DNA of 64,000 nt, from positions 3,936,001-4,000,000 of the forward strand of contig OY969474.1 of assembly GCA_963700145.1 (NCBI GenBank). Reading direction: 5' to 3'. A program made the position numbers and the translations under genes. The notes beneath the pieces were generated by a model. That model made no database searches. It saw only the letters and a program-made list of their open reading frames with translations, and was not told where the DNA came from. Below, piece by piece: positions 1 through 64,000 of this stretch (its first letter is position 1; each line of letters opens with the position of its first letter). This DNA is from an uncultured Acidobacteriota bacterium (GTDB lineage: Bacteria > Acidobacteriota > Thermoanaerobaculia > Multivoradales > UBA5704).

Positions 1-3000
1 CCGGCGAGGTAGTCGAGCCCGCCCTTGAGCAGCGCGTCGTCCACCGGGTGGCCGGCGCGCCGCGCCTCGACCAGGAAGTGGGTGGCGTAGACGCTCCCCC
101 AGGGGTGCGCCGTCTGCTCGCCGGGCCAGAGGGCGAAGCCGCCGTCGAAGAGCTGCATCGTCGAGACCCGCCGGATCCCCTCCTGGACGTACCCCGCCGG
201 CTGCGCCTTCTTGAAGAGATCCGGATCGAGCCGCTGGGCGAGGTCGGCGAGGTAGACCAGCGGAAACGCCGTCGAGACGGTCTGCTCGAGGCAGCCGTAG
301 GGGTAGGTCAGGAGGTCGCGGAGCTTCCCTGAGAACTGGACGATCGGCACCGGGCCGAGCGCCAGCTCGCGGGTCAGCGTCTCGGGGCGGAAGCGGCCGG
401 GGTCGGCGAGCGGCAGCTCGGCGGTGGCCTCCTGGAAGGCGCCGACGCGCTCCTCGGTCGTGATCGGCAGGTCGGGCCGCACCGGCACCGCCTCGCTGGT
501 CTTCGAGGTCTCGCCGTTGCCCGTGGCGGTGACGGTCATGCGCACGCCGCCCGAGCGGTCGCCGGTGCGCACGTCGAAGTGGACCATCCCCTCGCGGCCG
601 TTCGCCACCTCGACCTGCCGCGCCGCGTCCCCCTCGACCCGCGCCGGCCCGTCCACGCCGAGCGCCACGCGGAAGGCGCCGTCGCGGCCGGTGTCGTTGC
701 GCAGCGAGACCGGCAGGCGCAGCGTCTCGGCGAACGACAGCACGCGCGGGAAGGTGGGCAGCAGGACGAGCGGGCTCCGCACCCGCACCCGGCGCTCGGA
801 CGAGCCGAACTGCTCGCCGCGCACCGCCACCGCCATCAGGCGCACCGCCCCCTGGAACTCGGGGACGCGGAAGCTGACCGTGGCCTTGCCTTCGGCGTCG
901 GCCTCGACCGGGCCCGACCAGAAGGCGACCGGCTCGGTGCGCCGGATGCCTTCGGTGCGCAGCGACTGCGCGAGCCCCTCCATCCCCTCGCCGCCGCCGC
1001 GCGCCGCCGCCCCCTCGGGCGCCACGTCGGGCAGCAGCAGGCTGAAGGTGTCGAAGGAGGCGACGGTGAGCGCGAGCTTGCGGTAGAAGTGCTCGAAGGG
1101 CTGCGGCGTCTCCTGCGCGATGAGCTGTAGCACCCCCTCGTCCACCGCCGCCACCGTGACGATCGCCTCCGGCGCGGTCTTCACCGCCACCGTCACCTTG
1201 GTCTCCGGCCGCACCTCGGCCGGCGCGGCGATCTCGACCGGCAGGCGGTTGGCGGTGCGGTCGACGCCGATCGGCACCGCGCCGAAGGCCCGCCCGGCCG
1301 AGCCGGGCTCGAGGTCGCCGACCTTGCGCACCAGGGTCGCCGTGACGTAGGCGTTGGGGCGGTAGGCGACCGTCACCGGCAGCTCGATGCGCGCCGTGTT
1401 GCCGTCGAGCATGTGGACCGAGGTGTGGAACACCCGCTCGCGCTCGACGGTCAGGAGAAGCTTGCCCGGGAACGGCGCGCGCACCTGGACGGTGGCGGTG
1501 TCGCCGGGCGCGTACTCGGTGCGGTCGAGATCGAGCTCCAACCGCGCCGGGTTCTTGAGCGCCCAGGGCGAGTACCCCCACTCGCTGACGAAGAACTCGA
1601 CCGCCGCCGCGGCCTGCGTGTCGGGGTCGGTCAGCACCACGCGGTAGCTGCCGGCCCGCCGCGGCTGGAAGCGGAAGCGGTCGCGCGCCTCGCCGCCGGC
1701 GATGGCGCGGGTGTCGACGAGCAGCGAGTCGCGCGTCGATTCGTAGCGGAAGGTCCCGGCCGGCGTGCGGCGCAGGACGGTGTTCCAGCGGTCGAGGAAG
1801 AGGTCGGCGCGGAGCGGCTTCGCCGGCGTCGCCTTGCCGTCGAGGCCCACCGCCGCGTACTCGAAGACCGCCGCCTGGCCGGGGCGCACGAACCCCTCGC
1901 CCTCGGTCTCGCCCTCGCCCGCTACCCGCTTCAGGCCGACGTAGTAGGGGTACGGATGGATGCGCAGCCGCTGCAGCGCCGCCACGCCGCGGCCGCCGCG
2001 CTCCTGGACGCGCGCCGTGATCACGGCCTCCAGCGACGACGGCACCGGCGCGCCGGCCGGCATCGTCGCCTTGAAGGTGGCGCGCCCCTCGTCGTCGAGC
2101 GTCCCCTGCTGCGACAGCACCTCGCGCTCGTCGAGCTCGCGCTCGGGGTTGCGGAAGGTGAAGCCGGGGAAGCCCTCGGGCGCGAAGTCGGAGTCCACCA
2201 GGCGCACCCGGCTCTCGACCGGCAGGTCCGCCGCCGGCGGCCCGAAGAGGTAGGTGCCGGCGACGCGATAGGCCAGCTCCTGCCCCGGGCCGACCCGCTC
2301 GGCCGGCGGCACGATCTCGACCTCGATGCGGTCGGGGACGAACTCCTCGACCTGGAAGCGGTACGTGCCGATCACCTTCTCGGCCACCTCCAGCTCCAGC
2401 GTGTGGTGGCCGGTCAGGGCGTAGGGCGGGAGGTCGAGAGTGAAGGGCGCGAGGCCGCGCGGCGTCGTCTCCAGCCGCTGCGTGCCGCGCTCCCGCCCCA
2501 GCGGGTCGCGGTGGCGGAGGAGGGCCGGCATCGGCTCGGGGGCGCGCAGGTCGCCGTCGCGCACGATCGCGAGGCCCTCGACCTTCTCGCCCGGCCGGTA
2601 GATGTCGCGCTCGCCGTAGAGGTAGGCGGTGTAGCCGCGGCCGGGGGCGGCCTCGCCGCCGACGTCGAGGCCGGCGCTGTCCACCTGCATGGCGTCGAGG
2701 AGCAGGAAGCTGAAGTCGCCGCCGCGCTCGATCGTCACCATGTAGGGCCGGTGGGCGCGCATCGCCTCGGCGTCGGTGAAGCGCCAGAGGCCGGCGCCGT
2801 CGGTGCGCCCCTCGCCGATCACCTGGTTCTGGTCGGAGATGAGGGTGACGCGCGCGCCCTCGACGGCGCCGAGGTCGCGGAAGGACGACACCCAGAGCAG
2901 GAGCTCCCCCTCGCCGCGCTTGGCGACGGCGCCGAGATCCGTGACCAGGAGCCAGCGCTGCGCCCCCTCCCAGTGCCCGGCGCGCGAGACGACCACGCGG

Positions 3001-4415
3001 TAGAGCCCGTTCTTGCCGCGCGGCACGCGGCGGTCGAGCGAGAGCGGCGTGCGCACCGTCTGGTTGGGGCGCGAGCGCACCGGCAGCGTCGCGTCGGTCA
3101 CCCGGTCGCCGAGCGCGTGCGCCACGCCGCCGCCGGCGTAGGTCGTCTCCCCCTCGAAGAAGCCGCCGTACTGGAAGAGGAAGAAGAGGTTGTTGAGATA
3201 GACGCGGTCGATCGTGAGCTGCACCTCGCCGACGTTGACCGTCTCGACCGCCACCGTCTTGGTGCCCGAGGCCGAGAGGAACATCCCCTGGCTCTGGAAG
3301 CCGACCGAGGGCTCGAGGTCGGGGAGGCGCACCTGCGCCTTGTACTCCTCGGGGAGAACGGCGTCGTCGGTGGCGGGAAGGCCCTTGGCGATCGTCAGCG
3401 CGTAGCCCTCGCCGGGGCGGAACTCGCCGGTCAGCGACAGGACGTTGCGCTCGGCCGACGGCCGGTAGCGCACCGCCGGCTCGACGCGCACGTACTTCTC
3501 CGCCACCGCCGCCGAGATCGGCGAGGAGAACCGCACGCGCAGCGTCGACTCGCGCGCCCCCGGCTCGGTCTCCACCCCCCAGACCGCCAGCCGCGTCGAG
3601 GAGCCCACCGGGATCTCGTGCACGAACTCCTCGGGCAGTGGCACGTTGCCCTCGAACGGCGTGAGCGAGCCGTCGATCACCAGCCGCACCTTCCGCTCCT
3701 CGCGCCGCTTCTGCACCGCCGCCGTCTGGAAGCCGATCTGCGGGCTCGGCCAGTCGGTCTCGAGCGTGACCTCGACCGGGTTGTCGTCGCCCAAGTCGGG
3801 ATCGACCAGCCGGATCTTCGAGACCAGGAGCTCGGGGTGCACGGGGTAGTTGAAGCGGATCGTGCCCCGGTAGACGACCCGCGCCTTGCCTTCGAGCGCC
3901 GGCTCCTCCTGCACGTCCACCCCCTCGACCAGGAACTGGTCGGTGCGGACGACGAGCTCGGTGTCGCCGACGAATTCCTGGCCGGGCTTGAGGAGCCGCT
4001 CCGGGATGAGCGTCAGCGTGTACTGGCTGGCGATCGGGAACTGCCCGGAAGGCTGGAAGCGGAGAGCGTTGGTGTCCTGCCACTTCCAGCTCCCGGCGAG
4101 CGCGGGCGAGAGCGTCGCCGGCTCCTCCTTGAGCACCTCGCCCACCGCCCCTTCGCCGAGCGGCCGGTCGAAGAGCACGTCCACGTACGCTCGCCCCTCC
4201 CGGTCGATCACCACGTCGAAGACCTTGACGGCCTCCCCTTCCGGCCCGAGCTTCAGCGCCGCCCCGAGCGGCTCGCGGAAGGCATACGCGGCGAGCGTCG
4301 CCACCAGCACCGAGAGCACGCCGATCGCGACGTCCTTCCAATGCCAGCGGCGCAAGAAGAGAGAGCGGAACCGAGCGGGAAACTTGTCCCGCAGGGTGGC
4401 GAACGGGTTGGGCAT
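1..4415 (-). CDS. Bacterial alpha-2-macroglobulin family protein (YfhM-like); 3' end outside window
   Basis: Manual translation from ATG 4415 (AGGAGA RBS): MPNPFATLRDKFPARF..., N-terminal TM segment, MG2 motif YLYGERDIYRPGE, FQVEEFVPDRIEV, thioester motif YPYGCLEQ near 280-310. Absent from the ORF track because it runs off the window. Confidence 0.92.
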   Translation of the reverse strand, partial: MPNPFATLRDKFPARFRSLFLRRWHWKDVAIGVLSVLVATLAAYAFREPLGAALKLGPEGEAVKVFDVVIDREGRAYVDVLFDRPLGEGAVGEVLKEEPATLSPALAGSWKWQDTNALRFQPSGQFPIASQYTLTLIPERLLKPGQEFVGDTELVVRTDQFLVEGVDVQEEPALEGKARVVYRGTIRFNYPVHPELLVSKIRLVDPDLGDDNPVEVTLETDWPSPQIGFQTAAVQKRREERKVRLVIDGSLTPFEGNVPLPEEFVHEIPVGSSTRLAVWGVETEPGARESTLRVRFSSPISAAVAEKYVRVEPAVRYRPSAERNVLSLTGEFRPGEGYALTIAKGLPATDDAVLPEEYKAQVRLPDLEPSVGFQSQGMFLSASGTKTVAVETVNVGEVQLTIDRVYLNNLFFLFQYGGFFEGETTYAGGGVAHALGDRVTDATLPVRSRPNQTVRTPLSLDRRVPRGKNGLYRVVVSRAGHWEGAQRWLLVTDLGAVAKRGEGELLLWVSSFRDLGAVEGARVTLISDQNQVIGEGRTDGAGLWRFTDAEAMRAHRPYMVTIERGGDFSFLLLDAMQVDSAGLDVGGEAAPGRGYTAYLYGERDIYRPGEKVEGLAIVRDGDLRAPEPMPALLRHRDPLGRERGTQRLETTPRGLAPFTLDLPPYALTGHHTLELEVAEKVIGTYRFQVEEFVPDRIEVEIVPPAERVGPGQELAYRVAGTYLFGPPAADLPVESRVRLVDSDFAPEGFPGFTFRNPERELDEREVLSQQGTLDDEGRATFKATMPAGAPVPSSLEAVITARVQERGGRGVAALQRLRIHPYPYYVGLKRVAGEGETEGEGFVRPGQAAVFEYAAVGLDGKATPAKPLRADLFLDRWNTVLRRTPAGTFRYESTRDSLLVDTRAIAGGEARDRFRFQPRRAGSYRVVLTDPDTQAAAAVEFFVSEWGYSPWALKNPARLELDLDRTEYAPGDTATVQVRAPFPGKLLLTVERERVFHTSVHMLDGNTARIELPVTVAYRPNAYVTATLVRKVGDLEPGSAGRAFGAVPIGVDRTANRLPVEIAAPAEVRPETKVTVAVKTAPEAIVTVAAVDEGVLQLIAQETPQPFEHFYRKLALTVASFDTFSLLLPDVAPEGAAARGGGEGMEGLAQSLRTEGIRRTEPVAFWSGPVEADAEGKATVSFRVPEFQGAVRLMAVAVRGEQFGSSERRVRVRSPLVLLPTFPRVLSFAETLRLPVSLRNDTGRDGAFRVALGVDGPARVEGDAARQVEVANGREGMVHFDVRTGDRSGGVRMTVTATGNGETSKTSEAVPVRPDLPITTEERVGAFQEATAELPLADPGRFRPETLTRELALGPVPIVQFSGKLRDLLTYPYGCLEQTVSTAFPLVYLADLAQRLDPDLFKKAQPAGYVQEGIRRVSTMQLFDGGFALWPGEQTAHPWGSVYATHFLVEARRAGHPVDDALLKGGLDYLA

Positions 4416-4665
4416 GGGGGCGGTTCTCCTGCGTTGCGGTAAGGGAGCGCTACGCTACATCAAGAGCCCGGCGCAAACGATGCGCAGGATGTCCCGTTCC
4501 CCTGGTTCGGCGGCCCCCTCGCGGTCAGGGCAAGAGGCGGGCCGGGCTCTACGAGAATTGCGCGAACACATCACTTATCGGATGGATCACGACACCGGCT
4601 TCGCTTGAACCGACCTCGCCAACGTGCGAGACTGGAAGAGGTTCGGAGACAGAGAGGAGATTTCC

Positions 4666-4935
4666 ATGGGGAACAGCGACACCACGACCGTCACCATCGC
4701 CAATCTGGGCACCAGCCCGATCTCGTACGCGGTCACTTCGGGCACTCCGGGTCAGGAACCGATCCAAGGCTCGTTGCCGGGCCACAGCTACGGCATCGTC
4801 GAGCACGAGTTCTCCGAGAGGCTTGCGGTCACGGTCGGCGACCAGCAGGTCACCGTCCGACCCAACGGTATGGTCACCTTCGTGCCGCCGGGCGTGAGCG
4901 GCCTGGTCAGTACCTTCGAGTTCACGGTTCGCTGA
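4666..4935 (+). CDS. Small hypothetical beta-rich protein (89 aa)
   Basis: GAGAGGAGA RBS before ATG 4666; Thr/Val/Ser-rich, protein-like sequence. Confidence 0.6.
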   Translation: MGNSDTTTVTIANLGTSPISYAVTSGTPGQEPIQGSLPGHSYGIVEHEFSERLAVTVGDQQVTVRPNGMVTFVPPGVSGLVSTFEFTVR

Positions 4936-4959
4936 CGCCGAGCAACCTCACACCGGCCG

Positions 4960-5212
4960 GACCGCCTCCCCCTCCGGCCCCGGCTTGAGCCACCCCGGGA
5001 GAGCGGCGGCCAGCGGCTTGCGAAAGGCGTAGGCCGCGAGGGAGACGGTCAACAGCCCGAGCCCCGCGATCGTCAGGTCCTTCCAGTGCCAGCGGCGGGA
5101 GAAGACGGAGCGCAGCCGGGCGGGGAAGCTTGTCCCGCAGGGTGGCGAACGGGTTGGGCATAAAGGCGGATCTCCTGGCGTGGCACCGCGAAAGCGCGCT
5201 TACGCTACATCA
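4960..5212 (-). pseudogene. Truncated, frameshifted second copy of the alpha-2-macroglobulin 5' end plus upstream region
   Basis: MPNPFATLRDK, then a +1 frameshift, then PARLRSVFSRRWHWKDLTIAGLGLLTVSLAAYAFRKPL...GPEGEAVR; matches 4227-4462, including the shared TACGCTACATCA. Confidence 0.85.
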
Positions 5213-5214
5213 GG

Positions 5215-5301
5215 CGCGTGACCGACACGACGACCGGCGCCGTCGAGACCTACAGGAACCCGGCGGGCACCTATTGCGGAGGGCTGGACGAGGCGTTTTA
5301 G
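5215..5301 (+). pseudogene. 3'-end remnant of a lost gene (RVTDTTTGAVETYRNPAGTYCGGLDEAF-stop)
   Basis: Codon-biased fragment with a stop but no convincing start or RBS; from memory it resembles a recurrent C-terminal motif of secreted acidobacterial proteins (not verified). Confidence 0.5.
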
Positions 5302-5331
5302 ACGCCGTCGGCCCTTACGGCAAGATGCAGG

Positions 5332-5982
5332 TCACACGATGATGTTCGTCTCGGTGGAATCTATCGCAGCTCGGAAGACCTGCAGAGTGAGCCGTGCCGG
5401 CCCCAGCACGATCTCATCTAAATCGGCGAGCGGTGCTGCCTCAAGAAGGCACCGGCCGTTGAGCAGCGTCCCGTTCTTGCTGCCGAGATCCTCCAGAATC
5501 GCGCTTTGTGGACTCACGAGGATACGCGCGTGGCGGCGCGATACCAAGGGATGGGAGATCCAGACGACCGCCTCTCTAGTCCGACCTAGGAGGTTTTCCC
5601 CGTTCTCCAGCGCGACCACGCGCTCGTTCCAGACCAGACGATAGATGTGATCTGCCGCCGCCGGCGGCTGATCAACCCGCCATGCAGTGCCGCACCAGGC
5701 GTAGCCGAAGCTGTGCACGGTCCGGATGAGATGAGGTTGGCGTGAATCGTCACCGAGCACGCGACGAAGCTCCGCCACCAAATTCGACAGACTGGCCTCT
5801 GTGACGAACGCTCCCGGCCAGAGACACCCCAGCAAGTGGTCCTTCGATAGAGCCTGAGGCCGCTTCTCGAGCAAGACCTCGAGAAGACGAAAAGCCTTCG
5901 GGGAAAGATGTACGACTTCCCCGCTGCGTAGCAGCTCCCGGGTGTCGGTATCCAGAACGCAGTTGCTGAAGGCTATGCGCAT
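5332..5982 (-). CDS. Transcriptional regulator, OmpR/PhoB-type winged helix plus FHA domain
   Basis: LSPKAFRLL...SLSNLVAELRRVLGD...IRTVHSFGY (Trans_reg_C); LLGR...VSRRHARI...EDLGSKNGT (FHA). Confidence 0.9.
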   Translation of the reverse strand: MRIAFSNCVLDTDTRELLRSGEVVHLSPKAFRLLEVLLEKRPQALSKDHLLGCLWPGAFVTEASLSNLVAELRRVLGDDSRQPHLIRTVHSFGYAWCGTAWRVDQPPAAADHIYRLVWNERVVALENGENLLGRTREAVVWISHPLVSRRHARILVSPQSAILEDLGSKNGTLLNGRCLLEAAPLADLDEIVLGPARLTLQVFRAAIDSTETNIIV

Positions 5983-5987
5983 TGGGA

Positions 5988-6051
5988 AATCCTTGGAGAA
6001 TCCTTGGCCTTTCTTTAAGCCTTTGCCTCTCTACGTGGCCGATTATACACC
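5988..6051 (+). promoter_or_regulatory. Direct repeats AATCCTTGG (5988, 5999; 11-bp period) upstream of a putative -35 TTGCCT / -10 TATACA-TACACC
   Basis: Repeats are seen directly; the 11-bp spacing is typical of wHTH (OmpR/SARP) operators. Confidence 0.55.
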
Positions 6052-6125
6052 TGAGTGGCCGACGCATTGATGCCTCGACCGGCCGGCCACGAGGACTAGC
6101 GACCCTCGGCTGCAGAGGAGGATTT

Positions 6126-6196
6126 ATGCGAAGAACGTCCAGACCAACCTCAAGGCGGGAGCTAGGTACGTGGTCATCGACTGGGGGATGGGTTGA
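6126..6196 (+). pseudogene. Peptide copy 1, frameshifted right after ATG (would read MAKNVQTNLKAGARYVVIDWGMG)
   Basis: GAGGAGG RBS + ATG 6126; the conserved VQTNLKAGAR frame is out of phase with the ATG, and adding one G (ATG-G-CG) restores it. Confidence 0.6.
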
Positions 6197-6236
6197 TGAA
6201 GGGCGACCTAATCCCAGCGGAGGGAGGTGAAAAGCG

Positions 6237-6302
6237 ATGAAAGTTCAGACCAACCTCAAGGCAGGCGCTAGGCACCAGATCATCGACTGGGGGATGGGTT
6301 GA
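6237..6302 (+). CDS. Small peptide copy 2, MKVQTNLKAGARHQIIDWGMG
   Basis: GGAGGTGA RBS, ATG...TGA, homologous to the neighbouring copies. Confidence 0.8.
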   Translation: MKVQTNLKAGARHQIIDWGMG

Positions 6303-6341
6303 TGAAGGGCCACATAGTTCAGTGAAGGGAGGTGAGAAGCG

Positions 6342-6401
6342 ATGAAAGTTCAGACCAACCTCAAGGCGGGCGCTAGGCACCAGATCATCGACGTCGGGTA
6401 G
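6342..6401 (+). CDS. Small peptide copy 3, MKVQTNLKAGARHQIIDVG
   Basis: GGAGGTGA RBS, ATG...TAG. Confidence 0.8.
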   Translation: MKVQTNLKAGARHQIIDVG

Positions 6402-6435
6402 TCCCAGGCTGTCCACGAAGGGAGGTGAGAAGCGA

Positions 6436-6495
6436 ATGAAAGTTAAGACAAACCTCAAAGCGGGAGCTAGGCACCAGATCATCGACTTCGGGTAA
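6436..6495 (+). CDS. Small peptide copy 4, MKVKTNLKAGARHQIIDFG
   Basis: GGAGGTGA RBS, ATG...TAA; mostly synonymous differences from the other copies (ACA/ACC, AAA/AAG, GGA/GGC). Confidence 0.8.
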   Translation: MKVKTNLKAGARHQIIDFG

Positions 6496-6668
6496 CCAGG
6501 ATCATTTGAAACAGCTCGGGTCATGTTCAGACCTCGCTCCATAAGAGTCCAGGGTGACCGCGTCCCATCCACCAAAGAAGGAGAGCCCGAGTGACTCGTA
6601 AGACACCACGAAGACCGGGAGCACACGGCTTGCCGGCCAGCATGACCACATACGAGAAAGGACACCTC

Positions 6669-7760
6669 ATGAAGACCGCAGCTTCGATGGCCCTGATCGG
6701 ATCACTTCTCTTCGCCGGCGGTGCCGACGCCGAACTCTGTCAGTTCGGCTATGCCGACGCCGTAGTCGTCCGCGACGGCACTCCGACCGTCGGTTGGGTC
6801 GCCGCCCAGAACGCCGGGGTGCCGCAGGACTCCGGTCGCATTATCCCGCTCGACAGCCCGCCCGGGGGCGCCGGCATTGAGGCGCACATGCGCGACATCC
6901 GCTCGTACATCCAGGCGATGAACGCCAATGGCATTCGCCCCCTGGTGGACCTCTCGGACGTCCTCTTCAAGCGGGATCCGTTGGTCAACCCCAACTGCGG
7001 CGCCGACTACGAGCGCGGGTACTTGCGAAACACCACGGCTTGGGAACGCCAGGAGTTCAAACCCGGCGCCGCGGCGAAGCTCGACAGCTTCCTAGCGCTC
7101 AACGCCAGCGAGCTCGGCACGGACAGCATCCGGGGCTTCATCGTCCACGTGGAGGTCAACAACAACTGCGTGCCCGCATGGCGGGTCAACAGCGGAGCCC
7201 GGATGTTGAAGGACCGCGGCTACGGCCCGGCGCAGGGCTACGTTCTCGCCGCCGGGTACGGGCTGGACCGTACCCCCCAGGCGCCGGCGATCTCCACGGG
7301 CATGCCGACGGGCCTCTTCCCCTTCGAGCTGACCCACATCACGCCCTGGGCCTACGACATCCACTCCCTGTACGTGGACTCGGTCTACAACCTCAACATC
7401 GACGTGACCCAGCTCGGCGTCGCCGGCTTTTGGAACAAGCTCGTCGGCAAGCTCAGGCCCAATCAGCAGGTGATCTGGGGGCTGTTGGCGATATGCGGGC
7501 CCACCCAGCAGCAAATGTTCAATGGCTCGCATCTGGCGCCGGAGCACCGGATCGCCACCCAGTGCACGACGCCTCCCTTCCAGGGGACATGGCCGCTCGC
7601 ATCGGTCGCGGACCACTGGCAGTGGTTCGCCGAGCAGCAGCCCCGGGTGGAAGGCCTGATCGCGATCCAGTGGACCGGTCCGAACGGCACCAATGTCTTG
7701 CACTCGGCGGTCACTGGCGCCCACATCGATGTCGGCAACAGCGCCTTGACGTGCGAGTGA
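6669..7760 (+). CDS. Secreted hypothetical protein, possibly a TIM-barrel glycoside hydrolase-like fold
   Basis: GAAAGGA RBS; signal peptide MKTAASMALIGSLLFAGGADA; alternating beta/alpha pattern (GIRPLVDLS, IRGFIVHVE, VEGLIAIQW). Confidence 0.65.
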   Translation: MKTAASMALIGSLLFAGGADAELCQFGYADAVVVRDGTPTVGWVAAQNAGVPQDSGRIIPLDSPPGGAGIEAHMRDIRSYIQAMNANGIRPLVDLSDVLFKRDPLVNPNCGADYERGYLRNTTAWERQEFKPGAAAKLDSFLALNASELGTDSIRGFIVHVEVNNNCVPAWRVNSGARMLKDRGYGPAQGYVLAAGYGLDRTPQAPAISTGMPTGLFPFELTHITPWAYDIHSLYVDSVYNLNIDVTQLGVAGFWNKLVGKLRPNQQVIWGLLAICGPTQQQMFNGSHLAPEHRIATQCTTPPFQGTWPLASVADHWQWFAEQQPRVEGLIAIQWTGPNGTNVLHSAVTGAHIDVGNSALTCE

Positions 7761-7778
7761 GGTCGGCGGCGTGAAAAG

Positions 7779-7806
7779 GGCCGCTGCGCCTGCGGGCGCG
7801 GCGGCC
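7779..7806. terminator. GC hairpin just after the 7760 stop
   Basis: GGCCGCTGCGCC-TGCG-GGCGCGGCGGCC stem-loop preceded by AAAA. Confidence 0.55.
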
Positions 7807-8014
7807 TGTTCCGTCGTCGAGCTCATCCGACGGCATGGCCCCGGGAGCCAAGCTGGTGCTGCAGGGCACCGGCTACCAGGTGGACAAATGAGTGCTCTGC
7901 GAGCCCGTCGTCTGCCCCGGCACGCTCTTCGGTTCCCATGGCACTCCTCTCCAAGGAGGGGCTGGAGCTCGCCGCGGCCCTGGAGAAGGTGGCGTAACGC
8001 CCGCCGGAAGCCCC

Positions 8015-8300
8015 GGAATATCCCTGCGCGACCTGCAGACGCCCCGGCGGAGCCTCCTAATGTCCTCCCGGGACCTCGGAACCTGTTGCGCGCCCTCCGG
8101 AACCTCCTGCGCGACGCCGGGAATCGACTGCGCGACGCCGGGAATGGGTTGCGCGCGCTGCGGAACCTCCTCCGAGCCGCTCGGAAAGGGTCCCCGGCGC
8201 TCCGCAACCTGTTCCCCGGCCCGCGCAACCCATTCCCACGCTCCGGGGGAGGGTTCCGGAGCCGCCGCAGGACGTTCCACGCCTCCCGCAGGCCATTGGC
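8015..8300. repeat. 21-bp-period degenerate palindromic array A
   Basis: Units at 8078, 8099, 8120, 8141, 8162, 8183, 8204, 8225, 8246, 8267 with G[G/C]AA-N4-TT[G/C]C-like cores. Confidence 0.8.
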
Positions 8301-8578
8301 CGCCGCGCGCCGGCCGATCGCCGCCGCTCGGCGGGCGTCGCGGAGCGTCGCACCCTCAATCCCTAGGACGAGACCCAACCGCCGCGGAGACCGGCTGCCC
8401 GGGGGAGTCAGGTCCAAGGTGACGGGCGACGACGACTTCTGACGCCCAGAGCATGATGTCCAGATTCTGGACGGCGGTTGGTGGTGGCCGGCACCTTCTT
8501 TGCAGTTTCGCACCAACCGAGATTGGGGCGGCAGCCATCGCGGGGGTTTACCGCGCCGAATTCGCAGGAGGAATTCAC

Positions 8579-9514
8579 ATGGCTCGCACGTTCCCTTCGT
8601 TGCTCACGGCACTCGCACTGTTGTTCGGTTCGTCCGTCCTGTCTGCTGCCCAGCGTCCGCGAGATCGCATACCGCCAACGGCGCCAACCAACCTCGTCGT
8701 CACGGCGACGACGGAGCACAGCGTGTCGCTGGCATGGGACCCCTCAACGGACAACTCGGGCCGTTTCAGCTACATCATCCGCGGCGGGGAGAGCACCGTG
8801 ACCGTCGGTCAGGAGACGACGAGTCACACTCTGGAGGACCTGCAATCCGGCAAAACGTACACCTTCCACGTCTATGCCAAGGATGCTGCCGGTAACCTCT
8901 CCGACCCCAGCAACCCTGTGACGGTCACGTTGCCCGGGGAGCTCGGCGCGCCGACGAAGCCTGTCGTAGCAATGTCGGCTGCCGGCCCGACGCACGCCGC
9001 GCTGAACTGGTCGTCCACCGACGACGGTCCGTTCATCTGGTACACCATCTACATCGACGGGGAGCCCGTCTCCACGCTGAACTCGAGGTCGGACACGTTT
9101 ACCTGCGCCGAAGTTCTGGTGCCCACGGGTTGTATTCCGCTGGATCAAGAGAGGACATACACCTTCACCGTCGATGCTCGGGACGTCGACGGGAACTTTT
9201 CGCCGCCCAGTGATCCCGTTTTCGTAACGACCGACCCCGCCCCCAACGACCACACACCGCCGGACCAGCCGATGAACCTCGCGACGGATTTCAATGGGCA
9301 CATCGTCGTGACATGGGACCCCTCGACCGACGATGTCGCCCCGCAGGAGTTCATCCGCTACGACGTTTACGTCAACGGTGAGCTGCGCGCGGTCGTGGTC
9401 GGCAGGACGACGGCGGAAGTCGAGGGCGAGATCGGTGTCAACGAAATCGCGGTCATCGCCGTGGATACCGCAGACAACGAGTCGGTCCCCGGCACGACCA
9501 CGAGGGACCTCTAA
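8579..9514 (+). CDS. Secreted fibronectin type III repeat protein (3 Fn3)
   Basis: AGGAGG RBS; signal peptide; PPTAPTNL...VSLAWDPSTDN...YTFHVYAKDAAGNLS-type repeats. Confidence 0.85.
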   Translation: MARTFPSLLTALALLFGSSVLSAAQRPRDRIPPTAPTNLVVTATTEHSVSLAWDPSTDNSGRFSYIIRGGESTVTVGQETTSHTLEDLQSGKTYTFHVYAKDAAGNLSDPSNPVTVTLPGELGAPTKPVVAMSAAGPTHAALNWSSTDDGPFIWYTIYIDGEPVSTLNSRSDTFTCAEVLVPTGCIPLDQERTYTFTVDARDVDGNFSPPSDPVFVTTDPAPNDHTPPDQPMNLATDFNGHIVVTWDPSTDDVAPQEFIRYDVYVNGELRAVVVGRTTAEVEGEIGVNEIAVIAVDTADNESVPGTTTRDL

Positions 9515-9582
9515 GTCCCGGGCGGCTCTTCTCCAGGCTCCCGTGAGGCGCTAGCGTGTGGCCTACGGGAGGTCACACCGCC

Positions 9583-11676
9583 ATGCGCAGGATCGCCGGC
9601 TCCACCCGTCTGTTCGCCGTTGGCCTGATCTGCGTCGCTCCGGCGGTCTTCGCGAATCCCGCCATGCGCTTGCCTCGCCCGCCCATCAACTGGCCGGAGA
9701 TCACCTCCGACTGGGTGTGGGTGACGACGGCCAAGCAGTTGGAGGACGCGCTCCAACAGGGCCTCGACGGGACCCTCAAGGGCCCCATCATCGTCGCTAA
9801 GAACATCGAGTTGACCGGAAAACGCCGCCTCACGCTGTCATCCGGCGTCCAACTCATCGGCTGGAGCGGCCTCGGGCGGCGGCCCATCCTCTGGACCAGG
9901 ACCGCGTCCTTCAAGGACCCGGTGACGGAGAAGGACCTGGGCTACAGCCTCTTCGAGGTCTGGGGCAATGGCGTGCGCGTCGGGGGCATCCACTTCTGGG
10001 GACCGGCCCAAACCGACATCAACCGTAGCAGCAGCCAGGCCCCGGTTTCAGCGATCACGGTCTTCCAGCACAAGGCGCAGGAGCCGGTGCCGGACGAGTC
10101 AGGCATCCCCCGTGTGACCGGGCAGTCGAGCGGCCTCTCAGTCGTCATCGCCGACTGCGAGTTCAACGAATGGACCGATAGCGGCGTGCAGGTGATCAGC
10201 GACCCGACCCAACAGCCACGTCGTCACGTGAAGTCACCCGAGGAGTGGAACCCGGATTGGCCCCTCCCCACCGAGGAGGAGAAGACGCGCGTCGAGCGCA
10301 ACTACTTCCACCACATCGCCACGGAGGGACACGGCTACGGCGTGAGCGTGAACGGCGGCACCTACGCCGTCATCGAAGGCAACGTCTTCGACTTCAACCG
10401 CCACGCCGTGACCTCCGACGGCTACGCCAAGTGCGGCTACACCGCCCGCTTCAACTACGTGCTCCAGGGCGGCTACAGGGAGGGCGGCGTGGATACGCAC
10501 GTCGTGGGCACAGTGGGCAGCTACTACAACCAGCACTTCGACGTGCACGGCAGCGCCGGCGGCAACGGCGGCTGGGCGGGCGAGAAATTCGAGATCGCCT
10601 TCAACACCATCCGCGGCGACCAGTCGTACCACGCCGGCTTCTCGACCCGGCCCGCGCTGTCGCTGCGCGGCACGCCGGAGACGAGCCTCCACTTCAGCAA
10701 CAACGTGCTCGTCCACGACAGCCATGACGACGCGCTCTCGTTCAAAGGCGGCGTACCTGGTCGCTTCGTGCTTGTGGAACTAATCGGCACCGGGCAGTAC
10801 GTTTCCAGCGGCAACCGGTACCGCACCGATTACAGCACCGAGCTGGCCACCGGCGACTTCGACGGCAACCGCCTCACCGACGTCTTCGTCGCCACCGGCA
10901 CCGCCTGGTTCTTCTCGCGCGGCGGGCAGCAGCCCTGGGAATACCTCCAGGCGTCCCGCTTCCGCACCCGCGACCTGGGCTTCGCCGACGTCGACAACGA
11001 CGGCGTCACCGACGTGCTCTGGCGGCTTGCCGGCGGCGCGATCGAGTACTCGAAGAGCGGCACCGGCTATCCGGCGCCTCTCACCTTCGTGCCCGTGTCG
11101 ATGGCGGAGGTGCGCTTCGGAGACTTCAACGGCGACCTCAAGACCGACCTCTTCTACACCCTAGCCGGCCAGTGGAACGTCTGGTACGGCCCCGCCGGTC
11201 CTTGGACGCCCACGCTCCGCGCGGACCGTCCCGTCACCGAGCTGCTCTTCGGCGAGTTCGACGACGTGCGCGGCATGGACCTCGCCGCCGCGTTGCTCAA
11301 CGAATGGGTCGTCTCGAGCGGAGCGGTCGTGGCGTTTGCGCATCTGAACGACCGGCTCACGACCTCCTTCGCGAACGCGGTGGCGGCCGACTTCGACGGC
11401 AACGGCAGGAGCGACATCGCCTGGAGCGACGGCCAGAGGTGGGTCTACAGCCGCGAGGGCCGCGACCCCCTGGTCACCTTCCGGCAGGACGACGGACTCG
11501 ACTACCCGCCCTTGAAGTCGCTGCTCATCGGCCAGTTCGGCGGCGACGCCGGCGCCGAGGTCGTCACCTTCAACCGCTACCGCTTCTTCACCGAGACCGG
11601 CGTGCGCCTGGTGATCTGGCGGGGCCTCGGCAGCGGCGACGCCTTCAGCAACCTCTCCGACCAGAACATGCGCTGA
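9583..11676 (+). CDS. Secreted right-handed beta-helix protein with C-terminal FG-GAP/VCBS repeats
   Basis: GGAGGT RBS; signal peptide; VERNYFHH, IEGNVFDFNRHAV; repeats GDFDGNRLTD, ADVDNDGVTD, GDFNGDLKTD, ADFDGNGRSD. Confidence 0.8.
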   Translation: MRRIAGSTRLFAVGLICVAPAVFANPAMRLPRPPINWPEITSDWVWVTTAKQLEDALQQGLDGTLKGPIIVAKNIELTGKRRLTLSSGVQLIGWSGLGRRPILWTRTASFKDPVTEKDLGYSLFEVWGNGVRVGGIHFWGPAQTDINRSSSQAPVSAITVFQHKAQEPVPDESGIPRVTGQSSGLSVVIADCEFNEWTDSGVQVISDPTQQPRRHVKSPEEWNPDWPLPTEEEKTRVERNYFHHIATEGHGYGVSVNGGTYAVIEGNVFDFNRHAVTSDGYAKCGYTARFNYVLQGGYREGGVDTHVVGTVGSYYNQHFDVHGSAGGNGGWAGEKFEIAFNTIRGDQSYHAGFSTRPALSLRGTPETSLHFSNNVLVHDSHDDALSFKGGVPGRFVLVELIGTGQYVSSGNRYRTDYSTELATGDFDGNRLTDVFVATGTAWFFSRGGQQPWEYLQASRFRTRDLGFADVDNDGVTDVLWRLAGGAIEYSKSGTGYPAPLTFVPVSMAEVRFGDFNGDLKTDLFYTLAGQWNVWYGPAGPWTPTLRADRPVTELLFGEFDDVRGMDLAAALLNEWVVSSGAVVAFAHLNDRLTTSFANAVAADFDGNGRSDIAWSDGQRWVYSREGRDPLVTFRQDDGLDYPPLKSLLIGQFGGDAGAEVVTFNRYRFFTETGVRLVIWRGLGSGDAFSNLSDQNMR

Positions 11677-11730
11677 CCCGCCAACCGACTGCTGCTAGGG
11701 TCGCCTGCGCCAAGGCAGGAGAGCTTGCCC

Positions 11731-12486
11731 ATGACCCATCGCCGGATTGCGTTCCCGTCGCACGCTCTGTTGGCAGTAGCGCTGGCGCTGGCGCCTGCGG
11801 TCACGGCACGAGCGGAGGAGCCCGTGGACTCGCTCCTCCGCCGCCAGACCCAGGAGCTCATGGATGCCGTCGCTCCCGGTGAGATCGACGTCTGGCAGCG
11901 GTATCTCCTCGACGACGTCGTCTACCTCGACGAGGACGGCGTCGTGCACGACAAGGCGTCGCTGCTCCGCGAGTTGAAGCCCCTGCCGCCGGGCCTGGTC
12001 GGGCGCATCGAGGTCGATCGCTTCGCGCTGACCCGGCACGGCGAGATCGCCGTCGTGGCGGCGGAGATCCAGGAGTACCTCGATTACCATGGCCAGCCGC
12101 TGCGCACCCGCTTCCGCTTCCTCGACACCTGGCTCCGCACGCCCGACGGCTGGCGCCTCGCCGCCCGCCACACCGCGGCCGTCCTCAAAGACCCGCCCGC
12201 GATCGTGCTGTCTCGCGAGGAGCTCTGCGCCCACGCGGGCATCTACCGGCTCACCCCGGAGATCGTCACGACCGTGAGATGCGACGCCAACGGCTTGGTC
12301 GCCGAGCGTACCGGGCGCCCGCCGGAGACCCTCCTCGCGGAGGCGCGCGACGTCTTCTTCGTCGCGGGCAAGCCGCGCAGCCGGCGCATCTTCCTTCGCG
12401 ACGACGGCAACGTCGCCGCGTTCGTCGACCGCCGTGAAGGCGAAGACGTCCGCTGGACGAGGGTGCCGGATGCGCCGGCACCCTGA
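11731..12486 (+). CDS. Secreted NTF2-like DUF4440 domain protein with C-terminal beta domain
   Basis: Signal peptide; WQRYLLDDVVYLDEDG...RFLDTWLRTPDGWRLAARH. Confidence 0.75.
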   Translation: MTHRRIAFPSHALLAVALALAPAVTARAEEPVDSLLRRQTQELMDAVAPGEIDVWQRYLLDDVVYLDEDGVVHDKASLLRELKPLPPGLVGRIEVDRFALTRHGEIAVVAAEIQEYLDYHGQPLRTRFRFLDTWLRTPDGWRLAARHTAAVLKDPPAIVLSREELCAHAGIYRLTPEIVTTVRCDANGLVAERTGRPPETLLAEARDVFFVAGKPRSRRIFLRDDGNVAAFVDRREGEDVRWTRVPDAPAP

Positions 12487-12569
12487 AGCGAAGACCGCGG
12501 CGGCGGAAGACCTCTCCACGTCCTCCTCAGAGGTCGCCGGAAGGCTTCCGGGCGCCTCCCCGGGGCCTG

Positions 12570-12779
12570 CGGATGTATCCGGAAGGCGGGCGGATCTATC
12601 CGGAAGAGCCGCGGATCTATCCGGCGCGCCTGGGGATATATCCGGCGCGCCTGCGGATGCATCCGGAAGCGCTGCGGATGTATCCGGAACGCCCGCGGAT
12701 ATATCCGGAAGCGCCGCGGATGGATCCAGAGGGGCCGCGGATGGATCCGGAGGCGCCCCGGATACATCCGGACGTCTCG
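12570..12779. repeat. 21-bp-period palindromic array B (10 units)
   Basis: CGGAT-NN-ATCCG core + 9 variable nt, exactly every 21 bp from 12570 to 12759. Confidence 0.9.
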
Positions 12780-12806
12780 CTCCCTTATCCCCAGCCGTTC
12801 CGACCG

Positions 12807-14171
12807 GGATGTGTCCCGATTCTTGTGGAGATTCGGCGTAACCCCCTGACTGTCGGGTTGACGTTAGCTCCTCACGCGGCCTGCGTCCAAATCGTGGCGA
12901 GGAAACGTTGCAGGTCTTGGTGGCCATTGACGCTGCGTAGGCGGATCTGGCCGCAGGCCACCAGTGCCCAGAGCAGGGTCAAGGCCGCCTCTTCGGTGGC
13001 GAAGCTGGCCTGGGTCTTGGTGCGGCGTCGAAACTCGCGATGGAGGTTTTCCAGCGCGTTGGTCGAGCGTAGGGTCCTCCACAGCGAGCGGGGAAACTCG
13101 TAGAAGGTCAACAGCTCCTCTCCGGCCTCCTCGAGCGAGCGGGCGACAGCCGGACACAGGCGAGACCACTTGGCGAGGAAGGCCGCGTAGGCCTGATGGG
13201 CCGCCCCACCGTCGCGGGCCTCGACGATCGGGCGCCAGTCGCGCCGGAGCTCGCCGCGAGCATGGCGCGGGCAGTGCTCCAGCAGGTTTCGGAGCTTGTG
13301 CTGGGTGCAACGCTGCACGCGCACCCCCGGCCACGCCGCCAGCGCCTTGCGCAAGCCAGCGTGGCCGTCGACGATGAGCAACTCGGGCGCCGCCAAGCCC
13401 CGCCGCTGCAGATCCTCGAGCAGCTCGCCCCACAGCCGCGCCGCCTCGCTCGTGGCCAACCGTAACGCCACCAGGACCTTGCCGCCATCGGGGCGCACGC
13501 CCAGAGCGGCCAGCACCGGCACCGCCACCACCCGCCGGGCCAGCCGCACCTTGACGTGGAACCCGTCGAGAAACAGCAGCGCGTAACGCTCGCCCGCACA
13601 ATCGCGCTCCCGCCAGGCCGCAAACCGCTCTTTGAGCCGCCCCACCACGCGCGAGGCCGCGCTCTTGGACAGGTGCTCTTCTCCCAGCAGCGGCGCCAGC
13701 GCCTTGCCGATCCGTCGGCTATTGGCCCCCGCCAGATAGCACGACAGGATCGCCGCGTCGATCTCCCGCACCCGCCGCGCGTAGCGCGGCACCAACGCGC
13801 TGGCGAACTCTTCCGTCGTGCCCTCCACTGTGGCCACCCGACCGCGCGGCACCCGCAGCGGCCGGGTCCCCGCCACCGTCGTCACCCGCCGTAGCGTGGC
13901 TCCGTTGCGGTAGCCGCGGCGCACCGCCGTCCGCTCGTAGGGCTGCGCACCCAGCGCCTCCTGAAGCTCCTGCTCTAGCACCAGCTCCACGGCCTCCAGA
14001 AGCCTCTGCTCGAGCAGCCGCCGGATGTCCTGGCGCAGCGGCACCACCTCCTGCTCTGACGTGCTAGCCTCCCACATGGCGTAACCCTCCTCCGCCGCCC
14101 ACGCGACGGGATGTGCTTGACAGCTAGGAGGTTACGCCACTTTCTTTTTCCACAAGAATCGGGACGGATCC
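12807..14171 (-). mobile_element. IS256-family insertion sequence (1365 bp)
   Basis: Terminal IRs GGATGTGTCCCGATTCTTGTGGA / GGATCCGTCCCGATTCTTGTGGA; 8-bp target duplication TCCGACCG at 12799-12806 and 14172-14179. Confidence 0.93.
12872..14077 (-). CDS. IS256-family (Mutator-type) DDE transposase
   Basis: GYRNG, LRVPRGR, LFLDGF, IVDGHAGL, VQRCTQHKLRN, RSTNALENLHREFRRRTK. Confidence 0.95.
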   Translation of the reverse strand: MWEASTSEQEVVPLRQDIRRLLEQRLLEAVELVLEQELQEALGAQPYERTAVRRGYRNGATLRRVTTVAGTRPLRVPRGRVATVEGTTEEFASALVPRYARRVREIDAAILSCYLAGANSRRIGKALAPLLGEEHLSKSAASRVVGRLKERFAAWRERDCAGERYALLFLDGFHVKVRLARRVVAVPVLAALGVRPDGGKVLVALRLATSEAARLWGELLEDLQRRGLAAPELLIVDGHAGLRKALAAWPGVRVQRCTQHKLRNLLEHCPRHARGELRRDWRPIVEARDGGAAHQAYAAFLAKWSRLCPAVARSLEEAGEELLTFYEFPRSLWRTLRSTNALENLHREFRRRTKTQASFATEEAALTLLWALVACGQIRLRSVNGHQDLQRFLATIWTQAA

Positions 14172-14271
14172 TCCGACCGCATCTCCCGCCTCTGCGGGAA
14201 CCTCCCGGAGCCCCGCTCCGCCAACCCGCCAACCCAGGGAGACAACCGCGGCCTTTGGAGCGATTCCCTGA

Positions 14272-14712
14272 CTAGGTCGCCGAGGAGGCGGTGAATGGGT
14301 TCTCGACAGTGATCCCTTCGTAGCTGCGCCCGTCGGTCAGATCCTCCGAGATCAAGCGGGTGCAGCCGGCCCGCCGCGCGGCTTCCAGGATCGTCGCGTC
14401 CCACGCGGAGATCTGGGCCCGGTGAGAGAGGCCGACGGCGTCCAGCACGAGGTCCGGCGTGACCTCGACGACGTGCCACACCGTGAGCACCCGCAGGTAC
14501 TCCAAGGCACGCGCATGCTCCAGCCGGGCCGCGACTTTGCGCGTTACGGTGACGTAGAGCTCGAGGAGGACCTGCGAGCTGATCGCATAGCAGCCTTCCG
14601 CGAACCCGCGCTCCAGAATCTCCCGGGCGATCTGGTGCTTCCGCGGGTCATCGCCTGTGACCGCATAGACGAGGACGTTGGTATCGAGGAAAGCGGTCGG
14701 CTCACCGCTCAT
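14272..14712 (-). CDS. PIN-domain (VapC-like) toxin
   Basis: FLDTNVLVYA, SQVLLELY, WDATI, LISEDL. Confidence 0.9.
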   Translation of the reverse strand: MSGEPTAFLDTNVLVYAVTGDDPRKHQIAREILERGFAEGCYAISSQVLLELYVTVTRKVAARLEHARALEYLRVLTVWHVVEVTPDLVLDAVGLSHRAQISAWDATILEAARRAGCTRLISEDLTDGRSYEGITVENPFTASSAT

Positions 14713-14941
14713 GGAGCTCGTCGCGCGAGGGCAGAGGTCGTCCGCCGAGCCTCACCGGGGCTTCGTCGATGAGGGGGCGGATCGACTCCCACGCGGCGAG
14801 GCGGCGCTGCTCGTCGTCGGTCAGGCGCTCGAGGAGCTGCCGAACCAGCTCATTGACCGTCGTGTGTCTCCTCGCGGCGACGCTCCGCGCCTGCTGCAGC
14901 AGCTCTTCTTCGACGACGAGAGTGAGGTTGCGGCGAGCCAT
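14702..14941 (-). CDS. Ribbon-helix-helix antitoxin (VapB-like)
   Basis: RNLTLVVEEELLQQAR...TTVNELVRQLL...SRDELHER; overlaps the toxin start. Confidence 0.85.
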   Translation of the reverse strand: MARRNLTLVVEEELLQQARSVAARRHTTVNELVRQLLERLTDDEQRRLAAWESIRPLIDEAPVRLGGRPLPSRDELHER

Positions 14942-15040
14942 GGGGCGACCATAGCACGGATCCCGTGCAATGGCGCAGGGCGGGGGATACGGCGGGGGAC
15001 AGGCAAGCTGCCCCCCACACGGAACGTAAGGCTCGGCGAC

Positions 15041-16432
15041 TTAGATCAGCGACCGCCGCCGCACGCCCCGCGACGGGAGGCGCTTGCGGCCCATGGAGCC
15101 GATGGAGCGCTGGGGGGCGGCGGGGTCGGCGGTGGGGCCGGAGTGCTCGCCGCGCGGGCGGGGCTGGTGGTGCGGCTGGTGGGCCGCGGGCTGGGGCCGG
15201 AGCTTGCGCTCCGCCTTCTCGCGGGCCCGTGCCCGCTCGCCGGCGCGCTGGGCGCGGATGGCGGCGATGCGCTGCTCGACCGGGATCTCCAGCCGCTCGG
15301 CGGGCCGCTTCTCGTAGTCGAAGCCTTGCAGCGTCAGCCGCGGCAGCTTCGATCCGACCGCTCGCTCGATGGCGTGCAGGTCGCGCAGCTCGTGGTCGGC
15401 GACCAGGGTGATGGCGTCGCCGGTGGCGTCGGCGCGGGCCGTCCGCCCGACGCGGTGGATGTAGTCGTCGGGCACCGCCGGCACGTCGAAGTTGACGACG
15501 TGGGAGAGCTCGAAGACGTCGATGCCGCGGGCGGCGATGTCGGTCGCCACCAGCACCTGCGTCCGCCCCGCCTTGAAGCGGGCGAGCGCCTGCGTGCGCT
15601 GCGCCTGGCTGCGGTTGCCGTGGATGCGGTCGCAGGAGACGCCCTGGCGCTCGAGGAAGTCGGCCAGGCGGTTGGCGCGGTGCTTGGTGCGGGTGAAGAC
15701 CAGGGCGCTGTCGATGCTGCCGCCGCGCAGCAGCTCGAGCAGCAGGTGCGACTTGAGATCCTCGCGCACCGGGTAGGTGGCCTGCGCGACGCCGGTCGCC
15801 GGCGCCGACTTGCGCTCGACGTTGATCCTCACCGGGTCGACGAGGATGTCGCGCGACAGCGCCGCGATGGGCGCCGGCATGGTGGCCGAGAAGAGCAGGT
15901 TCTGGCGCCGCTTCGGCACCCGCGCGAGGATGCGGCGGATGTCGGGCAGAAAGCCCATGTCGAGCATCCGGTCGGCCTCGTCGATGACCAGCACTTCGAC
16001 GGCGTCGAGCTTGGCGTAGGGGTACTGCAGGTGGTCGAGGAGCCGCCCGGGGGTGGCGACGAGCACGTCGACGCCGGCGCGGAAGGCCTTCTCCTGCGGC
16101 CCCATGGCGACGCCGCCGAAGATGGAGGCGCTCTTGATCGCCGTGTGCTTGGCCATCGCCCGGCAGTGCTCCTCGATCTGCGCCGCCAGCTCCCGGGTGG
16201 GGGAGACGACGAGGACGCGGGTCGTGCCGCGCGGCTTCTCGAGCAGGTTGTGGAGGATGGGGAGAATGAAGGCCGCGGTCTTGCCGCTGCCGGTCATCGC
16301 GCACCCGAGCACGTCGCGGCCGGCCTTGGCCGGCGGGATGGCGTCGCTCTGGATGGGGGTCGGGCGGGTGAAGCCCAGGTCCTGGACCCCGCGCATGAGG
16401 TCGGGGTGCAGGTCGAACGTCTTGAAATCCAT
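15041..16432 (-). CDS. DEAD-box RNA helicase (RhlE-like)
   Basis: Q motif, TGSGKT, PTRELA, TPGRL, DEAD, SAT, ARGID, HRVGRTAR. Confidence 0.95.
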   Translation of the reverse strand: MDFKTFDLHPDLMRGVQDLGFTRPTPIQSDAIPPAKAGRDVLGCAMTGSGKTAAFILPILHNLLEKPRGTTRVLVVSPTRELAAQIEEHCRAMAKHTAIKSASIFGGVAMGPQEKAFRAGVDVLVATPGRLLDHLQYPYAKLDAVEVLVIDEADRMLDMGFLPDIRRILARVPKRRQNLLFSATMPAPIAALSRDILVDPVRINVERKSAPATGVAQATYPVREDLKSHLLLELLRGGSIDSALVFTRTKHRANRLADFLERQGVSCDRIHGNRSQAQRTQALARFKAGRTQVLVATDIAARGIDVFELSHVVNFDVPAVPDDYIHRVGRTARADATGDAITLVADHELRDLHAIERAVGSKLPRLTLQGFDYEKRPAERLEIPVEQRIAAIRAQRAGERARAREKAERKLRPQPAAHQPHHQPRPRGEHSGPTADPAAPQRSIGSMGRKRLPSRGVRRRSLI

Positions 16433-16695
16433 GTCTTTTTGTCTAGTCCTTGACCGGGGCGCGCGGTGCTCCGGTGGAGGGAGCGCGCCCTACGTCGACT
16501 TCCGGCGGGTTAATTCGAGAAGGGGAGGGAACGGAGGGCTTGCCGGAAGGCCTTCGCTCGGGCTCGGACGGTTCTGAACGCGTCCGCAGCCCCGACTCGG
16601 TCGTCTGCGGCGCCGGCCCATGCCGGCGACCGCTGGAGAGTCGCACAGTTTCCAGGCTAAAGCAAATCCGGGATAAATCCAGTGGGACTCGCGGG

Positions 16696-17727
16696 TTACA
16701 ACCGATCGGGCGGTTCCGGCATTCCCGGCCGGCCGGCGATCTCCTCGGCGAGACCGAGGATCGAGAGCGGCGCGCAACCCTCGGCGTTGTTGGCGACGGT
16801 GACGTACACCTGTTGCCCGCGGGCCGCCGCCTCCAGCGCGACGTCGGCGACGGCGCGGCGGGCGGCGCGGTCGATCCGCGCCAGCTTGTCGAAGGGCATC
16901 CACTTCCGCCCCGCCTCCTCGTAGGTCATCCCCTCCTGCAGGAGCCAGCGGACGAGGACGGCCGGGGCCCGCCAGGCCTCGGCGAGGGCCGCCTGGGCGC
17001 GCACGTCGGGCATCCGCGGGTGGACGTTGGCGCAGTGGGCGGCGCCGGCGGCGGCCAGCGCCGCGGCGTAGTCGGGGGTCACCAGCTCGCGGTTGCGCAG
17101 CTCGACGGCGTAGAGCGGCCCGCGCGGCAGGGCGGTCAGGAAGCGCGCCAGCTGCTTGGCGAAGCGGGCGGGCGAGCCCATCTCCTGCGGCGCAAACTGG
17201 AAGAGGAGGGCGCCGCCCTTCTCGCCCAGCCCCTCGACGAACGGCGCCACCACCTGCTCGGCGGTGTAGGCCGGGTTGAGGAAGTTCGGGTTCGCGCCGC
17301 CGCGCTGGGCGCCGAAGCGCGGCAGGTCGGGCCAGCGGACGAGGGTGACGGCGTCGTGCGCCTTGACGACGAAGCGGAAGCCCTCGGGGACGGCGGCGGC
17401 GTAGGCGGCCAGCTCCTCGGCGGTGAGCGGCTGGTAGTGGGTGCGGTCGATGCCGACGGCGCGGAAGAGCGGGTGGCGGGCGTAGGCGGCGAGCCCTTCC
17501 TGCGCCAGCCGCGAGGCGGAGTAGCGGCGGTCGTAGACCAGGCCGCGCCAGCCGGGGAAGGCCCACGAGGAGCTGCCGAAGCGGAGCTGGGGCGGGAGCG
17601 CCACGGCGAGCTCGCGGGCGCGCGGGGTCGGAGGGGCGGCGCCGACCGGCGCCGGGCGCGGCGGAGCGGTGTCGCCGCCTTCGAAGAGGTCGAACTGGCC
17701 GGTCTCTTTCTTCGCCGCTCGCGTCAT
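16696..17727 (-). CDS. DUF72 (YecE-like) protein
   Basis: FGSSSWAFPGWRGLVY, FRFVVKA, LLFQFAP, AVELRN, VANNAEG. Confidence 0.9.
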   Translation of the reverse strand: MTRAAKKETGQFDLFEGGDTAPPRPAPVGAAPPTPRARELAVALPPQLRFGSSSWAFPGWRGLVYDRRYSASRLAQEGLAAYARHPLFRAVGIDRTHYQPLTAEELAAYAAAVPEGFRFVVKAHDAVTLVRWPDLPRFGAQRGGANPNFLNPAYTAEQVVAPFVEGLGEKGGALLFQFAPQEMGSPARFAKQLARFLTALPRGPLYAVELRNRELVTPDYAAALAAAGAAHCANVHPRMPDVRAQAALAEAWRAPAVLVRWLLQEGMTYEEAGRKWMPFDKLARIDRAARRAVADVALEAAARGQQVYVTVANNAEGCAPLSILGLAEEIAGRPGMPEPPDRL

Positions 17728-17753
17728 CGCTGAGGCATGATACGCGGCGCCCT

Positions 17754-19523
17754 ATGACCTTCCCGATCTTCCTCGTGCTGGCCCTCCTCGCCGCGGCGGT
17801 GGTGATCTTCTCCTTCGAGTGGCTGCCGGTGGACGTGACGACGCTCCTGCTGCTCGTGGTGCTCGTCCTCTCCGGCACCCTCACCTTCGCCGAGGCCTTC
17901 GCCGGCTTCGCCAGCGAGATCATCGTCATCCTGGCCTCGATCTTCGTCCTGACCGGGGCGCTCATGAAGACCGGGGTCGTGGACGCCCTGGGCGGGCTGA
18001 TCCACCGCGTCGCCGGCGGCGGACGCCGGCGCATCCTCGCCTGCGTGATGGGGGTCACCTGCGGGGTCTCCGCCTTCATCAACAACACGACGACGACGGC
18101 GGTGGCGCTGCCGGCGGTCCTCGGGGTCTGCCGGCGGAGCAAACTGAGCCCGAGCCAGGTGCTCATCCCGCTCGCCTTCGCCTCGATCCTCGGCGGCACC
18201 TGCACGCTGATCGGCACCTCGACCAACGTCGCCGCGAGCGGCTACCTGCTCGAGACCGGCCTCGCGCCGTTCACGCTCTTCGAGTTCCTGCCGGTGGGCC
18301 TGACGATGGTCGTGGCGGGGACCGTCTTCCTCCTCCTCTTCGCCCACCGCCTCCTGCCCGACCACCGGGAGGCGAGCTACACCGAGGAGTACGAGATCAA
18401 CGAGTACCTCTCGGAGATCGTCGTGCCGCCGGGGTCGCCGCTGGCGGGGAAGGCGATCCGCGACGCCGGCCTGGCGGAGATGGGGCTGACGGTGCTCTCC
18501 ATCCTGCGCGGCGGCGTGCGTCTCTACGCCGACCCCGACCGCCGGCTGGCCGAGGGGGACCTGCTGATCGTGCAGGCGAGCCGCGAGGGGCTGCTCAAGG
18601 TCAAGGAGACGGCCGGGGTCGAGATCCGGCCGGACTTGAAGCTCGGCGACCAGGACCTGATCGGCGACGCGCTCAAGATCGTCGAAGCCATCCTCATGCC
18701 GCAGTCGGCGTTGATCGGGCGGACGATCAAGGAGCTGGACTTCCGCACCCGCTTCGGGGTGACGGTCTTGGCCATCTACCGCCGCGGCCACGCGCTGGCG
18801 CGCAAGCTCACCGAGGTGCCGCTGGAGGTGGGGGACGTGCTGCTCCTGCAGGGGCGGCCGGAGAGCTTCAAGGCGATCGCCTCGGGCCGCGACCTCTGGG
18901 TGCTCCAGGAGACCGAGCACATCCCGGCGCGGCGGCGGAAGGGGCTCTACGTCGCCGGCCTCTTCGTCGCGGCGATCGCCGCCGCGGGGCTCGAGCTGAT
19001 CCCGCTGCCGATCGCCTTCCTGGCGGCGGCGCTCGGCGTCCTCCTGCTCCGGCTGATCACGCCGGAGGAGGCCTACGGCGCGGTGGACTGGCGGCTGCTG
19101 ATCCTGATCGCCGGCATGACGGCCTTCGGCGGCGCGATGCAGAAGACCGGCGCCGCCGAGTACCTGGCGGGGCTGGTGGTGGACTGGGCGGCGCCGCTGG
19201 GGATCTACGTCGTGATGGCGGGGTTCGCGGTGCTGACGATGCTGCTGACCCAGCCGATGTCGAACGCCGCGGCGGCGCTGGTGGTGCTGCCGGTGGCGCT
19301 CTCGGCCGCGGGGCGGCTGGACGTGGACCCGCGGAGCTTCGCGGTGCTGGTGACGCTCGCCGCGTCGCTCTCCTTCATCACCCCCTTCGAGCCGAGCTGC
19401 CTCCTTGTCTATGGCCCGGGCCGCTACCGCTTCGCCGACTTCGTCCGCGCCGGCGCGCCGCTGACGCTCATCGCGCTCGTCCTGCTGCTGCTTCTCGTGC
19501 CGGTCTTCTGGCCGCTGCGGTAG
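17754..19523 (+). CDS. SLC13/DASS-family permease with two TrkA-C domains
   Basis: SAFINNT, LGGTCTLIGTSTN, MSNAAAA, VYGPGRYRFADF. Confidence 0.92.
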   Translation: MTFPIFLVLALLAAAVVIFSFEWLPVDVTTLLLLVVLVLSGTLTFAEAFAGFASEIIVILASIFVLTGALMKTGVVDALGGLIHRVAGGGRRRILACVMGVTCGVSAFINNTTTTAVALPAVLGVCRRSKLSPSQVLIPLAFASILGGTCTLIGTSTNVAASGYLLETGLAPFTLFEFLPVGLTMVVAGTVFLLLFAHRLLPDHREASYTEEYEINEYLSEIVVPPGSPLAGKAIRDAGLAEMGLTVLSILRGGVRLYADPDRRLAEGDLLIVQASREGLLKVKETAGVEIRPDLKLGDQDLIGDALKIVEAILMPQSALIGRTIKELDFRTRFGVTVLAIYRRGHALARKLTEVPLEVGDVLLLQGRPESFKAIASGRDLWVLQETEHIPARRRKGLYVAGLFVAAIAAAGLELIPLPIAFLAAALGVLLLRLITPEEAYGAVDWRLLILIAGMTAFGGAMQKTGAAEYLAGLVVDWAAPLGIYVVMAGFAVLTMLLTQPMSNAAAALVVLPVALSAAGRLDVDPRSFAVLVTLAASLSFITPFEPSCLLVYGPGRYRFADFVRAGAPLTLIALVLLLLLVPVFWPLR

Positions 19524-19568
19524 AATCTTTACCAATCGATCAGCCACTTCAGGAAGCAGGAGGTCGTA

Positions 19569-20414
19569 ATGCGCAAGGCGATGGCGAGCGCCACCGTCTG
19601 CCTGGTCGTCCTGGGAATCTTTTTCGTCCCGCGGTACGGCGTCGGTCAGACAATCAGGATCACCCACCGCTCCAGCAGCAAAGCGGATCAGCGCGCGCGC
19701 TTGGCGCTCAAGCTCGCCAAGCGGCTCGTCGCCGTGATGCCCAAAATCGTCCAGGACTTCCAGGCGCAGCGGCGAGACCTCCTGGGCCGCGGAGGCGGCG
19801 ACGCTTACCCGAAGGATGACCTCGCTCGGCTCCTCGACTCGACCGAAGCCTCGTTGAAGAAGCAGCTCAAGGGGGACGAGCTGGCGCCGCTGCGCGATCA
19901 CATCGCAGCGGTGTTCGAGGAGACGCGAGACGATCTCGGCCTTTCCTCCAGGGCCGCCCGCGTCCCGCCGCCCCCGCCGCAAATCGTCCTCGCCTCGATG
20001 CGGCCGGTCCGGGAGGAGTGGGCGGCTGCGGAGGAGCGGCTGGATCGCGAGGTCGTCGATCCCCGCCTCAACGTGGTTGATGCGCTCATTCAGGACCTCC
20101 GCGATCGAATGGCGAGAAAAGACCTGACGGTCGACCTCTGCGTCGCGAGCGTCCCCAAGGGGGCGAAGATCCTGCTGCGCGCGCGCAGCGGCAAGAGCCT
20201 CGAGCGGCAGAAGACGATCGCCAGGTACGAGAACCTGTTTCGCGGCCGATACTGCTACGAGGTCTCGGGCAAGGGCTTCAAGATCCGCTGCGGCACGGCG
20301 CCGGAAGACCAGATCAACATCTACGACAAGCGGCAGCCGTTCCTCGAGTGCGAGCGAAGCGACCAGGGCTGCTACCTCCGCGAGGGCTGGCCGCAGACCT
20401 GCCGTGGGCGCTGA
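19569..20414 (+). CDS. Secreted hypothetical protein with helical N-part and Cys-rich C-terminal domain
   Basis: AGGAGG RBS; signal peptide; C-terminus ends CYLREGWPQTCRGR. Confidence 0.7.
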   Translation: MRKAMASATVCLVVLGIFFVPRYGVGQTIRITHRSSSKADQRARLALKLAKRLVAVMPKIVQDFQAQRRDLLGRGGGDAYPKDDLARLLDSTEASLKKQLKGDELAPLRDHIAAVFEETRDDLGLSSRAARVPPPPPQIVLASMRPVREEWAAAEERLDREVVDPRLNVVDALIQDLRDRMARKDLTVDLCVASVPKGAKILLRARSGKSLERQKTIARYENLFRGRYCYEVSGKGFKIRCGTAPEDQINIYDKRQPFLECERSDQGCYLREGWPQTCRGR

Positions 20415-20556
20415 CGCCCTATCCCGACTGTTAGAGCCGTCGGCATTTCAGGTCTAGGAGACCACCGTCGCGGACAGGAGGCCAAGACCAAGACGGTAAG
20501 CCCTGGAATGCAGCAAGCGGGTGCCCGGCACCTATTTTGAGCGGAGTACGACACGC

Positions 20557-21240
20557 ATGGCCGACATCTTCATTTCTTACGCGCGGGAGGATGTCGACGC
20601 TGCCCAACGCTTGGCGGCGTCCCTGGAGAAACGCGGATGGTCGGTGTTCTGGGACCGCCACATCATGGCTGGACGGCGGTATACCGACGTCATATCCGAG
20701 GAGCTAGCTTGTGCCAGATGCGTGATCACACTCTGGTCCAGAGCCGCGAACGACTCTGACTGGGTGCTCGACGAGGCCGAGGAAGCGCGAAAGCGCCACA
20801 TCCTAGCGCCGGCCCGGATCGAAGCCTTAGAACCGCCGATGGGATTCCGGCGCATCCACGCCGCCGACCTGCTTGGTTGGAATGGCGACGAGAAGCACGC
20901 CGGCTTTCAGCAGTTGCTCCTGGATATTGCGCATTATGTGCCAGCGCCAACTCCGCGATTCGGTGGAAAGGCTGCCGCTCTGAGCACGGAGGATGATAGA
21001 GAGCTGGGGTCTGTCCACTCGAAGCTAGCGGAGTCACCCCCCGTCCCGCGCCACAGGCCTCACCGCGGCGGGTGTCGCAATTGCTTTCTCCGCGAGGCCT
21101 GGCCGCAGATCTGCCGTGGGCTGACGGCGCTCGGCGGTTGGCTCGCCCGCGCTCTCGGCTGTGGCGCGGGCTGGGCGGCGCCGCGTTCGGGCTGGCCGTC
21201 TGGTTTGCGTTTTTCTACTTTCCCATCCTGGACCGGTTGA
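20557..21240 (+). CDS. TIR-domain protein (TIR_2); C-terminal tail probably a recombination read-through
   Basis: MADIFISYARED, GWSVFWDRHI, SDWVLDEAEEA (putative catalytic Glu), PPMGFRRIHAADL. Confidence 0.85.
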   Translation: MADIFISYAREDVDAAQRLAASLEKRGWSVFWDRHIMAGRRYTDVISEELACARCVITLWSRAANDSDWVLDEAEEARKRHILAPARIEALEPPMGFRRIHAADLLGWNGDEKHAGFQQLLLDIAHYVPAPTPRFGGKAAALSTEDDRELGSVHSKLAESPPVPRHRPHRGGCRNCFLREAWPQICRGLTALGGWLARALGCGAGWAAPRSGWPSGLRFSTFPSWTG

Positions 21241-21867
21241 CGTATCTGATCCCGCTCAGCGTGCGCCCGCTGCTGAACCCCCTGACAGCGGTGCTCTTCG
21301 CGCTTGTCGGGTGGCTCTGGAGCGAGCGCCAGTCGCTCGCGCACCGTTGGCGCAGAGTGCCCCGGGTCTGGGTGTTGGCGGCGCCGGCCGGCGTGCTCCT
21401 GCTCTTCCTGTTCGAATGGGTGTTCGTGGTTCACTTCCCTTTCCAGGGTGGCCTAATGGCCTCGGAGATCATCGCCCCGCCGAGGATCGAAGGAGGCAAG
21501 TGCCCATGCACGAAGGAAGAATCGGATGTGGCCTGCCTCACGTCCCTGACCCTCGAGCCCGAGGAGCTTGCGCGCTGCTGGGACGGCTCTCGGCGCAAGC
21601 TCTACGGCGGTCTCTGGTCCCTCACCTATCTGCTCGCGCTCAGCGGTGCCCTGCTCGGCCTGCTCGTACGGCCCCGGTAAGGTGCCCCGGCCCGAGCCTG
21701 CGGCCCGCCGGCGGCGCCGGGGCCGGCTTGTTCCTGAGCTACTCCTCCACGAATCCTACGAGAGCCCTCTCTCGCTCTGCCGCAAGGTCTGGGCGGACTT
21801 CACGTCGTCTTACGAGGAGGGGTTGGAGGCGCTGCTGGGCGGGCTCGGTGCCTCCTCAAGGCCCTGA
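21115..21867 (+). pseudogene. Degraded multi-TM protein with C-terminal TIR remnant
   Basis: About 4 TM segments and a Cys-rich loop up to 21680; then, across frameshifts, LFLSYSS (21728) and PLSLCRKVWADFTSSYEEGLEALL, i.e. the TIR start and end with the core missing. Confidence 0.65.
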
Positions 21868-21930
21868 GCCGGGTACGTCATACTTGAAAATCCGAACCCC
21901 GCATTCGGGTTTTCAAGGTATATTCAGCCC

Positions 21931-23076
21931 GTGATCCCCCGGATTCGGGCCCTGCAGCGCATCGATGAAGCGTTCCGCGTTCACCCGGTAGCGGCGCTCC
22001 TCGGTCCCCGCCAGTGCGGGAAGACGACTCTCGCGCGCCTCCTCGTGGAGCGCGACGGTGGCACCTTCTTCGACCTGGAGAGCCCGGTCGACCGGCAGCG
22101 GCTCGCCGCCCCGCTGACCGCCCTCGAGCGCTTGCGGGGCCTCGTCGTCCTCGACGAGATCCAGCGGCGCCCGGACCTCTTCGAGCTGCTCCGGGTGCTC
22201 GTCGATCGGGTGGACAACGCGGCCCGTTTCCTGGTGCTCGGGAGCGCGTCCCCGGGACTCGTTCGCGACGTGTCGGAGACGCTTGCCGGACGGGTTGGCT
22301 TTGTCGATCTCGGCGGCCTTTCCCTGGCGGAGGTGGGTTCCGAGCACCGCGATCGGCTGTGGAGCCGAGGCGGTTTCCCGCGCAGCTTCCTCGCCGCCGA
22401 CGACCGCGCGAGCTTCGCCTGGCGGGAGGCGTTCGTGCGCACCTTCCTCGAACGGGACCTGCCGCAACTGGGGATCTCCATCCCCGCCGAGGCGCTGCGG
22501 CGCTTCTGGACCATGGTGGCCCACGCCCACGGCCAGGTGTGGAACGCGACCAGCTTGGGCCGCTCGCTCGGCGCCTCGGACCACACCGTGCGGCGATACC
22601 TGGACGTCCTGGCGGGTGCCTACGTCGTGCGCGTGCTGCCGCCCTGGTTCGAGAACCTGAAGAAGCGGCAGGTCAAGGCGCCCAAGGTCTTCGTCCGGGA
22701 CACCGGCCTGCTCCACGTCCTGCTCCAACTCCCCGACTTCGACGGGCTGGCCGGCCACCCCAAGGCCGGACAGTCCTGGGAAGGCTTCGCCGTCGAGGAG
22801 ATCCTCGGCCTGCTCGAGACGCGCGACGCATACTTCTGGGGGACTCATGCCGGCGCCGAGATCGACCTCTTCGTCATCCATCGCGGCCGGCGGCTCGGGT
22901 TCGAGATCAAGCTCGCCGACGCGCCGCGGGTCTCGCGCTCGATGCGGACGGCGATCGACGACCTGGGCTTGGATCGCTTGTACGTCGTCGTCCCGAGCGG
23001 ACCAACCTACGAGCTCGAGGAGCGGATCACGGTGACGGCGCTCGCGGCGCTCGCGAGCGATCTCGTCGCGGGTTGA
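21931..23076 (+). CDS. AAA_14 ATPase with DUF4143 domain
   Basis: GPRQCGKTT, LDEIQ, LGSAS, ETLAGR, GGFP, RDTGLL, GAEIDL, FEIK. Confidence 0.92.
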   Translation: MIPRIRALQRIDEAFRVHPVAALLGPRQCGKTTLARLLVERDGGTFFDLESPVDRQRLAAPLTALERLRGLVVLDEIQRRPDLFELLRVLVDRVDNAARFLVLGSASPGLVRDVSETLAGRVGFVDLGGLSLAEVGSEHRDRLWSRGGFPRSFLAADDRASFAWREAFVRTFLERDLPQLGISIPAEALRRFWTMVAHAHGQVWNATSLGRSLGASDHTVRRYLDVLAGAYVVRVLPPWFENLKKRQVKAPKVFVRDTGLLHVLLQLPDFDGLAGHPKAGQSWEGFAVEEILGLLETRDAYFWGTHAGAEIDLFVIHRGRRLGFEIKLADAPRVSRSMRTAIDDLGLDRLYVVVPSGPTYELEERITVTALAALASDLVAG

Positions 23077-23089
23077 TTCACGCCGTTCC

Positions 23090-24283
23090 CTAGGGAACGG
23101 GAAGCGCCCGGAAGCGCATCGGGTAGAGCGAGTAGATGCCGGCGCGGTCGTCCGCGCCGAGGCGGGCGCCGCGGCCGTCGCCGTGGGCGTAGGAGCGCAT
23201 CAGAGCTTCGCTCGTGGCGGCGTCGCAGGGGCCCGAGGTGCCGTCGCCGCAGGAGTGGCCGAGGCCGAGGGAGTGGCCCAGCTCGTGGCCCAGGACCTCC
23301 TCGAGCCGGGCGCTGGTCGTGAACCAGCAGCCGGCGCCGTCGTTGAGGACGACGCGCGAGCGGACGATCGGGTGGGGCTCGCCGCCCTGGGTCGAGAAGA
23401 CGATCTTGGTGATCGCGAGGATGCCGGCGCCCACCCCCGGCGAGCTGCAGGTGAAGGAGCCTTCGGCGGTCACGTCGCCCGGATCGTCGAAGTCCACGCG
23501 GTTGCCGTCGCGCCACTCGCCGCCGGCCGTCCTGCCGTCGTAGCGGTAGCGGATGTTGGTCGCCCGGTCCTGGTTCCACGCCGCCAGCGCCCGGCGCAGC
23601 TCGGCGAAGCCGCCGCCGGGGAAGCCGACGAGCCCGCCCTGCTCCGCCCGCCAGCCGACGCTCCCCTGGAGGTCGAACTCGAACCAGCGCTTGCGGAGCT
23701 GGCCGGCATAGGTGAACCGCTCGCCGATTGCTTGAAGGGCCGGCGCGGGGAGCGCGACGAGGTAGTCCGGCGCGCGCCGCAGGCCGGCGGCGTGGTCGGC
23801 GAGCCAGCGGGAGAAGCGGGCGAAGTCGCGTGCCGGCGCCGCGTCCGCGAAGCCGGGCACCGCCAGGCGGCGTCCGGCGGCCGCGACCTCGTGAAAGGCG
23901 CCGAGCGCCAGGTGCAGCGGCCGGTACGAGCCGTCGGCTCGCCGCCGCAGGAAGAGCAGCACGCGCTCGCCCTCGCCGAGCCGCGGCGCTCCCCAGACGA
24001 CCTCCGCCGTGCCGTCCCCCCGCTCGCCCCCGGGGACGCGGACGGCGATGCGGCCCCAGGCGCGTCCCTTGAACGCGCGTTCGACCCGCACGGTGTGCTC
24101 GGTGAGGAGAGAGCCGCCCGGCCCGTCGATCGTCCGGCGGGCCTCGACGGTCCCGGCGACGATCACCTCGGCCTGATCGGCGAGCTGGCCGTCCGGGACC
24201 GGGACGTAGGTCGTCGCGGCGGCGGGGAGGGCCGCGAGGACGAGGAACGTCGCCGAAGCGGCAAGGCCACGCACAGCGTTCAC
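23090..24283 (-). CDS. Secreted matrixin/metzincin-type zinc metalloprotease
   Basis: GTG start overlaps the upstream stop; signal peptide; HELGHSLGLGH plus Met-turn ALMRS. Confidence 0.85.
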   Translation of the reverse strand: MNAVRGLAASATFLVLAALPAAATTYVPVPDGQLADQAEVIVAGTVEARRTIDGPGGSLLTEHTVRVERAFKGRAWGRIAVRVPGGERGDGTAEVVWGAPRLGEGERVLLFLRRRADGSYRPLHLALGAFHEVAAAGRRLAVPGFADAAPARDFARFSRWLADHAAGLRRAPDYLVALPAPALQAIGERFTYAGQLRKRWFEFDLQGSVGWRAEQGGLVGFPGGGFAELRRALAAWNQDRATNIRYRYDGRTAGGEWRDGNRVDFDDPGDVTAEGSFTCSSPGVGAGILAITKIVFSTQGGEPHPIVRSRVVLNDGAGCWFTTSARLEEVLGHELGHSLGLGHSCGDGTSGPCDAATSEALMRSYAHGDGRGARLGADDRAGIYSLYPMRFRALPVP

Positions 24284-26091
24284 TCCCAAGGCTGCGTCGC
24301 CAGCCGGGGCGGCGCGAGGACGCGGAAAACGGGGTAGAGGCCGAGCGTCGGGTCCCAGGAGGGGTGCCTGCGGTACCACCAGGTGAAGCGGGCGCCGGGG
24401 TCCTTGGCGAAGACCTCGTCGCGCAGCGCCGCCTCCCAGGCGGCGGCCACCTCGGGGTCGCGGAGCCGCTCCTCGGCCCAGGCCTCGAGCACTCGCGGCT
24501 CGATGTACTCCTTGCGCTCGAAGACGCTCGACAGCACCCCCCAGGCGACCAGTGAGTCGAGGGCGTCCGGCTCGAGGAGCTGCACGGCGACCTCGAAGTC
24601 CGGCTGGTCGGCCGGCACCCAGAGCGCGCCGGCCGGCACCTGCCGCTGCTCCTTCGCCCGCTCGGTGGTGAACTGGACGGCTGTCCGCCCCTGGTAGGTG
24701 AAGTCGGCGAAGTCCGCCCCCGAGAGGCGCGCGACTTCGGCCTCCAGCTCGGCCGGCACCGTCAGCGTCTCCACCCGCAGGCCGTGGCCGCGCAGCCGCT
24801 CCTCGATCGCCGGCCAGCCGGGGAGGACGAGGTAGCCGCGCGGCCGCGGCAGCGCCAGCGCGACCTTCGACTTGTGCGTCCACGGCACCTCGATCTCGCG
24901 CACCTTGCCGCTCTCGAAGCGCAGCACCGGCTCGCCGGTGACCTTCGACGGCGCGACCGACCAGGCGTAGACCGGGAAGCGGACCGGCGCGCTCTCCTCG
25001 CTCTCCTCGAAGCGCACGACGACCTCCGAGGGCGCGGCGTCCGGACGCCCGAGCGCCACCGTCCGCGCCTCCGCCTCGTCGACCGCCCGCACCAGCGCCG
25101 CCGGATCCTTGCCGATCTCGGCCAGCAGCGCGAGCAGGAAGCCGCGCGTCGCCAGCACGCGGTCGCGGTAGGGCTTGTAGGAGAGGGTCTCGACCAGGAT
25201 CGACGGCCGGTTGCGCAGCGGGAAGTAGGCGCTCGAGAAGCGCGGCGGCCCCGTCCAGGAGCTGAAGCCCTTCGTCGGGTCGAGCTCGTCGCGCAGGTCG
25301 ACGTAGGGGCCGTTCGGGTGGCCGGCCGCCGCCGTCGCCGCGCGCACCGCCGGCATGTGCGCGGCGAGCCAGGCGTCCACCGGCGCCGGCGCCTGCGGCG
25401 CCTCGGCCCACGACAGGCCGATCACCCAGGCGTGGTCGGAGCCGTCGGTGACGTGGTTGTCGACGTGGATGTGCGGCCGCCAGGTGTTGACCAGGCCCAT
25501 CAGCGCCCGCGCCTCGAGGCTGTCGAGCTTCAGGTGGTCGCGGTTCAAATCCAGGCCGGCGGCCGTGGTGCGGAAGCCCATCTCGCGCGGCCCGTTCTGG
25601 TTGGGGCGGTTGTGGGGCGAGGTCCGCTCGTGGCCGTCGGGGTTGTAGATCGGCGCGAAGAGGACGGTCGCCTCGTCCAGCCCCGGGAAGCTTCGGCCGA
25701 GGGCCAGGTCGCGGAGGATCAGGAGGGTGGCGTCCTTGCCGTCGATCTCGCCGGCGTGGATGCCGCTCTGGACGAGGACGATGGGCTTCCCGAGCCGCCG
25801 CGCCGCCTCCGGCGTGAAGGCCCCGTCGGCGGAGAGGACGACGAGCGGCAGCGGCCGCCCGGCGGCCGAGGTGCCGAAGCTGGAGAGGCGCATCCGCCCC
25901 GGCAGCGCCCGCTCGAGCCGGCGGAGGAAGTCGAGGGTCTCGTCGTAGGTCGGCGTCGAGACGAAGCCCGAGGCCTCGACCTCGGTCTGCCACTCCGCGG
26001 GCACCGCGCCGTTCGGCGCGGCGGAAGCGGAGGGTACGGGCACGGCGGAGAGGACGAGGAGGACGGTGAAGCGGGAGCGGCTCGGGCGCAT
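24280..26091 (-). CDS. M14-family zinc carboxypeptidase
   Basis: SGIHAGEIDGK, YNPDGHE, DLNRD, DNHVTDG; signal peptide. Confidence 0.9.
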   Translation of the reverse strand: MRPSRSRFTVLLVLSAVPVPSASAAPNGAVPAEWQTEVEASGFVSTPTYDETLDFLRRLERALPGRMRLSSFGTSAAGRPLPLVVLSADGAFTPEAARRLGKPIVLVQSGIHAGEIDGKDATLLILRDLALGRSFPGLDEATVLFAPIYNPDGHERTSPHNRPNQNGPREMGFRTTAAGLDLNRDHLKLDSLEARALMGLVNTWRPHIHVDNHVTDGSDHAWVIGLSWAEAPQAPAPVDAWLAAHMPAVRAATAAAGHPNGPYVDLRDELDPTKGFSSWTGPPRFSSAYFPLRNRPSILVETLSYKPYRDRVLATRGFLLALLAEIGKDPAALVRAVDEAEARTVALGRPDAAPSEVVVRFEESEESAPVRFPVYAWSVAPSKVTGEPVLRFESGKVREIEVPWTHKSKVALALPRPRGYLVLPGWPAIEERLRGHGLRVETLTVPAELEAEVARLSGADFADFTYQGRTAVQFTTERAKEQRQVPAGALWVPADQPDFEVAVQLLEPDALDSLVAWGVLSSVFERKEYIEPRVLEAWAEERLRDPEVAAAWEAALRDEVFAKDPGARFTWWYRRHPSWDPTLGLYPVFRVLAPPRLATQPWE

Positions 26092-26272
26092 GGGTCGAGA
26101 TAATACCGGCCGCTGACAGCGGTGGCGGAACGTAGGAGGGGGGTCCACCGCCGCCAGCGGCCGGGTTTCAATCCAGGCCACGAGCAACGTCAGGATGTCG
26201 CCGCGGCGAACCCCGGGCAATGAGGGGAACCCCTCAGGAACGCGGGGGGTTTTCCCTCAGGTGGTGGTTTTT

Positions 26273-26977
26273 CTAAAAATTGATGTAGTCGAGCTCGGGG
26301 CGGGCCAGGGGGGCGGGGCCGGCGGTGCGCAGCCCGGGCTGGTTCCAGTGCAGCGAGACCCAGGAGGCGAAGACCGCCCAGAACATCTCGACCCGCGCGC
26401 GCGAGCCGGGGGCGAGGCCGCGCTTCTTCTCCTTGACCAGGTGCTTGAGGCCGTGGAGGACCGTCGTCGCCAGCCGCGCGCCGAGCTGGCGCGCCGCCCA
26501 GTTGAGACCCGTCTCGATGGCGAAGCCGGTCAGGTGGTCCTCGGGGACCGCCTCGAAGATCTCGCGCCGCAGGCAGCGGATGCCGGACAGTAGCGGCCCG
26601 AAGCTGCGCTGCCAGGCGTTGAGGAGGCGCCCCCTGTGACGCACGCCGACGTTCATGCCGGCCTGCCCGGAGGCTACCGGGCGGATCAGCTCGGCGAGCA
26701 TCTCCTCGGAGAGGTTCAGGATGTCGCCGTCGACGAAGACCAGCAGCGGCGCGTCGGTGTGCGCCACCCCCACCGCCATCGCCGTCCCCTTGCCGCGGTT
26801 CTCGCGCATCCGGATGACCTTGACCCCCTCGGCGCGGGCGATCTCGACGGTCGAGTCGGTCGAGCCGTCGGAGACGACGATCACTTCCTGGATCAGGGGG
26901 GTGGACTTGAGGACACCGATGACGGCCGCCAGCGTTTCCTGCTCGTTGTACGCGGGAACCACCGCCGCCACTCGCAA
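26273..26977 (-). CDS. Glycosyltransferase family 2
   Basis: VPAYNEQ, VSDGSTD, NRGKGTA, FVDGD. Confidence 0.9.
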   Translation of the reverse strand: MRVAAVVPAYNEQETLAAVIGVLKSTPLIQEVIVVSDGSTDSTVEIARAEGVKVIRMRENRGKGTAMAVGVAHTDAPLLVFVDGDILNLSEEMLAELIRPVASGQAGMNVGVRHRGRLLNAWQRSFGPLLSGIRCLRREIFEAVPEDHLTGFAIETGLNWAARQLGARLATTVLHGLKHLVKEKKRGLAPGSRARVEMFWAVFASWVSLHWNQPGLRTAGPAPLARPELDYINF

Positions 26978-26995
26978 GGGGCGCCTATCCTATCG

Positions 26996-27853
26996 CTATC
27001 CGATAGCCGCCGGGCCGCCGGCCCAGGCCGGGGGCGGTGGCACCCGTCCGGCCGCGGGGAGGAGCTCGCCGCGGGCGAGGAGGCGGGCGTCGCCGGTCAG
27101 GGTCCAGCGGCCGTCCCGGGCGTCCACTTCCAGGGGGAACCCGCCGGCGGTGAGGACGGTGAGCGGCGTCTCGACCGCGCCAAGCGCCAGCCCGGTCGCC
27201 GCGCCGGCGAGGACGCCGGTGCCGCAGGAGAGGGTCTCGGCCTCGACGCCGCGCTCCCAGGTGCGGATCTCCATCCGCCGCCCGCCGCCGCTCGCCGGGA
27301 AATGGACGAAGTTGACGTTGGCGCCGGCGGGGGCGAAGGCGGGGTGGTGGCGGAGGGCCGGGCCCAGAGTGGCGACCGGCGCCTCGGCCAGCCCGTCGGG
27401 CAGGACCAGCACGAAGTGCGGCACGCCGACCTTGACCGCCCAGCCGCGCCGGCGCCCGCCGGCGGCCTCGACCTCCAGCTCGCGCGGCGCCTCCGGCGGG
27501 GCGGGCAGCTCGACGGCGATCCGCTCGTCGCCGGCGGCGCGGCCGGCGAAGGCGCCGGCAGGGGTCTCGATCGTGACGCGGTCGGCCGCCCAGCCGAGGT
27601 GGAGGGCGAGGCGGACGGCGCAGCGGGTGCCGTTCAAGCAGAGATCGGCGGGGAGGCCGTCGGCGTTGAAGTAGTCCATGGCGACGGCGGCGTCGCCGCG
27701 GCGGCGGAGGACGAAGAGGCCGTCGGCGCCGAGCGAGACGCCGCGCCGGCACCAGGCGCGGATCTCCGCGGCGGTGGGCTCCGCGGGCGGCTCGGCGAGG
27801 GCGAGGAAGTCGTTGCCGCTGCCGGAGACTTTGAAGTAGGGAATCACTGCCAT
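26996..27853 (-). CDS. dapF: Diaminopimelate epimerase
   Basis: GSGNDF, GADGL, LCLNGTRC, ANVNF, ERGVEAETLSCGTG. Confidence 0.93.
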   Translation of the reverse strand: MAVIPYFKVSGSGNDFLALAEPPAEPTAAEIRAWCRRGVSLGADGLFVLRRRGDAAVAMDYFNADGLPADLCLNGTRCAVRLALHLGWAADRVTIETPAGAFAGRAAGDERIAVELPAPPEAPRELEVEAAGGRRRGWAVKVGVPHFVLVLPDGLAEAPVATLGPALRHHPAFAPAGANVNFVHFPASGGGRRMEIRTWERGVEAETLSCGTGVLAGAATGLALGAVETPLTVLTAGGFPLEVDARDGRWTLTGDARLLARGELLPAAGRVPPPPAWAGGPAAIG

Positions 27854-27858
27854 GCCCT

Positions 27859-27946
27859 TGTCATCCCGAGCGGAGCGAGGGATCTGGGCGGGGGTTCCGA
27901 TCGGCGCCGGCCCGCCCCCAGATTCCTCGCTTCGCTCGGAATGACA
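27859..27946. repeat. REP/RPE-like palindromic element
   Basis: TGTCATCCCGAGCGGAGCGAGGGATCTGGG...CCCAGATTCCTCGCTTCGCTCGGAATGACA long inverted repeat. Confidence 0.85.
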
Positions 27947-27961
27947 TCGCGGTACGTCTGC

Positions 27962-29077
27962 TCACGGCACTGTCGCCTGCGTCTCGGGCCCGGCCTCGCT
28001 CTCGTTGCCCTGTTGGTCGACGGCGGTGACGCGGTAGGTGTAGGCGCGGCCGGCGGCGACGTCGGTGTCGCTGTACTCAAGGGCGGCGAGCGGCTCGGCG
28101 GTGAGCTTGCGCCAGGCGCCGGCGCCTTCGCGGCGGTAGACCAGGTAGCCCGCGAGGTCGGCGGCGGGGCTGGAGCGCCAGACGAGGCGCACCCGGCCGC
28201 TCTCGGCGAGCGCCACGAGGTCGGCCGGCGGCGGCGGCGCGAAGCGGTCGAGGTAGCGCACCTCGCGCTCGGCCTGGACGGCGCTCTCGACGAGCGGCGC
28301 GGTGCGCCCGACGCTGGTGACGGCGTAGATGTAGCTGGCGCCGAAGGCGGCGGTGGTGTCGAGGTGGCGGGTGGCGGTGGGCGGCAGGGTCGCCAGCGGC
28401 TGGCGGCCGTCGCGCGCCGTCGCCTCGCGGCGGTAGACGTTGAACCCCTTGACCGCCTCGCCGCCGTGCGACGGCGGCCGCCAGGTGATCTCGATCCCCT
28501 CGGCGGTCGGCGTGACGTTCAGCTCCTCCGGCGCCGGCGGCGGCGCCTGGGTCACCAGGATCGCCTGGTTGGAGATCGCCGAGCGGTCCCCCTCGGGCCC
28601 GACGGTGCGGACGACGTAGTGGTGCGCCACCGGCCCCTCGGCCGGCACCGGCGGCGCCGGCAGGCGGAGGAGCAAGCGGTCGCCGGCGGCGGCGGAGGCC
28701 AGCTCGGGCCCTTCGAGGCGGAGGAGGAGCTTGGCGGCGGCCTCGAGCTGCCGCGGGTCGAGCGGCGGCGGCTCTCCCTCGCGCGGCGCCGGGCGCACCG
28801 CGTCCCAGACCTCGAGGGCGCTGAGGCCGCCGAGCAGGACGCCCGCCGGCGTCGTCTGCGGGTAGCCGAGCTCGAAGAGGAGCTGCGGGCCGCGCTGCAC
28901 GACCGTCAGGTCCTGCGTCGGCGCCGGCACCATGCGCAGCGGCGGCGCCGGCGGGCCCTCCTTGCCGCAGGCGGTGAGGGTGAGCAAGAGGCAAGCGACA
29001 ACCGCTGTCGCGCCACCCTGCCCCCAGATCCCTCGCTCACGCTCGGGATGACAATGGTGGCCGTTCGTGCGCTTCAA
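27962..29077 (-). CDS. Lipoprotein with LptM-like N-terminus (CGKEGPP) and Fn3 domains
   Basis: TTG start overlaps the hslU stop; lipobox LTAC; Fn3 motifs [22 protein letters not shown]. Confidence 0.8.
29021..29052. repeat. Single arm of the same REP/RPE element inside the lipoprotein 5' coding region
   Basis: CCCCCAGATCCCTCGCTCACGCTCGGGATGACA, nearly identical to the arm at 27916-27946. Confidence 0.75.
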
Positions 29078-30468
29078 AGCACGTACCGGGAGAGGTCCTG
29101 GTCCTGGACGATGTCGACCAGGGCCTTGCGCACGTAGGCGCCGTCGACGGCGAGCGTCACGCCCGCCATGTCGGGGGCGCCGAAGGAGACCTCGTCGAGC
29201 ACCCGCTCCATCAGCGTCGCCAGGCGCCGCGCGCCGATGTTCTCGGTCGCCGAGTTGACCTCGACCGCCAGCCGCGCCAGCTCGGTCACCGCGTCGTCGG
29301 TGAAGGAGAGCGACAGGCCCTCGGTCGAGAGCAGCGCCGCGTACTGCTTGGTGAGCGCGGTCTCGGGCTCGGTCAGGATGCGCACGAAGTCGTGCTCGGT
29401 CAGGGCGTCGAGCTCCACGCGGATGGGGAACCGCCCCTGCAGCTCCGGGATCAGGTCCGAGGGCTTGGAGACGTGGAAGGCGCCGGCGGCGATGAACAGG
29501 ATGTGGTCGGTCTTGACGACGCCGTACTTGGTCGAGACCGTCGTCCCCTCGACGATCGGCAGCAGGTCGCGCTGCACCCCCTCGCGCGAGACGTCCGGGC
29601 CGCGCGAGCCTTCGCGGCCGGCGATCTTGTCGATCTCGTCGAGGAAGATCATGCCGCCCTGCTCGACGCGGTGGCGGGCCTCGCGCGCCACGGTGGCGCG
29701 GTCGATCAGCTTCTCCGACTCCTGCTGGTGGAGGATCTCCTTGGCCTCGGCCACCGTCACCTGCTGCTTCTTCTTCCGCCCGAAGAGGCCGGGGAGCATG
29801 TCCTTGACGTTGATCCCCACCTCCTCGACGCCCTGCGGCGTGAACATCTCCATGCTCGGGAAGCTGGCGTCGTCGACCTCGATCTCGACGTGCCGCGCGT
29901 CGAGCGCCCCCGAGCGCAGCTTGGCGCGGAACTTCTCGCGCGTCGCCGACAGCTCGTCGAGGTCCTCGTCGCTCTCGCTGCGCAGGTAGCTCGACACCGG
30001 CCGCGGCGGCACCAGGAGCTGGAGGAGGCGCTCCTCGGCGTTCCTGGCGGCGGCCTCGCGCACCGCCTCGCGCTTCTCCTCGCGCACCATGCCGACGGCG
30101 ATCTCCACCAGGTCGCGCACCATCGACTCGACGTCGCGCCCGACGTAGCCCACCTCGGTGAACTTGCTCGCCTCGACCTTCATGAAGGGCGCCTTGGCGA
30201 GCTTGGCCAGGCGGCGGGCGATCTCGGTCTTGCCGACGCCGGTGGGGCCGATCATCAGGATGTTCTTGGGCGCGATCTCCTCGGCGATCTCGGGCGGCAG
30301 CTGCTGGCGCCGCCAGCGGTTGCGCAGGGCGATCGCCACCGCGCGCTTGGCGTCGTGCTGGCCGACGACGTACTTGTCGAGCTCGCCGACGATCTGCCGC
30401 GGCGTCATGTTGTCGAGGGCGCCGGCCTGGGCGTCGCCGGCGGGGTGCCCCTTGAGCTCGAGCGACAT
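29074..30468 (-). CDS. hslU: ATP-dependent protease ATPase subunit HslU
   Basis: [46 protein letters not shown]. Confidence 0.97.
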
Positions 30469-30471
30469 GGC

Positions 30472-31020
30472 CTAGAGCTCCTCGACCGTCAGCTGCTCGT
30501 TGGTGAAGACGCAGATCTCGGCGGCGATGCGCATCGCCTCGCGCACGATCTCGGCGGCGTCGAGCTTCGTGTGGCGCAGCAGGGCGCGCGCCGCGGCGAG
30601 GGCGAAGTTGGCGCCGGAGCCGACCGCCAGCACCCCGTCCTCCTCGTCCGGCTGCAGCAGCTCGCCGGTGCCCGAGACGTAGAAGCTCTTCTCCTTGTCG
30701 GCCACCAGGAGCATCGCCTGGAGCTGGCGCAGGGCGCGGTCGGTGCGCCAGTCCTTGGCCAGCTCGACGACGGCGCGCTCGAGGTTCCCGCCGAACTCCT
30801 CGAGCTTGGCCTCCAGCCGGGTGAAGAGGGCGAGGGCGTCGGCGCCGCCGCCGGCGAAGCCGACCAGCACCTTCCCCTTCCCCGCCCGCCGCACCTTGCG
30901 CGCGCTCGCCTTGACGATGGTGTTGCTGTTCATCGTCACCTGGCCGTCGCTCGCCATGCACACCTTGCCGTCGCGGCGCACCAGGAGCACGGTCGTCGAA
31001 TGGAAGGTAGACGTGTCCAC
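30472..31020 (-). CDS. hslV: ATP-dependent protease subunit HslV
   Basis: [35 protein letters not shown]. Confidence 0.97.
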
Positions 31021-31089
31021 GGGGGAGGGATTCTAGCGCGGGGCTCGCGGGAGGCCCGGGAAGGGTGGCGGAACGTCCCCCAGAGGCCC

Positions 31090-31400
31090 GGGAGATGCCC
31101 CGGCGCGGCCTGGAGATCCCCCGGCGGAGCCCGAGATGTCCTCCCGGAGCCTCGGAATGTCCTCCGCAGCCCGCGGAATGCATTCCCAGCGGCCGGGAAT
31201 GTATTCCGAGGCGCCGGGAATCCATTCCGAGCGCGGCGGAATCGATTCCGAAGCCCTGGGAATCTATTCCGAGCGCCCGGGAATCGATTCCCAAGCGCTC
31301 GGAATCCATTCCCAGGCTCCGGGAACCTATTCCGAAGCCTCGGGAGCTCATCTCCCACGGCTCGGAGGCGATCTCCAGCGGCTCGCGGGAGCCTCCCGCC
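31090..31400. repeat. 21-bp-period palindromic array C
   Basis: GGAAT-NN-ATTCC core + 9 variable nt every 21 bp (31154-31342), degenerating at both ends. Confidence 0.9.
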
Positions 31401-31480
31401 GCTCCGGGGCCGAGCCGGACCCCTGAGTCCAAGCCAGTTTGACGCGAGGTACGCCTCTGGCGTACGGTGTGCCGGGGCCG

Positions 31481-31798
31481 ATGCTCCTCATCGAGACCGC
31501 GGTCTTCACGCGCCGGGTGCAGGCGCTCCTGCAGGACGATGAGTACCGTCTCCTTCAGCTCCACCTGGCCGGGCAGCCGGATGCCGGGCCTGTGATCAAG
31601 GGCGCCGGCGGCTTGCGAAAGGCACGCTGGTCGGTTGGAGCACGCGGCAAGCGCGGAGGCGTACGGGTGATCTACTACTGGGCGAAGCCACAGGATCGCA
31701 TCCTCATGCTGTTGATCTACTCGAAGGCTGAGCGCGACGACCTCACCAGGGCTCAGATAGGAATTCTGCGAAAGATCGTGGAGGACGAGTATTCATGA
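31481..31798 (+). CDS. RelE/HigB-2-like toxin
   Basis: IETAVF, GGLRKARW, GKRGGVRVIYY, LLIYSK. Confidence 0.9.
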   Translation: MLLIETAVFTRRVQALLQDDEYRLLQLHLAGQPDAGPVIKGAGGLRKARWSVGARGKRGGVRVIYYWAKPQDRILMLLIYSKAERDDLTRAQIGILRKIVEDEYS

Positions 31799-32097
31799 AG
31801 CAGGAGTTGTTCTCCGAGTTGGTTGAGAGCGTTCGCGAGGGTGGCGCCATTCTCAAGGGCAAGGCGAAACCGTCACGGGTCTTCGAGGTGAAGACGCCGG
31901 AGGTTCGGGAGATTCGGGAAGCCTACGACCTCTCGCAAGCCGAGTTCGCGGCATTGCTCGGCATCAGCGTCGACACCGTCCAGAACTGGGAACAGGGTCG
32001 GCGCATGCCTGCCGGGCCGGCAAAGATCCTCCTGCAGGTCGTCGCCAAGCACCCCGAGGCAGTCTGGGACGTCGTAAGACCAAAGCAGACAGCGTGA
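31795..32097 (+). CDS. HigA-like XRE HTH antitoxin
   Basis: LSQAEFAALLGISVDTVQNWEQGRRMPAGPA; ATGA overlap with the toxin. Confidence 0.9.
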   Translation: MKQELFSELVESVREGGAILKGKAKPSRVFEVKTPEVREIREAYDLSQAEFAALLGISVDTVQNWEQGRRMPAGPAKILLQVVAKHPEAVWDVVRPKQTA

Positions 32098-32101
32098 AAC
32101 T

Positions 32102-32185
32102 GTGGAATTCCAGCTCGATGACGCCCTGGAGATTCTGGCGCGGACGCCTGCCGCGCTCGCCGGCCTGCTCGACGGCATCGGCCCG
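32102..32185 (+). pseudogene. Truncated 5' 28 codons of a DinB-family gene
   Basis: 77/84 nt identical to 34085-34168 (counted by hand). Confidence 0.85.
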
Positions 32186-32342
32186 TGCGTTATCGGTTCG
32201 AGAGCACCGCTGCGCTCCAAGCTATGTGCAGAGATCCGGATACTTCTTCAAGCGTTGACAGCCTCTCCTGCCCACCAATAGACTTCCCAGTAGAAGAAGC
32301 GCGAGCTACGCACGGCACTTTTGAGTTCCATCAGGGGGCAAA

Positions 32343-32759
32343 ATGCGTGAAGCCAAGCTCTTTGACTCACATGGTTTCGTCGTCACAACGGAGCGGTTCG
32401 TCTACGGCTCCAAGGTCGTGCCACTAGCCGAAATCACAATCGCTATGGCAAACATCATCCGAGGTTGGGCCGCCTTGATCATCGCTGTAATCGGTATAGG
32501 ACTGGTTGTATGGGGCGGAGTTCTCTTGAAGATCCTGGGTCTAGGCTTGCTACCCGTAGCCTATCTCGTCTTTATTCGGATGACCGAACGCCTAGTCGTT
32601 GTGGCAACTAAAGATGGCAAGTTCATGGAGTTCAAAGTCGAAACAACCGAGCTGCTCGAAAATGTAGTAGGAGCTATCAACAATGCGCTCCGGGACCGGC
32701 AGAGAGCCCACGCAGCAAATCTGCGGGCCGAACTCGATAGCCTTCCAAGTGTGAGGTGA
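32343..32759 (+). CDS. DUF6232-like two-TM membrane protein
   Basis: VVTTERFVYGSKVVPLAEIT + two TM segments + VVGAINNAL; lower GC than flanks. Confidence 0.7.
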   Translation: MREAKLFDSHGFVVTTERFVYGSKVVPLAEITIAMANIIRGWAALIIAVIGIGLVVWGGVLLKILGLGLLPVAYLVFIRMTERLVVVATKDGKFMEFKVETTELLENVVGAINNALRDRQRAHAANLRAELDSLPSVR

Positions 32760-32792
32760 CAGACTATTTACCAAAGTGGATAGGAGATAACC

Positions 32793-32936
32793 ATGGCAAA
32801 GGGCAAGAAGTGCCCGCAATGCGGCCATCAGATGTATGCTATATCTGAGGATCATCAGCCAAAAGGAACATGGGTGGTGTACGAATGCCGGAATGGTAGC
32901 TGCAAGTTTCAAGAGAAAGTCTTTGAAGGCCGATAA
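32793..32936 (+). CDS. Small zinc-ribbon protein (47 aa)
   Basis: AGGAG RBS; MAKGKKCPQCGHQM...YECRNGSCKFQEKVFEGR (CxxC...CxxxxC); below the ORF-track cutoff. Confidence 0.75.
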   Translation: MAKGKKCPQCGHQMYAISEDHQPKGTWVVYECRNGSCKFQEKVFEGR

Positions 32937-32970
32937 GGTCGGATAGGCTGATCGGCAAATTGAGGCGCCT

Positions 32971-34032
32971 ATGGGCAGGGCTGAAGACATCTTTGAGCGG
33001 ATCTCGCTGGAAGGCGAGGCAGCTATAGACGAATTCATCCTGACGCGAAAGTCCGAGGAGCTCTTCCTTGACTTTAAACGATCGGCGGATGAGGGCAGTG
33101 CGGGCCACTTACACCAAAACGACCGCAACAATCTAGGACGAGCTATATCCGGCTTTGCAAACTCCGAAGGCGGTGTAATCGTCTGGGGCGTGGACTGCCG
33201 CCCCGGACCAGGCGGTGCAGATGTTGCTCGATTCAAGTTCCCTTTAGTCGATAGCGCGGCGTTCGCAAGCTGGCTAGAGAGCGCTGTGTCAGGATGTACC
33301 ATGCCAGCCTGCACCGGCGTTCGAAGCATTTCCATAGCAGGGAATGAAGACGCCGGATTCGCCGCCACCTACATTCCAAAGAGTGCCCGCGCTCCTCATC
33401 AGGATCTAGCCAGGGGCGGTTACTATATCCGGGCAGGTTCGGACTTCTTGCCGGCTCCCTATGGTGTGCTTGCCGGTCTATTTGGGAAGCGTCCTGAACC
33501 CTTCGTGTTCCACCAGCTCTACATTGAGAAATCGATCCAGATCTCCTCTCAAGAGTCGGCTGTCGATGCGGTCGTTGGATTTGTTCTCGTCAGTGACGGC
33601 CCGGGAATCGCACGAGATCTCTTCATGAGCTTGGATCTCCTCCATCCTGGCGGAAAATCGTCATTTTTCCTGGAGCACACTCACGAGACCATCTTTGACT
33701 ACTATCACCACTTCGGTATTCACCTGAGCGTGATCAGCAAGGACGGCTTCAAGCTTCCCCCTGGTGGGCGAATCCACGTCCTCACCATTAAGATTCATCT
33801 CGTTCCACCTTTCACAGGCGATGGTCTCTATCTCAACTTAAGCTACGGTTGCTCCGGAGCGCCGACAAGGCAGAGAACACTCACGCGCGAGGCAACCACG
33901 TTAGAGCGGCTTTGCCGAACAATCGGAGGCTTGCCGAGCGAGGAGAGGAATGCGTTTTTCATAAGCGAGTTTCTCGGGGAACTCGGGCCAGGGGAACTCA
34001 CCGAAAGGTCACCGATGGTTGGGGAGAGGTGA
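32971..34032 (+). CDS. Schlafen/AlbA_2-domain protein with unknown C-terminal domain
   Basis: SEELFLDFK, ISGFANSEGGVIVWGV, PHQ, YYIRAGS. Confidence 0.85.
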   Translation: MGRAEDIFERISLEGEAAIDEFILTRKSEELFLDFKRSADEGSAGHLHQNDRNNLGRAISGFANSEGGVIVWGVDCRPGPGGADVARFKFPLVDSAAFASWLESAVSGCTMPACTGVRSISIAGNEDAGFAATYIPKSARAPHQDLARGGYYIRAGSDFLPAPYGVLAGLFGKRPEPFVFHQLYIEKSIQISSQESAVDAVVGFVLVSDGPGIARDLFMSLDLLHPGGKSSFFLEHTHETIFDYYHHFGIHLSVISKDGFKLPPGGRIHVLTIKIHLVPPFTGDGLYLNLSYGCSGAPTRQRTLTREATTLERLCRTIGGLPSEERNAFFISEFLGELGPGELTERSPMVGER

Positions 34033-34084
34033 TGCAGCGGCTTCCGGTGGGGCCGGGAGTTCTAACCCGGGGATCTGGCTAGCC

Positions 34085-34615
34085 GTGGAATTCCAGCTCG
34101 ATGACGCCCTGGACGTTCTGGCGCGGACGCCCGCCGCGCTTGCGGGGCTGCTCGACGGGATCGGCCCGGGGTGGCAGGGGGCGAACGAGGGGCCGGAGAC
34201 GTGGAGCCCCGTCGACGTCCTGGGGCACCTGATCCACGGCGAGGAGACCGACTGGGTGCCGCGCGCCCGGATCATCCTCGAGCGGGGCGAGGCGCGGCCG
34301 TTCGATCCGTTCGACCGGTGGGCACAATTCACGCGTTTCGAGGGCTGGTCGCTGCCGGCTCTCCTCGCCCGCTTCGCAGAGTTGCGCGGCGAGAACCTGG
34401 CGACGGTCCGCGGCTGGAACCTGACGAGCGAGCAGCTCGACCGCCGCGGCCGCCACCCGGAGCTCGAGATGGTCACGCTGCGCCAGCTCCTCGCCACCTG
34501 GGTGGTGCACGACCTCGATCACGTGGCGCAGATCGCGCGCGTCATGGCCAAGCGCTACGCCGCGGACGTCGGCCCCTGGGAGAAGTACCATTCGATCCTG
34601 CGAGACCGCCGATGA
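34085..34615 (+). CDS. DinB/YfiT-family protein
   Basis: TWSPVDVLGHLIHGEETDW, TWVVHDLDHVAQI. Confidence 0.9.
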   Translation: MEFQLDDALDVLARTPAALAGLLDGIGPGWQGANEGPETWSPVDVLGHLIHGEETDWVPRARIILERGEARPFDPFDRWAQFTRFEGWSLPALLARFAELRGENLATVRGWNLTSEQLDRRGRHPELEMVTLRQLLATWVVHDLDHVAQIARVMAKRYAADVGPWEKYHSILRDRR

Positions 34616-35598
34616 CCGCTTTCCTCGCCACCCTTCCCCTCGCGCTCCTCGCTCTCGGCGCCGCGGCGCCGCAGCCTGCCACCGTCGAGATCCGCGAGTG
34701 GCCGGTGCCGTGGAAAGACACCCGGCCGCGCGACCCGGCCGTCGACCGGCAGGGGCGCGTCTGGTTCGTCGGGCAGCGCGGCGACTACGTCGGCTGGCTC
34801 GATCCGGCGTCCGGGGAGTTCGGGCGCCACGACCTCGAGGCGGGCAGCGGGCCGCACAACGTGATCGTCGGCGCCGACGGCCAGCTCTGGGTGGCGGGCA
34901 ACACCGCCGCCTACATCGGCCGCATGGACCCGAAGACCGGCAAGGTCGTCAAGTACGCGATGCCGGAGGCCGATGCCGGGGACCCGCACACGCTCGTGGC
35001 GGCGGCGGACGGCGACATCTGGTTCACGGTGCAGAGCGGCGGCTACGTCGGCCGCCTCGACCCCGAGAGCGGCGCGGTCCGGCTCGTCAAGGTGCCGACG
35101 CGCGGCGCCCGCCCTTACGGCATCCTCGTCGACCGCAGCGGCCGTGCCTGGTTCAACGAGTTCGGCACTAACGCCGTCGGCGCGGTCGACCCGAAGACGA
35201 TGGCGCTCCGGGAGCACCGGCTGCCCGACGCGGGCGCCCGCGGGCGGCGCATCGCGCTGCCCGGCGACGGCGGCGTCTGGTACGTCGACTACGCGCGCGG
35301 CTTCCTGGCGCGGCTCGATCCCGAGACCGGAAAGGTCCATGAGTGGCAGACGCCCGGCGGCGCCGGGTCGCTCCCCTACGCGATGGCGAGCGACGACCGC
35401 GGCCGCATCTGGCTCGTCGAGACCGGGCCGCAGCCCAACCGCCTGGTCGGCTTCGACCCGAAGCCGCACCGCTTCTTCTCGATCACCGAGATCCCGAGCG
35501 GCGGCAGCAACGTCCGCCACATGGTCTTCGACCCGCGGGAGCGGGCGCTCTGGTTCGGGACCGACAAGAACACCATCGGGCGGGCGCGCCTGCCGTAG
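34612..35598 (+). CDS. Secreted Vgb (streptogramin lyase)-like beta-propeller
   Basis: Repeated GRVWF/IGRMDP/PHTL/PYGI blades; signal peptide. Confidence 0.85.
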   Translation: MTAFLATLPLALLALGAAAPQPATVEIREWPVPWKDTRPRDPAVDRQGRVWFVGQRGDYVGWLDPASGEFGRHDLEAGSGPHNVIVGADGQLWVAGNTAAYIGRMDPKTGKVVKYAMPEADAGDPHTLVAAADGDIWFTVQSGGYVGRLDPESGAVRLVKVPTRGARPYGILVDRSGRAWFNEFGTNAVGAVDPKTMALREHRLPDAGARGRRIALPGDGGVWYVDYARGFLARLDPETGKVHEWQTPGGAGSLPYAMASDDRGRIWLVETGPQPNRLVGFDPKPHRFFSITEIPSGGSNVRHMVFDPRERALWFGTDKNTIGRARLP

Positions 35599-35607
35599 GC
35601 GGCGCGG

Positions 35608-36123
35608 CTAGGGGTGAGGAGCGCCGCCGATCGCGGCGAGGAAACCCTCGGGGTCGTCGGGGGTGACGACCAGCCGCCGCTCGGGCAGCTCGACGAGGAC
35701 GGCGTGGGCGAGGTCGGAGGCGTAGAGATCGAGCTCGCCCAGGAGGTGGGACTCGAAGCCGCCGCTGCCGGCGGTGACGCCGCCGGAGGTGGCCAGCCGC
35801 TCGAGGTGGGCGGTCTCCTCCGCGTCGAGGCGGCGGGCGGCGGCGCCGGCGACGGGGAAGCGCTCGCGGCGGCGGCGCATCTGGATCGCCAGACGGTCGT
35901 CCTCCAGCTCCAGCCAGAGGGGGTCGAGGTCGCCGCTCATCCGCCAGGCGGTCCACGCGGCCAAACCGACGAGGAGGGCGAGGACGCCGTTGCCAATCCG
36001 GCCGAGCGCGAGGGTGGCGGCGCCGACGCCCGCCATCAGCAGCGCCAGCCCGACGAGCAGCCGGCGCAGCCGCCGCCGCCCGCGGGCGATCGCCCCGCCC
36101 GCCGTGCAAAGGAAGCGCGTCAC
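35608..36123 (-). CDS. Membrane protein with bacterial PH-like domain
   Basis: Two TM segments, then GSGGF...LYASDLAHAVLV...VVTPDDPEGF. Confidence 0.65.
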   Translation of the reverse strand: MTRFLCTAGGAIARGRRRLRRLLVGLALLMAGVGAATLALGRIGNGVLALLVGLAAWTAWRMSGDLDPLWLELEDDRLAIQMRRRRERFPVAGAAARRLDAEETAHLERLATSGGVTAGSGGFESHLLGELDLYASDLAHAVLVELPERRLVVTPDDPEGFLAAIGGAPHP

Positions 36124-36130
36124 CGGCCGG

Positions 36131-37045
36131 TCAGCCGCGCCTAGCTCGCGGATGGGCCTCGCGGTAGACATCGAGGAGGTGCTGGACCTCGAGGTGGGTG
36201 TACTTCTGGGTGGTCGAGAGCGAGCTGTGGCCGAGCAGCTCCTGGATCGCGCGCAGGTCGGCCCCCGCCTCCAGCAGGTGGGTGGCGAAGGTGTGGCGCA
36301 GGGTGTGGGGGTGGACGCCGGCGGCCACGCCCGCCGCCGCCGCCCAGCGGTCGAGGACGCGGCGCACCGAGCGGTCGGGGAGCCGGCCCCCACGGGAGCT
36401 CAAAAAGACCGGCTCGCCCGGCAGGTCCGGGGCCCGCAGCCCTTCCCAGACCTGCAGCCAGGCGCGCAGCGCCTCGGCCGCCGGCCGGCCGAAGGGGACC
36501 ATCCGCTCCTTCCCGCCCTTGCCGGTGACGCGTAGCACCCGGCCGCCGAGGTCGACGTCGGGCCAGTCGAGCCCCACCAGCTCGCCCACCCGTAGGCCGG
36601 TGGCGTAGAGCAGCTCGACGATCGCCCGGTCGCGCAGGACGAGCGGCTCGCCGCCCGCCGGCGCCTCGATCAGGTTCTCGACCTCGCCGGGGCGGAGATG
36701 GCGCGGCAGAGTGTGGGGGTGCTTCGGCGTGCGCACGCCGCTGGCCGGGTTGGCGCCGAGGGTCCCCTCGCGGCAGGCGAAGCGGAAGAGGCTGCGGATC
36801 GCCGCCAGCGCCCGCCCCTGGCTGCGCCGCCCGAGGCCGCGCCGGGTCTCGGCGGCGAGGAAGGAGCGGACGGCGAGGGCGTCGACCTCCTGGGGCTGGA
36901 TCGTCTCCGGCGCGCGGGCGAGGAAGTCGCGAGCGAGGAAGTCGAGGAAGCGGAGGAGGTCCCCTTCGTAGGCGCGCAGGGTGTGGCGCGAGAGGCCGCG
37001 CTCCTGCCCCAAGTGCTCGAGGAAGCGATGGATCAGCCGACGCAC
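36131..37045 (-). CDS. xerC: Tyrosine recombinase XerC
   Basis: LYATGLRVGEL, GKGGKER, HPHTLRHTFATHLL, LGHSSLSTTQKY; trmFO/hslVU synteny. Confidence 0.9.
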   Translation of the reverse strand: MRRLIHRFLEHLGQERGLSRHTLRAYEGDLLRFLDFLARDFLARAPETIQPQEVDALAVRSFLAAETRRGLGRRSQGRALAAIRSLFRFACREGTLGANPASGVRTPKHPHTLPRHLRPGEVENLIEAPAGGEPLVLRDRAIVELLYATGLRVGELVGLDWPDVDLGGRVLRVTGKGGKERMVPFGRPAAEALRAWLQVWEGLRAPDLPGEPVFLSSRGGRLPDRSVRRVLDRWAAAAGVAAGVHPHTLRHTFATHLLEAGADLRAIQELLGHSSLSTTQKYTHLEVQHLLDVYREAHPRARRG

Positions 37046-38367
37046 GCCGCTTCCGCCCACACCCCTTGCCGCACCGCCCAGGCGAGGAGGTCCCCGCGCG
37101 CCCGCTCGGCGTAGGCCGCCCGCCGGTCGCCGCGGCGCGGCGCGTTGGGCAGCTCGGCGAAGAGGCCGTAGTTGACGTTGGCGGGCTGGAAGCGCCGGGG
37201 GTCGGACTCGGTCAGGTGGCGGGCGAGGGCGCCGAGCGCGGTCGTCGGCGGGAAGGGCTCGGGGGCGCGGCCGCCCGCGCGCTCGAGCGCCAGGTAGAGC
37301 CCGACCGCCAGCCCGGTGGCCGCCGATTCCAGGTACCCCTCGACGCCGGTGATCTGCCCGGCCAGGCGCACGCTCGGCGCGGTCTTGACCCGGTAGTGCG
37401 CGTCGAGGTGGGTGGGGGCGTTGATGAAGGTGTTGCGGTGGATCTGCCCGAGGCGCACGAAGCGGGCGCCCTCGAGCCCCGGGATCAGCCGCAGCACCCG
37501 CTCCTGGTCCCCCCAGCGCATGCGCGACTGGAAGCCCACCAGGTTGAACTGGCTCTTGGCCAGGTCCTCGCGCCGGAGCTGGACGACCGCCCACGGGCGG
37601 CGCCCGTCCGGGTCCCGGAGGCCGACGGGCTTCATCGGCCCATAGCGCAGGGTGTCGACGCCGCGGCGCGCCAGCTCCTCGATCGGGAGACACCCCTCGA
37701 AAAAGAGCGCCTTCTCGAAGTCGTGGAGGGGGAGGACTTCGGCCTCCATCACGGCGGCGTGGAAGGCGAGGTACTGCTCGCGGTCGAGCGGGGCGTTGAG
37801 GTAGTCGGCCCCTTCGCCCTTGTCGTAGCGCGACTGCCAGAAGAGCCGGCTCTCGTCGAGGCTCTCGCCGTCCACGATGGGGGCGATGGCGTCGTAGAAG
37901 TAGAGGTAGTCGCTGCCGAGGAGGGCCTGGAGGGCGGCGGCCATCGGCTCGGAGGTGAGGGGGCCGGTGGCGAGGACGACGTCGCCCTCGGGGATCGCCG
38001 TGACCTCCTCGCGCCGGATCGTCACCCGCGGGTGCGTCTCGAGGGCGCCGGTGACGAGGCGGGCGAAGCGGTCGCGATCGACGGCGAGGGCGCTCCCGGC
38101 CGGGACCGCCGCCGTCCGCGCGCTGGCGATGACCAGCGAGCCGAGCTGCTCCATCTCGCGCTTGAGCAGGCCGGCGGCGTGGAGCGGGTCGTCGCTGCGC
38201 AGCGAGTTGCTGCACACCAGCTCGGCGAGGTCGCCGGTCTTGTGCGCCGGGGTGCCCTTGACCGGCCGCATCTCGTGGAGCACCACGTCCACCCCCCGCT
38301 CGGCGAGCTGCCAGGCGCACTCCGCGCCGGCGAAGCCGCCGCCCACGATCTCGACCGGTGAGGGCAT
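37033..38367 (-). CDS. trmFO: Folate-dependent tRNA (uracil-5-)-methyltransferase
   Basis: GGGFAGAE, ELVCSNS, YFYDAIAPIV, FFEGCLPIE, GPMKPVGL, AGQITGVEGY. Confidence 0.96.
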   Translation of the reverse strand: MPSPVEIVGGGFAGAECAWQLAERGVDVVLHEMRPVKGTPAHKTGDLAELVCSNSLRSDDPLHAAGLLKREMEQLGSLVIASARTAAVPAGSALAVDRDRFARLVTGALETHPRVTIRREEVTAIPEGDVVLATGPLTSEPMAAALQALLGSDYLYFYDAIAPIVDGESLDESRLFWQSRYDKGEGADYLNAPLDREQYLAFHAAVMEAEVLPLHDFEKALFFEGCLPIEELARRGVDTLRYGPMKPVGLRDPDGRRPWAVVQLRREDLAKSQFNLVGFQSRMRWGDQERVLRLIPGLEGARFVRLGQIHRNTFINAPTHLDAHYRVKTAPSVRLAGQITGVEGYLESAATGLAVGLYLALERAGGRAPEPFPPTTALGALARHLTESDPRRFQPANVNYGLFAELPNAPRRGDRRAAYAERARGDLLAWAVRQGVWAEAACVG

Positions 38368-38385
38368 CGGAGCGATTATAGGGAC

Positions 38386-40104
38386 ATGAACGAGCCCGCC
38401 CGCCGCGCCCGCGCCGCTTCCCCCGCCCTCCTCCTCTGCGCCGCTCTCTTCGCCGCCTGCACCTCGACGCGCCCGCCGGAGGCCGCGCCGGAACGGCCGC
38501 CGGTGGCGGCGCCGGCCGCGCCGGCCGCGGCCGAGGCGCGTACCGCGATCCTCCTGGCGGTCAACGACGTCTACCGGATCGAGGGAGTCGAAGGGGGCGC
38601 GGTGGGGGGGCTGGCGCGGCTGCGCACTCTGCGCGAGGAGCTGGAGCGCGAGCGGCCCGACCTCCTCGTGCTCCACGCCGGCGACCTCCTCTTCCCGTCG
38701 CTGCTGTCGCGGGTCTACGCCGGCGAGCAGATGATCGACGTGATGAACCGCCTCGACGGCGACCCGGCCGCCTTCGACCCGCGGCTCTTCGCCGTCTTCG
38801 GCAACCACGAGTTCGACCGCGGCAAGGCGGCCGACGCGGCGATGCTCGACGAGCGGGTCGAGGAGTCGCAGTTCACCTGGGTGTCGAGCAACGTCGTCTT
38901 CGGCGGCGGGACGGAGCCGGCCGCGCCGGCGGTCGCCGCACCGAACCTGCGCTCCTCGGCCCTGGTCGAGAGCGGCGGTCTCAAGGTCGGCATCTTCGGC
39001 CTGACCATCGACTCGGCGAAGCCCGCCTACGTCGACCGCTTCCTCGAGCCGCTGGAGACCGCGCGCGCCGCGACCGCCGAGCTGCGCGCCGCCGGCGCCG
39101 AGGTCGTCGTCGCCCTCACCCACCTCGACTGGCGCGACGACGAGAAGATCCTCCAGACGCTCGGTGACGCCGGCCCGGACCTGGTCGTCGGCGGCCACGA
39201 CCACGAGCGGATGACCAAGTGGGTCGGCGGCCGCCTCCTCGCCAAGGCCGACGCCGACGCCCGCACCGCTTCGATCGCCCGCCTCACCCGCCACGCCGAC
39301 GGGCGCCTCTCCGTGGCGCAGGAGTTCCGCGCCCTCGACGAGCAGCACGCGCCCTCCGACCCGGAGGTGGACGCCGTCGTCACCGCATGGCTCGCGCGTC
39401 ACGAGCAGAAGGTTTGCGGCGACCTCCAGCTCCCCACGGGCTGCCTGGAGGAGGTGCTGGGGCGCACCCGCACCGACCTGGTGGGCGAGGAGACGGCGGT
39501 GCGCCGCGAGGAGACCTCGCTCGGCAACTTCGTCACCGACCAGATGGTCGCGGCGCTGGCCTCCTGCGGCGCGCAGGCGGCCTTCGTCAACTCCGGCACG
39601 CTGCGCCTCAACCAGGACCTGGCGGCCGGCTCCGAGATCACCCGCCGGTACCTCGAGGAGCTGTTCGGCTTCCCGACGCCGCTGCGGCTCATCCGCCTCG
39701 ACGGCGCCACCCTGGCGCAGGTGACGCAGCGCGCAATCGCCGGCTGGCCGGGGAAAGGGTCCTGGCTGCAGATCGCGGGCTTCGCTTTCGTCCACGACCC
39801 GGAGGCGGAGACGACCTCGCGGCTCACCCGCCTTGCCCCCGAGGGGGCGCGCCCGCTGCGGCCGGAGGAGGAGCTGCTCGTCGTGACCACCGACTTCCTG
39901 CTCGACCCGAGCAGCGGCCAGGACGGCTACACGATGCTCAAGCAGGAGATGGTGGTGCCCTGCGCCGCCGCCGGCGTCGACCTCAAGAAGGTGGTCGGGG
40001 AGGCGCTGGCCGCCGCCGAGCCGGAAGGGATCGCGCCGCGCGTCGAGGGACGGATCTGCCGCGCGCCGGTGACTGGCCCCTGCCTGGCAGTTCCGGCTCC
40101 CTAG
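38386..40104 (+). CDS. 5'-nucleotidase/metallophosphoesterase lipoprotein
   Basis: Lipobox FAAC; NDVY, AGD, GNHEFD, GGHDH, ETSLGNFVTD, NSGTLR. Confidence 0.9.
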   Translation: MNEPARRARAASPALLLCAALFAACTSTRPPEAAPERPPVAAPAAPAAAEARTAILLAVNDVYRIEGVEGGAVGGLARLRTLREELERERPDLLVLHAGDLLFPSLLSRVYAGEQMIDVMNRLDGDPAAFDPRLFAVFGNHEFDRGKAADAAMLDERVEESQFTWVSSNVVFGGGTEPAAPAVAAPNLRSSALVESGGLKVGIFGLTIDSAKPAYVDRFLEPLETARAATAELRAAGAEVVVALTHLDWRDDEKILQTLGDAGPDLVVGGHDHERMTKWVGGRLLAKADADARTASIARLTRHADGRLSVAQEFRALDEQHAPSDPEVDAVVTAWLARHEQKVCGDLQLPTGCLEEVLGRTRTDLVGEETAVRREETSLGNFVTDQMVAALASCGAQAAFVNSGTLRLNQDLAAGSEITRRYLEELFGFPTPLRLIRLDGATLAQVTQRAIAGWPGKGSWLQIAGFAFVHDPEAETTSRLTRLAPEGARPLRPEEELLVVTTDFLLDPSSGQDGYTMLKQEMVVPCAAAGVDLKKVVGEALAAAEPEGIAPRVEGRICRAPVTGPCLAVPAP

Positions 40105-40114
40105 CGAGGGCGCT

Positions 40115-40150
40115 CCCTCCCCCGCGCAGCGGGGGAGGGCCAGGGAGGGG
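40115..40150. repeat. Short REP-like hairpin between convergent genes
   Basis: CCCTCCCCCGC-GCA-GCGGGGGAGGG followed by CCAGGGAGGGG. Confidence 0.55.
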
Positions 40151-40207
40151 GTATCGAAGTCAATTGCCTTCGCGGGTGGGTGGGCAGAGGCAAGCCCTGA
40201 CGCACTC

Positions 40208-41083
40208 TTAAATTGTCGGCAGGAGGGGATCCCCGAGCGCGTCGTCCGGCCGCGTGAAGGCATCCGGCTCGGGAGTCACGAGCTCGAAGTTCGAGAACTT
40301 CACCGTCCCGTGCGGCTCGCCCTGCACGTCACCGTCCTTCCAGCCGTAGACGGTGAGCGTCGAGGGCAGGGTCACCCCGTCCACCGTCACCCAGTCGGAG
40401 AAGACGATGGCGCGCGGGTCGCGCTCGGCGTCGGCCAGCGACTTGCCATAGGCGTCGATAAAGGCCATCGCCGCCAGCCGGTTCGTCTCCGGGTCGCGGT
40501 AGGCGATCATCCAGTTGTCCGGCGTGTCCCCCGCCCCTTCGAGGAAGGTGAGGCGGGCCGCCGAGTAGGTCTTTCCCGCCAGCTCGCGCTCCCCCAGGTC
40601 CTCGAAACGCACGCCGGGATCGCGCAGCTTGAAGGGGGCGGCGAGGAAGTACGGCCAGGCGCGCAGGTGGTAGCGGGCGCGCTGGAAGTTGGAGGTCGAC
40701 GGCGACACCCAGGCGTCCTTGCCGTCGAAGACCAGGAGGGTGCCGTCCGAGAAGTCGTAGCGCGCGGCGGAGGAGTCGGTGCGGAAGAGCAGGGTCCCCT
40801 GGTTGCGCACCTTGCCGCCGAAGGTGGCGACCATGTCCGCGCTGAGCGCGCTCTTGGCGTTCCAGGCGTCCAGCCCGTGGGCCTGCTCGACCGGGGTGGC
40901 GAACTGCTGCGAGAAGGGATCGCTCGGCCGCGGCGGCGGCTCGGGGGCGGCGGCTTCCTGGGGCCCCTCGGCCCGCCGGCAGCCGGCCGCGAGGGTCAGG
41001 GCGAGCGGCGCGAGGAGGAGCAGGGCGAGCCCGCGGCGCTCCCGGCGGCAGGGGCGGAGGGCGGGCGGATTGGAAATGAGCAT
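40208..41083 (-). CDS. Putative lipoprotein (DUF6503-like)
   Basis: AGAGGAG RBS; AAGC lipobox; QAHGLDAW, YFLAAPFKLRDPGV, GDTPDNW. Confidence 0.7.
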   Translation of the reverse strand: MLISNPPALRPCRRERRGLALLLLAPLALTLAAGCRRAEGPQEAAAPEPPPRPSDPFSQQFATPVEQAHGLDAWNAKSALSADMVATFGGKVRNQGTLLFRTDSSAARYDFSDGTLLVFDGKDAWVSPSTSNFQRARYHLRAWPYFLAAPFKLRDPGVRFEDLGERELAGKTYSAARLTFLEGAGDTPDNWMIAYRDPETNRLAAMAFIDAYGKSLADAERDPRAIVFSDWVTVDGVTLPSTLTVYGWKDGDVQGEPHGTVKFSNFELVTPEPDAFTRPDDALGDPLLPTI

Positions 41084-41230
41084 GTCCAAGGGTCTCCTCT
41101 CGAAACGGCGCGAAACGATATCAGAGGGGCGTACGGAGGCGCCCTCGGGGCCGTCGCGGCGAGGGCGCCTGGCTCCGGCTGGCACCCATGCTGCACGTGC
41201 TAAGCTCGTCCGGCTTCCGAGGAGGACTCG

Positions 41231-41617
41231 ATGCGCACTTTCCGCCTCGCCTCCATTGTTCTCACCGCCGCCCTGCCGCTCCTCGCCGCCTGTTCGTCGG
41301 AGCCCAAACCCCTGCAGGTGACCTACTACTACGAGCCCGGCTGCGAGGCCTGCAACAGCGTCAAGCCCGACGTCCAGGCCCTCGAGCAGGAGTTCCCCGG
41401 CCGCGTCGAGGTCGCGCTCGTCAGCGCCGAGGAGGACGCGGCGCGCGAGGACGTCCGCCGGCTGGAGTTCCGCAGCCAGGGCCTGGTCGTGCGCGACTTC
41501 CGCGGCGCCGTGCTGATCAAGCAGGCCGATCACAACGTCAACCTGGAGGAGGTCCGCGCCACGCTGCAGCAGGCCCTGGGCGAGAGCGCCGCCGAGGACG
41601 CCGAAGGCGCCGGCTAG
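41231..41617 (+). CDS. Thioredoxin-like lipoprotein
   Basis: LAAC lipobox; YYEPGCEAC CxxC motif. Confidence 0.75.
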   Translation: MRTFRLASIVLTAALPLLAACSSEPKPLQVTYYYEPGCEACNSVKPDVQALEQEFPGRVEVALVSAEEDAAREDVRRLEFRSQGLVVRDFRGAVLIKQADHNVNLEEVRATLQQALGESAAEDAEGAG

Positions 41618-41708
41618 CCCGGTCCGTCCCCTTTCCCGCGCCCCCGACGCGGCGTAGCGCCCTTCCGCCCGGAAGGGCCGCCGGGGGAGCGGGCGTTACA
41701 CTGCCTTG

Positions 41709-45211
<3,503 letters not shown>

Positions 45212-45215
<4 letters not shown>

Positions 45216-46081
45216 CGGGGAGGAAGAAAGAAGCGTGTCGTCGAGGGTTCCGGTGTGGGGGCGCGCTCCTCGTTCTGCTCGCCGCGGCCTGCGGGCGGGA
45301 GGAGCCCATCGGTCCGGACGTGGTGGCGCGGATCGGGGGAGTGGAAGTGCGGTACGCGGAGTTCGAGCGGGCGGTGGCGCGGACGGTGGGGGACGACGAG
45401 GGGGTGCTGGGGAGCGACGTGCTGTCGCGGCTCTTCGACCAGTTTCTGGACGAGGAGCTGCTGGCGCGGCTGGCCGCCGAGCGCGGGCTGCCGGCGGCGA
45501 GCCGGCGGGCCGCCGTGGACGCGCTGCTGCGCGAGGGGCCGGCGCCGCCGGTGGGGGAGCGGGAGGTGCGCGGCTACTACGAGGCCCACCGCGACGAGTT
45601 CTCGCGCCCCGAGCGGGTGCGCCTGCGGCAGATCCTGGTCGAGGAGCGCGCCGACGCCGAGCGGGCGCGCGCCGAGGTGCTCGGCGGCGCCGACTTCGCC
45701 GAGGTGGCGACGCGGGTGTCGCGCGACCCGAGCGCGGCGCGCGGCGGGCTCCAGGGCGAGCTCTCGCGCCAGGACCTGCCGGCGTCCTTCGCCGCCGCCA
45801 TCTTCGGCCTCGGCGAGGGGGAGGTGAGCGCGATCGTCCCGGCGGACTACGGCTTCCACCTCTTCCAGGTGGTCGAGCGGCTGCCGGCCGAGGTGGTGCC
45901 GCTCGCGGCCGCCCGCCCTGAGATCGTCCGCCGCCTGCGCCGCGCGCGGGCCGACCGCCGGCTCGCGGCGCTGGTCGAAGAGGCCCGCGACCGCTACACT
46001 GTCGCGGTCTACGAGCGGAACCTGCCGTTCCATTACGAAGGGACCTACAGTGCATCGCAAGACACGCCGCCTGACCGCTAG
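45212..46081 (+). CDS. Parvulin-type peptidyl-prolyl isomerase lipoprotein
   Basis: AAAC lipobox; RLRQILV, SRDPSAARGG, YGFHLF. Confidence 0.88.
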
Positions 46082-47291
46082 CCGCGTCCTCGTCCTCGGC
46101 CTCGCCGCCTTCCCCTGCTGCGCCTCGGCGCCCGCCGGGGCCGCCGAGCTCAACCGCATCGTGCTGCGGGTCAACGACCGCATCGCCACCCTGCGCGATT
46201 ACGAGGAGCGGCGCGCCGGCCTCCTCGGGGAGCTGCAGCGGCGCGAGCTCGACCCCGAGGAGCGGCGCCGGCTCCTCGTGGAGGCGCCGGAAGCGATCTT
46301 CAACGAGCTCTTCCAGGAGCTCCTCCTGCAGTCGCGCGGCGACCAGCTCGGAGTCGAGGTGCCGGAGGAGCGGGTGGACGACACGCTGGCGCGGATGAAG
46401 GAGGGGTACGGCATCACGAGCGACGCCGAGTTCCAGCAGGCGCTGGCGACCTCGGGGATGACCGAGCAGGCGCTGCGCGCCCAGATGCGGCGCAACCTGC
46501 GCATGCGCGAGGTCATGCAGCGCGAGGTGCAGGAGCGGGTCCTCGTCTCCGAGGAGGACCTGCGCCGGATCTACGGCCAGAAGCCCGACAGCTACCGCCT
46601 CCCCGAGCAGCGGCGGCTGCGCGAGGTGGTGGTGCTCGACACCAGCGGCCGCAGCGAGGAGGAGCGGCGGCGCATCGCCGAAGAGGTCCGGCAGGAGCTG
46701 GCCAAGGGCGAGCCGGTGTCGGAGCGGATCGCCGGCTGGGCCGCCGAGGGGGTGACGAGCAACGTCATCGACCTCGGCTGGGTGACGGCCGGCGACCTGG
46801 CGAGCGACCTCGAGGCGGCCGCCCGCGCCCTCCAGGCCGGCGAGGTGAGCCAGCCGATCTCCGGCCGCGGCGGCCTCCACGTGATCCACCTCCTCGAGGT
46901 GCGCGCGCCGCGGGTGCAGAGCTTCGCCGAGGTCGAGGCACAGCTCCGCGAGCAGGAAGAGGACCGCCGCTACCGCCAGGAGGTCGGCAAGTACATGCAG
47001 GAGCTGCAGGAAGCTTCCTACATCGTGGCCAAGCCGCCGGCCGAGGCCGCGGGCTTCCGCCGCCGCCTGGGCGAAGGGTTGCCCGAAGAGGTGCTGGAGA
47101 GCGGCGCGCCGCCCGCCGAGAGCACGGCGCCCGTCGAGTTGCCGGAAGGGATCGCGCCGACCGGCAAGCCGGAGCCCGGCGATCCCGGCCAACTGCCGAT
47201 CGCCAGCCGACCGACCCGCAGACGCCGGACGAACCGCCGGCGCATTGAATCGATCACGGTTTCCGCGCGACCAGCGTACAAGCGTAACTAA
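46050..47291 (+). CDS. SurA-like chaperone/PPIase
   Basis: NRIVLRVNDRI SurA-N domain; DLGWV, GEVSQPI, GLHVI. Confidence 0.85.
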   Translation: MHRKTRRLTASRVLVLGLAAFPCCASAPAGAAELNRIVLRVNDRIATLRDYEERRAGLLGELQRRELDPEERRRLLVEAPEAIFNELFQELLLQSRGDQLGVEVPEERVDDTLARMKEGYGITSDAEFQQALATSGMTEQALRAQMRRNLRMREVMQREVQERVLVSEEDLRRIYGQKPDSYRLPEQRRLREVVVLDTSGRSEEERRRIAEEVRQELAKGEPVSERIAGWAAEGVTSNVIDLGWVTAGDLASDLEAAARALQAGEVSQPISGRGGLHVIHLLEVRAPRVQSFAEVEAQLREQEEDRRYRQEVGKYMQELQEASYIVAKPPAEAAGFRRRLGEGLPEEVLESGAPPAESTAPVELPEGIAPTGKPEPGDPGQLPIASRPTRRRRTNRRRIESITVSARPAYKRN

Positions 47292-47355
47292 AACGTAAAT
47301 ACCAGCCAACGCGCAAACGCCGGCCAGGCCGGCGTTTGCGAACCGTGCCGTCGCG

Positions 47356-47396
47356 GTGGAAATCTGTGGAAAAAAATGGACAAAAGTGGGTTGACT
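47356..47396 (+). promoter_or_regulatory. MraZ-binding repeats plus -35 box of the dcw promoter
   Basis: [G/A]TGG at 47356, 47366, 47376, 47386 (10-bp period), followed by TTGACT. Confidence 0.75.
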
Positions 47397-47444
47397 TGGT
47401 ACGATCCCGCCTCAGCAGTCCACTGACAGAGGTTTGTCACAACT

Positions 47445-47891
47445 ATGTTTCGCGGCAGCGCACCTGCGAAGGTCGACGAGAAGGGGCGTCTCAAGGTCCC
47501 GACGGATTTCCGTCGCTTCCTCGAGGACCGCTTCGGCCCCGACCTCTTCGTCACCTCCCTCCTGGGGGACTCTGTCCTCCTCTTCCCGCTGCCCGTCTGG
47601 GAGGAGATCGAGAGCCGCCTCGCCGCGGTCCCCTCGACCGACCGCGCCAAGACCAAGTACCTCGAGCGGGTCAGCTACTTCGGCCAGCAGGTGCGTCTCG
47701 ACGGCCAGGGGCGGTTGGTCATCCCGCAGCTCCTGCGCGAGAGCGCCGGCATGAGCGCCGACGTGGAGGTGGTGGTGAGCGCGCGGATCGACCACCTCGT
47801 CGTCTGGAACCGGGAGCGCTTCACCCGCCGCCTCGAAGAGCAGCCCTTCACCGAGGACGACTTCCGCGCCCTGACCGAGCGCGGGATCTGA
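47445..47891 (+). CDS. mraZ: Division/cell wall cluster regulator MraZ
   Basis: MFRG...VDEKGRL, LDGQGRLVIP. Confidence 0.95.
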   Translation: MFRGSAPAKVDEKGRLKVPTDFRRFLEDRFGPDLFVTSLLGDSVLLFPLPVWEEIESRLAAVPSTDRAKTKYLERVSYFGQQVRLDGQGRLVIPQLLRESAGMSADVEVVVSARIDHLVVWNRERFTRRLEEQPFTEDDFRALTERGI

Positions 47892-47892
47892 C

Positions 47893-48822
47893 TTGGATGG
47901 GCGGCACACCCCTGTCCTGCTCGTCGAGAGCCTGGAGCTGCTGGCGCCGGCGCGCGGCGGCCTCTTCGTCGACGCCACGGTCGGGCTCGGCGGTCACGCC
48001 GAGGCCCTCCTCCGCGCCGCGCCCGCCGCTTCGCTCCTCGGCATCGACCGCGACCCCGAGGCCCTGGCGCACGCGGCCGAGCGGCTGGCCCCTTTCGGCG
48101 ACCGCGTGCGGCTCGTCGAAGGGGACTTCCACGACCTGGCCGAGGTCGCGGCGCGGGCCGGCGTCGAGCGCGCCGCCGGCTTCCTCGCCGACCTCGGCGT
48201 CTCCTCCCTGCAGCTCGACACCCCCGAGCGGGGCTTCAGCTTCCGCTTCGACGCCCCGCTCGACATGCGCATGGGCCGCCGCGGAGAGACCGCGGCGGAC
48301 CTCCTGAACCGCAGCTCGGAGGCCGACTTGGAGAAGACCCTGAGGGAGTACGGCGAAGAGCGGCAGGCGCGGCGGATCGCCCGGGCCATCGTGGCGGCCC
48401 GGGCCGAGGAGCCGATCGCCACCACCGGCCAGCTCAAGGGGCTGATCGAACGGGTCAAGAGGCGGGAGCCGGGAGAGCGCGAAGGTCGGGTCGACCCGGC
48501 GACGCGCGTCTTCCAGGCGCTGCGCATCGCCGTCAACCGCGAGCTCGCGGGGCTGGGCGAGGCGATCGAGCAGGCGGTGCGGCTGCTGGAGCAGGGGGGG
48601 AGGCTGGTGGTCATCTCCTACCACAGCCTCGAGGACCGCATCGTCAAGAACACGCTGCGCGACCTGGCGCGCGGCGAGATCGACCAGGTTACCGGCCGCC
48701 CGCACACGGAGACCCAGGCGATCGAGGTGCTGACCAAGAAGCCGGTGCGCCCGAGCGAGGAAGAGGTGGCGTTCAACCCGCGCGCCCGCTCGGCCCGGTT
48801 GCGCGCGGCGCGCCGGATCTAG
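47893..48822 (+). CDS. rsmH: 16S rRNA m4C1402 methyltransferase
   Basis: HTPVLL, DATVGLGGH, DLGVSS, RGFSF, SYHSLEDR, NPRARSA. Confidence 0.96.
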   Translation: MDGRHTPVLLVESLELLAPARGGLFVDATVGLGGHAEALLRAAPAASLLGIDRDPEALAHAAERLAPFGDRVRLVEGDFHDLAEVAARAGVERAAGFLADLGVSSLQLDTPERGFSFRFDAPLDMRMGRRGETAADLLNRSSEADLEKTLREYGEERQARRIARAIVAARAEEPIATTGQLKGLIERVKRREPGEREGRVDPATRVFQALRIAVNRELAGLGEAIEQAVRLLEQGGRLVVISYHSLEDRIVKNTLRDLARGEIDQVTGRPHTETQAIEVLTKKPVRPSEEEVAFNPRARSARLRAARRI

Positions 48823-48836
48823 GAGCCCGCCGCGCC

Positions 48837-49181
48837 GTGAAGACCGCCTACGCCGTCCATCGCCCGGTGGCCAACAGCTACCTGGTGCGCGAGCGCGACC
48901 GCCGGCGGGTGCGCGAGCTGGCGGTCGTCCTCGTCGCCGTCGGCTGCCTCGGCGGCGGGCTCCTCGCCTACACCTGGATCCACGCCGAGCTGCTGCGCGC
49001 CGGCTACCGCATCGACGAGCTGGAGCGCCGCCAGGAGGAGCTGCAGCGCCTCGAGCGGCAGCTCCTGCTCGAGGCCTCCTACCTCGCCAGCCCGCAGCGC
49101 GTCGAGCGCCGCGCGGTCGACGAGCTGGGGATGCAGCCGCCGGCGATCGAGCAGGTCCTCTTCTGGGAGGAGCTGCGGTGA
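48837..49181 (+). CDS. ftsL: Cell division protein FtsL
   Basis: Single TM plus coiled coil, LASPQRVERRA; position in the cluster. Confidence 0.85.
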   Translation: MKTAYAVHRPVANSYLVRERDRRRVRELAVVLVAVGCLGGGLLAYTWIHAELLRAGYRIDELERRQEELQRLERQLLLEASYLASPQRVERRAVDELGMQPPAIEQVLFWEELR

Positions 49182-50902
49182 AGGGGCGCCTGCTCTTCGT
49201 CGCCCTCTTCCTCGGCGGCTGGACGGCGGCCATCGCCGGGCGCCTCTACGTCCTCCAGGTCGTCCGCCACGACGCCTACGTCGAGCGCGCCGCCGAGCAG
49301 CAGCAGCGGGTGCTCGAGCTGACGCCGGCGCGCGGCACCATCTACGACGCCCGCGGCCGCGAGCTGGCGGTCTCCGTGCAGGTCGACTCCGCCTACGTCG
49401 ACCCGCGCCAGGTGCGCGATCCGGACGCCCTCGCCCGCGAGCTCGCCGCGGTCCTCGGCGCCGACGCCGCGAAGCTCCGCCGCCAGCTCGACGCCGACAG
49501 CGAGTTCGTCTGGATCGCGCGCCAGCTCGACCCGCCGATCGCCGAGGAGCTGCGGCGCCGCGCTCTGCCCGGCCTGCACTTCGTCGAGGAGAGCAAGCGT
49601 TACTACCCGATGCGCGAGCTGGCGGCGCAGGTGCTCGGCTACGCCGGCGTCGACAACCAGGGGCTCGCCGGCCTCGAGCTGGTCTACGACGAGGTGGTGG
49701 CGGGGCGGAAGGGGGAGCGCACCGTGCTGCGCGACGCGCGGCGCGACACCGTGGTGGCGCCGCACCTCGCGGTCTCGGCCGCCGAGCCGGGGCGCGACCT
49801 CCACCTCACGCTCGACGCCACCATCCAGCACATCGTCGAGCGCGAGCTGGCGCGCGCCGTCGAGGAGCGCGGGGCGAAGCAGGGGACGGCGGTCTTCCTC
49901 GACCCGGCGACCGGCGCCGTGCTGGCGATGGCCACCTACCCGGGATTCGATCCCAACGAGTTCGCGCGCGTCCAGCCGAGCCGCTGGCGCAATCGCGCGA
50001 TCACGGACGTCTACGAGCCGGGCTCCACCTTCAAGGTGGTCACCGCCGCCGCGGCGCTGAAGGCCGGGCTGGTGGCGCCCGAGGACCCCTTCGAGTGCGA
50101 GATGGGCGGCATCACGCTCGCCGGCATCCGCATCCGCGACCACAAGCCGTTCGGGCGCCTGACCTTTGCCGAGGTGCTCGAGAAGTCGAGCAACGTCGGG
50201 ATGATCAAGACGGCACTGCTGCTGGGCGACCAGCGCCTGCACGCGACGGTCACGGCCTTCGGCTTCGGCAAGCCCACCGGCGTCGACCTGCCGGGGGAGA
50301 GCCCGGGAATCCTCCATCCGCTCGCGCAGTGGCGGCCGCTGACCAAGGCCTACCTCTCCTTCGGCCAGGGGATCGCGGTGACGCCGCTGCAGCTCGCCGC
50401 GGCGGTGGGCGCGATCGCCAACGGCGGCACGCTGGCGAGGCCGCACGTCGTGGCGGCGCTCGGCGGCGACGGCGAGAGCCATCCGCGGCCGCCGGTCGTC
50501 GGGCACCCGTTGGACGAACGCTCGGCGGCGACGCTGCGCGCGGTGCTCGAAGGGGTCGTGACCCACGGTACCGGGAAGGGTGCGGCGGTGCCCGGCTACC
50601 GGGTGGCGGGCAAGACCGGCACGGCGCAGAAGGCGGTGGCCGGCGGCTACTCGCGCAGCGGCTACGTGCCGAGCTTCGTCGGCTTCGCGCCGGTCGAGCG
50701 GCCGGTGCTGGTCGGTGTGGTGGCGGTGGACGAGCCGGCCGGCTGGGAGTACCACGGCGGGCAGGTGGCGGCGCCGCTCTTCGGCGCCATCGCCCGACAG
50801 GTGCTGCTCTACATGGGGGTGCGCCCGGACCGCGAGCCGCCGGCGCTCTGGCCGGGGGAGGTGCCGCCGCCAGCGCCTCCGTTCACGGGCGAGGCCATCT
50901 GA
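49178..50902 (+). CDS. ftsI: Class B penicillin-binding protein FtsI
   Basis: RGTIYD, RYYP, GLE, EPGSTFK, SSN, KTGT. Confidence 0.93.
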   Translation: MKGRLLFVALFLGGWTAAIAGRLYVLQVVRHDAYVERAAEQQQRVLELTPARGTIYDARGRELAVSVQVDSAYVDPRQVRDPDALARELAAVLGADAAKLRRQLDADSEFVWIARQLDPPIAEELRRRALPGLHFVEESKRYYPMRELAAQVLGYAGVDNQGLAGLELVYDEVVAGRKGERTVLRDARRDTVVAPHLAVSAAEPGRDLHLTLDATIQHIVERELARAVEERGAKQGTAVFLDPATGAVLAMATYPGFDPNEFARVQPSRWRNRAITDVYEPGSTFKVVTAAAALKAGLVAPEDPFECEMGGITLAGIRIRDHKPFGRLTFAEVLEKSSNVGMIKTALLLGDQRLHATVTAFGFGKPTGVDLPGESPGILHPLAQWRPLTKAYLSFGQGIAVTPLQLAAAVGAIANGGTLARPHVVAALGGDGESHPRPPVVGHPLDERSAATLRAVLEGVVTHGTGKGAAVPGYRVAGKTGTAQKAVAGGYSRSGYVPSFVGFAPVERPVLVGVVAVDEPAGWEYHGGQVAAPLFGAIARQVLLYMGVRPDREPPALWPGEVPPPAPPFTGEAI

Positions 50903-50912
50903 GGTCGTGGAC

Positions 50913-52388
50913 GTGCGGCTCGCGGAGCTGACCGCAGGGCTTCCGGTCACCCCGCCGCCAGGCGAGGGGTGGCGGGAGGTGGAGGTCGTGGGCGTGGCGC
51001 ACGACTCGCGCGCCGTCGCCCCCGGCGACCTCTTCGTCGCCTGGGCCGGTGAGCGGCACGACGGCCGCGCCTTCGCGCCGCAGGCGGTCGAGCGCGGCGC
51101 CGCCGCGGTGCTCGGCGCCGGCCCGGCGCCGCAGGGGATCGCGGTCCCCTGGCTCGCCGGCGCCGACCCGCGCGCCCTGCTGGCGCCGCTCGCCGCCCGC
51201 GTCTACGACCATCCCGACCGCGAGCTGGTCGTCGCCGGCGTTACCGGCACGAACGGCAAGTCGACGGTCGCGACGCTCATCGCGGCGGTCCTCGAAGCCG
51301 CTGGCCGCCGCGCCGGCTTCATCGGCACCCTCGGCTACCGGCTGGGCGGGGTGGCGTTCCCCGGCGAGCGCACGACCCCCGAAGCCTCGGACCTCTTCCG
51401 CACCCTGCGCGCCATGCGCCAGCGCGGCGCGCGGGCGGTGGCGATGGAGGTCTCCTCGCACGCCCTGGAGCAGGGGCGGGTGGCGGGGCTTGGCTTCGAC
51501 GTCGCCGTCTTCACCAACCTGACACGCGACCACCTGGAGTACCACGGCTCGATGGAGAGCTACTTCGCCGCCAAGCGGCGGCTCTTCGAGCTGCTGAAGC
51601 CGGCCGGCCGGGCGGCGGTCAACCTCGACGACGAATGGGGCCGGCGGCTCGCCGCCGAGCTGCCGGGGGCGCTCACCTACGGGGAAGGGGGCGAGGTGCG
51701 GGCCGAGGAGGTCGAGCTGACGATGTCCGGCATCCGCGCGCGGGTCGCGACCCCTGCCGGTAACTTCGCCCTCGCTTCGGCGCTGCGCGGCCGCTTCAAC
51801 CTGGAGAACCTCCTCGCCGCGACCGCCGCGGCGGTGGCTCTCGATCTCCCTCTCGCCGCCGCCGAGGCCGCCTTCGCGCGGCAGGAGCCGGTGCCGGGGC
51901 GGCTCGAGCCGGTGGACCGCGGCCAGCCGTTCGCCGCCTATGTCGATTACGCGCACACCGACGCGGCGCTGGCGGCGGCCCTGCGCTCGGCGCGCGAGCT
52001 GGCTGCCGGCCGCGTGATCCTGGTCTTCGGCTGCGGCGGCGAGCGCGACCCCGGCAAGCGGCCGCTGATGGGGCGGGTGGCCGGCGAGCTGGCGGACCTG
52101 CCGATCGCCACCTCCGACAACCCCCGCCGCGAGGACCCGCTGGCGATCCTCGCCGCGGTCGAGGAAGGGCTCGCGGCGAGCGGCAACCCGGACTACCGCG
52201 TCGTCCCCGACCGCCGCGCCGCGATCCGCGAGGCGGTCGCCGCGGCGCGCCCCGGCGACGTCGTGCTGGTAGCCGGCAAGGGGCACGAGGCGACGCAGGT
52301 CGTGGGCGAGGAGAAGCTGCCGTTTTCCGATCGCGACGAGCTGGCGCGGGCACTGGAGGGCCGCTTCGGTGCGGGCGACCTTGGCTGA
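50913..52388 (+). CDS. murE: UDP-MurNAc-tripeptide ligase MurE
   Basis: GTNGKST, TTPE, MEVSSH, DYAHT, SDNPR (DAP-type), AGKGHE; start could be 50907. Confidence 0.95.
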   Translation: MRLAELTAGLPVTPPPGEGWREVEVVGVAHDSRAVAPGDLFVAWAGERHDGRAFAPQAVERGAAAVLGAGPAPQGIAVPWLAGADPRALLAPLAARVYDHPDRELVVAGVTGTNGKSTVATLIAAVLEAAGRRAGFIGTLGYRLGGVAFPGERTTPEASDLFRTLRAMRQRGARAVAMEVSSHALEQGRVAGLGFDVAVFTNLTRDHLEYHGSMESYFAAKRRLFELLKPAGRAAVNLDDEWGRRLAAELPGALTYGEGGEVRAEEVELTMSGIRARVATPAGNFALASALRGRFNLENLLAATAAAVALDLPLAAAEAAFARQEPVPGRLEPVDRGQPFAAYVDYAHTDAALAAALRSARELAAGRVILVFGCGGERDPGKRPLMGRVAGELADLPIATSDNPRREDPLAILAAVEEGLAASGNPDYRVVPDRRAAIREAVAAARPGDVVLVAGKGHEATQVVGEEKLPFSDRDELARALEGRFGAGDLG

Positions 52389-53745
52389 GGCCGCGGCGGC
52401 GATGGACGGCAGGCTGGCGGGCGCCGACGGCGCAACGCCCTGGGAGGGGGTGGCGATCGACTCGCGCGCGGTGCGCGCTGGGCAGCTCTTCTTCGCCCTC
52501 CCCGGCGCGCGCACCGACGGCCACAGCTTCCTGCCGCAGGCGCTCGCCGCCGGCGCCGCCGCCGTGGTGGTGCACGACGACTCCGCGCTGCCGGAAGGGG
52601 CGCCGCACATCGCCGTGCCCGACACCTTCGAGGCGCTGCACGCCCTCACCCGCCACGCCCGCGCCCGGGTGCCGGAGAAGCTCGCCGCGGTCACCGGCTC
52701 GGTGGGGAAGACCACCACCAAGGAGCTGCTGGCGGCGATGCTGGCGCGCCGCTTCCGGGTGGCGCGCACGCCGGGGAACCTCAACAGCCTCTACGGCTTC
52801 CCGCTGGGGCTCCTCGACGTCCCCGCGGACACCGAGTGGATGGTGGCCGAGATGGGGATGTCGACGCCGGGGGAGCTGGCCCGCCTGTCGCGCCTCGGCC
52901 GGCCGGACGTGGCGGTCTTCACCGCCGTGCGGCCGGTGCACCTGGAGTTCTTCGGCAGCCTGCGCGCCATCGCCGAGGCCAAGGCCGAGCTGCTGGCCGG
53001 GCTGGCTCCGGATGGGCTGGTGGTCGCCAACGCCGACGACCCCGAGGTGGCGCGCATCGGCCGCCGCCACGAGGACGAGGGGGGACGGGTGGTGTGGTAC
53101 GGCGCGGCCGGCGAGGTGCGGGCGCGCGACGTCGCGCCGGCGGCCGAAGGGGTCGGCACACGGTTCGTCCTCGAGGCCGGCGGCGAGAGCGCCGAGGTGC
53201 TCCTGCCGCTCCACGGCCTCTACAACGTCGAGAACTGCCTTGCGGCGGCGGCCGCGGCGCGGGCGATCGGTGTGCCGCTCGCCCAGATCGCTGCGGCCGC
53301 CGCGGAGGTGCAGCCGGCGGCGATGCGCGGCGTGGTGCATCGCCTCCCCGGCGGCGTCACCCTGATCGACGACTCCTACAACTCCAACCCCGACGCGCTG
53401 GCCCGCGCGCTGGAGAGCGCTTCGCTCCTGCCCGCCCAGCGCCGGCTCGCCGTCCTCGGCGACATGCTGGAGCTGGGGCCGGAGGGGCCCGAGTTCCACC
53501 GCGAGGCCGGGCGCAAGGCGGCCGAGCTGGGGTTCTCGCCGATCGTGGGAGTCGGCGAGCTGGCGCGCGAGCTGGTGGCGGGCGCCGAAGAGGTCGACGT
53601 CGAGACCGACTGGTTCGAGGACGCGGAGAGCGCCGCCGCCTGGATGCCCGAGGAACTGCGCTCGGGCGACCTCCTGCTGGTCAAGGGCTCGCGCGGCGTC
53701 GGCCTCGACCGCGTCGTCAAGGCGCTGCTCGAGAGGGCCGCCTAG
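52369..53745 (+). CDS. murF: MurF ligase
   Basis: TGSVGKTTTKE, EMGM, DSYNSNP, GDMLELG, KGSRG. Confidence 0.95.
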   Translation: MRATLAEAAAAMDGRLAGADGATPWEGVAIDSRAVRAGQLFFALPGARTDGHSFLPQALAAGAAAVVVHDDSALPEGAPHIAVPDTFEALHALTRHARARVPEKLAAVTGSVGKTTTKELLAAMLARRFRVARTPGNLNSLYGFPLGLLDVPADTEWMVAEMGMSTPGELARLSRLGRPDVAVFTAVRPVHLEFFGSLRAIAEAKAELLAGLAPDGLVVANADDPEVARIGRRHEDEGGRVVWYGAAGEVRARDVAPAAEGVGTRFVLEAGGESAEVLLPLHGLYNVENCLAAAAAARAIGVPLAQIAAAAAEVQPAAMRGVVHRLPGGVTLIDDSYNSNPDALARALESASLLPAQRRLAVLGDMLELGPEGPEFHREAGRKAAELGFSPIVGVGELARELVAGAEEVDVETDWFEDAESAAAWMPEELRSGDLLLVKGSRGVGLDRVVKALLERAA

Positions 53746-54821
53746 TGCTTTACCACTTCCTCTATCCGCTGGCCGACCAGGTGCCGCTGTTCAACGTCTT
53801 CCGCTACATCACCTTCCGGGCGGCGGGGGCGATCGTCACCGCGCTGCTGCTCTCGCTCTTCCTCGGCCCCTGGTTCATCCGCACCCTGCGGCGCCTCTCG
53901 GTGGGGCAGAACATCCGCGAGCTCGGGCCGCAGGCGCATCAGGTCAAGGCCGGGACGCCGACGATGGGCGGCCTGCTGATCCTCTTCGCGGTCCTCGTCC
54001 CGACGCTGCTCTGGGCGACCCTCGACAACATCTACGTCTGGGTGGCGATGGCGGTGACCACCGCTTTCGGCGCCATCGGCTTCGCCGACGACTACCTCAA
54101 GGTGCGGCGGCGCAACAACCTCGGCCTGAGCGTCCGCGGCAAGTTCCTCCTCCAGGTGCTGGTGGCGGCGGCGCTCGGCGCCTATCTCCTCTGGCTGCCG
54201 GGCTTCGACGCGACCGTGTACTTCCCCTTCTTCAAGCGGCTGATCTGGCAGGCGGGGATCTTCTACGTGCCGTTCGTGGCGCTGGTGCTGGCGGGGACCT
54301 CGAACGCCGTCAACCTGACCGATGGCCTCGACGGCCTGGCGATCGGCGCGACGCTGGTGGCCAGCGCCACCTACGCCGTCTTCAGCTACATCGCCGGCAA
54401 CCGGGTCATCGCCAACTACCTGCAGGTGACTTACGTGCCCGGCGCCGGCGAGGTCACGGTCTTCTGCGGCGCCCTGGTGGGCGCCAGCCTCGGCTTCCTC
54501 TGGTTCAACTCCCATCCCGCCGAGGTCTTCATGGGAGACGTGGGGTCGCTCTCGATCGGCGCCGCCATCGGCAGCGTGGCCGTGCTCGCCAAGCAGGAGC
54601 TGGTGCTGGTGCTGGTCGGCGGCCTCTTCGTCATGGAGGCGCTCTCGGTGATCATCCAGGTCGTCTCCTTCAAGCTCACCGGCCGGCGCGTCTTCCGCAT
54701 GTCGCCGCTCCACCACCACTTCGAGCTCTCGGGGTGGGCGGAGCCTAAGGTCATCGTGCGCTTCTGGATCCTCTCGATCCTGTTCGCGCTCCTCTCTCTC
54801 TCGACGTTGAAGCTGCGATGA
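53745..54821 (+). CDS. mraY: Phospho-MurNAc-pentapeptide transferase
   Basis: KAGTPTMGG, DDYLK, NAVNLTDGLDGL, FMGDVGS, PLHHHFE. Confidence 0.96.
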   Translation: MLYHFLYPLADQVPLFNVFRYITFRAAGAIVTALLLSLFLGPWFIRTLRRLSVGQNIRELGPQAHQVKAGTPTMGGLLILFAVLVPTLLWATLDNIYVWVAMAVTTAFGAIGFADDYLKVRRRNNLGLSVRGKFLLQVLVAAALGAYLLWLPGFDATVYFPFFKRLIWQAGIFYVPFVALVLAGTSNAVNLTDGLDGLAIGATLVASATYAVFSYIAGNRVIANYLQVTYVPGAGEVTVFCGALVGASLGFLWFNSHPAEVFMGDVGSLSIGAAIGSVAVLAKQELVLVLVGGLFVMEALSVIIQVVSFKLTGRRVFRMSPLHHHFELSGWAEPKVIVRFWILSILFALLSLSTLKLR

Positions 54822-56224
54822 GAGCGCCCTGGGCCAACGACGCGGAGTGGCGGCGGGTGCTGGTCTACGGGCTTGGCCTCTCGGGGAAGGCGGCGGCGCG
54901 CCTGCTGCTGCGGCAGGGTGTCGCGGTGGTCGGCGTGGACGCCCGCCCGGCCCCGGTCCTCGACCTCGGCGACCTGGCCGGCGACCCGCGGCTCGAGCTG
55001 GCCGGACCGCCCGAGCCGACCGAGCTGCCGCCCGGCATCGACGGCGTGGTGCTCTCCCCCGGCGTGCCGCCCGACCGCCCGCTCCTCGCCGACGCCCGGC
55101 GCCGCGGCGTGCCGGTCATCGCCGAGGTGGAGCTCGCCTTCCCCTTCCTCGACGGGCCGGTGGTGGCGATCACCGGCAGCAACGGCAAGAGCACGACGAC
55201 CGCCCTGGCCGGCGCCATGCTCCGCGCCGCCGGCCGCTGGGTCGAGGTCTGCGGCAACATCGGCGAGCCGCTGGCCGGCCGCGTCGAGGGCCCTCCGGGG
55301 CGGATCTTCGTCGTCGAGCTGTCGAGCTTCCAGATCGAGGGCATCGTCGGCTTCCGGCCGCAGGCGGCGGCGCTCTTGAACCTCTCCGAGGACCACCTCG
55401 ACCGCTACGGCAGCATGGCCGAGTACGCGGCGGCCAAGAAGCGGCTCTTCGCGGGGCTCGGGGCCGACGCCGTCGCCGTGCTCAACGCCGACGACCCGGC
55501 GACGCTGGAGGTCGCGACCGCGGCGCGCAAGCGGCTCTTTTCGCGCCGCGGGCCGGTGGCCGACGGCTGCTTCCTCGACGGCGAGCTGGTCGTCGAGGTC
55601 GATCCCGGCGAGCCGCCGGTCGCGCTCTTCAGCGCCGGCGACGTGCCGCTCGCCGGGGTGCAGAACCTGGAGAACGCGATGGCCGCGGCGCTGCTGGCGC
55701 GCGCCGCCGGCGCCGACCCGGGGGAGCTGCGCGAGGGGCTGCGCGCCTTCGAGGGGCTGCCGCACCGGCTGCAGCGCGTCGGCGAGCGCGCCGGCGTCGT
55801 CTTCTACGACGACTCGAAGGGCACCAACCCGGCGGCCACCGCCAAGTCGCTCGAGGGGTTCGCCGACGGCAGCGTCCACCTGATCCTGGGCGGCCGCAAC
55901 AAGGGCGCGGACCTGGGGGCGCTGGCGCCGCTCGTCGGCCAGAAGGCCAAGCGCCTCTACCTGATCGGCGAGGCCGCCGGCGACTTCGAGCGCGCGCTCG
56001 CCGGCGCCGCGCCGGCCGAGCGGGCGGAGACCCTGGAGCGGGCGGTGCGCGCGGCGGCGGAGCGGGCGCGGCCGGGCGAGGCGGTCGTCCTGTCGCCGGC
56101 CTGCGCCAGCTTCGACCAGTTCCGCAACTTCGTCCACCGCGGCGAGGTCTTCCAGGCGCTGGTGCGCGACGTCACGGCGCCGGCCGGTGAAGGAGGGGGC
56201 CATGGCCAAGAAGCTGGCCTTTGA
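54818..56224 (+). CDS. murD: MurD ligase
   Basis: GLGLSG, SPGVP, GSNGKSTT, ELSSFQ, DSKGTN, SPACASFDQF. Confidence 0.95.
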   Translation: MRAPWANDAEWRRVLVYGLGLSGKAAARLLLRQGVAVVGVDARPAPVLDLGDLAGDPRLELAGPPEPTELPPGIDGVVLSPGVPPDRPLLADARRRGVPVIAEVELAFPFLDGPVVAITGSNGKSTTTALAGAMLRAAGRWVEVCGNIGEPLAGRVEGPPGRIFVVELSSFQIEGIVGFRPQAAALLNLSEDHLDRYGSMAEYAAAKKRLFAGLGADAVAVLNADDPATLEVATAARKRLFSRRGPVADGCFLDGELVVEVDPGEPPVALFSAGDVPLAGVQNLENAMAAALLARAAGADPGELREGLRAFEGLPHRLQRVGERAGVVFYDDSKGTNPAATAKSLEGFADGSVHLILGGRNKGADLGALAPLVGQKAKRLYLIGEAAGDFERALAGAAPAERAETLERAVRAAAERARPGEAVVLSPACASFDQFRNFVHRGEVFQALVRDVTAPAGEGGGHGQEAGL

Positions 56225-57287
56225 CAAGCTCCTCTTCACCACTGTCGTCCTGCTCCTGATCTTCGGGCTGGTGATGGTCTACTCGGCGAGCGCCGCGGTG
56301 GCTCGCGACAAAGGGGTGACCTTCAACCCCTTCCTGGTCAAGCAGGCCGCGGCCGCCGCCCTCGGCCTGGTGGCGATGGCCGCCGCCATGCACTTCGACT
56401 ACCGGCGGCTGCGCCGCGGCTGGATGGTCTACGGCCTGCTCGGCGGCGTCCTCGCCCTCCTCGTCGCCGTCCTCTTCCAGCCCGAGCTCAACGGCACCCG
56501 CCGTTGGTTCCACTTCGGCGGCGTCTCGCTCCAGCCCTCCGAGCTGGCGAAGCTCGCCTTCATTCCCTTCCTGGCTTGGCAGATCGAGCGCAAGTCCGAC
56601 CGCGTGAACCGCCCCGAGCTGCTGCTGCCGGTCGGGGCCTTCACCTGCCTGACCGCGGGGCTGATCCTGCTCGAGCCGGACCTCGGGACGGCCGTGCTCC
56701 TCTGTGCGACCACGTTCCTCCTCCTCTTCCTCGCCGGTCTCTCCTGGCGCTACGTGGTGGGGGCGGTGGCGGTGGCGGTGCCGGTCCTCTACCTGGCGGT
56801 CGTGGCGGTGCCCTACCGCCGCCAGCGGCTCTTCGCTTTCCTCGACCCGGAGGCCGACCCCTACGGCAGCGGCTTCCAGGCGCTGCAGTCGCTGATCGCG
56901 GTGGGCTCGGGGGGCGTGCTCGGCCTCGGGCCGGGGGCGAGCCACCAGAAGCTCTACTTCCTGCCGCACCCGCACTCGGACTTCGTCTACGCCATCGTCG
57001 CCGAAGAGCTGGGGATGATCGGTGCGCTGGTCCTCGTGGCGCTCTTCGGCGTCCTCGCCTGGCGCGGCGCCGCCGCCGGCTGGCGGGCCCCGGACCTCTT
57101 CGGCCGCTACCTCGGCTGGGGCTTCACGGGCATCCTAGTGCTGCAGGCGCTGATCAACATCAGCGTCGCGGTCGCCCTCCTGCCGACCAAGGGGATTCCG
57201 CTCCCCTTCATCTCCTACGGCGGCTCGTCGCTGGTGGTCTCGATGACCCTCTGCGGCGTGCTCCTCAACCTGTCGCAACACGGATGA
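56202..57287 (+). CDS. ftsW: SEDS protein FtsW
   Basis: MVYSAS, QPSELAK, EPDLG, HSDF, PTKGIPLPFISYGGSS. Confidence 0.95.
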   Translation: MAKKLAFDKLLFTTVVLLLIFGLVMVYSASAAVARDKGVTFNPFLVKQAAAAALGLVAMAAAMHFDYRRLRRGWMVYGLLGGVLALLVAVLFQPELNGTRRWFHFGGVSLQPSELAKLAFIPFLAWQIERKSDRVNRPELLLPVGAFTCLTAGLILLEPDLGTAVLLCATTFLLLFLAGLSWRYVVGAVAVAVPVLYLAVVAVPYRRQRLFAFLDPEADPYGSGFQALQSLIAVGSGGVLGLGPGASHQKLYFLPHPHSDFVYAIVAEELGMIGALVLVALFGVLAWRGAAAGWRAPDLFGRYLGWGFTGILVLQALINISVAVALLPTKGIPLPFISYGGSSLVVSMTLCGVLLNLSQHG

Positions 57288-57291
57288 GGCG

Positions 57292-58380
57292 ATGGCGCGC
57301 CCACCTCACGTCCTCCTCGCCGGCGGCGGCACCGGCGGCCATGTCTTCCCCGCCCTGGCGGTGGGGGACGAGCTCGCGCGCCGGGGGTGGACGGTGAGCT
57401 TCACCGGCGCCGCGACGGGGCTGGAGGCGCGGCTGGTGCCGGCGCGCGGCATCCCCTTCCATCCGCTGCCGGCCCTGCCGCTGGTCGGCAAGAGCGCGGC
57501 GGCGCGGGCGCGGGCGCTCGCCACGCTCGGGCGGTCGGCCCTGGCGGCGCGGCGGCTGGTGCGCTCGCTCGGCGTCGACGCCGTGCTCGGCACCGGCGGC
57601 TACGTCTCGGCGCCGGCGGTCGTCGGCGCGCGGCTCGTCGGCCGGCCGGTGCTGCTGCTCGAGCCGAACGCCCGCGCCGGTGTCGCGAACCGCTGGCTCT
57701 CGCGCTGGGCGGCGGGGGCGGCGGTCGCCTACGACTCGGCGCGCGCCGACCTCGCCTGCCCGGTCTGGGTGACCGGCGTGCCGGTGCGGGAGGAGTTCTT
57801 CCTGGTCGGCCCCGAGCTGCCCGCCGGCCCACCGCGCCTGCTGGTGCTCGGCGGCAGCCAGGGGGCGCGGCAGGTGAACGAGCTGCTGCCCGCCGCGGTG
57901 GCGGCGCTCGCCCCACGGCTGCCCGGGCTCACCGTGCTGCATCAGGTCGGCGAGCGCAATCTCGAGGCCGCGCGCGCCGCGTGGGCGGCGAGCGGCGTGC
58001 CGGCGTCGCAGGTCGAAGTGGCGCCGTTCCTCGACGACGTCGCGGGCGCGATGGCCGCCGCTCACCTGATCGTCTCGCGCGCCGGCGCGCTCACCACCGC
58101 CGAGATCTGCGCCGCCGGCCGCGCGTCGCTCCTCCTGCCGCTGGCCATCGCCAAGGGGCACCAGGGGGAGAACGCGGCGGTGCTGGCGGAGGCCGGCGCC
58201 GCCGAGGTGCTGGCCGGCGGCGAGGTCACCGCCGAGCGCTTGCAGGCACTCCTCGCCGCGCTGCTCCCCGACCGCGAGCGGCTGGCGCAGATGGCGCGCG
58301 CCGCCCGCGGCCTGGCGCGCCCGCGCGCCGCCGCAGCGATCGCCGACCGTCTCGAGCAACTGGTGGAGGCCGGGCTTTGA
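57292..58380 (+). CDS. murG: MurG transferase
   Basis: GGGTGGHVFP, GGYVS, GGSQGA, SRAGA, HQGENA. Confidence 0.95.
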   Translation: MARPPHVLLAGGGTGGHVFPALAVGDELARRGWTVSFTGAATGLEARLVPARGIPFHPLPALPLVGKSAAARARALATLGRSALAARRLVRSLGVDAVLGTGGYVSAPAVVGARLVGRPVLLLEPNARAGVANRWLSRWAAGAAVAYDSARADLACPVWVTGVPVREEFFLVGPELPAGPPRLLVLGGSQGARQVNELLPAAVAALAPRLPGLTVLHQVGERNLEAARAAWAASGVPASQVEVAPFLDDVAGAMAAAHLIVSRAGALTTAEICAAGRASLLLPLAIAKGHQGENAAVLAEAGAAEVLAGGEVTAERLQALLAALLPDRERLAQMARAARGLARPRAAAAIADRLEQLVEAGL

Positions 58381-59786
58381 GCTTCATCCCCTACACCGAC
58401 CTGACCCGCATCCACTTCGTGGGGATCGGCGGCGCCGGCATGAGCGGCATCGCCGAGATCCTGCTGCAGCCCGGCTTCGACCTCGAGATCTCCGGCTGCG
58501 ACCTGCAGGCGAGCCCCGTGACCCGCCGCCTCGCCGACGAGCTGGGCGCCCGCATCGAGGTGGGCCATTCGCCCGAGCACCTGGAGGGCGTCGAGCTGCT
58601 GGTCACCTCCTCGGCGGTGGCCGAGGACAACGCCGAGGTGCGCGAGGCGCGGCGCCGCGGCATCACCGTCGTCCGCCGCGCCGAGATGCTCGGCGAGCTG
58701 ATGCGCCTCAAGTACGGCATCGCCGTCGCCGGCACCCACGGCAAGACGACGACCACCTCGCTCATCGGCACCATGCTGACCGACGCCGGCCTCGACCCCA
58801 CGGTCATCGTCGGCGGCCGCCTGCGCCTGCAGGGCACCGGTGCGCGCCTCGGCCGGAGCCAGTACCTGGTGGCCGAGGCCGACGAGTTCGACCGCAGCTT
58901 CCTGCGGCTGACGCCGGTGGTGGCGGTGGTGACGACGATCGACGCCGACCACCTCGACACCTACCGCGACCTCGACGACATCCGCGACGCCTTCGTCCAG
59001 TTCGCCAGCCGCGTCCCGTTCTTCGGCCGTGTGGTCGTCGGCCTCGACGACCCGAACGTGCAGCGCATCCTGCCGCGCCTGGCCGACCGCCGCATCGTCA
59101 CCTACGGCTTCTCGCCGCAGGCCGACCTCTCGGCGGTGGACGTCGAACCCCACGTGGGAGGTACCCGCTTCGGCGTCCGCCACCTCCAGCGCGGCCTCCT
59201 CGGCCGCGTCGAGCTGCCGATCCCCGGCCGCCACAACGTCGCCAACGCCCTCGCCGCGGTGGGCGTCGGCCTCGCCCTGCGCCTCCCCTTCGACGTCGTC
59301 GCCCGCGGCCTCGCCACCTTCGAAGGGGTGGACCGCCGCTTCGAGCAGGTGGGGAGCTGGCGCGGCGCCACGGTCGTGGACGACTACGCCCACCACCCGA
59401 CCGAGGTGGCGGCGACACTGGAGGCGGCGCGCCAGACCTTCCCCAAGGCGCGCCTCCACGTCGTCTTCCAGCCCCACCTCTTCTCGCGCACGCGCGACCA
59501 GGCGGAGGCCTTCGGCCGCGCGCTCCTCGCCGCCGACCGCGCGGTGGTGACCGATGTCTACGCCTCGCGCGAGTCGCCGCTGCCGGGGGTGACCGGCGAG
59601 CTGGTGACGAGCGCCGCGACGACCAGCGGCCACCGCAGCGTCCACTACTGCCGCGACTGGCAGGACGCGCCCGCGCTCCTCGCCGCCGAGGTGGAGCCCG
59701 GCGACGTCGTCCTCACCTTGGGCGCCGGCGACATCTACAAGCTGGCGCGCCAGCTCGCCGCCGAAGAGCTGGAGGCTGGCCTGTGA
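58377..59786 (+). CDS. murC: MurC ligase
   Basis: GIGGAGMSG, GTHGKTTT, EADE, DDYAHHPTE, FQPH. Confidence 0.95.
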   Translation: MSFIPYTDLTRIHFVGIGGAGMSGIAEILLQPGFDLEISGCDLQASPVTRRLADELGARIEVGHSPEHLEGVELLVTSSAVAEDNAEVREARRRGITVVRRAEMLGELMRLKYGIAVAGTHGKTTTTSLIGTMLTDAGLDPTVIVGGRLRLQGTGARLGRSQYLVAEADEFDRSFLRLTPVVAVVTTIDADHLDTYRDLDDIRDAFVQFASRVPFFGRVVVGLDDPNVQRILPRLADRRIVTYGFSPQADLSAVDVEPHVGGTRFGVRHLQRGLLGRVELPIPGRHNVANALAAVGVGLALRLPFDVVARGLATFEGVDRRFEQVGSWRGATVVDDYAHHPTEVAATLEAARQTFPKARLHVVFQPHLFSRTRDQAEAFGRALLAADRAVVTDVYASRESPLPGVTGELVTSAATTSGHRSVHYCRDWQDAPALLAAEVEPGDVVLTLGAGDIYKLARQLAAEELEAGL

Positions 59787-60679
59787 GCGGCGCCACTCTC
59801 CTGCGCGGCGCCCTATCGCCGGTCTCCGAGCAGCGCGAGCGCGGCTCGCTCTTCCGCCGCAAGGCGGTGGCGCCGCGGCGCCGGCGCCGCAACCTCCTGC
59901 TGCGCGTCGCCGGGCCGCTGGGACCGCCGCTGGCGCTCCTCGGCCTGCCGCTGGCGGTCGCCGGCTGGGTCCTCTCGGCGCCGCAGTTCGCGCTGCGCGA
60001 GGTGGTGGCGGAGGGCGGCGCGCGCGTGCCGGCCGTGTGGCTGGAAGGAGCGTTGGCGCCGCTCCGCGGCGCCAACCTCGTCCGCCTCGAGCTCGCCTCT
60101 GCCGAAGCGCGCCTGCGCCGCCACCCCTGGGTGGCCGAGGCCGAGCTGACGAAGGAGCTGCCGGGCCGCCTGCGCGTCGCCGTCGTCGAGCGGCAGCCGG
60201 TCGCCCTCCTCGCCCGCGGCGGCGGCCTCTACTTCGCCGACCAGCGCGGCCGCGCCATCGCCCCGGTCGGCCCCGGCGGCCGCGCCGCCGAGGACGCCCG
60301 CGGGCTCCTCGTCGTCGAGGCGCCCGAGCGCGCGCCGGACGGCCTACAGCGCGCCCTCGAGGTCGCCGCCGACCTCGGCCGCGCCAACCCCACCTGGGCC
60401 GGGAACCTGACCCGCGTCGAGGTGCTGGGCGACCGCGACTTCCGGCTCGCCACCGCCGCCCTCCCCTTCGCCCTCTTCGTGCGCGAGGGCGACGTGCAGC
60501 CGAAGGTGCGCCGCCTCGAGACCCTCCTCCCCGACCTCGCCACCCGCTACGCGGCGGTGGCGGCGGTCGACCTCCGCTTCGCGCGGCGGATCGTCGTACA
60601 GCCTTTGCTGTCTTCCAATGCATCGCAACCGGCGGCGCCCGCGCCGCCTCTTCCTCGAGGGGACCAGCCGCATGCCTAA
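59783..60679 (+). CDS. ftsQ: Cell division protein FtsQ/DivIB
   Basis: TM plus POTRA (PWVAEAEL...LPGRLRVAVVERQP), VDLRF. Confidence 0.85.
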   Translation: MSGATLLRGALSPVSEQRERGSLFRRKAVAPRRRRRNLLLRVAGPLGPPLALLGLPLAVAGWVLSAPQFALREVVAEGGARVPAVWLEGALAPLRGANLVRLELASAEARLRRHPWVAEAELTKELPGRLRVAVVERQPVALLARGGGLYFADQRGRAIAPVGPGGRAAEDARGLLVVEAPERAPDGLQRALEVAADLGRANPTWAGNLTRVEVLGDRDFRLATAALPFALFVREGDVQPKVRRLETLLPDLATRYAAVAAVDLRFARRIVVQPLLSSNASQPAAPAPPLPRGDQPHA

Positions 60680-61910
60680 ACCGGAACCTGCCTTCGTCGG
60701 CATCGACATCGGATCCTCCAAGGTCGGGGTGCTCATCGGGCACAAGGACGACAAGGGGGGCATCGAAGTCGTGGGCAAGGGGCTCGCCCCCAACCGCGGC
60801 ACGCGCAAGGGGAACATCGTCAACGTCGAGGCCACGGTCGAGGCGCTCAAACAGGCGAGCGAGGAGGCCGAGGTGATGGCCGGCGTCGAGATCTCGCGCG
60901 CCTGGGTGGGTGTCGCCGGGCCGGACATCCGCAGCGTCAACTCGCGCGGCATGGTCTCGGTGGCGCGCAAGGACCGCGAGATCACCCGCCAGGACATCCA
61001 GCGCGTCCTCGAGGCGGCGCAGTCGGCGGCCCTGCCTTCCGACCGCGAGATCCTGCACGCCATCCCGCAGGAGTTCCTGGTCGACGAGCAGGGCGGCATC
61101 GAAGACCCGCTCGGCATGCAGGGGAGCCGGCTGGAGGTGATGGTCCACCTCGTCACCGGCAACATCACGCGCTCGAAGACCATGCTCACCTGCGTCAACC
61201 GCGCCGGCATCGAGGTCGTCGAGATGGTCTTCGAGCCGCTCGCCACCGCCGAGGCGGTGCTGACGCCGGACGAGCGCGAGCTCGGGTCGCTGCTCATCGA
61301 CATCGGCGCCGGCACCACCGAGTACGCGCTCTTCGCCGACGGCGAGATCCGCTACAGCGCGGTCTCGCCGATCGGCGCCGGCCACTTCACCAACGACCTC
61401 TCGATGGTGCTGCGCACGCCCTTCGCCGAGGCCGAGAAGATCAAGATCAAGCAGGGGTGCTGCCTGACCGGCATGGTCACCGGCGACGACGGCGTCTCGG
61501 TGCCCACCGTCGCCGGCGGCTCGGCGCGGGTGGTGCCCAAGAAGGAGCTCTCCGAGATCCTCCAGCCGCGCGCCGAGGAGCTGTTCAAGATGCTGCGCGA
61601 CGACCTCGCCAAGCACCTCTCCGAGGACAGCCTGCGCGGCGGCGTCATCCTGACCGGCGGCGGCGCCCAGCTCGACGGCCTGCTCGAGCTCGCCGAGCAG
61701 GTCTTCGACGCCGGCGTGCGCTACGGCCTGCCGCGCGGCCTGGGGGGGCTCGTCGACGTCATCAGCAGCCCGAGCTGGTCGACCGCCTCGGGCCTCCTCC
61801 TCTACGCCATGGCCGCGGCCGAGGCGCAGGGGAAGGTCCAGAAGCCGGCCAAGTTCAGCGTCAAGGGGATGGTCGGGAGCTTGCGCGGCATGTTCAGCGA
61901 CCTGCTCTAA
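60672..61910 (+). CDS. ftsA: Cell division protein FtsA
   Basis: GIDIGSSK, DIGAGTT, AEKIK, LTGGGA, amphipathic C-terminus. Confidence 0.96.
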   Translation: MPKPEPAFVGIDIGSSKVGVLIGHKDDKGGIEVVGKGLAPNRGTRKGNIVNVEATVEALKQASEEAEVMAGVEISRAWVGVAGPDIRSVNSRGMVSVARKDREITRQDIQRVLEAAQSAALPSDREILHAIPQEFLVDEQGGIEDPLGMQGSRLEVMVHLVTGNITRSKTMLTCVNRAGIEVVEMVFEPLATAEAVLTPDERELGSLLIDIGAGTTEYALFADGEIRYSAVSPIGAGHFTNDLSMVLRTPFAEAEKIKIKQGCCLTGMVTGDDGVSVPTVAGGSARVVPKKELSEILQPRAEELFKMLRDDLAKHLSEDSLRGGVILTGGGAQLDGLLELAEQVFDAGVRYGLPRGLGGLVDVISSPSWSTASGLLLYAMAAAEAQGKVQKPAKFSVKGMVGSLRGMFSDLL

Positions 61911-61940
61911 ACCGGGAGAACGAACCAAAAGGAGTGACGC

Positions 61941-63209
61941 ATGATTCTCTTCGATGACCAGGATGCCCCGGACAAGGGGCGGCCGCTGACCCACGACGCG
62001 CGCGACATGGTGCCGGCCAAGATCAAGGTGGTCGGCGTCGGCGGCGGCGGCGGCAACGCCGTCAACCGCATGATCGACGCCCATCTGCGCGGCATCGAGT
62101 TCATCGCCGCCAACACCGACCTCCAGGCGCTGGCCAAGTGCCGGGCCCAGGTCAAGCTCCAGCTCGGCCAGAGCCTGACCAAGGGGCTGGGCGCCGGCGC
62201 CGACCCGGAGGTGGGCAAGAAGGCCGCGCTGGAGGACACCGAGCGCATCCTCGAGATGCTCGACGGCGCCGACATGGTCTTCTTGACCGCCGGCCTGGGC
62301 GGCGGCACCGGCACCGGCGCGGCGCCGATCATCGCCTCGCTGGCGGCCGAGATCGGCGCCCTCACCGTCGCCGTCGTCACCAAGCCCTTCGGCTTCGAGG
62401 GGCGGCGGCGGATGCAGCTCGCCGAGCGCGGCGTCGAGGACCTGCGCAACGCGGTGGACACCCTGATCACCATCCCCAACGAGCGCCTGCTCAACTTCGT
62501 CGAGCGCGGCACGCCGCTCGCCGAGGCCTTCCGCATCGCCGACGACGTGCTGCGCCAGGCGGTGCAGGGGATCAGCGACCTGATCACCGTCCCCGGCGAG
62601 GTCAACGTCGACTTCGCCGACGTGCGCACCATCATGAGCGGCATGGGCATGGCGCTCATGGGCACCGGCGTGGCGCGCGGCGAGAACCGGGCGCTCGAGG
62701 CGGCGCAGCGGGCGATCTCCTCGCCGCTGCTCGAGGAGACCTCGATCCAGGGCGCCAAGGGCGTGCTGATCAACATCTCCGGCGGCGCCGACCTCACCCT
62801 GCACGAGGTGGCCGAGGCGGCGCGCATCATCGCCGAGGCGGTCGACCCCGACGCCAACATCATCTCCGGCATGGTGATCGACGACGCGATGGAGGAGGCG
62901 ATGAAGGTCACCGTCATCGCCACCGGTTTCGACTACGCCCCCGACGTCCGCGTGCGCCCGGCGATGCCGGTCTACGCCGCCTCGGCCCCGCGGCCGCTGC
63001 CGGCGATGCCGGCGGCCGGCCCGATGCTGGCCGCGGCGGCGCAGCCGCTCGCCTCACCGGAGGAGCCGGAGCGCACCGTCGCCGACATCCCCTTCTACCG
63101 CAAGGTCATCGCCCACGGCCGCGGCGAGGACCCGGGCGGCTTCGGCCCCAACTGGTCGAACGTGGACGACTACGACATCCCGACGGTGCTGCGGAAGCAG
63201 ATGGATTGA
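61941..63209 (+). CDS. ftsZ: Cell division protein FtsZ
   Basis: GGGGGNA, GGGTGTG, NVDFADV, C-terminal DIPTVLRK. Confidence 0.98.
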
Positions 63210-63276
63210 ACGGGCCGGGATTGGAGTAGCATCGAGAGGTATCGCCGTATCGATCTAACTGGATAGGAGTTGTGAG

Positions 63277-63456
63277 TTGGTGAAGATTCGCCTTTACTCC
63301 GCGACCGTCACGCACCGCGGTCCCGACGGCAAGGTCCGGGAGGAGGAGTTCCCGGTCCGCGCCGCGGACCAACCCGGGGCCTGCGAGCTGGCCCTGGCCT
63401 ACGTCCTGTCGTCGCTGAAGCTCGACGAGTTCGAGCTGCGCGTCGTGGGCCCCTAG
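63277..63456 (+). CDS. Small hypothetical protein (about 59 aa)
   Basis: AGGAG RBS, TTG/GTG start; KIRLYSATVTHRGPDGKVREEEFPVRAAD...FELRVVGP; host-like codon usage. Confidence 0.6.
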   Translation: MVKIRLYSATVTHRGPDGKVREEEFPVRAADQPGACELALAYVLSSLKLDEFELRVVGP

Positions 63457-64000
63457 GGCCGCGCGCGCGGCGGCTCCGCCAGGAGCTGCTCGATCCGGGC
63501 TTCCAGCTCGGCGTAGTCGCCGTCCCCGGCGACGTACTGCCCGCCGGGGTGGATGTGGCGGACGACCCCCTCGCGGTCGAGGAGGAAGGTGACGCTGGTC
63601 CAGCCGGAGGGGACCTCGTCGAGCCACCAGCGCCGCAGCGTCCGCCAGCCGCCGTCGATCGCCACCGGGAACTCGAAGCCGAGGTCGCCGGCCCACGCCT
63701 CGACCTGCTCCGGGTCGAGGCGCGAGCCGCTCTTGTGGTGGTAGAAGCCGAGGACCGCGAGGCCGCGGTCGCGGTAGCGCCGGTGGAAGTCGTTGAGCGC
63801 CGGCGCCGTCGCCCGGCAGAAGGGGCAGTGCGGCGCCGTCCACCAGCGCACCAGGACGACCTGGCCGCGCAGGTCCGCGAGCGTCACCGGCCGCCCGTTC
63901 AGCCAGTGCGACACGCTCCACTCCGGCGGGCGCTTGCCGAGGAGGTCCTCGACGCCCTGTCCGCGCGCCCCCGGCGCCGCGGCAGCGAGCGGCGGCAGCA
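63453..64000 (-). CDS. TlpA/peroxiredoxin-like redoxin (5' end outside window)
   Basis: WLNGRPVTLADLRGQVVLVRWW...CPFC, FLLDREGVVR. Confidence 0.85.
   Translation of the reverse strand, partial: LPPLAAAAPGARGQGVEDLLGKRPPEWSVSHWLNGRPVTLADLRGQVVLVRWWTAPHCPFCRATAPALNDFHRRYRDRGLAVLGFYHHKSGSRLDPEQVEAWAGDLGFEFPVAIDGGWRTLRRWWLDEVPSGWTSVTFLLDREGVVRHIHPGGQYVAGDGDYAELEARIEQLLAEPPRARP

What the first reader, a model, noticed from the sequence alone, without database searches (positions are those of the whole stretch)
5332..6495. Tandem array of four tiny paralogous peptide genes opposite a wHTH-FHA regulator: candidate peptide signalling or RiPP-like system
Seen: four units of about 95-110 bp, each with a Shine-Dalgarno (GGAGGTGA in copies 2-4, GAGGAGG in copy 1) and a 19-23 codon ORF: (MAKN)VQTNLKAGARYVVIDWGMG, MKVQTNLKAGARHQIIDWGMG, MKVQTNLKAGARHQIIDVG, MKVKTNLKAGARHQIIDFG. 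Coding parts are conserved with synonymous changes and three different stop codons while the spacers diverge, which argues for selection on the peptides. The TNLKAGAR block is invariant and variation concentrates in the C-terminal ID-[W/V/F]-G, a leader/core-like layout. All are below the ORF-track cutoff. Established: FHA domains bind phosphothreonine, and OmpR-type wHTH domains bind direct repeats. Inference: a Ser/Thr-kinase-responsive activator drives a set of variant peptides, either signals or precursors matured in trans, since no maturase or exporter is in the window.
Basis: partly seen in the sequence, partly recalled or inferred. Interest (0 to 1): 0.88.

Follow-up and report, generated by a model that had tools for sequence, protein, structure and literature searches.

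The report
Orphan array of tiny exported-peptide genes
Three intact and one decayed 19-21-codon genes encode peptides with a ten-residue export leader that a peptide-cutting pump elsewhere in the same soil-type bacterium most likely trims and secretes, probably as signals, and the family appears to be undescribed.

Summary
The tandem array is real, but only three copies are intact. Copy 1 has AAG where the others have ATG, and it has no in-frame ATG, GTG or TTG.

The peptides belong to a widespread, unnamed family: a 10-residue leader, M-K-[VI]-x-[TS]-x-[VLI]-x-A-G, followed by 5-11 variable residues. In other bacteria these genes sit beside a three-gene cassette of HlyD adaptor, C39-peptidase ABC exporter and a second ABC gene. 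A leader model found 70 such ORFs in 33 of 79 cassette loci and none in reversed DNA.

This genome has one such cassette, 1.68 Mb from the window, with five peptide genes of its own. The window's array is therefore a second, orphan substrate set. It lies in a 2.8-kb strain-specific module with a wHTH-FHA regulator and a secreted TIM-barrel protein.

No maturase is conserved, so cleaved, unmodified peptides fit better than RiPPs.

The regulator's own homologues elsewhere have no such peptides nearby. However, other FHA-domain activators (sigma-54 type), sigma-54 promoters and receptor-type Ser/Thr kinases recur beside these arrays, which supports phospho-threonine control. Function as signals is inferred.

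This scan met the family before on other DNA (e1-1467370, e1-1467372).

The parts
5332..5982 (-). Regulator, 216 aa: N-terminal OmpR-type winged helix (Trans_reg_C, residues 21-95) plus C-terminal FHA domain (132-194). Divergent from the peptide array.
   Evidence: Pfam hits. PDB sequence matches to OmpR/PcoR/KdpE DNA-binding domains and to FHA domains of M. tuberculosis proteins, including EmbR 2fez. The GR...SRRH...NG motif is readable in the translation (motif recalled).
5982..6003 (.). Two 11-nt direct repeats (TTGGGAAATCC / TTGGAGAATCC) with 11-nt spacing in the divergent intergenic region. Candidate binding site for the OmpR-type domain.
   Evidence: This is a short two-copy repeat, so chance is not excluded. 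Its role as a binding site is inference only.
6131..6196 (+). Copy 1: KNVQTNLKAGARYVVIDWGMG. The homologous start is AAG, with no in-frame ATG, GTG or TTG. Probably a decayed copy.
6237..6302 (+). Copy 2: MKVQTNLKAG|ARHQIIDWGMG (leader | predicted core), with Shine-Dalgarno GGGAGGTGA.
   Evidence: Leader model score 24.5 bits.
6342..6401 (+). Copy 3: MKVQTNLKAG|ARHQIIDVG.
   Evidence: Leader model score 24.8 bits.
6436..6495 (+). Copy 4: MKVKTNLKAG|ARHQIIDFG.
   Evidence: Leader model score 25.2 bits.
6591..7760 (+). Secreted protein on the same strand, about 175 nt after copy 4 (likely start at ATG 6669, followed by a signal-peptide-like N-terminus). TIM-barrel, glycoside-hydrolase-like fold, rare family. 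Part of the same strain-specific module; any link to the peptides is unproven.
   Evidence: No Pfam or NCBIfam hit. 19 relatives at E<=0.001 among 1.84 billion representatives. Model pLDDT 87.8. Best folds are GH18/GH53/GH13 barrels with TM 0.37-0.48. No terminator-like site on the + strand at 5800-6800; the one site found (6597-6583) is on the - strand.
5215..7985 (.). Strain-specific module (regulator, peptide array, secreted protein) lying between flanks that are conserved in same-genus genomes. GC dips to 56-66%.
   Evidence: none of 4 same-genus genomes matches window 5302-7758; in G004 the flanks are 92-94% identical and enclose 4.8 kb of other genes. Composition.

Best explanation
The window holds an orphan array of substrate genes for a peptidase-containing ABC exporter.

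Each intact gene makes a 19-21-residue precursor. Its first ten residues (MKVxTNLKAG) are a minimal double-glycine-type leader. The genome's single HlyD/C39-ABC/ABC cassette lies 1.68 Mb away and has five leader-bearing peptide genes of its own. I propose that this cassette recognises the leader, cuts after Ala9-Gly10, and exports the 9-11-residue cores ARHQIIDWGMG, ARHQIIDVG and ARHQIIDFG without further modification.

The array came in on a 2.8-kb strain-specific module with its own wHTH-FHA regulator. That regulator most likely activates the array when a Ser/Thr kinase creates a phospho-threonine ligand for its FHA domain. The secreted peptides most likely act as extracellular signals rather than toxins.

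Shown:
- the genes and the leader family;
- the family's linkage to the cassette;
- the intact protease residues;
- the module structure.

Inferred:
- cleavage site and export;
- control by the regulator;
- the signalling role.
For: Family and cassette linkage
- Small ORFs with the same leader occur in tandem beside HlyD/C39-ABC/ABC cassettes in relatives G021, G028 and G049.
- Among 79 public loci retrieved with the exporter protein alone, a leader model finds 70 ORFs in 33 loci at 16 bits or more, and 0 in the reversed sequences.
- In 19 of those 33 loci a peptide gene lies 85-760 nt upstream of HlyD on the same strand. In 5 loci (L038, L053, L061, L082, L101) one lies 68-222 nt after the second ABC gene.
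- Ala9-Gly10 is invariant in 32 of 32 aligned members, while the next residue varies.
- The same leader also heads 50-residue cargoes and occurs twice within single ORFs. That fits a cleavage and export signal.

This genome
- There is one full C39-ABC, flanked by HlyD and a second ABC gene. It is 72% identical to the G028 exporter and 51% to the G021 exporter.
- Gln, Cys, His and Asp align with the same residues of PCAT1 4RY2; their catalytic role there is recalled.
- Five leader peptides lie directly after its second ABC gene.
- The whole genome holds only these 9 leader matches.

Closest relatives
- AR-type cores are cassette-linked in G021 and in L105.

No maturase
- Only the ABC genes (83 of 88 loci) and HlyD (70 of 88) are conserved neighbours.

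Coding
- Strong Shine-Dalgarno sites and mostly synonymous differences between copies.

Regulation theme
- FHA-GAF-sigma54 activators adjoin arrays in L061, L064, L075 and L096.
- Sigma-54 -24/-12 matches of 10/11 or better precede 8 of 48 arrays, against 8 of 2000 control windows.
- Kinase-TM-TPR receptor kinases lie directly upstream of peptide genes in G048 (twice) and beside this genome's own cassette array.
Against: - No experiment and no expression data exist for these genes.
- The exporter is unlinked to the window's array, so the pairing is inferred from its being the only such cassette in the genome.
- The leader lacks features that the studied C39 domain LahT150 needs. Position -7 is Lys/Gln/Arg rather than Leu, and there is no position -12. 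Leu-7 to Lys blocked LahT150, and the shortest leader shown to be cleaved had 13 residues (PMC6363468, section 8, read).
- The regulator's seven full-length homologues elsewhere have no such peptides within 1.5 kb.
- The window array has no sigma-54 promoter, and no sigma-70 consensus promoter was found.
- Neighbours of arrays are otherwise heterogeneous.
- Ser/Thr kinases are common in these genomes (26 genes here), and related genomes are not independent observations.
- The receptor kinase beside this genome's own cassette array is broken by two frame changes.
- Several relatives carry arrays with no kinase, FHA protein or exporter within 10 kb (G019, G032, G025 contig 211).
Confidence: 0.68

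Rival explanations
1. The peptides are very small bacteriocin- or microcin-like antimicrobials. The same pump exports them, and the variant copies broaden the target range.
For: - C39-ABC/HlyD cassettes classically export bacteriocins (abstracts listed).
- The same leader heads 50-residue Cys-containing cargoes in Chloroflexota, and one lies next to a LanM-type enzyme.
- Arrays contain several variant cores.
Against: - Cores of 5-11 residues are far shorter than typical pore-forming bacteriocins (recalled).
- No conserved immunity gene lies beside the cassettes.
- Sensory regulators and receptor kinases recur next to arrays.
Confidence: 0.15
2. The peptides are RiPP precursors whose cores are modified by enzymes encoded elsewhere before export.
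For: - Semi-conserved core motifs: xxWGx in Terriglobia and AR.Q.I..G in Thermoanaerobaculia.
- A LanM gene lies next to one family member (L081).
- A radical-SAM gene lies about 2 kb from the G025 contig-211 peptide.
Against: - No maturase, RRE or YcaO-type gene is conserved across 88 loci.
- None was found in the part of the window that I annotated (genes from 1 to about 45 kb) or among the 11 genes annotated beside the own cassette.
- The 10-residue leader leaves little room for a second recognition site (inference).
Confidence: 0.1
3. The small ORFs are cis-acting upstream ORFs. Their translation tunes expression of the downstream secreted TIM-barrel gene, and the peptides themselves have no function.
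For: Same strand, about 175 nt upstream of the next gene, with no terminator-like site found on that strand.
Against: - The peptides belong to a family that is linked to exporters and not to any particular downstream gene.
- The downstream gene has only one weak match in 60 relatives.
- Each copy has its own strong Shine-Dalgarno site, and amino-acid sequence is conserved across phyla.
Confidence: 0.04
4. The array is a non-coding repeat, either a structured RNA or a decaying duplication.
For: Copy 1 has lost its start codon.
Against: - No Rfam match.
- Fold energies are no better than shuffles.
- Differences between intact copies are mostly synonymous.
- Homologous ORFs occur in many phyla.
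Confidence: 0.03

Closest known systems
ComC/ComAB and BlpC/BlpAB peptide pheromone systems of streptococci (double-glycine peptides; PMC7595303, abstract start seen; ComA peptidase structures hit)
   Same: A small ribosomal peptide carries an N-terminal leader ending in a small-residue pair. A C39-peptidase ABC exporter cuts and exports it. The product is a short unmodified peptide, and genes for its sensing or regulation lie nearby.
   Different: The leader has 10 residues and ends in Ala-Gly. It lacks the hydrophobic -7 and -12 positions. Cores are only 5-11 residues. The bacteria are Gram-negative-type, and the cassette includes a HlyD adaptor and a second ABC gene. The neighbouring sensors are Ser/Thr kinases and FHA regulators, not histidine kinases. 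No function has been tested.
NHLP/Nif11 bacteriocin export triad (TIGR03794 HlyD-like, TIGR03796 C39-ABC, TIGR03797 second ABC)
   Same: The same three-gene architecture. These models are among the top NCBIfam hits for all three own proteins, though none is the best hit for any of them; TIGR03796 ranks first only for the G021, G028 and G049 exporters.
   Different: Scores are far below the family cut-offs: 46 vs 156, 158 vs 853 and 106 vs 709 bits. About 140 extra residues lie between the peptidase and the membrane domain relative to PCAT1. Substrates are 15-21-residue peptides, not long NHLP/Nif11 leaders.
LahT150 / PCAT1 double-glycine proteases (PMC6363468, section 8 read; PDB 4RY2, 6MPZ hit)
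   Same: The Gln/Cys/His/Asp set aligns with PCAT1. Position -4 of the leader is hydrophobic and position -1 is Gly.
   Different: LahT150 needs Leu at -7 and -12. Its shortest shown substrate had a 13-residue leader, and cleavage was shown after GG, GA or GS. Here -7 is Lys/Gln/Arg, the whole leader is 10 residues, and the pair is Ala-Gly.
PatS morphogen and the HetC peptidase-ABC exporter of Anabaena
   Same: A very small gene product (13-17 residues) yields a 5-8-residue signal, and a C39-type ABC exporter is implicated.
   Different: Unrelated sequence, a single gene, and a role in cyanobacterial development.
EmbR of Mycobacterium tuberculosis (OmpR-type winged helix + BTAD + FHA, controlled by the kinase PknH; function recalled; PDB 2fez matched the FHA part)
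   Same: A transcription factor that joins an OmpR-type DNA-binding domain to an FHA domain, and therefore responds to Ser/Thr phosphorylation rather than to a receiver domain.
   Different: The window protein has 216 residues, no BTAD domain was found, and it sits next to peptide genes.
Earlier findings of this scan on other genomes: e1-1467370 and e1-1467372
   Same: The same kind of ten-residue leader ending in Ala-Gly on tiny peptides beside a cleave-and-export cassette, mostly in soil Acidobacteriota.
   Different: Here the array is unlinked from the exporter, sits in a strain-specific module with a wHTH-FHA regulator, and coexists with a second, cassette-linked array in the same genome.

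Membership tests
Double-glycine-type leader peptides cut and exported by C39-peptidase ABC transporters (PCAT/AMS) | The leader ends in a small-residue pair with Gly at -1 | tested here: met
   Ala9-Gly10 is invariant in 32 of 32 aligned members, and the residue after it varies. Cleavage after GG, GA and GS is documented for LahT150. Ala-Gly as the pair was not checked in the literature.
Double-glycine-type leader peptides cut and exported by C39-peptidase ABC transporters (PCAT/AMS) | Hydrophobic residues at -4, -7 and -12 of the leader | tested here: not met
   Position -4 is Val/Leu/Ile. Position -7 is Lys/Gln/Arg. Position -12 does not exist in a 10-residue leader. The requirement is taken from PMC6363468, section 8.
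Double-glycine-type leader peptides cut and exported by C39-peptidase ABC transporters (PCAT/AMS) | A cognate C39-ABC exporter with adaptor is encoded nearby or in the genome | tested here: met
   Family level: 33 of 79 exporter loci hold leader ORFs, against 0 in the reversed control. This genome has one cassette, 1.68 Mb from the window, with five peptides of its own. The window's array itself is unlinked.
Double-glycine-type leader peptides cut and exported by C39-peptidase ABC transporters (PCAT/AMS) | Intact catalytic residues in the peptidase domain | tested here: met
   Gln14, Cys20, His100 and Asp116 align with the same residues of PCAT1. Residue roles are recalled.
Double-glycine-type leader peptides cut and exported by C39-peptidase ABC transporters (PCAT/AMS) | Demonstrated cleavage and export | not testable with these tools
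   Needs biochemistry or peptidomics.
NHLP/Nif11 (NHLM) export system, NCBIfam TIGR03794/03796/03797 | Scores above the curated equivalog cut-offs | tested here: not met
   Own HlyD 46.4 vs 156.2 bits, own C39-ABC 157.6 vs 853.3, own second ABC 105.6 vs 709.4.
RiPP precursor with dedicated maturase | A modifying enzyme or RRE protein conserved next to the precursor genes | tested here: not met
   Clustering of ORFs from 88 loci shows only the ABC genes (83 loci) and HlyD (70 loci) as widely shared. The next clusters reach 14 loci or fewer and are kinases, regulators or clade-specific genes.
Any curated peptide precursor family (NCBIfam release 20) | A match to a curated model | tested here: not met
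   No relevant match for 13 family members scanned at E up to 1 or 10. Three weak, irrelevant hits lay far below their cut-offs.
EmbR-like wHTH-FHA regulators | OmpR-type winged helix plus FHA domain | tested here: met
   Trans_reg_C at 21-95 and FHA at 132-194.
EmbR-like wHTH-FHA regulators | Bacterial transcriptional activation (BTAD) domain between the two | tested here: not met
   No such Pfam hit. The protein has only 216 residues.
Peptide quorum-sensing circuit | A receptor that binds the mature peptide and feeds back on its genes | not testable with these tools
   Only gene neighbourhoods are available. The peptides are shorter than the 30 residues asked for by the complex predictor, so no job was sent.

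The most novel reading that the evidence does not exclude
These tiny peptides are the signals of a quorum-sensing-like circuit built on eukaryote-type phospho-signalling.

The proposed path is:
1. The pump exports the cores.
2. Receptor Ser/Thr kinases sense them through outward-facing TPR or beta-propeller domains.
3. The kinase mark is read by FHA-domain transcription activators (wHTH-FHA here, FHA-GAF-sigma54 in Terriglobia).
4. Those activators turn the peptide arrays on.

On this reading the window's module is a horizontally acquired second channel. It has its own peptides and its own FHA activator, and it borrows the resident pump.
Probability: 0.25. Interest if true: 0.85.

Novelty: new variant of a known kind. 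Interest (0 to 1): 0.62.

Why it matters
Peptide signalling through leader-cleaving ABC exporters is textbook biology for Gram-positive cocci. It is almost unknown in Acidobacteriota and other abundant soil phyla.

A ten-residue leader on 5-11-residue cargo would be among the smallest cleave-and-export substrates known. Gene callers miss these genes: the tiny members are absent from the 15-billion-protein collection. Exporters annotated as orphans may therefore in fact have cargo.

This genome offers a clean test case. It has one pump and two unlinked peptide sets, one of them on a recently acquired module with its own FHA-type regulator.

If the link to receptor Ser/Thr kinases and FHA activators holds, it would define a new wiring for bacterial cell-cell communication. 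It would also give short synthetic peptides as direct experimental handles for hard-to-study soil bacteria.

Tried and rejected
- **Narrow first searches.** The first own-genome searches were a DNA pattern for TNLKAGA and a model of the four window copies. They found only the window's array, and I wrongly noted that the own cassette had no peptides. A broader 32-member model corrected this.
- **Metagenome scan.** None holds a leader-type small ORF, so all were chance matches.
- **Expression.** No RNA holder was listed for window 5300-7800.
- **Protein database searches with the peptides.** The exact look-up needs at least 20 residues. The look-up of 8 members found only three longer ones, all named 'hypothetical protein'.
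- **Regulator homologues.** Loci L119-L147, of which L119-L125 hold the seven full-length homologues, contain no leader ORFs. L119-L125 contain no tandem small-gene arrays either.
- **Downstream 389-residue protein as part of the system.** It has only one weak match in 60 relatives, so I rejected it as a conserved partner.
- **511-residue multi-pass membrane protein.** It is divergent from arrays in Acidobacteriaceae, has no Pfam hit, and was not found in this genome with that query.
- **Sigma-54 and sigma-70 promoter scans of the window's intergenic region.** Nothing was found.
- **Complex prediction.** Not used, because the peptides are shorter than the 30 residues the tool asks for.
- **Literature.** Three full-text searches found no description of this family. 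They cover open-access text only and no supplements.
Full report
**Observation**

The region 6109-6495 holds four head-to-tail units with spacings of 106, 105 and 94 nt.

Copies 2-4 are ORFs of 21, 19 and 19 codons. Each has GGGAGGTGA 7-8 nt before its ATG, and they end in three different stop codons.

The ATG at 6126 is in another frame. The codon that aligns with the other copies' ATG is AAG. No ATG, GTG or TTG lies in frame upstream. Copy 1 also carries 5-6 amino-acid changes over 17 codons, so it is best read as a decaying copy.

Between the intact copies the codon differences are mostly synonymous: 1/0, 4/1 and 3/1. No Rfam family matches, and the units do not fold better than shuffled sequence.

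The divergent gene 5332-5982 encodes an OmpR-type winged helix followed by an FHA domain.

**What the peptides are**

A model of the four copies, run over 60 relatives, found small tandem ORFs with the same N-terminus:
- G021 has five 19-codon genes, MTVQTHLQAGAR.Q..I.G, directly upstream of a HlyD gene, a C39-peptidase ABC gene and a second ABC gene.
- G028 has the same three genes followed by peptide genes, one of them frameshifted.
- G049 has a peptide gene followed by HlyD and C39-ABC.

I then retrieved 79 public loci using only the exporter protein. They come from Acidobacteriota (Thermoanaerobaculia, Terriglobia, Bryobacterales, Pyrinomonadaceae), Chloroflexota, Myxococcota, Planctomycetota and some Pseudomonadota.

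A leader model finds 70 small ORFs in 33 of these 79 loci at 16 bits or more, and none in the reversed sequences. The model was built from pattern hits in the same loci, so the control speaks only to chance.

Placement relative to the cassette:
- In 19 of the 33 loci a peptide gene lies 85-760 nt upstream of HlyD on the same strand.
- In five loci (L038, L053, L061, L082, L101; two of these are also in the first group) one lies 68-222 nt after the second ABC gene.

Across 32 aligned members only Ala9 and Gly10 are invariant. Position 7 is Val/Leu/Ile in 31 of the 32, and the residue after Gly10 varies freely.

The same ten residues also head 50-residue cargoes in Chloroflexota, and they occur twice inside single ORFs (L106, L101). 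That is what one expects of a cleavage and export signal.

Clustering all ORFs from 88 loci shows only the ABC genes (83 loci) and HlyD (70 loci) as widely shared. No maturase is conserved.

**The pump in this genome**

The genome is one 5.46-Mb contig and belongs to Thermoanaerobaculia, judged from the nearest exporter relatives. It has one full C39-ABC gene, preceded by HlyD and followed by a second ABC gene.

The exporter is 72% identical to the G028 exporter and 51% to that of G021. Its peptidase domain aligns with PCAT1, including the Gln, Cys, His and Asp positions (residue roles recalled).

The NHLP-type export models are among the top NCBIfam hits for all three proteins but fall far below their cut-offs. 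The cassette is a relative of that family, not a member.

My first, narrow searches missed the cassette's own peptide genes. A broader model found five of them directly after its second ABC gene: four MRVKTTVKAGG-x-L-x-x-D genes and one MKTKTHVKAGGITASGAD on the other strand.

The whole genome holds nine leader matches, these five plus the four in the window. So there is one pump and two arrays, and the window's array is the unlinked one.

Its AR-type cores are rare. They were found in 4 of 400 other genomes of the class: G021, G025, G117 and G048. They also occur in a Thermoanaerobaculia MAG (L105), where three copies sit between HlyD and the exporter.

**The module**

GC falls from 71-75% to 56-66% across the region.

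None of four same-genus genomes matches window 5302-7758. In G004 the flanks are 92-94% identical and enclose 4.8 kb of different genes (TPR and CarboxypepD_reg proteins).

The regulator, the array and the next gene therefore form one 2.8-kb strain-specific module. Its right edge abuts a roughly 410-nt dispersed repeat that has seven other copies in this genome.

The next gene encodes a secreted protein of a very rare family, with 19 relatives at E<=0.001 among 1.84 billion representatives. It has a confident TIM-barrel model that resembles glycoside hydrolases only generically. It is not conserved with the peptides.

**Regulation**

Seven full-length homologues of the wHTH-FHA regulator (43-54% identity) occur in 200 other genomes of the order, and none in the window's own family. 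None of the seven has a leader peptide or a tandem small-gene array within the 1.5 kb held. The specific pairing is therefore unique to this module.

The theme recurs in other forms:
- FHA-GAF-sigma54 activators lie next to arrays in L061, L064, L075 and L096.
- Those arrays carry TGGCAC-N5-TTGCA-type promoters 26-116 nt before the first ATG (consensus recalled).
- Overall, 8 of 48 arrays have a 10/11-or-better match within 250 nt, against 8 of 2000 random windows from the same loci. The window's array has none.
- In G048, two AR-type arrays lie about 160-380 nt downstream of genes for kinase-TM-TPR proteins. These have a Ser/Thr kinase domain, one predicted membrane span, and then a TPR domain.
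- The same architecture lies 5.3 kb from the G049 cassette.
- It also lies 48 nt upstream of the plus-strand peptide beside this genome's own cassette, after an ECF sigma gene. There it is broken by two frame changes, so it is either a pseudogene or an assembly error.
- Kinases with outward-facing beta-propellers follow the cassette in Terriglobia and in a Planctomyces MAG.
- A wHTH-TPR regulator precedes the peptide gene in L041.
- CHAT-TPR proteins flank arrays in G021, G025 and G117.

Against this:
- Kinases are common in these genomes (26 genes here, and 15 FHA domains).
- Many arrays have unrelated neighbours.
- Related genomes are not independent observations.

**Mechanism proposed**

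1. Shown: three translatable precursor genes, a family-wide leader, linkage of the family to the pump, a single intact pump in this genome, and no conserved maturase.
2. Inferred: the pump's peptidase cuts after Ala9-Gly10 and exports the 9-11-residue cores.
3. The leader differs from the studied type. LahT150 needs Leu at -7 and -12, and its shortest shown substrate had a 13-residue leader (PMC6363468, section 8). Here -4 is hydrophobic, -7 is basic or polar, and the leader has ten residues. Recognition must therefore differ in this exporter subfamily, which also has about 140 extra residues between the peptidase and the membrane domain.
4. Inferred: the wHTH-FHA protein activates the array, possibly through the 11-nt direct repeats at 5982-6003, in response to a Ser/Thr kinase.
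5. Most speculative: the cores are signals sensed by receptor kinases.

**Novelty**

- No NCBIfam model matches 13 family members.
- The tiny members are absent from the protein collection, and the longer ones are named 'hypothetical protein'.
- Three full-text searches found no description. Supplements and subscription journals were not covered.
- This scan met the family before on other genomes (e1-1467370, e1-1467372). My route to it was independent of those notes.
- New here are the orphan array on a strain-specific module with an FHA regulator, the coexistence of two arrays with one pump, and the sigma-54/FHA/receptor-kinase neighbourhood evidence.

Noticed in passing
window 7955-8364 (inside the 223-codon ORF 7771-8442): A roughly 410-nt dispersed repeat with seven other copies in this genome (77-94% identity) and many copies in same-genus genomes. 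It partly matches itself on the opposite strand, which is MITE-like. The 223-codon ORF is therefore probably not a gene. It marks the right edge of the strain-specific module.
   Followed up: partly
window 6591-7760: A secreted protein of a very rare family (19 relatives in 1.84 billion representatives) with a confident TIM-barrel model. It resembles GH18, GH53 and GH13 enzymes only generically. Glu162 and Asn164 (numbered from the ATG at 6669) are invariant in 16 sequences.
   Followed up: partly
G000:C1 about 2254060-2256575 (L035 4060-6575): An ECF sigma gene is followed by a kinase-TPR receptor-kinase gene read in three frames (two frame changes, with the membrane-span region at the second junction). 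This is a pseudogene or an assembly error. It ends 48 nt before a leader-peptide gene.
   Followed up: partly
L106 10053-10181 and L101 15536-15688: Single ORFs that contain two leader-plus-core units in series. This suggests that one precursor can be cut into several peptides.
   Followed up: no
L079 9014-9196, L040 3314-3496, L082 6735-6917, L091 8939-9118, L081 10490-10618: In Chloroflexota the same ten-residue leader heads cargoes of about 30-50 residues; three of the five (L079, L040, L082) carry a CGC motif. One lies beside a LanM-type lanthipeptide synthetase and a Crp regulator. Pentapeptide-repeat proteins are frequent neighbours.
   Followed up: no
L027 about 6385-6440 (G028): Between two intact peptide genes lies a third copy with a one-base insertion after the leader's Lys codon. 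It is a frameshifted pseudo-copy, parallel to the start-less copy 1 of the window.
   Followed up: no
L115 and L046 (Bryobacterales), 9100-10000: An FHA-GAF-sigma54 activator lies directly upstream of the exporter, with only a short HlyD-like stub of about 150 residues between them. I could detect no leader peptide there.
   Followed up: partly
window 12872-14077 and 14272-14938: A Mutator-family (IS256-like) transposase whose flanks are multi-copy in same-genus genomes, followed by a PIN/DUF6364 toxin-antitoxin-like pair.
   Followed up: no
L048 6841-8376 and six other Acidobacteriaceae loci: A roughly 511-residue multi-pass membrane protein with no Pfam hit lies divergent from the peptide genes. 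It was not found in this genome with that query.
   Followed up: partly
window 15041-16432 and L031 14142-15746 (G025): The DEAD-box helicase that flanks the window's low-GC region has a 68%-identical counterpart about 4 kb from another family peptide (MKVKTNLKAGNNLQGLRVEDN) in G025. This may be a shared insertion hot spot or a coincidence.
   Followed up: no
window 3-4415 (-): A bacterial alpha-2-macroglobulin gene that runs off the window start. It is conserved at 94% identity in G004 and forms the left flank of the variable slot.
   Followed up: no

Follow-up and report, generated by a model that had tools for sequence, protein, structure and literature searches.

Dispersed 21-bp palindromic repeat arrays in an Acidobacteriota genome and their relation to a small gene module

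An array of 21-bp units lying beside hslV in the genome of an uncultured Acidobacteriota bacterium (array C) was found to belong to a family of dispersed extragenic repeats, of which the literature searched, subscription journals excepted, gave no description; the earlier note on this DNA, made from the sequence alone, had likewise stated that no named element of this form was known. Three arrays (A, B and C) lie in the window, by which is meant the whole stretch of 64,000 nucleotides analysed and to which all positions refer unless a genome position is given. Each carries relics of the flanks of a gene module in which an array separates a small gene X from a gene Y, and all three derive from that X-array-Y module. 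The identification of Y, often accompanied by a DCoH-like X, as a gene partner of such arrays is new here. Array C itself is an orphan copy of one such spacer (A-type), the inner units of which have been re-homogenised to GGAATNNATTCC.

Arrays in the window

The core of array C (31154..31345) consists of about nine units of 21 bp, each made up of GGAATNNATTCC followed by a G+C-rich 9-bp spacer. Exact copies of GGAATNNATTCC were found at seven positions (starts 31175, 31196, 31217, 31238, 31259, 31280 and 31301) and an eighth core with one mismatch at 31322; every step is 21 bp and the cores together span 31175-31333. By chance, 0.35 occurrences of GGAATNNATTCC would be expected across the window, and a count of eight was attained by no shuffle out of 100. 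Tandem Repeats Finder (TRF) reported a period of 21 over 31092-31345. The GGAAT-NN-ATTCC palindrome at a 21-bp phase, as first described, is therefore present, while the original count of nine clear units was slightly generous, there being eight clear units and further degenerate ones. The degenerate units extend on the left over 31040..31153, as defined by alignment with eight A-type copies, and on the right over 31346..31400 (GGGAGCTCATCTCCC, GGAGGCGATCTCC), as defined by direct reading together with the A-type alignment. The left side of the array (31040-31100) was found to preserve, in decayed form, the 3' end of module gene X; it shares homology with the left end of A-type elements, and blastn matches begin at 31040.

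The 9-nt segments between the palindromes, which had been taken as independent variable spacers, share a consensus and are 62-76% conserved; array C is thus an ordinary tandem repeat with a better-kept palindromic part and not a repeat-spacer array, and a CRISPR array, which would have unique spacers, was rejected. When single-stranded, array C is predicted to fold as long inter-unit stems and not as separate small hairpins, with folding z-scores of -6.8 (RNA parameters) and -7.0 (DNA parameters). No Pfam family was matched by the open reading frames running through the array, and a known RNA family was rejected as a candidate, as the Rfam search of the window returned no match at gathering score.

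The region of array C (31090-31400) lies between the start of hslV on the minus strand and a plus-strand gene pair. The hslV gene (30472..31020, minus strand; PF00227, E = 1.4e-21) is transcribed away from the array and is followed by hslU (29074..30468, minus strand; AAA_2, E = 1e-37). The pair on the other side comprises a candidate RelE-like toxin gene (31439..31798, plus strand), whose match to PF06296 is weak (22.4 bits against a cut-off of 27), and a candidate HTH_3/MqsA-like antitoxin gene (31795..32097, plus strand; PF01381, E = 1.3e-10). Contigs from two public RNA runs cover only parts of hslVU and none lies over array C; one RNA contig was seen to stop about 30 bp beyond the start of hslV and to continue in a manner unlike the window. 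In two DNA runs the contigs listed halt at array C and none spans it, a practical effect of such arrays being that they break short-read assemblies.

Array A (approximately 7966..8368) belongs to the A-type: it extends over about 400 bp, its 21-bp units are decayed, and about 284 bp of it are homologous to array C (70% identity). Its period of 21 agreed with the earlier description, whereas the palindromic core ascribed to it did not: its units are not palindromic, and those of the left half (GGAACCTnnTGCGCG) are instead the reverse complement of those of the right half. At its left edge, 19 codons from the 3' end of gene X survive as a relic (7938..7997, plus strand; …ELELAAALEKVA, stop).

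Array B (12564..12772) was found as had been described, with 10 units of CGGATNNATCCG plus spacer. It is preceded by a leader of decayed units (12495..12563) which is common to all five B-type copies and matches the X-side flank of the B-type array linked to a Y gene, and it is followed by the start of the B-type tail (12773..12810, end approximate), where homology to the four other tails stops beside an IS256-family element. The transposase gene of that family occupies 12872..14077 on the minus strand (PF00872, E = 1e-86). Past the tail, the DNA shares 100% identity with that flanking another array locus, which also has an adjoining IS256-family transposase gene, and a PIN gene lies about 1.6 kb from array B.

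Genome-wide census, placement and symmetry

TRF was run on the whole source genome (a single contig of 5.46 Mb with 71.5% G+C), where period 21 accounted for 554 of 1930 rows. Among rows with at least four copies, 114 had a period of 21, compared with 4 of period 18 and 3 of period 24, and none of period 19 or 23. Merging of the arrays with a period of 20-22 and at least four copies gave 115 arrays with a median length of 217 bp (interquartile range 175-250 bp) and about 10 units each, the best period being 21 in 98, 20 in 16 and 22 in one; the dispersed family proposed from the arrays of the window alone was in this way supported across the genome. More than 30 unit types were distinguished. 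Clustering by blastn grouped the arrays into clusters of 62, 22 and 12, by single linkage with 200-bp flanks included, so that flanking repeats may chain clusters together. Core motifs were almost confined to arrays (10 of 10 occurrences of GGAATNNATTCC, 78 of 87 of GGAAGCTTCC, 26 of 29 of GGAGATNNATCTCC and 11 of 11 of GTACAAGCGTAC), and for most motifs the count outside arrays was near that expected from base composition.

The placement of the arrays was assessed against 4052 genes (84% coding) called with a crude gene caller written for the analysis. Overlap with predicted CDS was below 10% in 106 of the 115 arrays, so that the intergenic placement noted in the window holds genome-wide; tandem repeats of periods 9-30 were 88-97% inside CDS. 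Flanking genes were convergent at 33 arrays, divergent at 31 and co-directional at 51, and since all gene-orientation contexts are occupied the arrays as a class are not promoter elements. Convergent pairs were mildly over-represented (33/115 arrays vs 124/612 intergenic gaps longer than 300 bp). When read by eye, arrays were often seen to abut stop codons and to stay some distance from start codons.

The earlier placement of the arrays at the edge of accessory regions was supported by base composition, as the lower-GC 1.5-kb flank was below 0.64 GC at 26/106 arrays compared with 138/1206 other intergenic regions (p = 3e-4). Proximity to toxin-antitoxin (TA) loci, which had also been claimed, held for array C (weak RelE and HTH_3) and for array B (the PIN gene), while the genome-wide enrichment was weak (TA genes within 1.5 kb of 10/106 arrays vs 57/1206 controls, p = 0.06). 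IS256-family transposase genes adjoin five arrays, array B included, and IS3-family genes adjoin three. Six of the arrays with no shown gene partner were observed to adjoin a small ORF family ending in …GRLVIRAV, which is putatively SymE/AbrB-like.

The symmetry of the units was compared with that of shuffled units. Complementary arms of at least 5 bp were present in 53 of 102 arrays (15.3 expected) and arms of at least 6 bp in 29 (3.7 expected), while in about half of the arrays palindromes did not exceed the chance level. Dyad symmetry of the whole unit (at least 8 of 10 pairs) was found in 20 of 83 period-21 arrays against 1.9 expected; in these fully dyad-symmetric arrays a dyad axis occurs each 10.5 bp and the entire array is one long quasi-palindrome. 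Together with the concentration of best periods at 21 and 20, this bears out the argument that the arrays are phased with the helix. Among 25 arrays aligned on the dyad, conservation among units was highest in the arms (0.87-0.94), lower in the two central nucleotides (0.79-0.82) and lowest in the spacer (0.62-0.76), and the positions next to the palindrome centre were 80% A/T. Autocorrelation of W/S gave peaks at lags 21 and 42 only: there was no signal at 10-11 bp that would indicate 10.5-bp AT phasing, and a heptamer substructure (21 = 3 x 7) was rejected, as values at lags 7 and 14 were at or below background.

The arms were also examined for the level at which they are constrained. In 48 palindromic arrays, the 2837 arm-pair cells comprised 2212 Watson-Crick, 189 G·T, 168 A·C and 268 other pairs. 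In co-directional arrays oriented by the upstream gene, 79 wobble cells were on the sense and 88 on the antisense strand, and there was accordingly no sign of G·U tolerance in a transcript. Changes in the arms relative to the array consensus were one-sided in 586 cases and compensated in 47 (27.8 expected under independence). The lack of a sense-strand G·U excess, taken with the fixed 20-21-bp period, favours a constraint acting on double-stranded DNA. The processed RNA array offered as one option in the earlier note finds no support, given the same lack of G·U bias and the shared consensus of the 9-nt segments, which are not independent.

The X-array-Y module and its relatives

Alignment of array C with eight blastn relatives showed the A-type arrays to be copies of a single segment of about 400 bp, homologous to one another position by position. 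The copies start within the 3' end of gene X, of which between 5 and more than 70 codons are kept, their ends are variable, and in three copies the segment reaches the ribosome-binding site and start of gene Y. B-type arrays share the leader (about 75 bp) and a tail of about 100 bp, and in the intact B-type copy this tail extends as far as the ribosome-binding site of a Y paralogue.

Gene X encodes a Pterin_4a/DCoH protein (PF01329; 51.9 and 37 bits in two paralogues), and five of the six PF01329 matches in the genome lie within such modules. The Y protein, of about 130-140 amino acids, was assigned to no family in Pfam, PADLOC, PHROG or NCBIfam. Its predicted structure comprises one short helix, one helix of 70 residues and a disordered proline-rich tail, and the model matched none of the solved folds against which it was compared. 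Atlas matches of Y were solely to unnamed Acidobacteriota clusters, and a profile search returned 527 cluster representatives at an E-value of 0.001 or below. One named close homologue bears a Thermoanaerobaculia name.

A TRF array was located 30-135 bp upstream of 14 of the 16 Y genes (15 of 16 when a decayed A-type array at genome position 3106813 is counted), compared with a baseline of 97 of 4052 predicted genes with an array within 400 bp, and gene X often precedes the Y-linked array. The Y-linked arrays mostly differ in unit type, those at 3.20 and 3.89 Mb both being of the GAGATnnATCTC type. Five closely related modules are arranged alike: an HTH_Xre gene and a gene for a 260-aa protein come first, followed by X, the array and Y, then, in three of the five, by a gene for a 137-aa protein, and finally by one for a 247-aa protein. 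In all five the array occupies the interval from the X stop codon to the Y ribosome-binding site, with both genes on one strand. In two modules the HTH proteins are 98-99% identical to the query, while the arrays are of different type and the Y proteins are 57% identical. The variable centre of the module is therefore made up of the array and Y, and the HTH protein is unlikely to be the specificity factor. Away from Y, flanks matching those of the module were found at 10 of 102 arrays, leaving about 90 arrays with no shown link to the module.

The distribution of Y was examined in other genomes. Y was present in all five other genera of the family searched and was not found in any of 147 genomes representing 16 further families of that class. 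In three of the other genera, 16 of 30 Y homologues had an array of period 20, 21 or 40-43 no more than 1.5 kb away; for the two of these genera represented by a genome sample (G006 and G010), the background density of such arrays was 2-6 per 400 kb. The array was directly upstream of Y in only 2 of these 30 loci, and in G006 it was downstream in five of seven. Array density was 8.4 per 400 kb in the source genome, 6 in G010 and 2 in G006; a same-genus genome (G004, about 95% identical) had 15 arrays in 770 kb, four of which look coding, and three genomes lacking Y (G025, G026 and G028) had 1 (which looks coding), 0 and 1 per 400 kb. Non-coding arrays are accordingly frequent in the four sampled genomes of the family, and of the class genomes examined this family alone was seen to have both Y and such arrays. 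The co-occurrence of Y and arrays across these few and related genomes is suggestive.

Further afield, two GGAATNNATTCC cores placed 21 bp apart were found at a minimum of 123 loci when one genome per species was counted. Among the loci listed were 21-bp arrays of about 5-12 copies (roughly 100-260 bp) in records of Verrucomicrobiota, Treponema, Geomesophilobacter, Bacteroidales, Spirochaetota and Thermoanaerobaculia. A Thiotrichaceae MAG, which contributed many of the listed matches, was rejected as an example, as it carries the same palindrome at periods of 22 to 35 bp, indicative of REP-like variable linkers and not of the 21-bp rule.

Turnover of the arrays was assessed by comparison with relatives, principally G004, whose syntenic blocks are mostly 91-98% identical to the source genome. 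At the hslV slot, array C is kept in G004 with one unit more; in G003 (85% identical here) an array is in the same place, with its arms shifted from GGAAT/ATTCC towards CGCAAT/ATTGCG and with hybrid units; and in G001 and G002 other DNA lies upstream of hslV. Eleven non-coding slots were compared between the source genome and G004, with counts made partly by eye on account of the noise of the automatic typing (which resolved 10 slots, mislabelled decayed arrays and included two slots, 2336696 and 2394387, that are probably coding repeats). An array was present in G004 at 8-9 of the 11 slots, with the same unit type at 4-5 and with flanks conserved around a clearly different type of unit at 3-4 (for example 4114700, 3395432 and 4025762), and the array was lost or shrunk at two. 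At slot 4009411 the edge units are kept and the inner units have turned over, with both symmetric variants (GGAAAGCTTTCC and GGATAnnTATCC) and hybrids present. A source-specific segment (at least 1 kb, relative to G004) lay within 300 bp of 5 of 7 arrays compared with 27 of 75 controls (p = 0.10), which is suggestive for so few arrays. Turnover is fast against close relatives, and the arrays evolve in concert.

Candidate explanations and comparison with known systems

The explanation that we tentatively prefer, at rather less than an even chance, is that the arrays are DNA-level, helically phased binding platforms which evolve in concert. The units would present twofold-symmetric sites every two helical turns (dyads each 10.5 bp in the fully symmetric arrays), and this recurrence would place all sites on one face of the helix. 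They would be occupied cooperatively by a dimeric or oligomeric protein, for which X, Y or the HTH protein of the module are the first candidates. The DCoH dimer has a saddle-shaped sheet that has been likened to that of TBP, which would make X a candidate binder. With more than 30 unit types, and with about half of the arrays having no palindrome above chance, a single sequence-specific binder cannot serve all arrays. Weighing against this reading are also the mostly one-sided changes in the arms (586, with 47 compensated), the roughly 90 arrays with no shown link to the module, the position of the array directly upstream of Y in only 2 of the 30 loci of other genera, and the structure of Y, a long helix and disordered tail without a match among solved folds. 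Unit sequences would drift and then be homogenised through unequal exchange and ectopic conversion. As a whole array amounts to a long quasi-palindrome it can form long hairpins, which may render it break-prone and recombinogenic, and this in turn would explain the replacement of unit types in place, the adjoining strain-specific DNA and the IS insertions. The protein-loading platform named as an option in the earlier note thus gives the best fit to the geometry and to the conservation of the arms, with the binder itself putative; the recombination hotspot named beside it gains indirect support from in-place replacement of unit types, neighbouring IS or strain-specific DNA and the potential for long hairpins.

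A less probable account, though one that deserves serious consideration, is that the arrays are selfish or neutral minisatellites of no use to the host, in which hairpin-favoured slippage and template switching amplify units, ectopic conversion spreads arrays which then persist where insertions are tolerated, and the 21-bp period is inherited from an ancestral array. Much of what was observed fits such an origin: the occupation of every gene-orientation context (33/31/51), the enrichment beside low-GC or atypical DNA, the blastn clusters of 62, 22 and 12 (with links that flanks may chain), decayed edges around homogenised interiors, the retention, replacement or loss of arrays when genomes of about 95% identity are compared, variable flank pieces on the copies, and a majority of arrays with no shown gene partner. 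It accounts poorly, however, for periods sharply restricted to 20-21 and their multiples, for the narrow range of lengths (interquartile 175-250 bp) given that tandem arrays delete easily, for a threefold better conservation of arms than of spacers, accompanied by few compensated changes, and for the strong association with Y genes (14-15 of 16). The conservation of the arms, for its part, could also arise from preferential amplification driven by hairpins, with no host function. The related option of a non-autonomous mobile repeat is borne out only in part, in that arrays spread together with pieces of their flanks, and is opposed by variable ends, the lack of a RAYT gene and the fact that terminal inverted repeats were not seen.

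Binding platforms are also to be weighed against a role at the RNA level, which we consider improbable, whereby hairpins in an X-array-Y message or in 3' untranslated regions would set the stability or translation of the flanking cistrons, as E. coli REP sequences between malE and malF do. The same-strand succession of X stop codon, array and Y ribosome-binding site in five modules, the tendency (by eye) of arrays to abut stop codons at a distance from starts, and the strong RNA folding (z = -6.8) are all in keeping with it; yet there is no sense-strand G·U excess (79 vs 88), the 20-21 period is left without a reason, divergent gene pairs flank 31 arrays and convergent pairs 33, arrays in other genera occupy no set place with respect to Y, and Rfam gave no match in the window. 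Distinctly less probable again is a purely structural element that absorbs or insulates supercoiling between transcription units, as a cruciform or through curvature and with no dedicated protein. AT-centred palindrome cores in a 71.5% G+C genome, the recurrence of dyads each 10.5 bp in a quarter of the arrays, the long-hairpin potential and the mild excess of convergent pairs (33/115 vs 124/612) would suit this, but half of the arrays are not palindromic, W/S autocorrelation peaks at lags 21 and 42 alone with nothing at 10-11 bp, and the AT tracts are of mixed type.

Scarcely credible is a coding heptad repeat or a CRISPR-like array. The 21-bp unit does equal seven codons, and open frames run through the arrays; stop-free frames, which the earlier note had remarked on, carry no weight at 71.5% G+C, where they are expected. 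Conserved heptad-coding genes, named there as what would overturn the reading, were not what was found: coding is ruled out for the 16 arrays of period 20, 106 of the 115 arrays lie outside predicted CDS, and the frames through array C have no Pfam match. Against a CRISPR-like array stand the shared consensus of the 9-nt segments and the size of the units, CRISPR dimensions being far larger than 12 + 9 bp.

A broader extension of the binding-platform reading, which is speculative and which we consider unlikely as a whole, would make the arrays the cis half of an undescribed chromosomal accessory module. A DCoH-like X and/or the long-helix Y would assemble on some ten phased dyad sites and build there a defined nucleoprotein body about 200 bp long, each module would have its own specificity, with protein and array co-diversifying, and orphans such as array C would act as recombination-prone landing pads that steer the entry of strain-specific DNA; the phased arrays of other phyla would then represent the same physical solution reached with other proteins.

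Bacterial intergenic repeats (REP, BIME and MITEs) are a decades-old discovery, but both what they do and how they spread are for the most part unsettled. To these the present family adds a physical rule, namely a period fixed at two turns and, for many of the arrays, a dyad axis once per turn, irrespective of sequence. With Y and a DCoH-like X as gene partners, the reader of the arrays can be sought directly with three small proteins and their own DNA. If the arrays recruit proteins or provoke recombination, they may help to explain where accessory DNA and IS elements settle in soil Acidobacteriota.

In geometry the arrays are like plasmid iterons and repeated centromeres (F sopC, R1 parC, and the R6K and P1 iterons), which are tandem direct repeats at whole helical turns, some with internal inverted repeats, and along which a small DNA-binding protein is loaded in many copies, all on the same side of the helix. 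The period of 20-21 bp found here is likewise a whole number of helical turns. The arrays differ from those plasmid elements in occupying 115 chromosomal loci and in that protein binding is putative. Neither Rep nor ParA nor ParB genes were found beside the arrays examined, the neighbours being hslV, a TA pair, HTH_Xre, a Pterin_4a-like protein and others assigned to no family.

REP/BIME elements are described as short tandem extragenic palindromes, some with flanking DNA, and include CGTC-tagged classes with no dedicated transposase (Di Nocera et al. 2013, PMC3733652). The arrays resemble REP/BIME clusters, and especially the BIME-2 of Proteobacteria (PMC3733652), in being tandem extragenic palindromes in tens to hundreds of copies, many of them downstream of genes and sometimes with bits of flank reiterated along with the units; the extragenic location that characterises REP was found for 106 of the 115 arrays. 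A GTAG or CGTC tag was seen by eye in some unit types only, CGTC standing beside GGGAAAG-type and some CGGAT-type cores and being absent from array C. A search for the RAYT gene (Y1_Tnp, PF01797) gave no match in the source genome, while the control search was positive in 6 of 14 reference genomes. Unlike REP/BIME, the family has no singletons or dimers, its motifs occurring almost only in arrays, its units are shorter (palindromes of 12-16 bp) and keep a strict 20-21-bp period, and dozens of array-specific cores take the place of one or a few consensus sequences.

The BrickBuilt MITE of Porphyromonas gingivalis has tandem units of about 23 nt with no unique spacers, is always intergenic and is present in about 19 copies per genome (Klein et al. 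2015, PMC4596501). It shares with the present family the tandem intergenic units and, in the B-type arrays, the possession of a leader and a tail (PMC4596501). In contrast to the one unit sequence and small terminal inverted repeats given for BrickBuilt (PMC4596501), more than 30 unit types and variable ends were found here, no terminal inverted repeat or target duplication being noticed by eye, and the arrays are further set apart from BrickBuilt by their palindromic units and by their link to a gene module.

Gene content of the module and small open reading frames near arrays

The module in which a DCoH-like gene and a gene for a helical protein flank an array was found in five copies in G000, the genome that holds the window (L226, at 3385500-3390000, L227, L224, L225 and L228). 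The gene order is HTH_Xre, a 260-amino acid protein, the DCoH-like protein, the array, the helical protein, a 137-amino acid protein (in 3 of the 5 copies) and a 247-amino acid protein; one copy, L227, carries an extra protein of 315 amino acids. Apart from the HTH protein and the DCoH-like protein, no module protein had a Pfam match above the family cut-off, nor was any PADLOC, PHROG or NCBIfam family matched.

A family of small ORFs with the C-terminal sequence …RLSGRWLRAAGF..EVEVRxGRLVIRAV, which judging by this motif may be SymE/AbrB-like, was identified near 6 arrays in G000. At five of the six arrays (ORFs at 3498961-3499419, 2879972-2880310, 4187615-4187992, 5154798-5155151 and 1630867-1631283) the stop codon lies 26-310 bp from the array.

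Separately, a 94-106-bp unit is present in 3-4 tandem copies at 6128-6494 of the window. Every copy includes an ORF of 21 codons, MKVQTNLKAGARHQIIDWGMG (taken from the TRF consensus of the repeat), together with a ribosome-binding site; judged from sequence, these units may be tandem precursor-peptide genes.

Surroundings of array C and insertion sequences beside arrays

In G004, the same-genus relative, the copy of array C is followed directly on its right by a partial hslU duplicate of approximately 90 bp (L002, 2610-2700) and then by a truncated copy of the toxin-antitoxin pair, both recognised by eye against the window sequence. In the window, the region right of the toxin-antitoxin pair (32100-34100) is a low-G+C stretch that encodes a Schlafen AlbA_2 protein and a DUF6232-like protein, the latter with a match below the cut-off; this stretch is absent at the corresponding place in G004.

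IS256-family transposase genes directly adjoin five 21-bp arrays in G000, and a further three are adjoined by IS3-family genes. Such adjacencies lie at approximately 12810-14150 of the window and at 4650558-4651790, 5154988-5156028, 1826585-1827595 and 3577427-3578374 of G000. The 21-bp arrays may be favoured IS insertion targets.

Palindrome loci in a Thiotrichaceae genome

In one Thiotrichaceae MAG (records L013-L092), the palindrome CGGAATNNATTCCG, with a TTGGAGTA tag, occurs in tandem at dozens of loci among the matches listed, with periods of 22, 25, 28, 29, 30, 32, 34 or 35 bp. From their sequence, these loci look like a REP-like element co-amplified with variable linkers.
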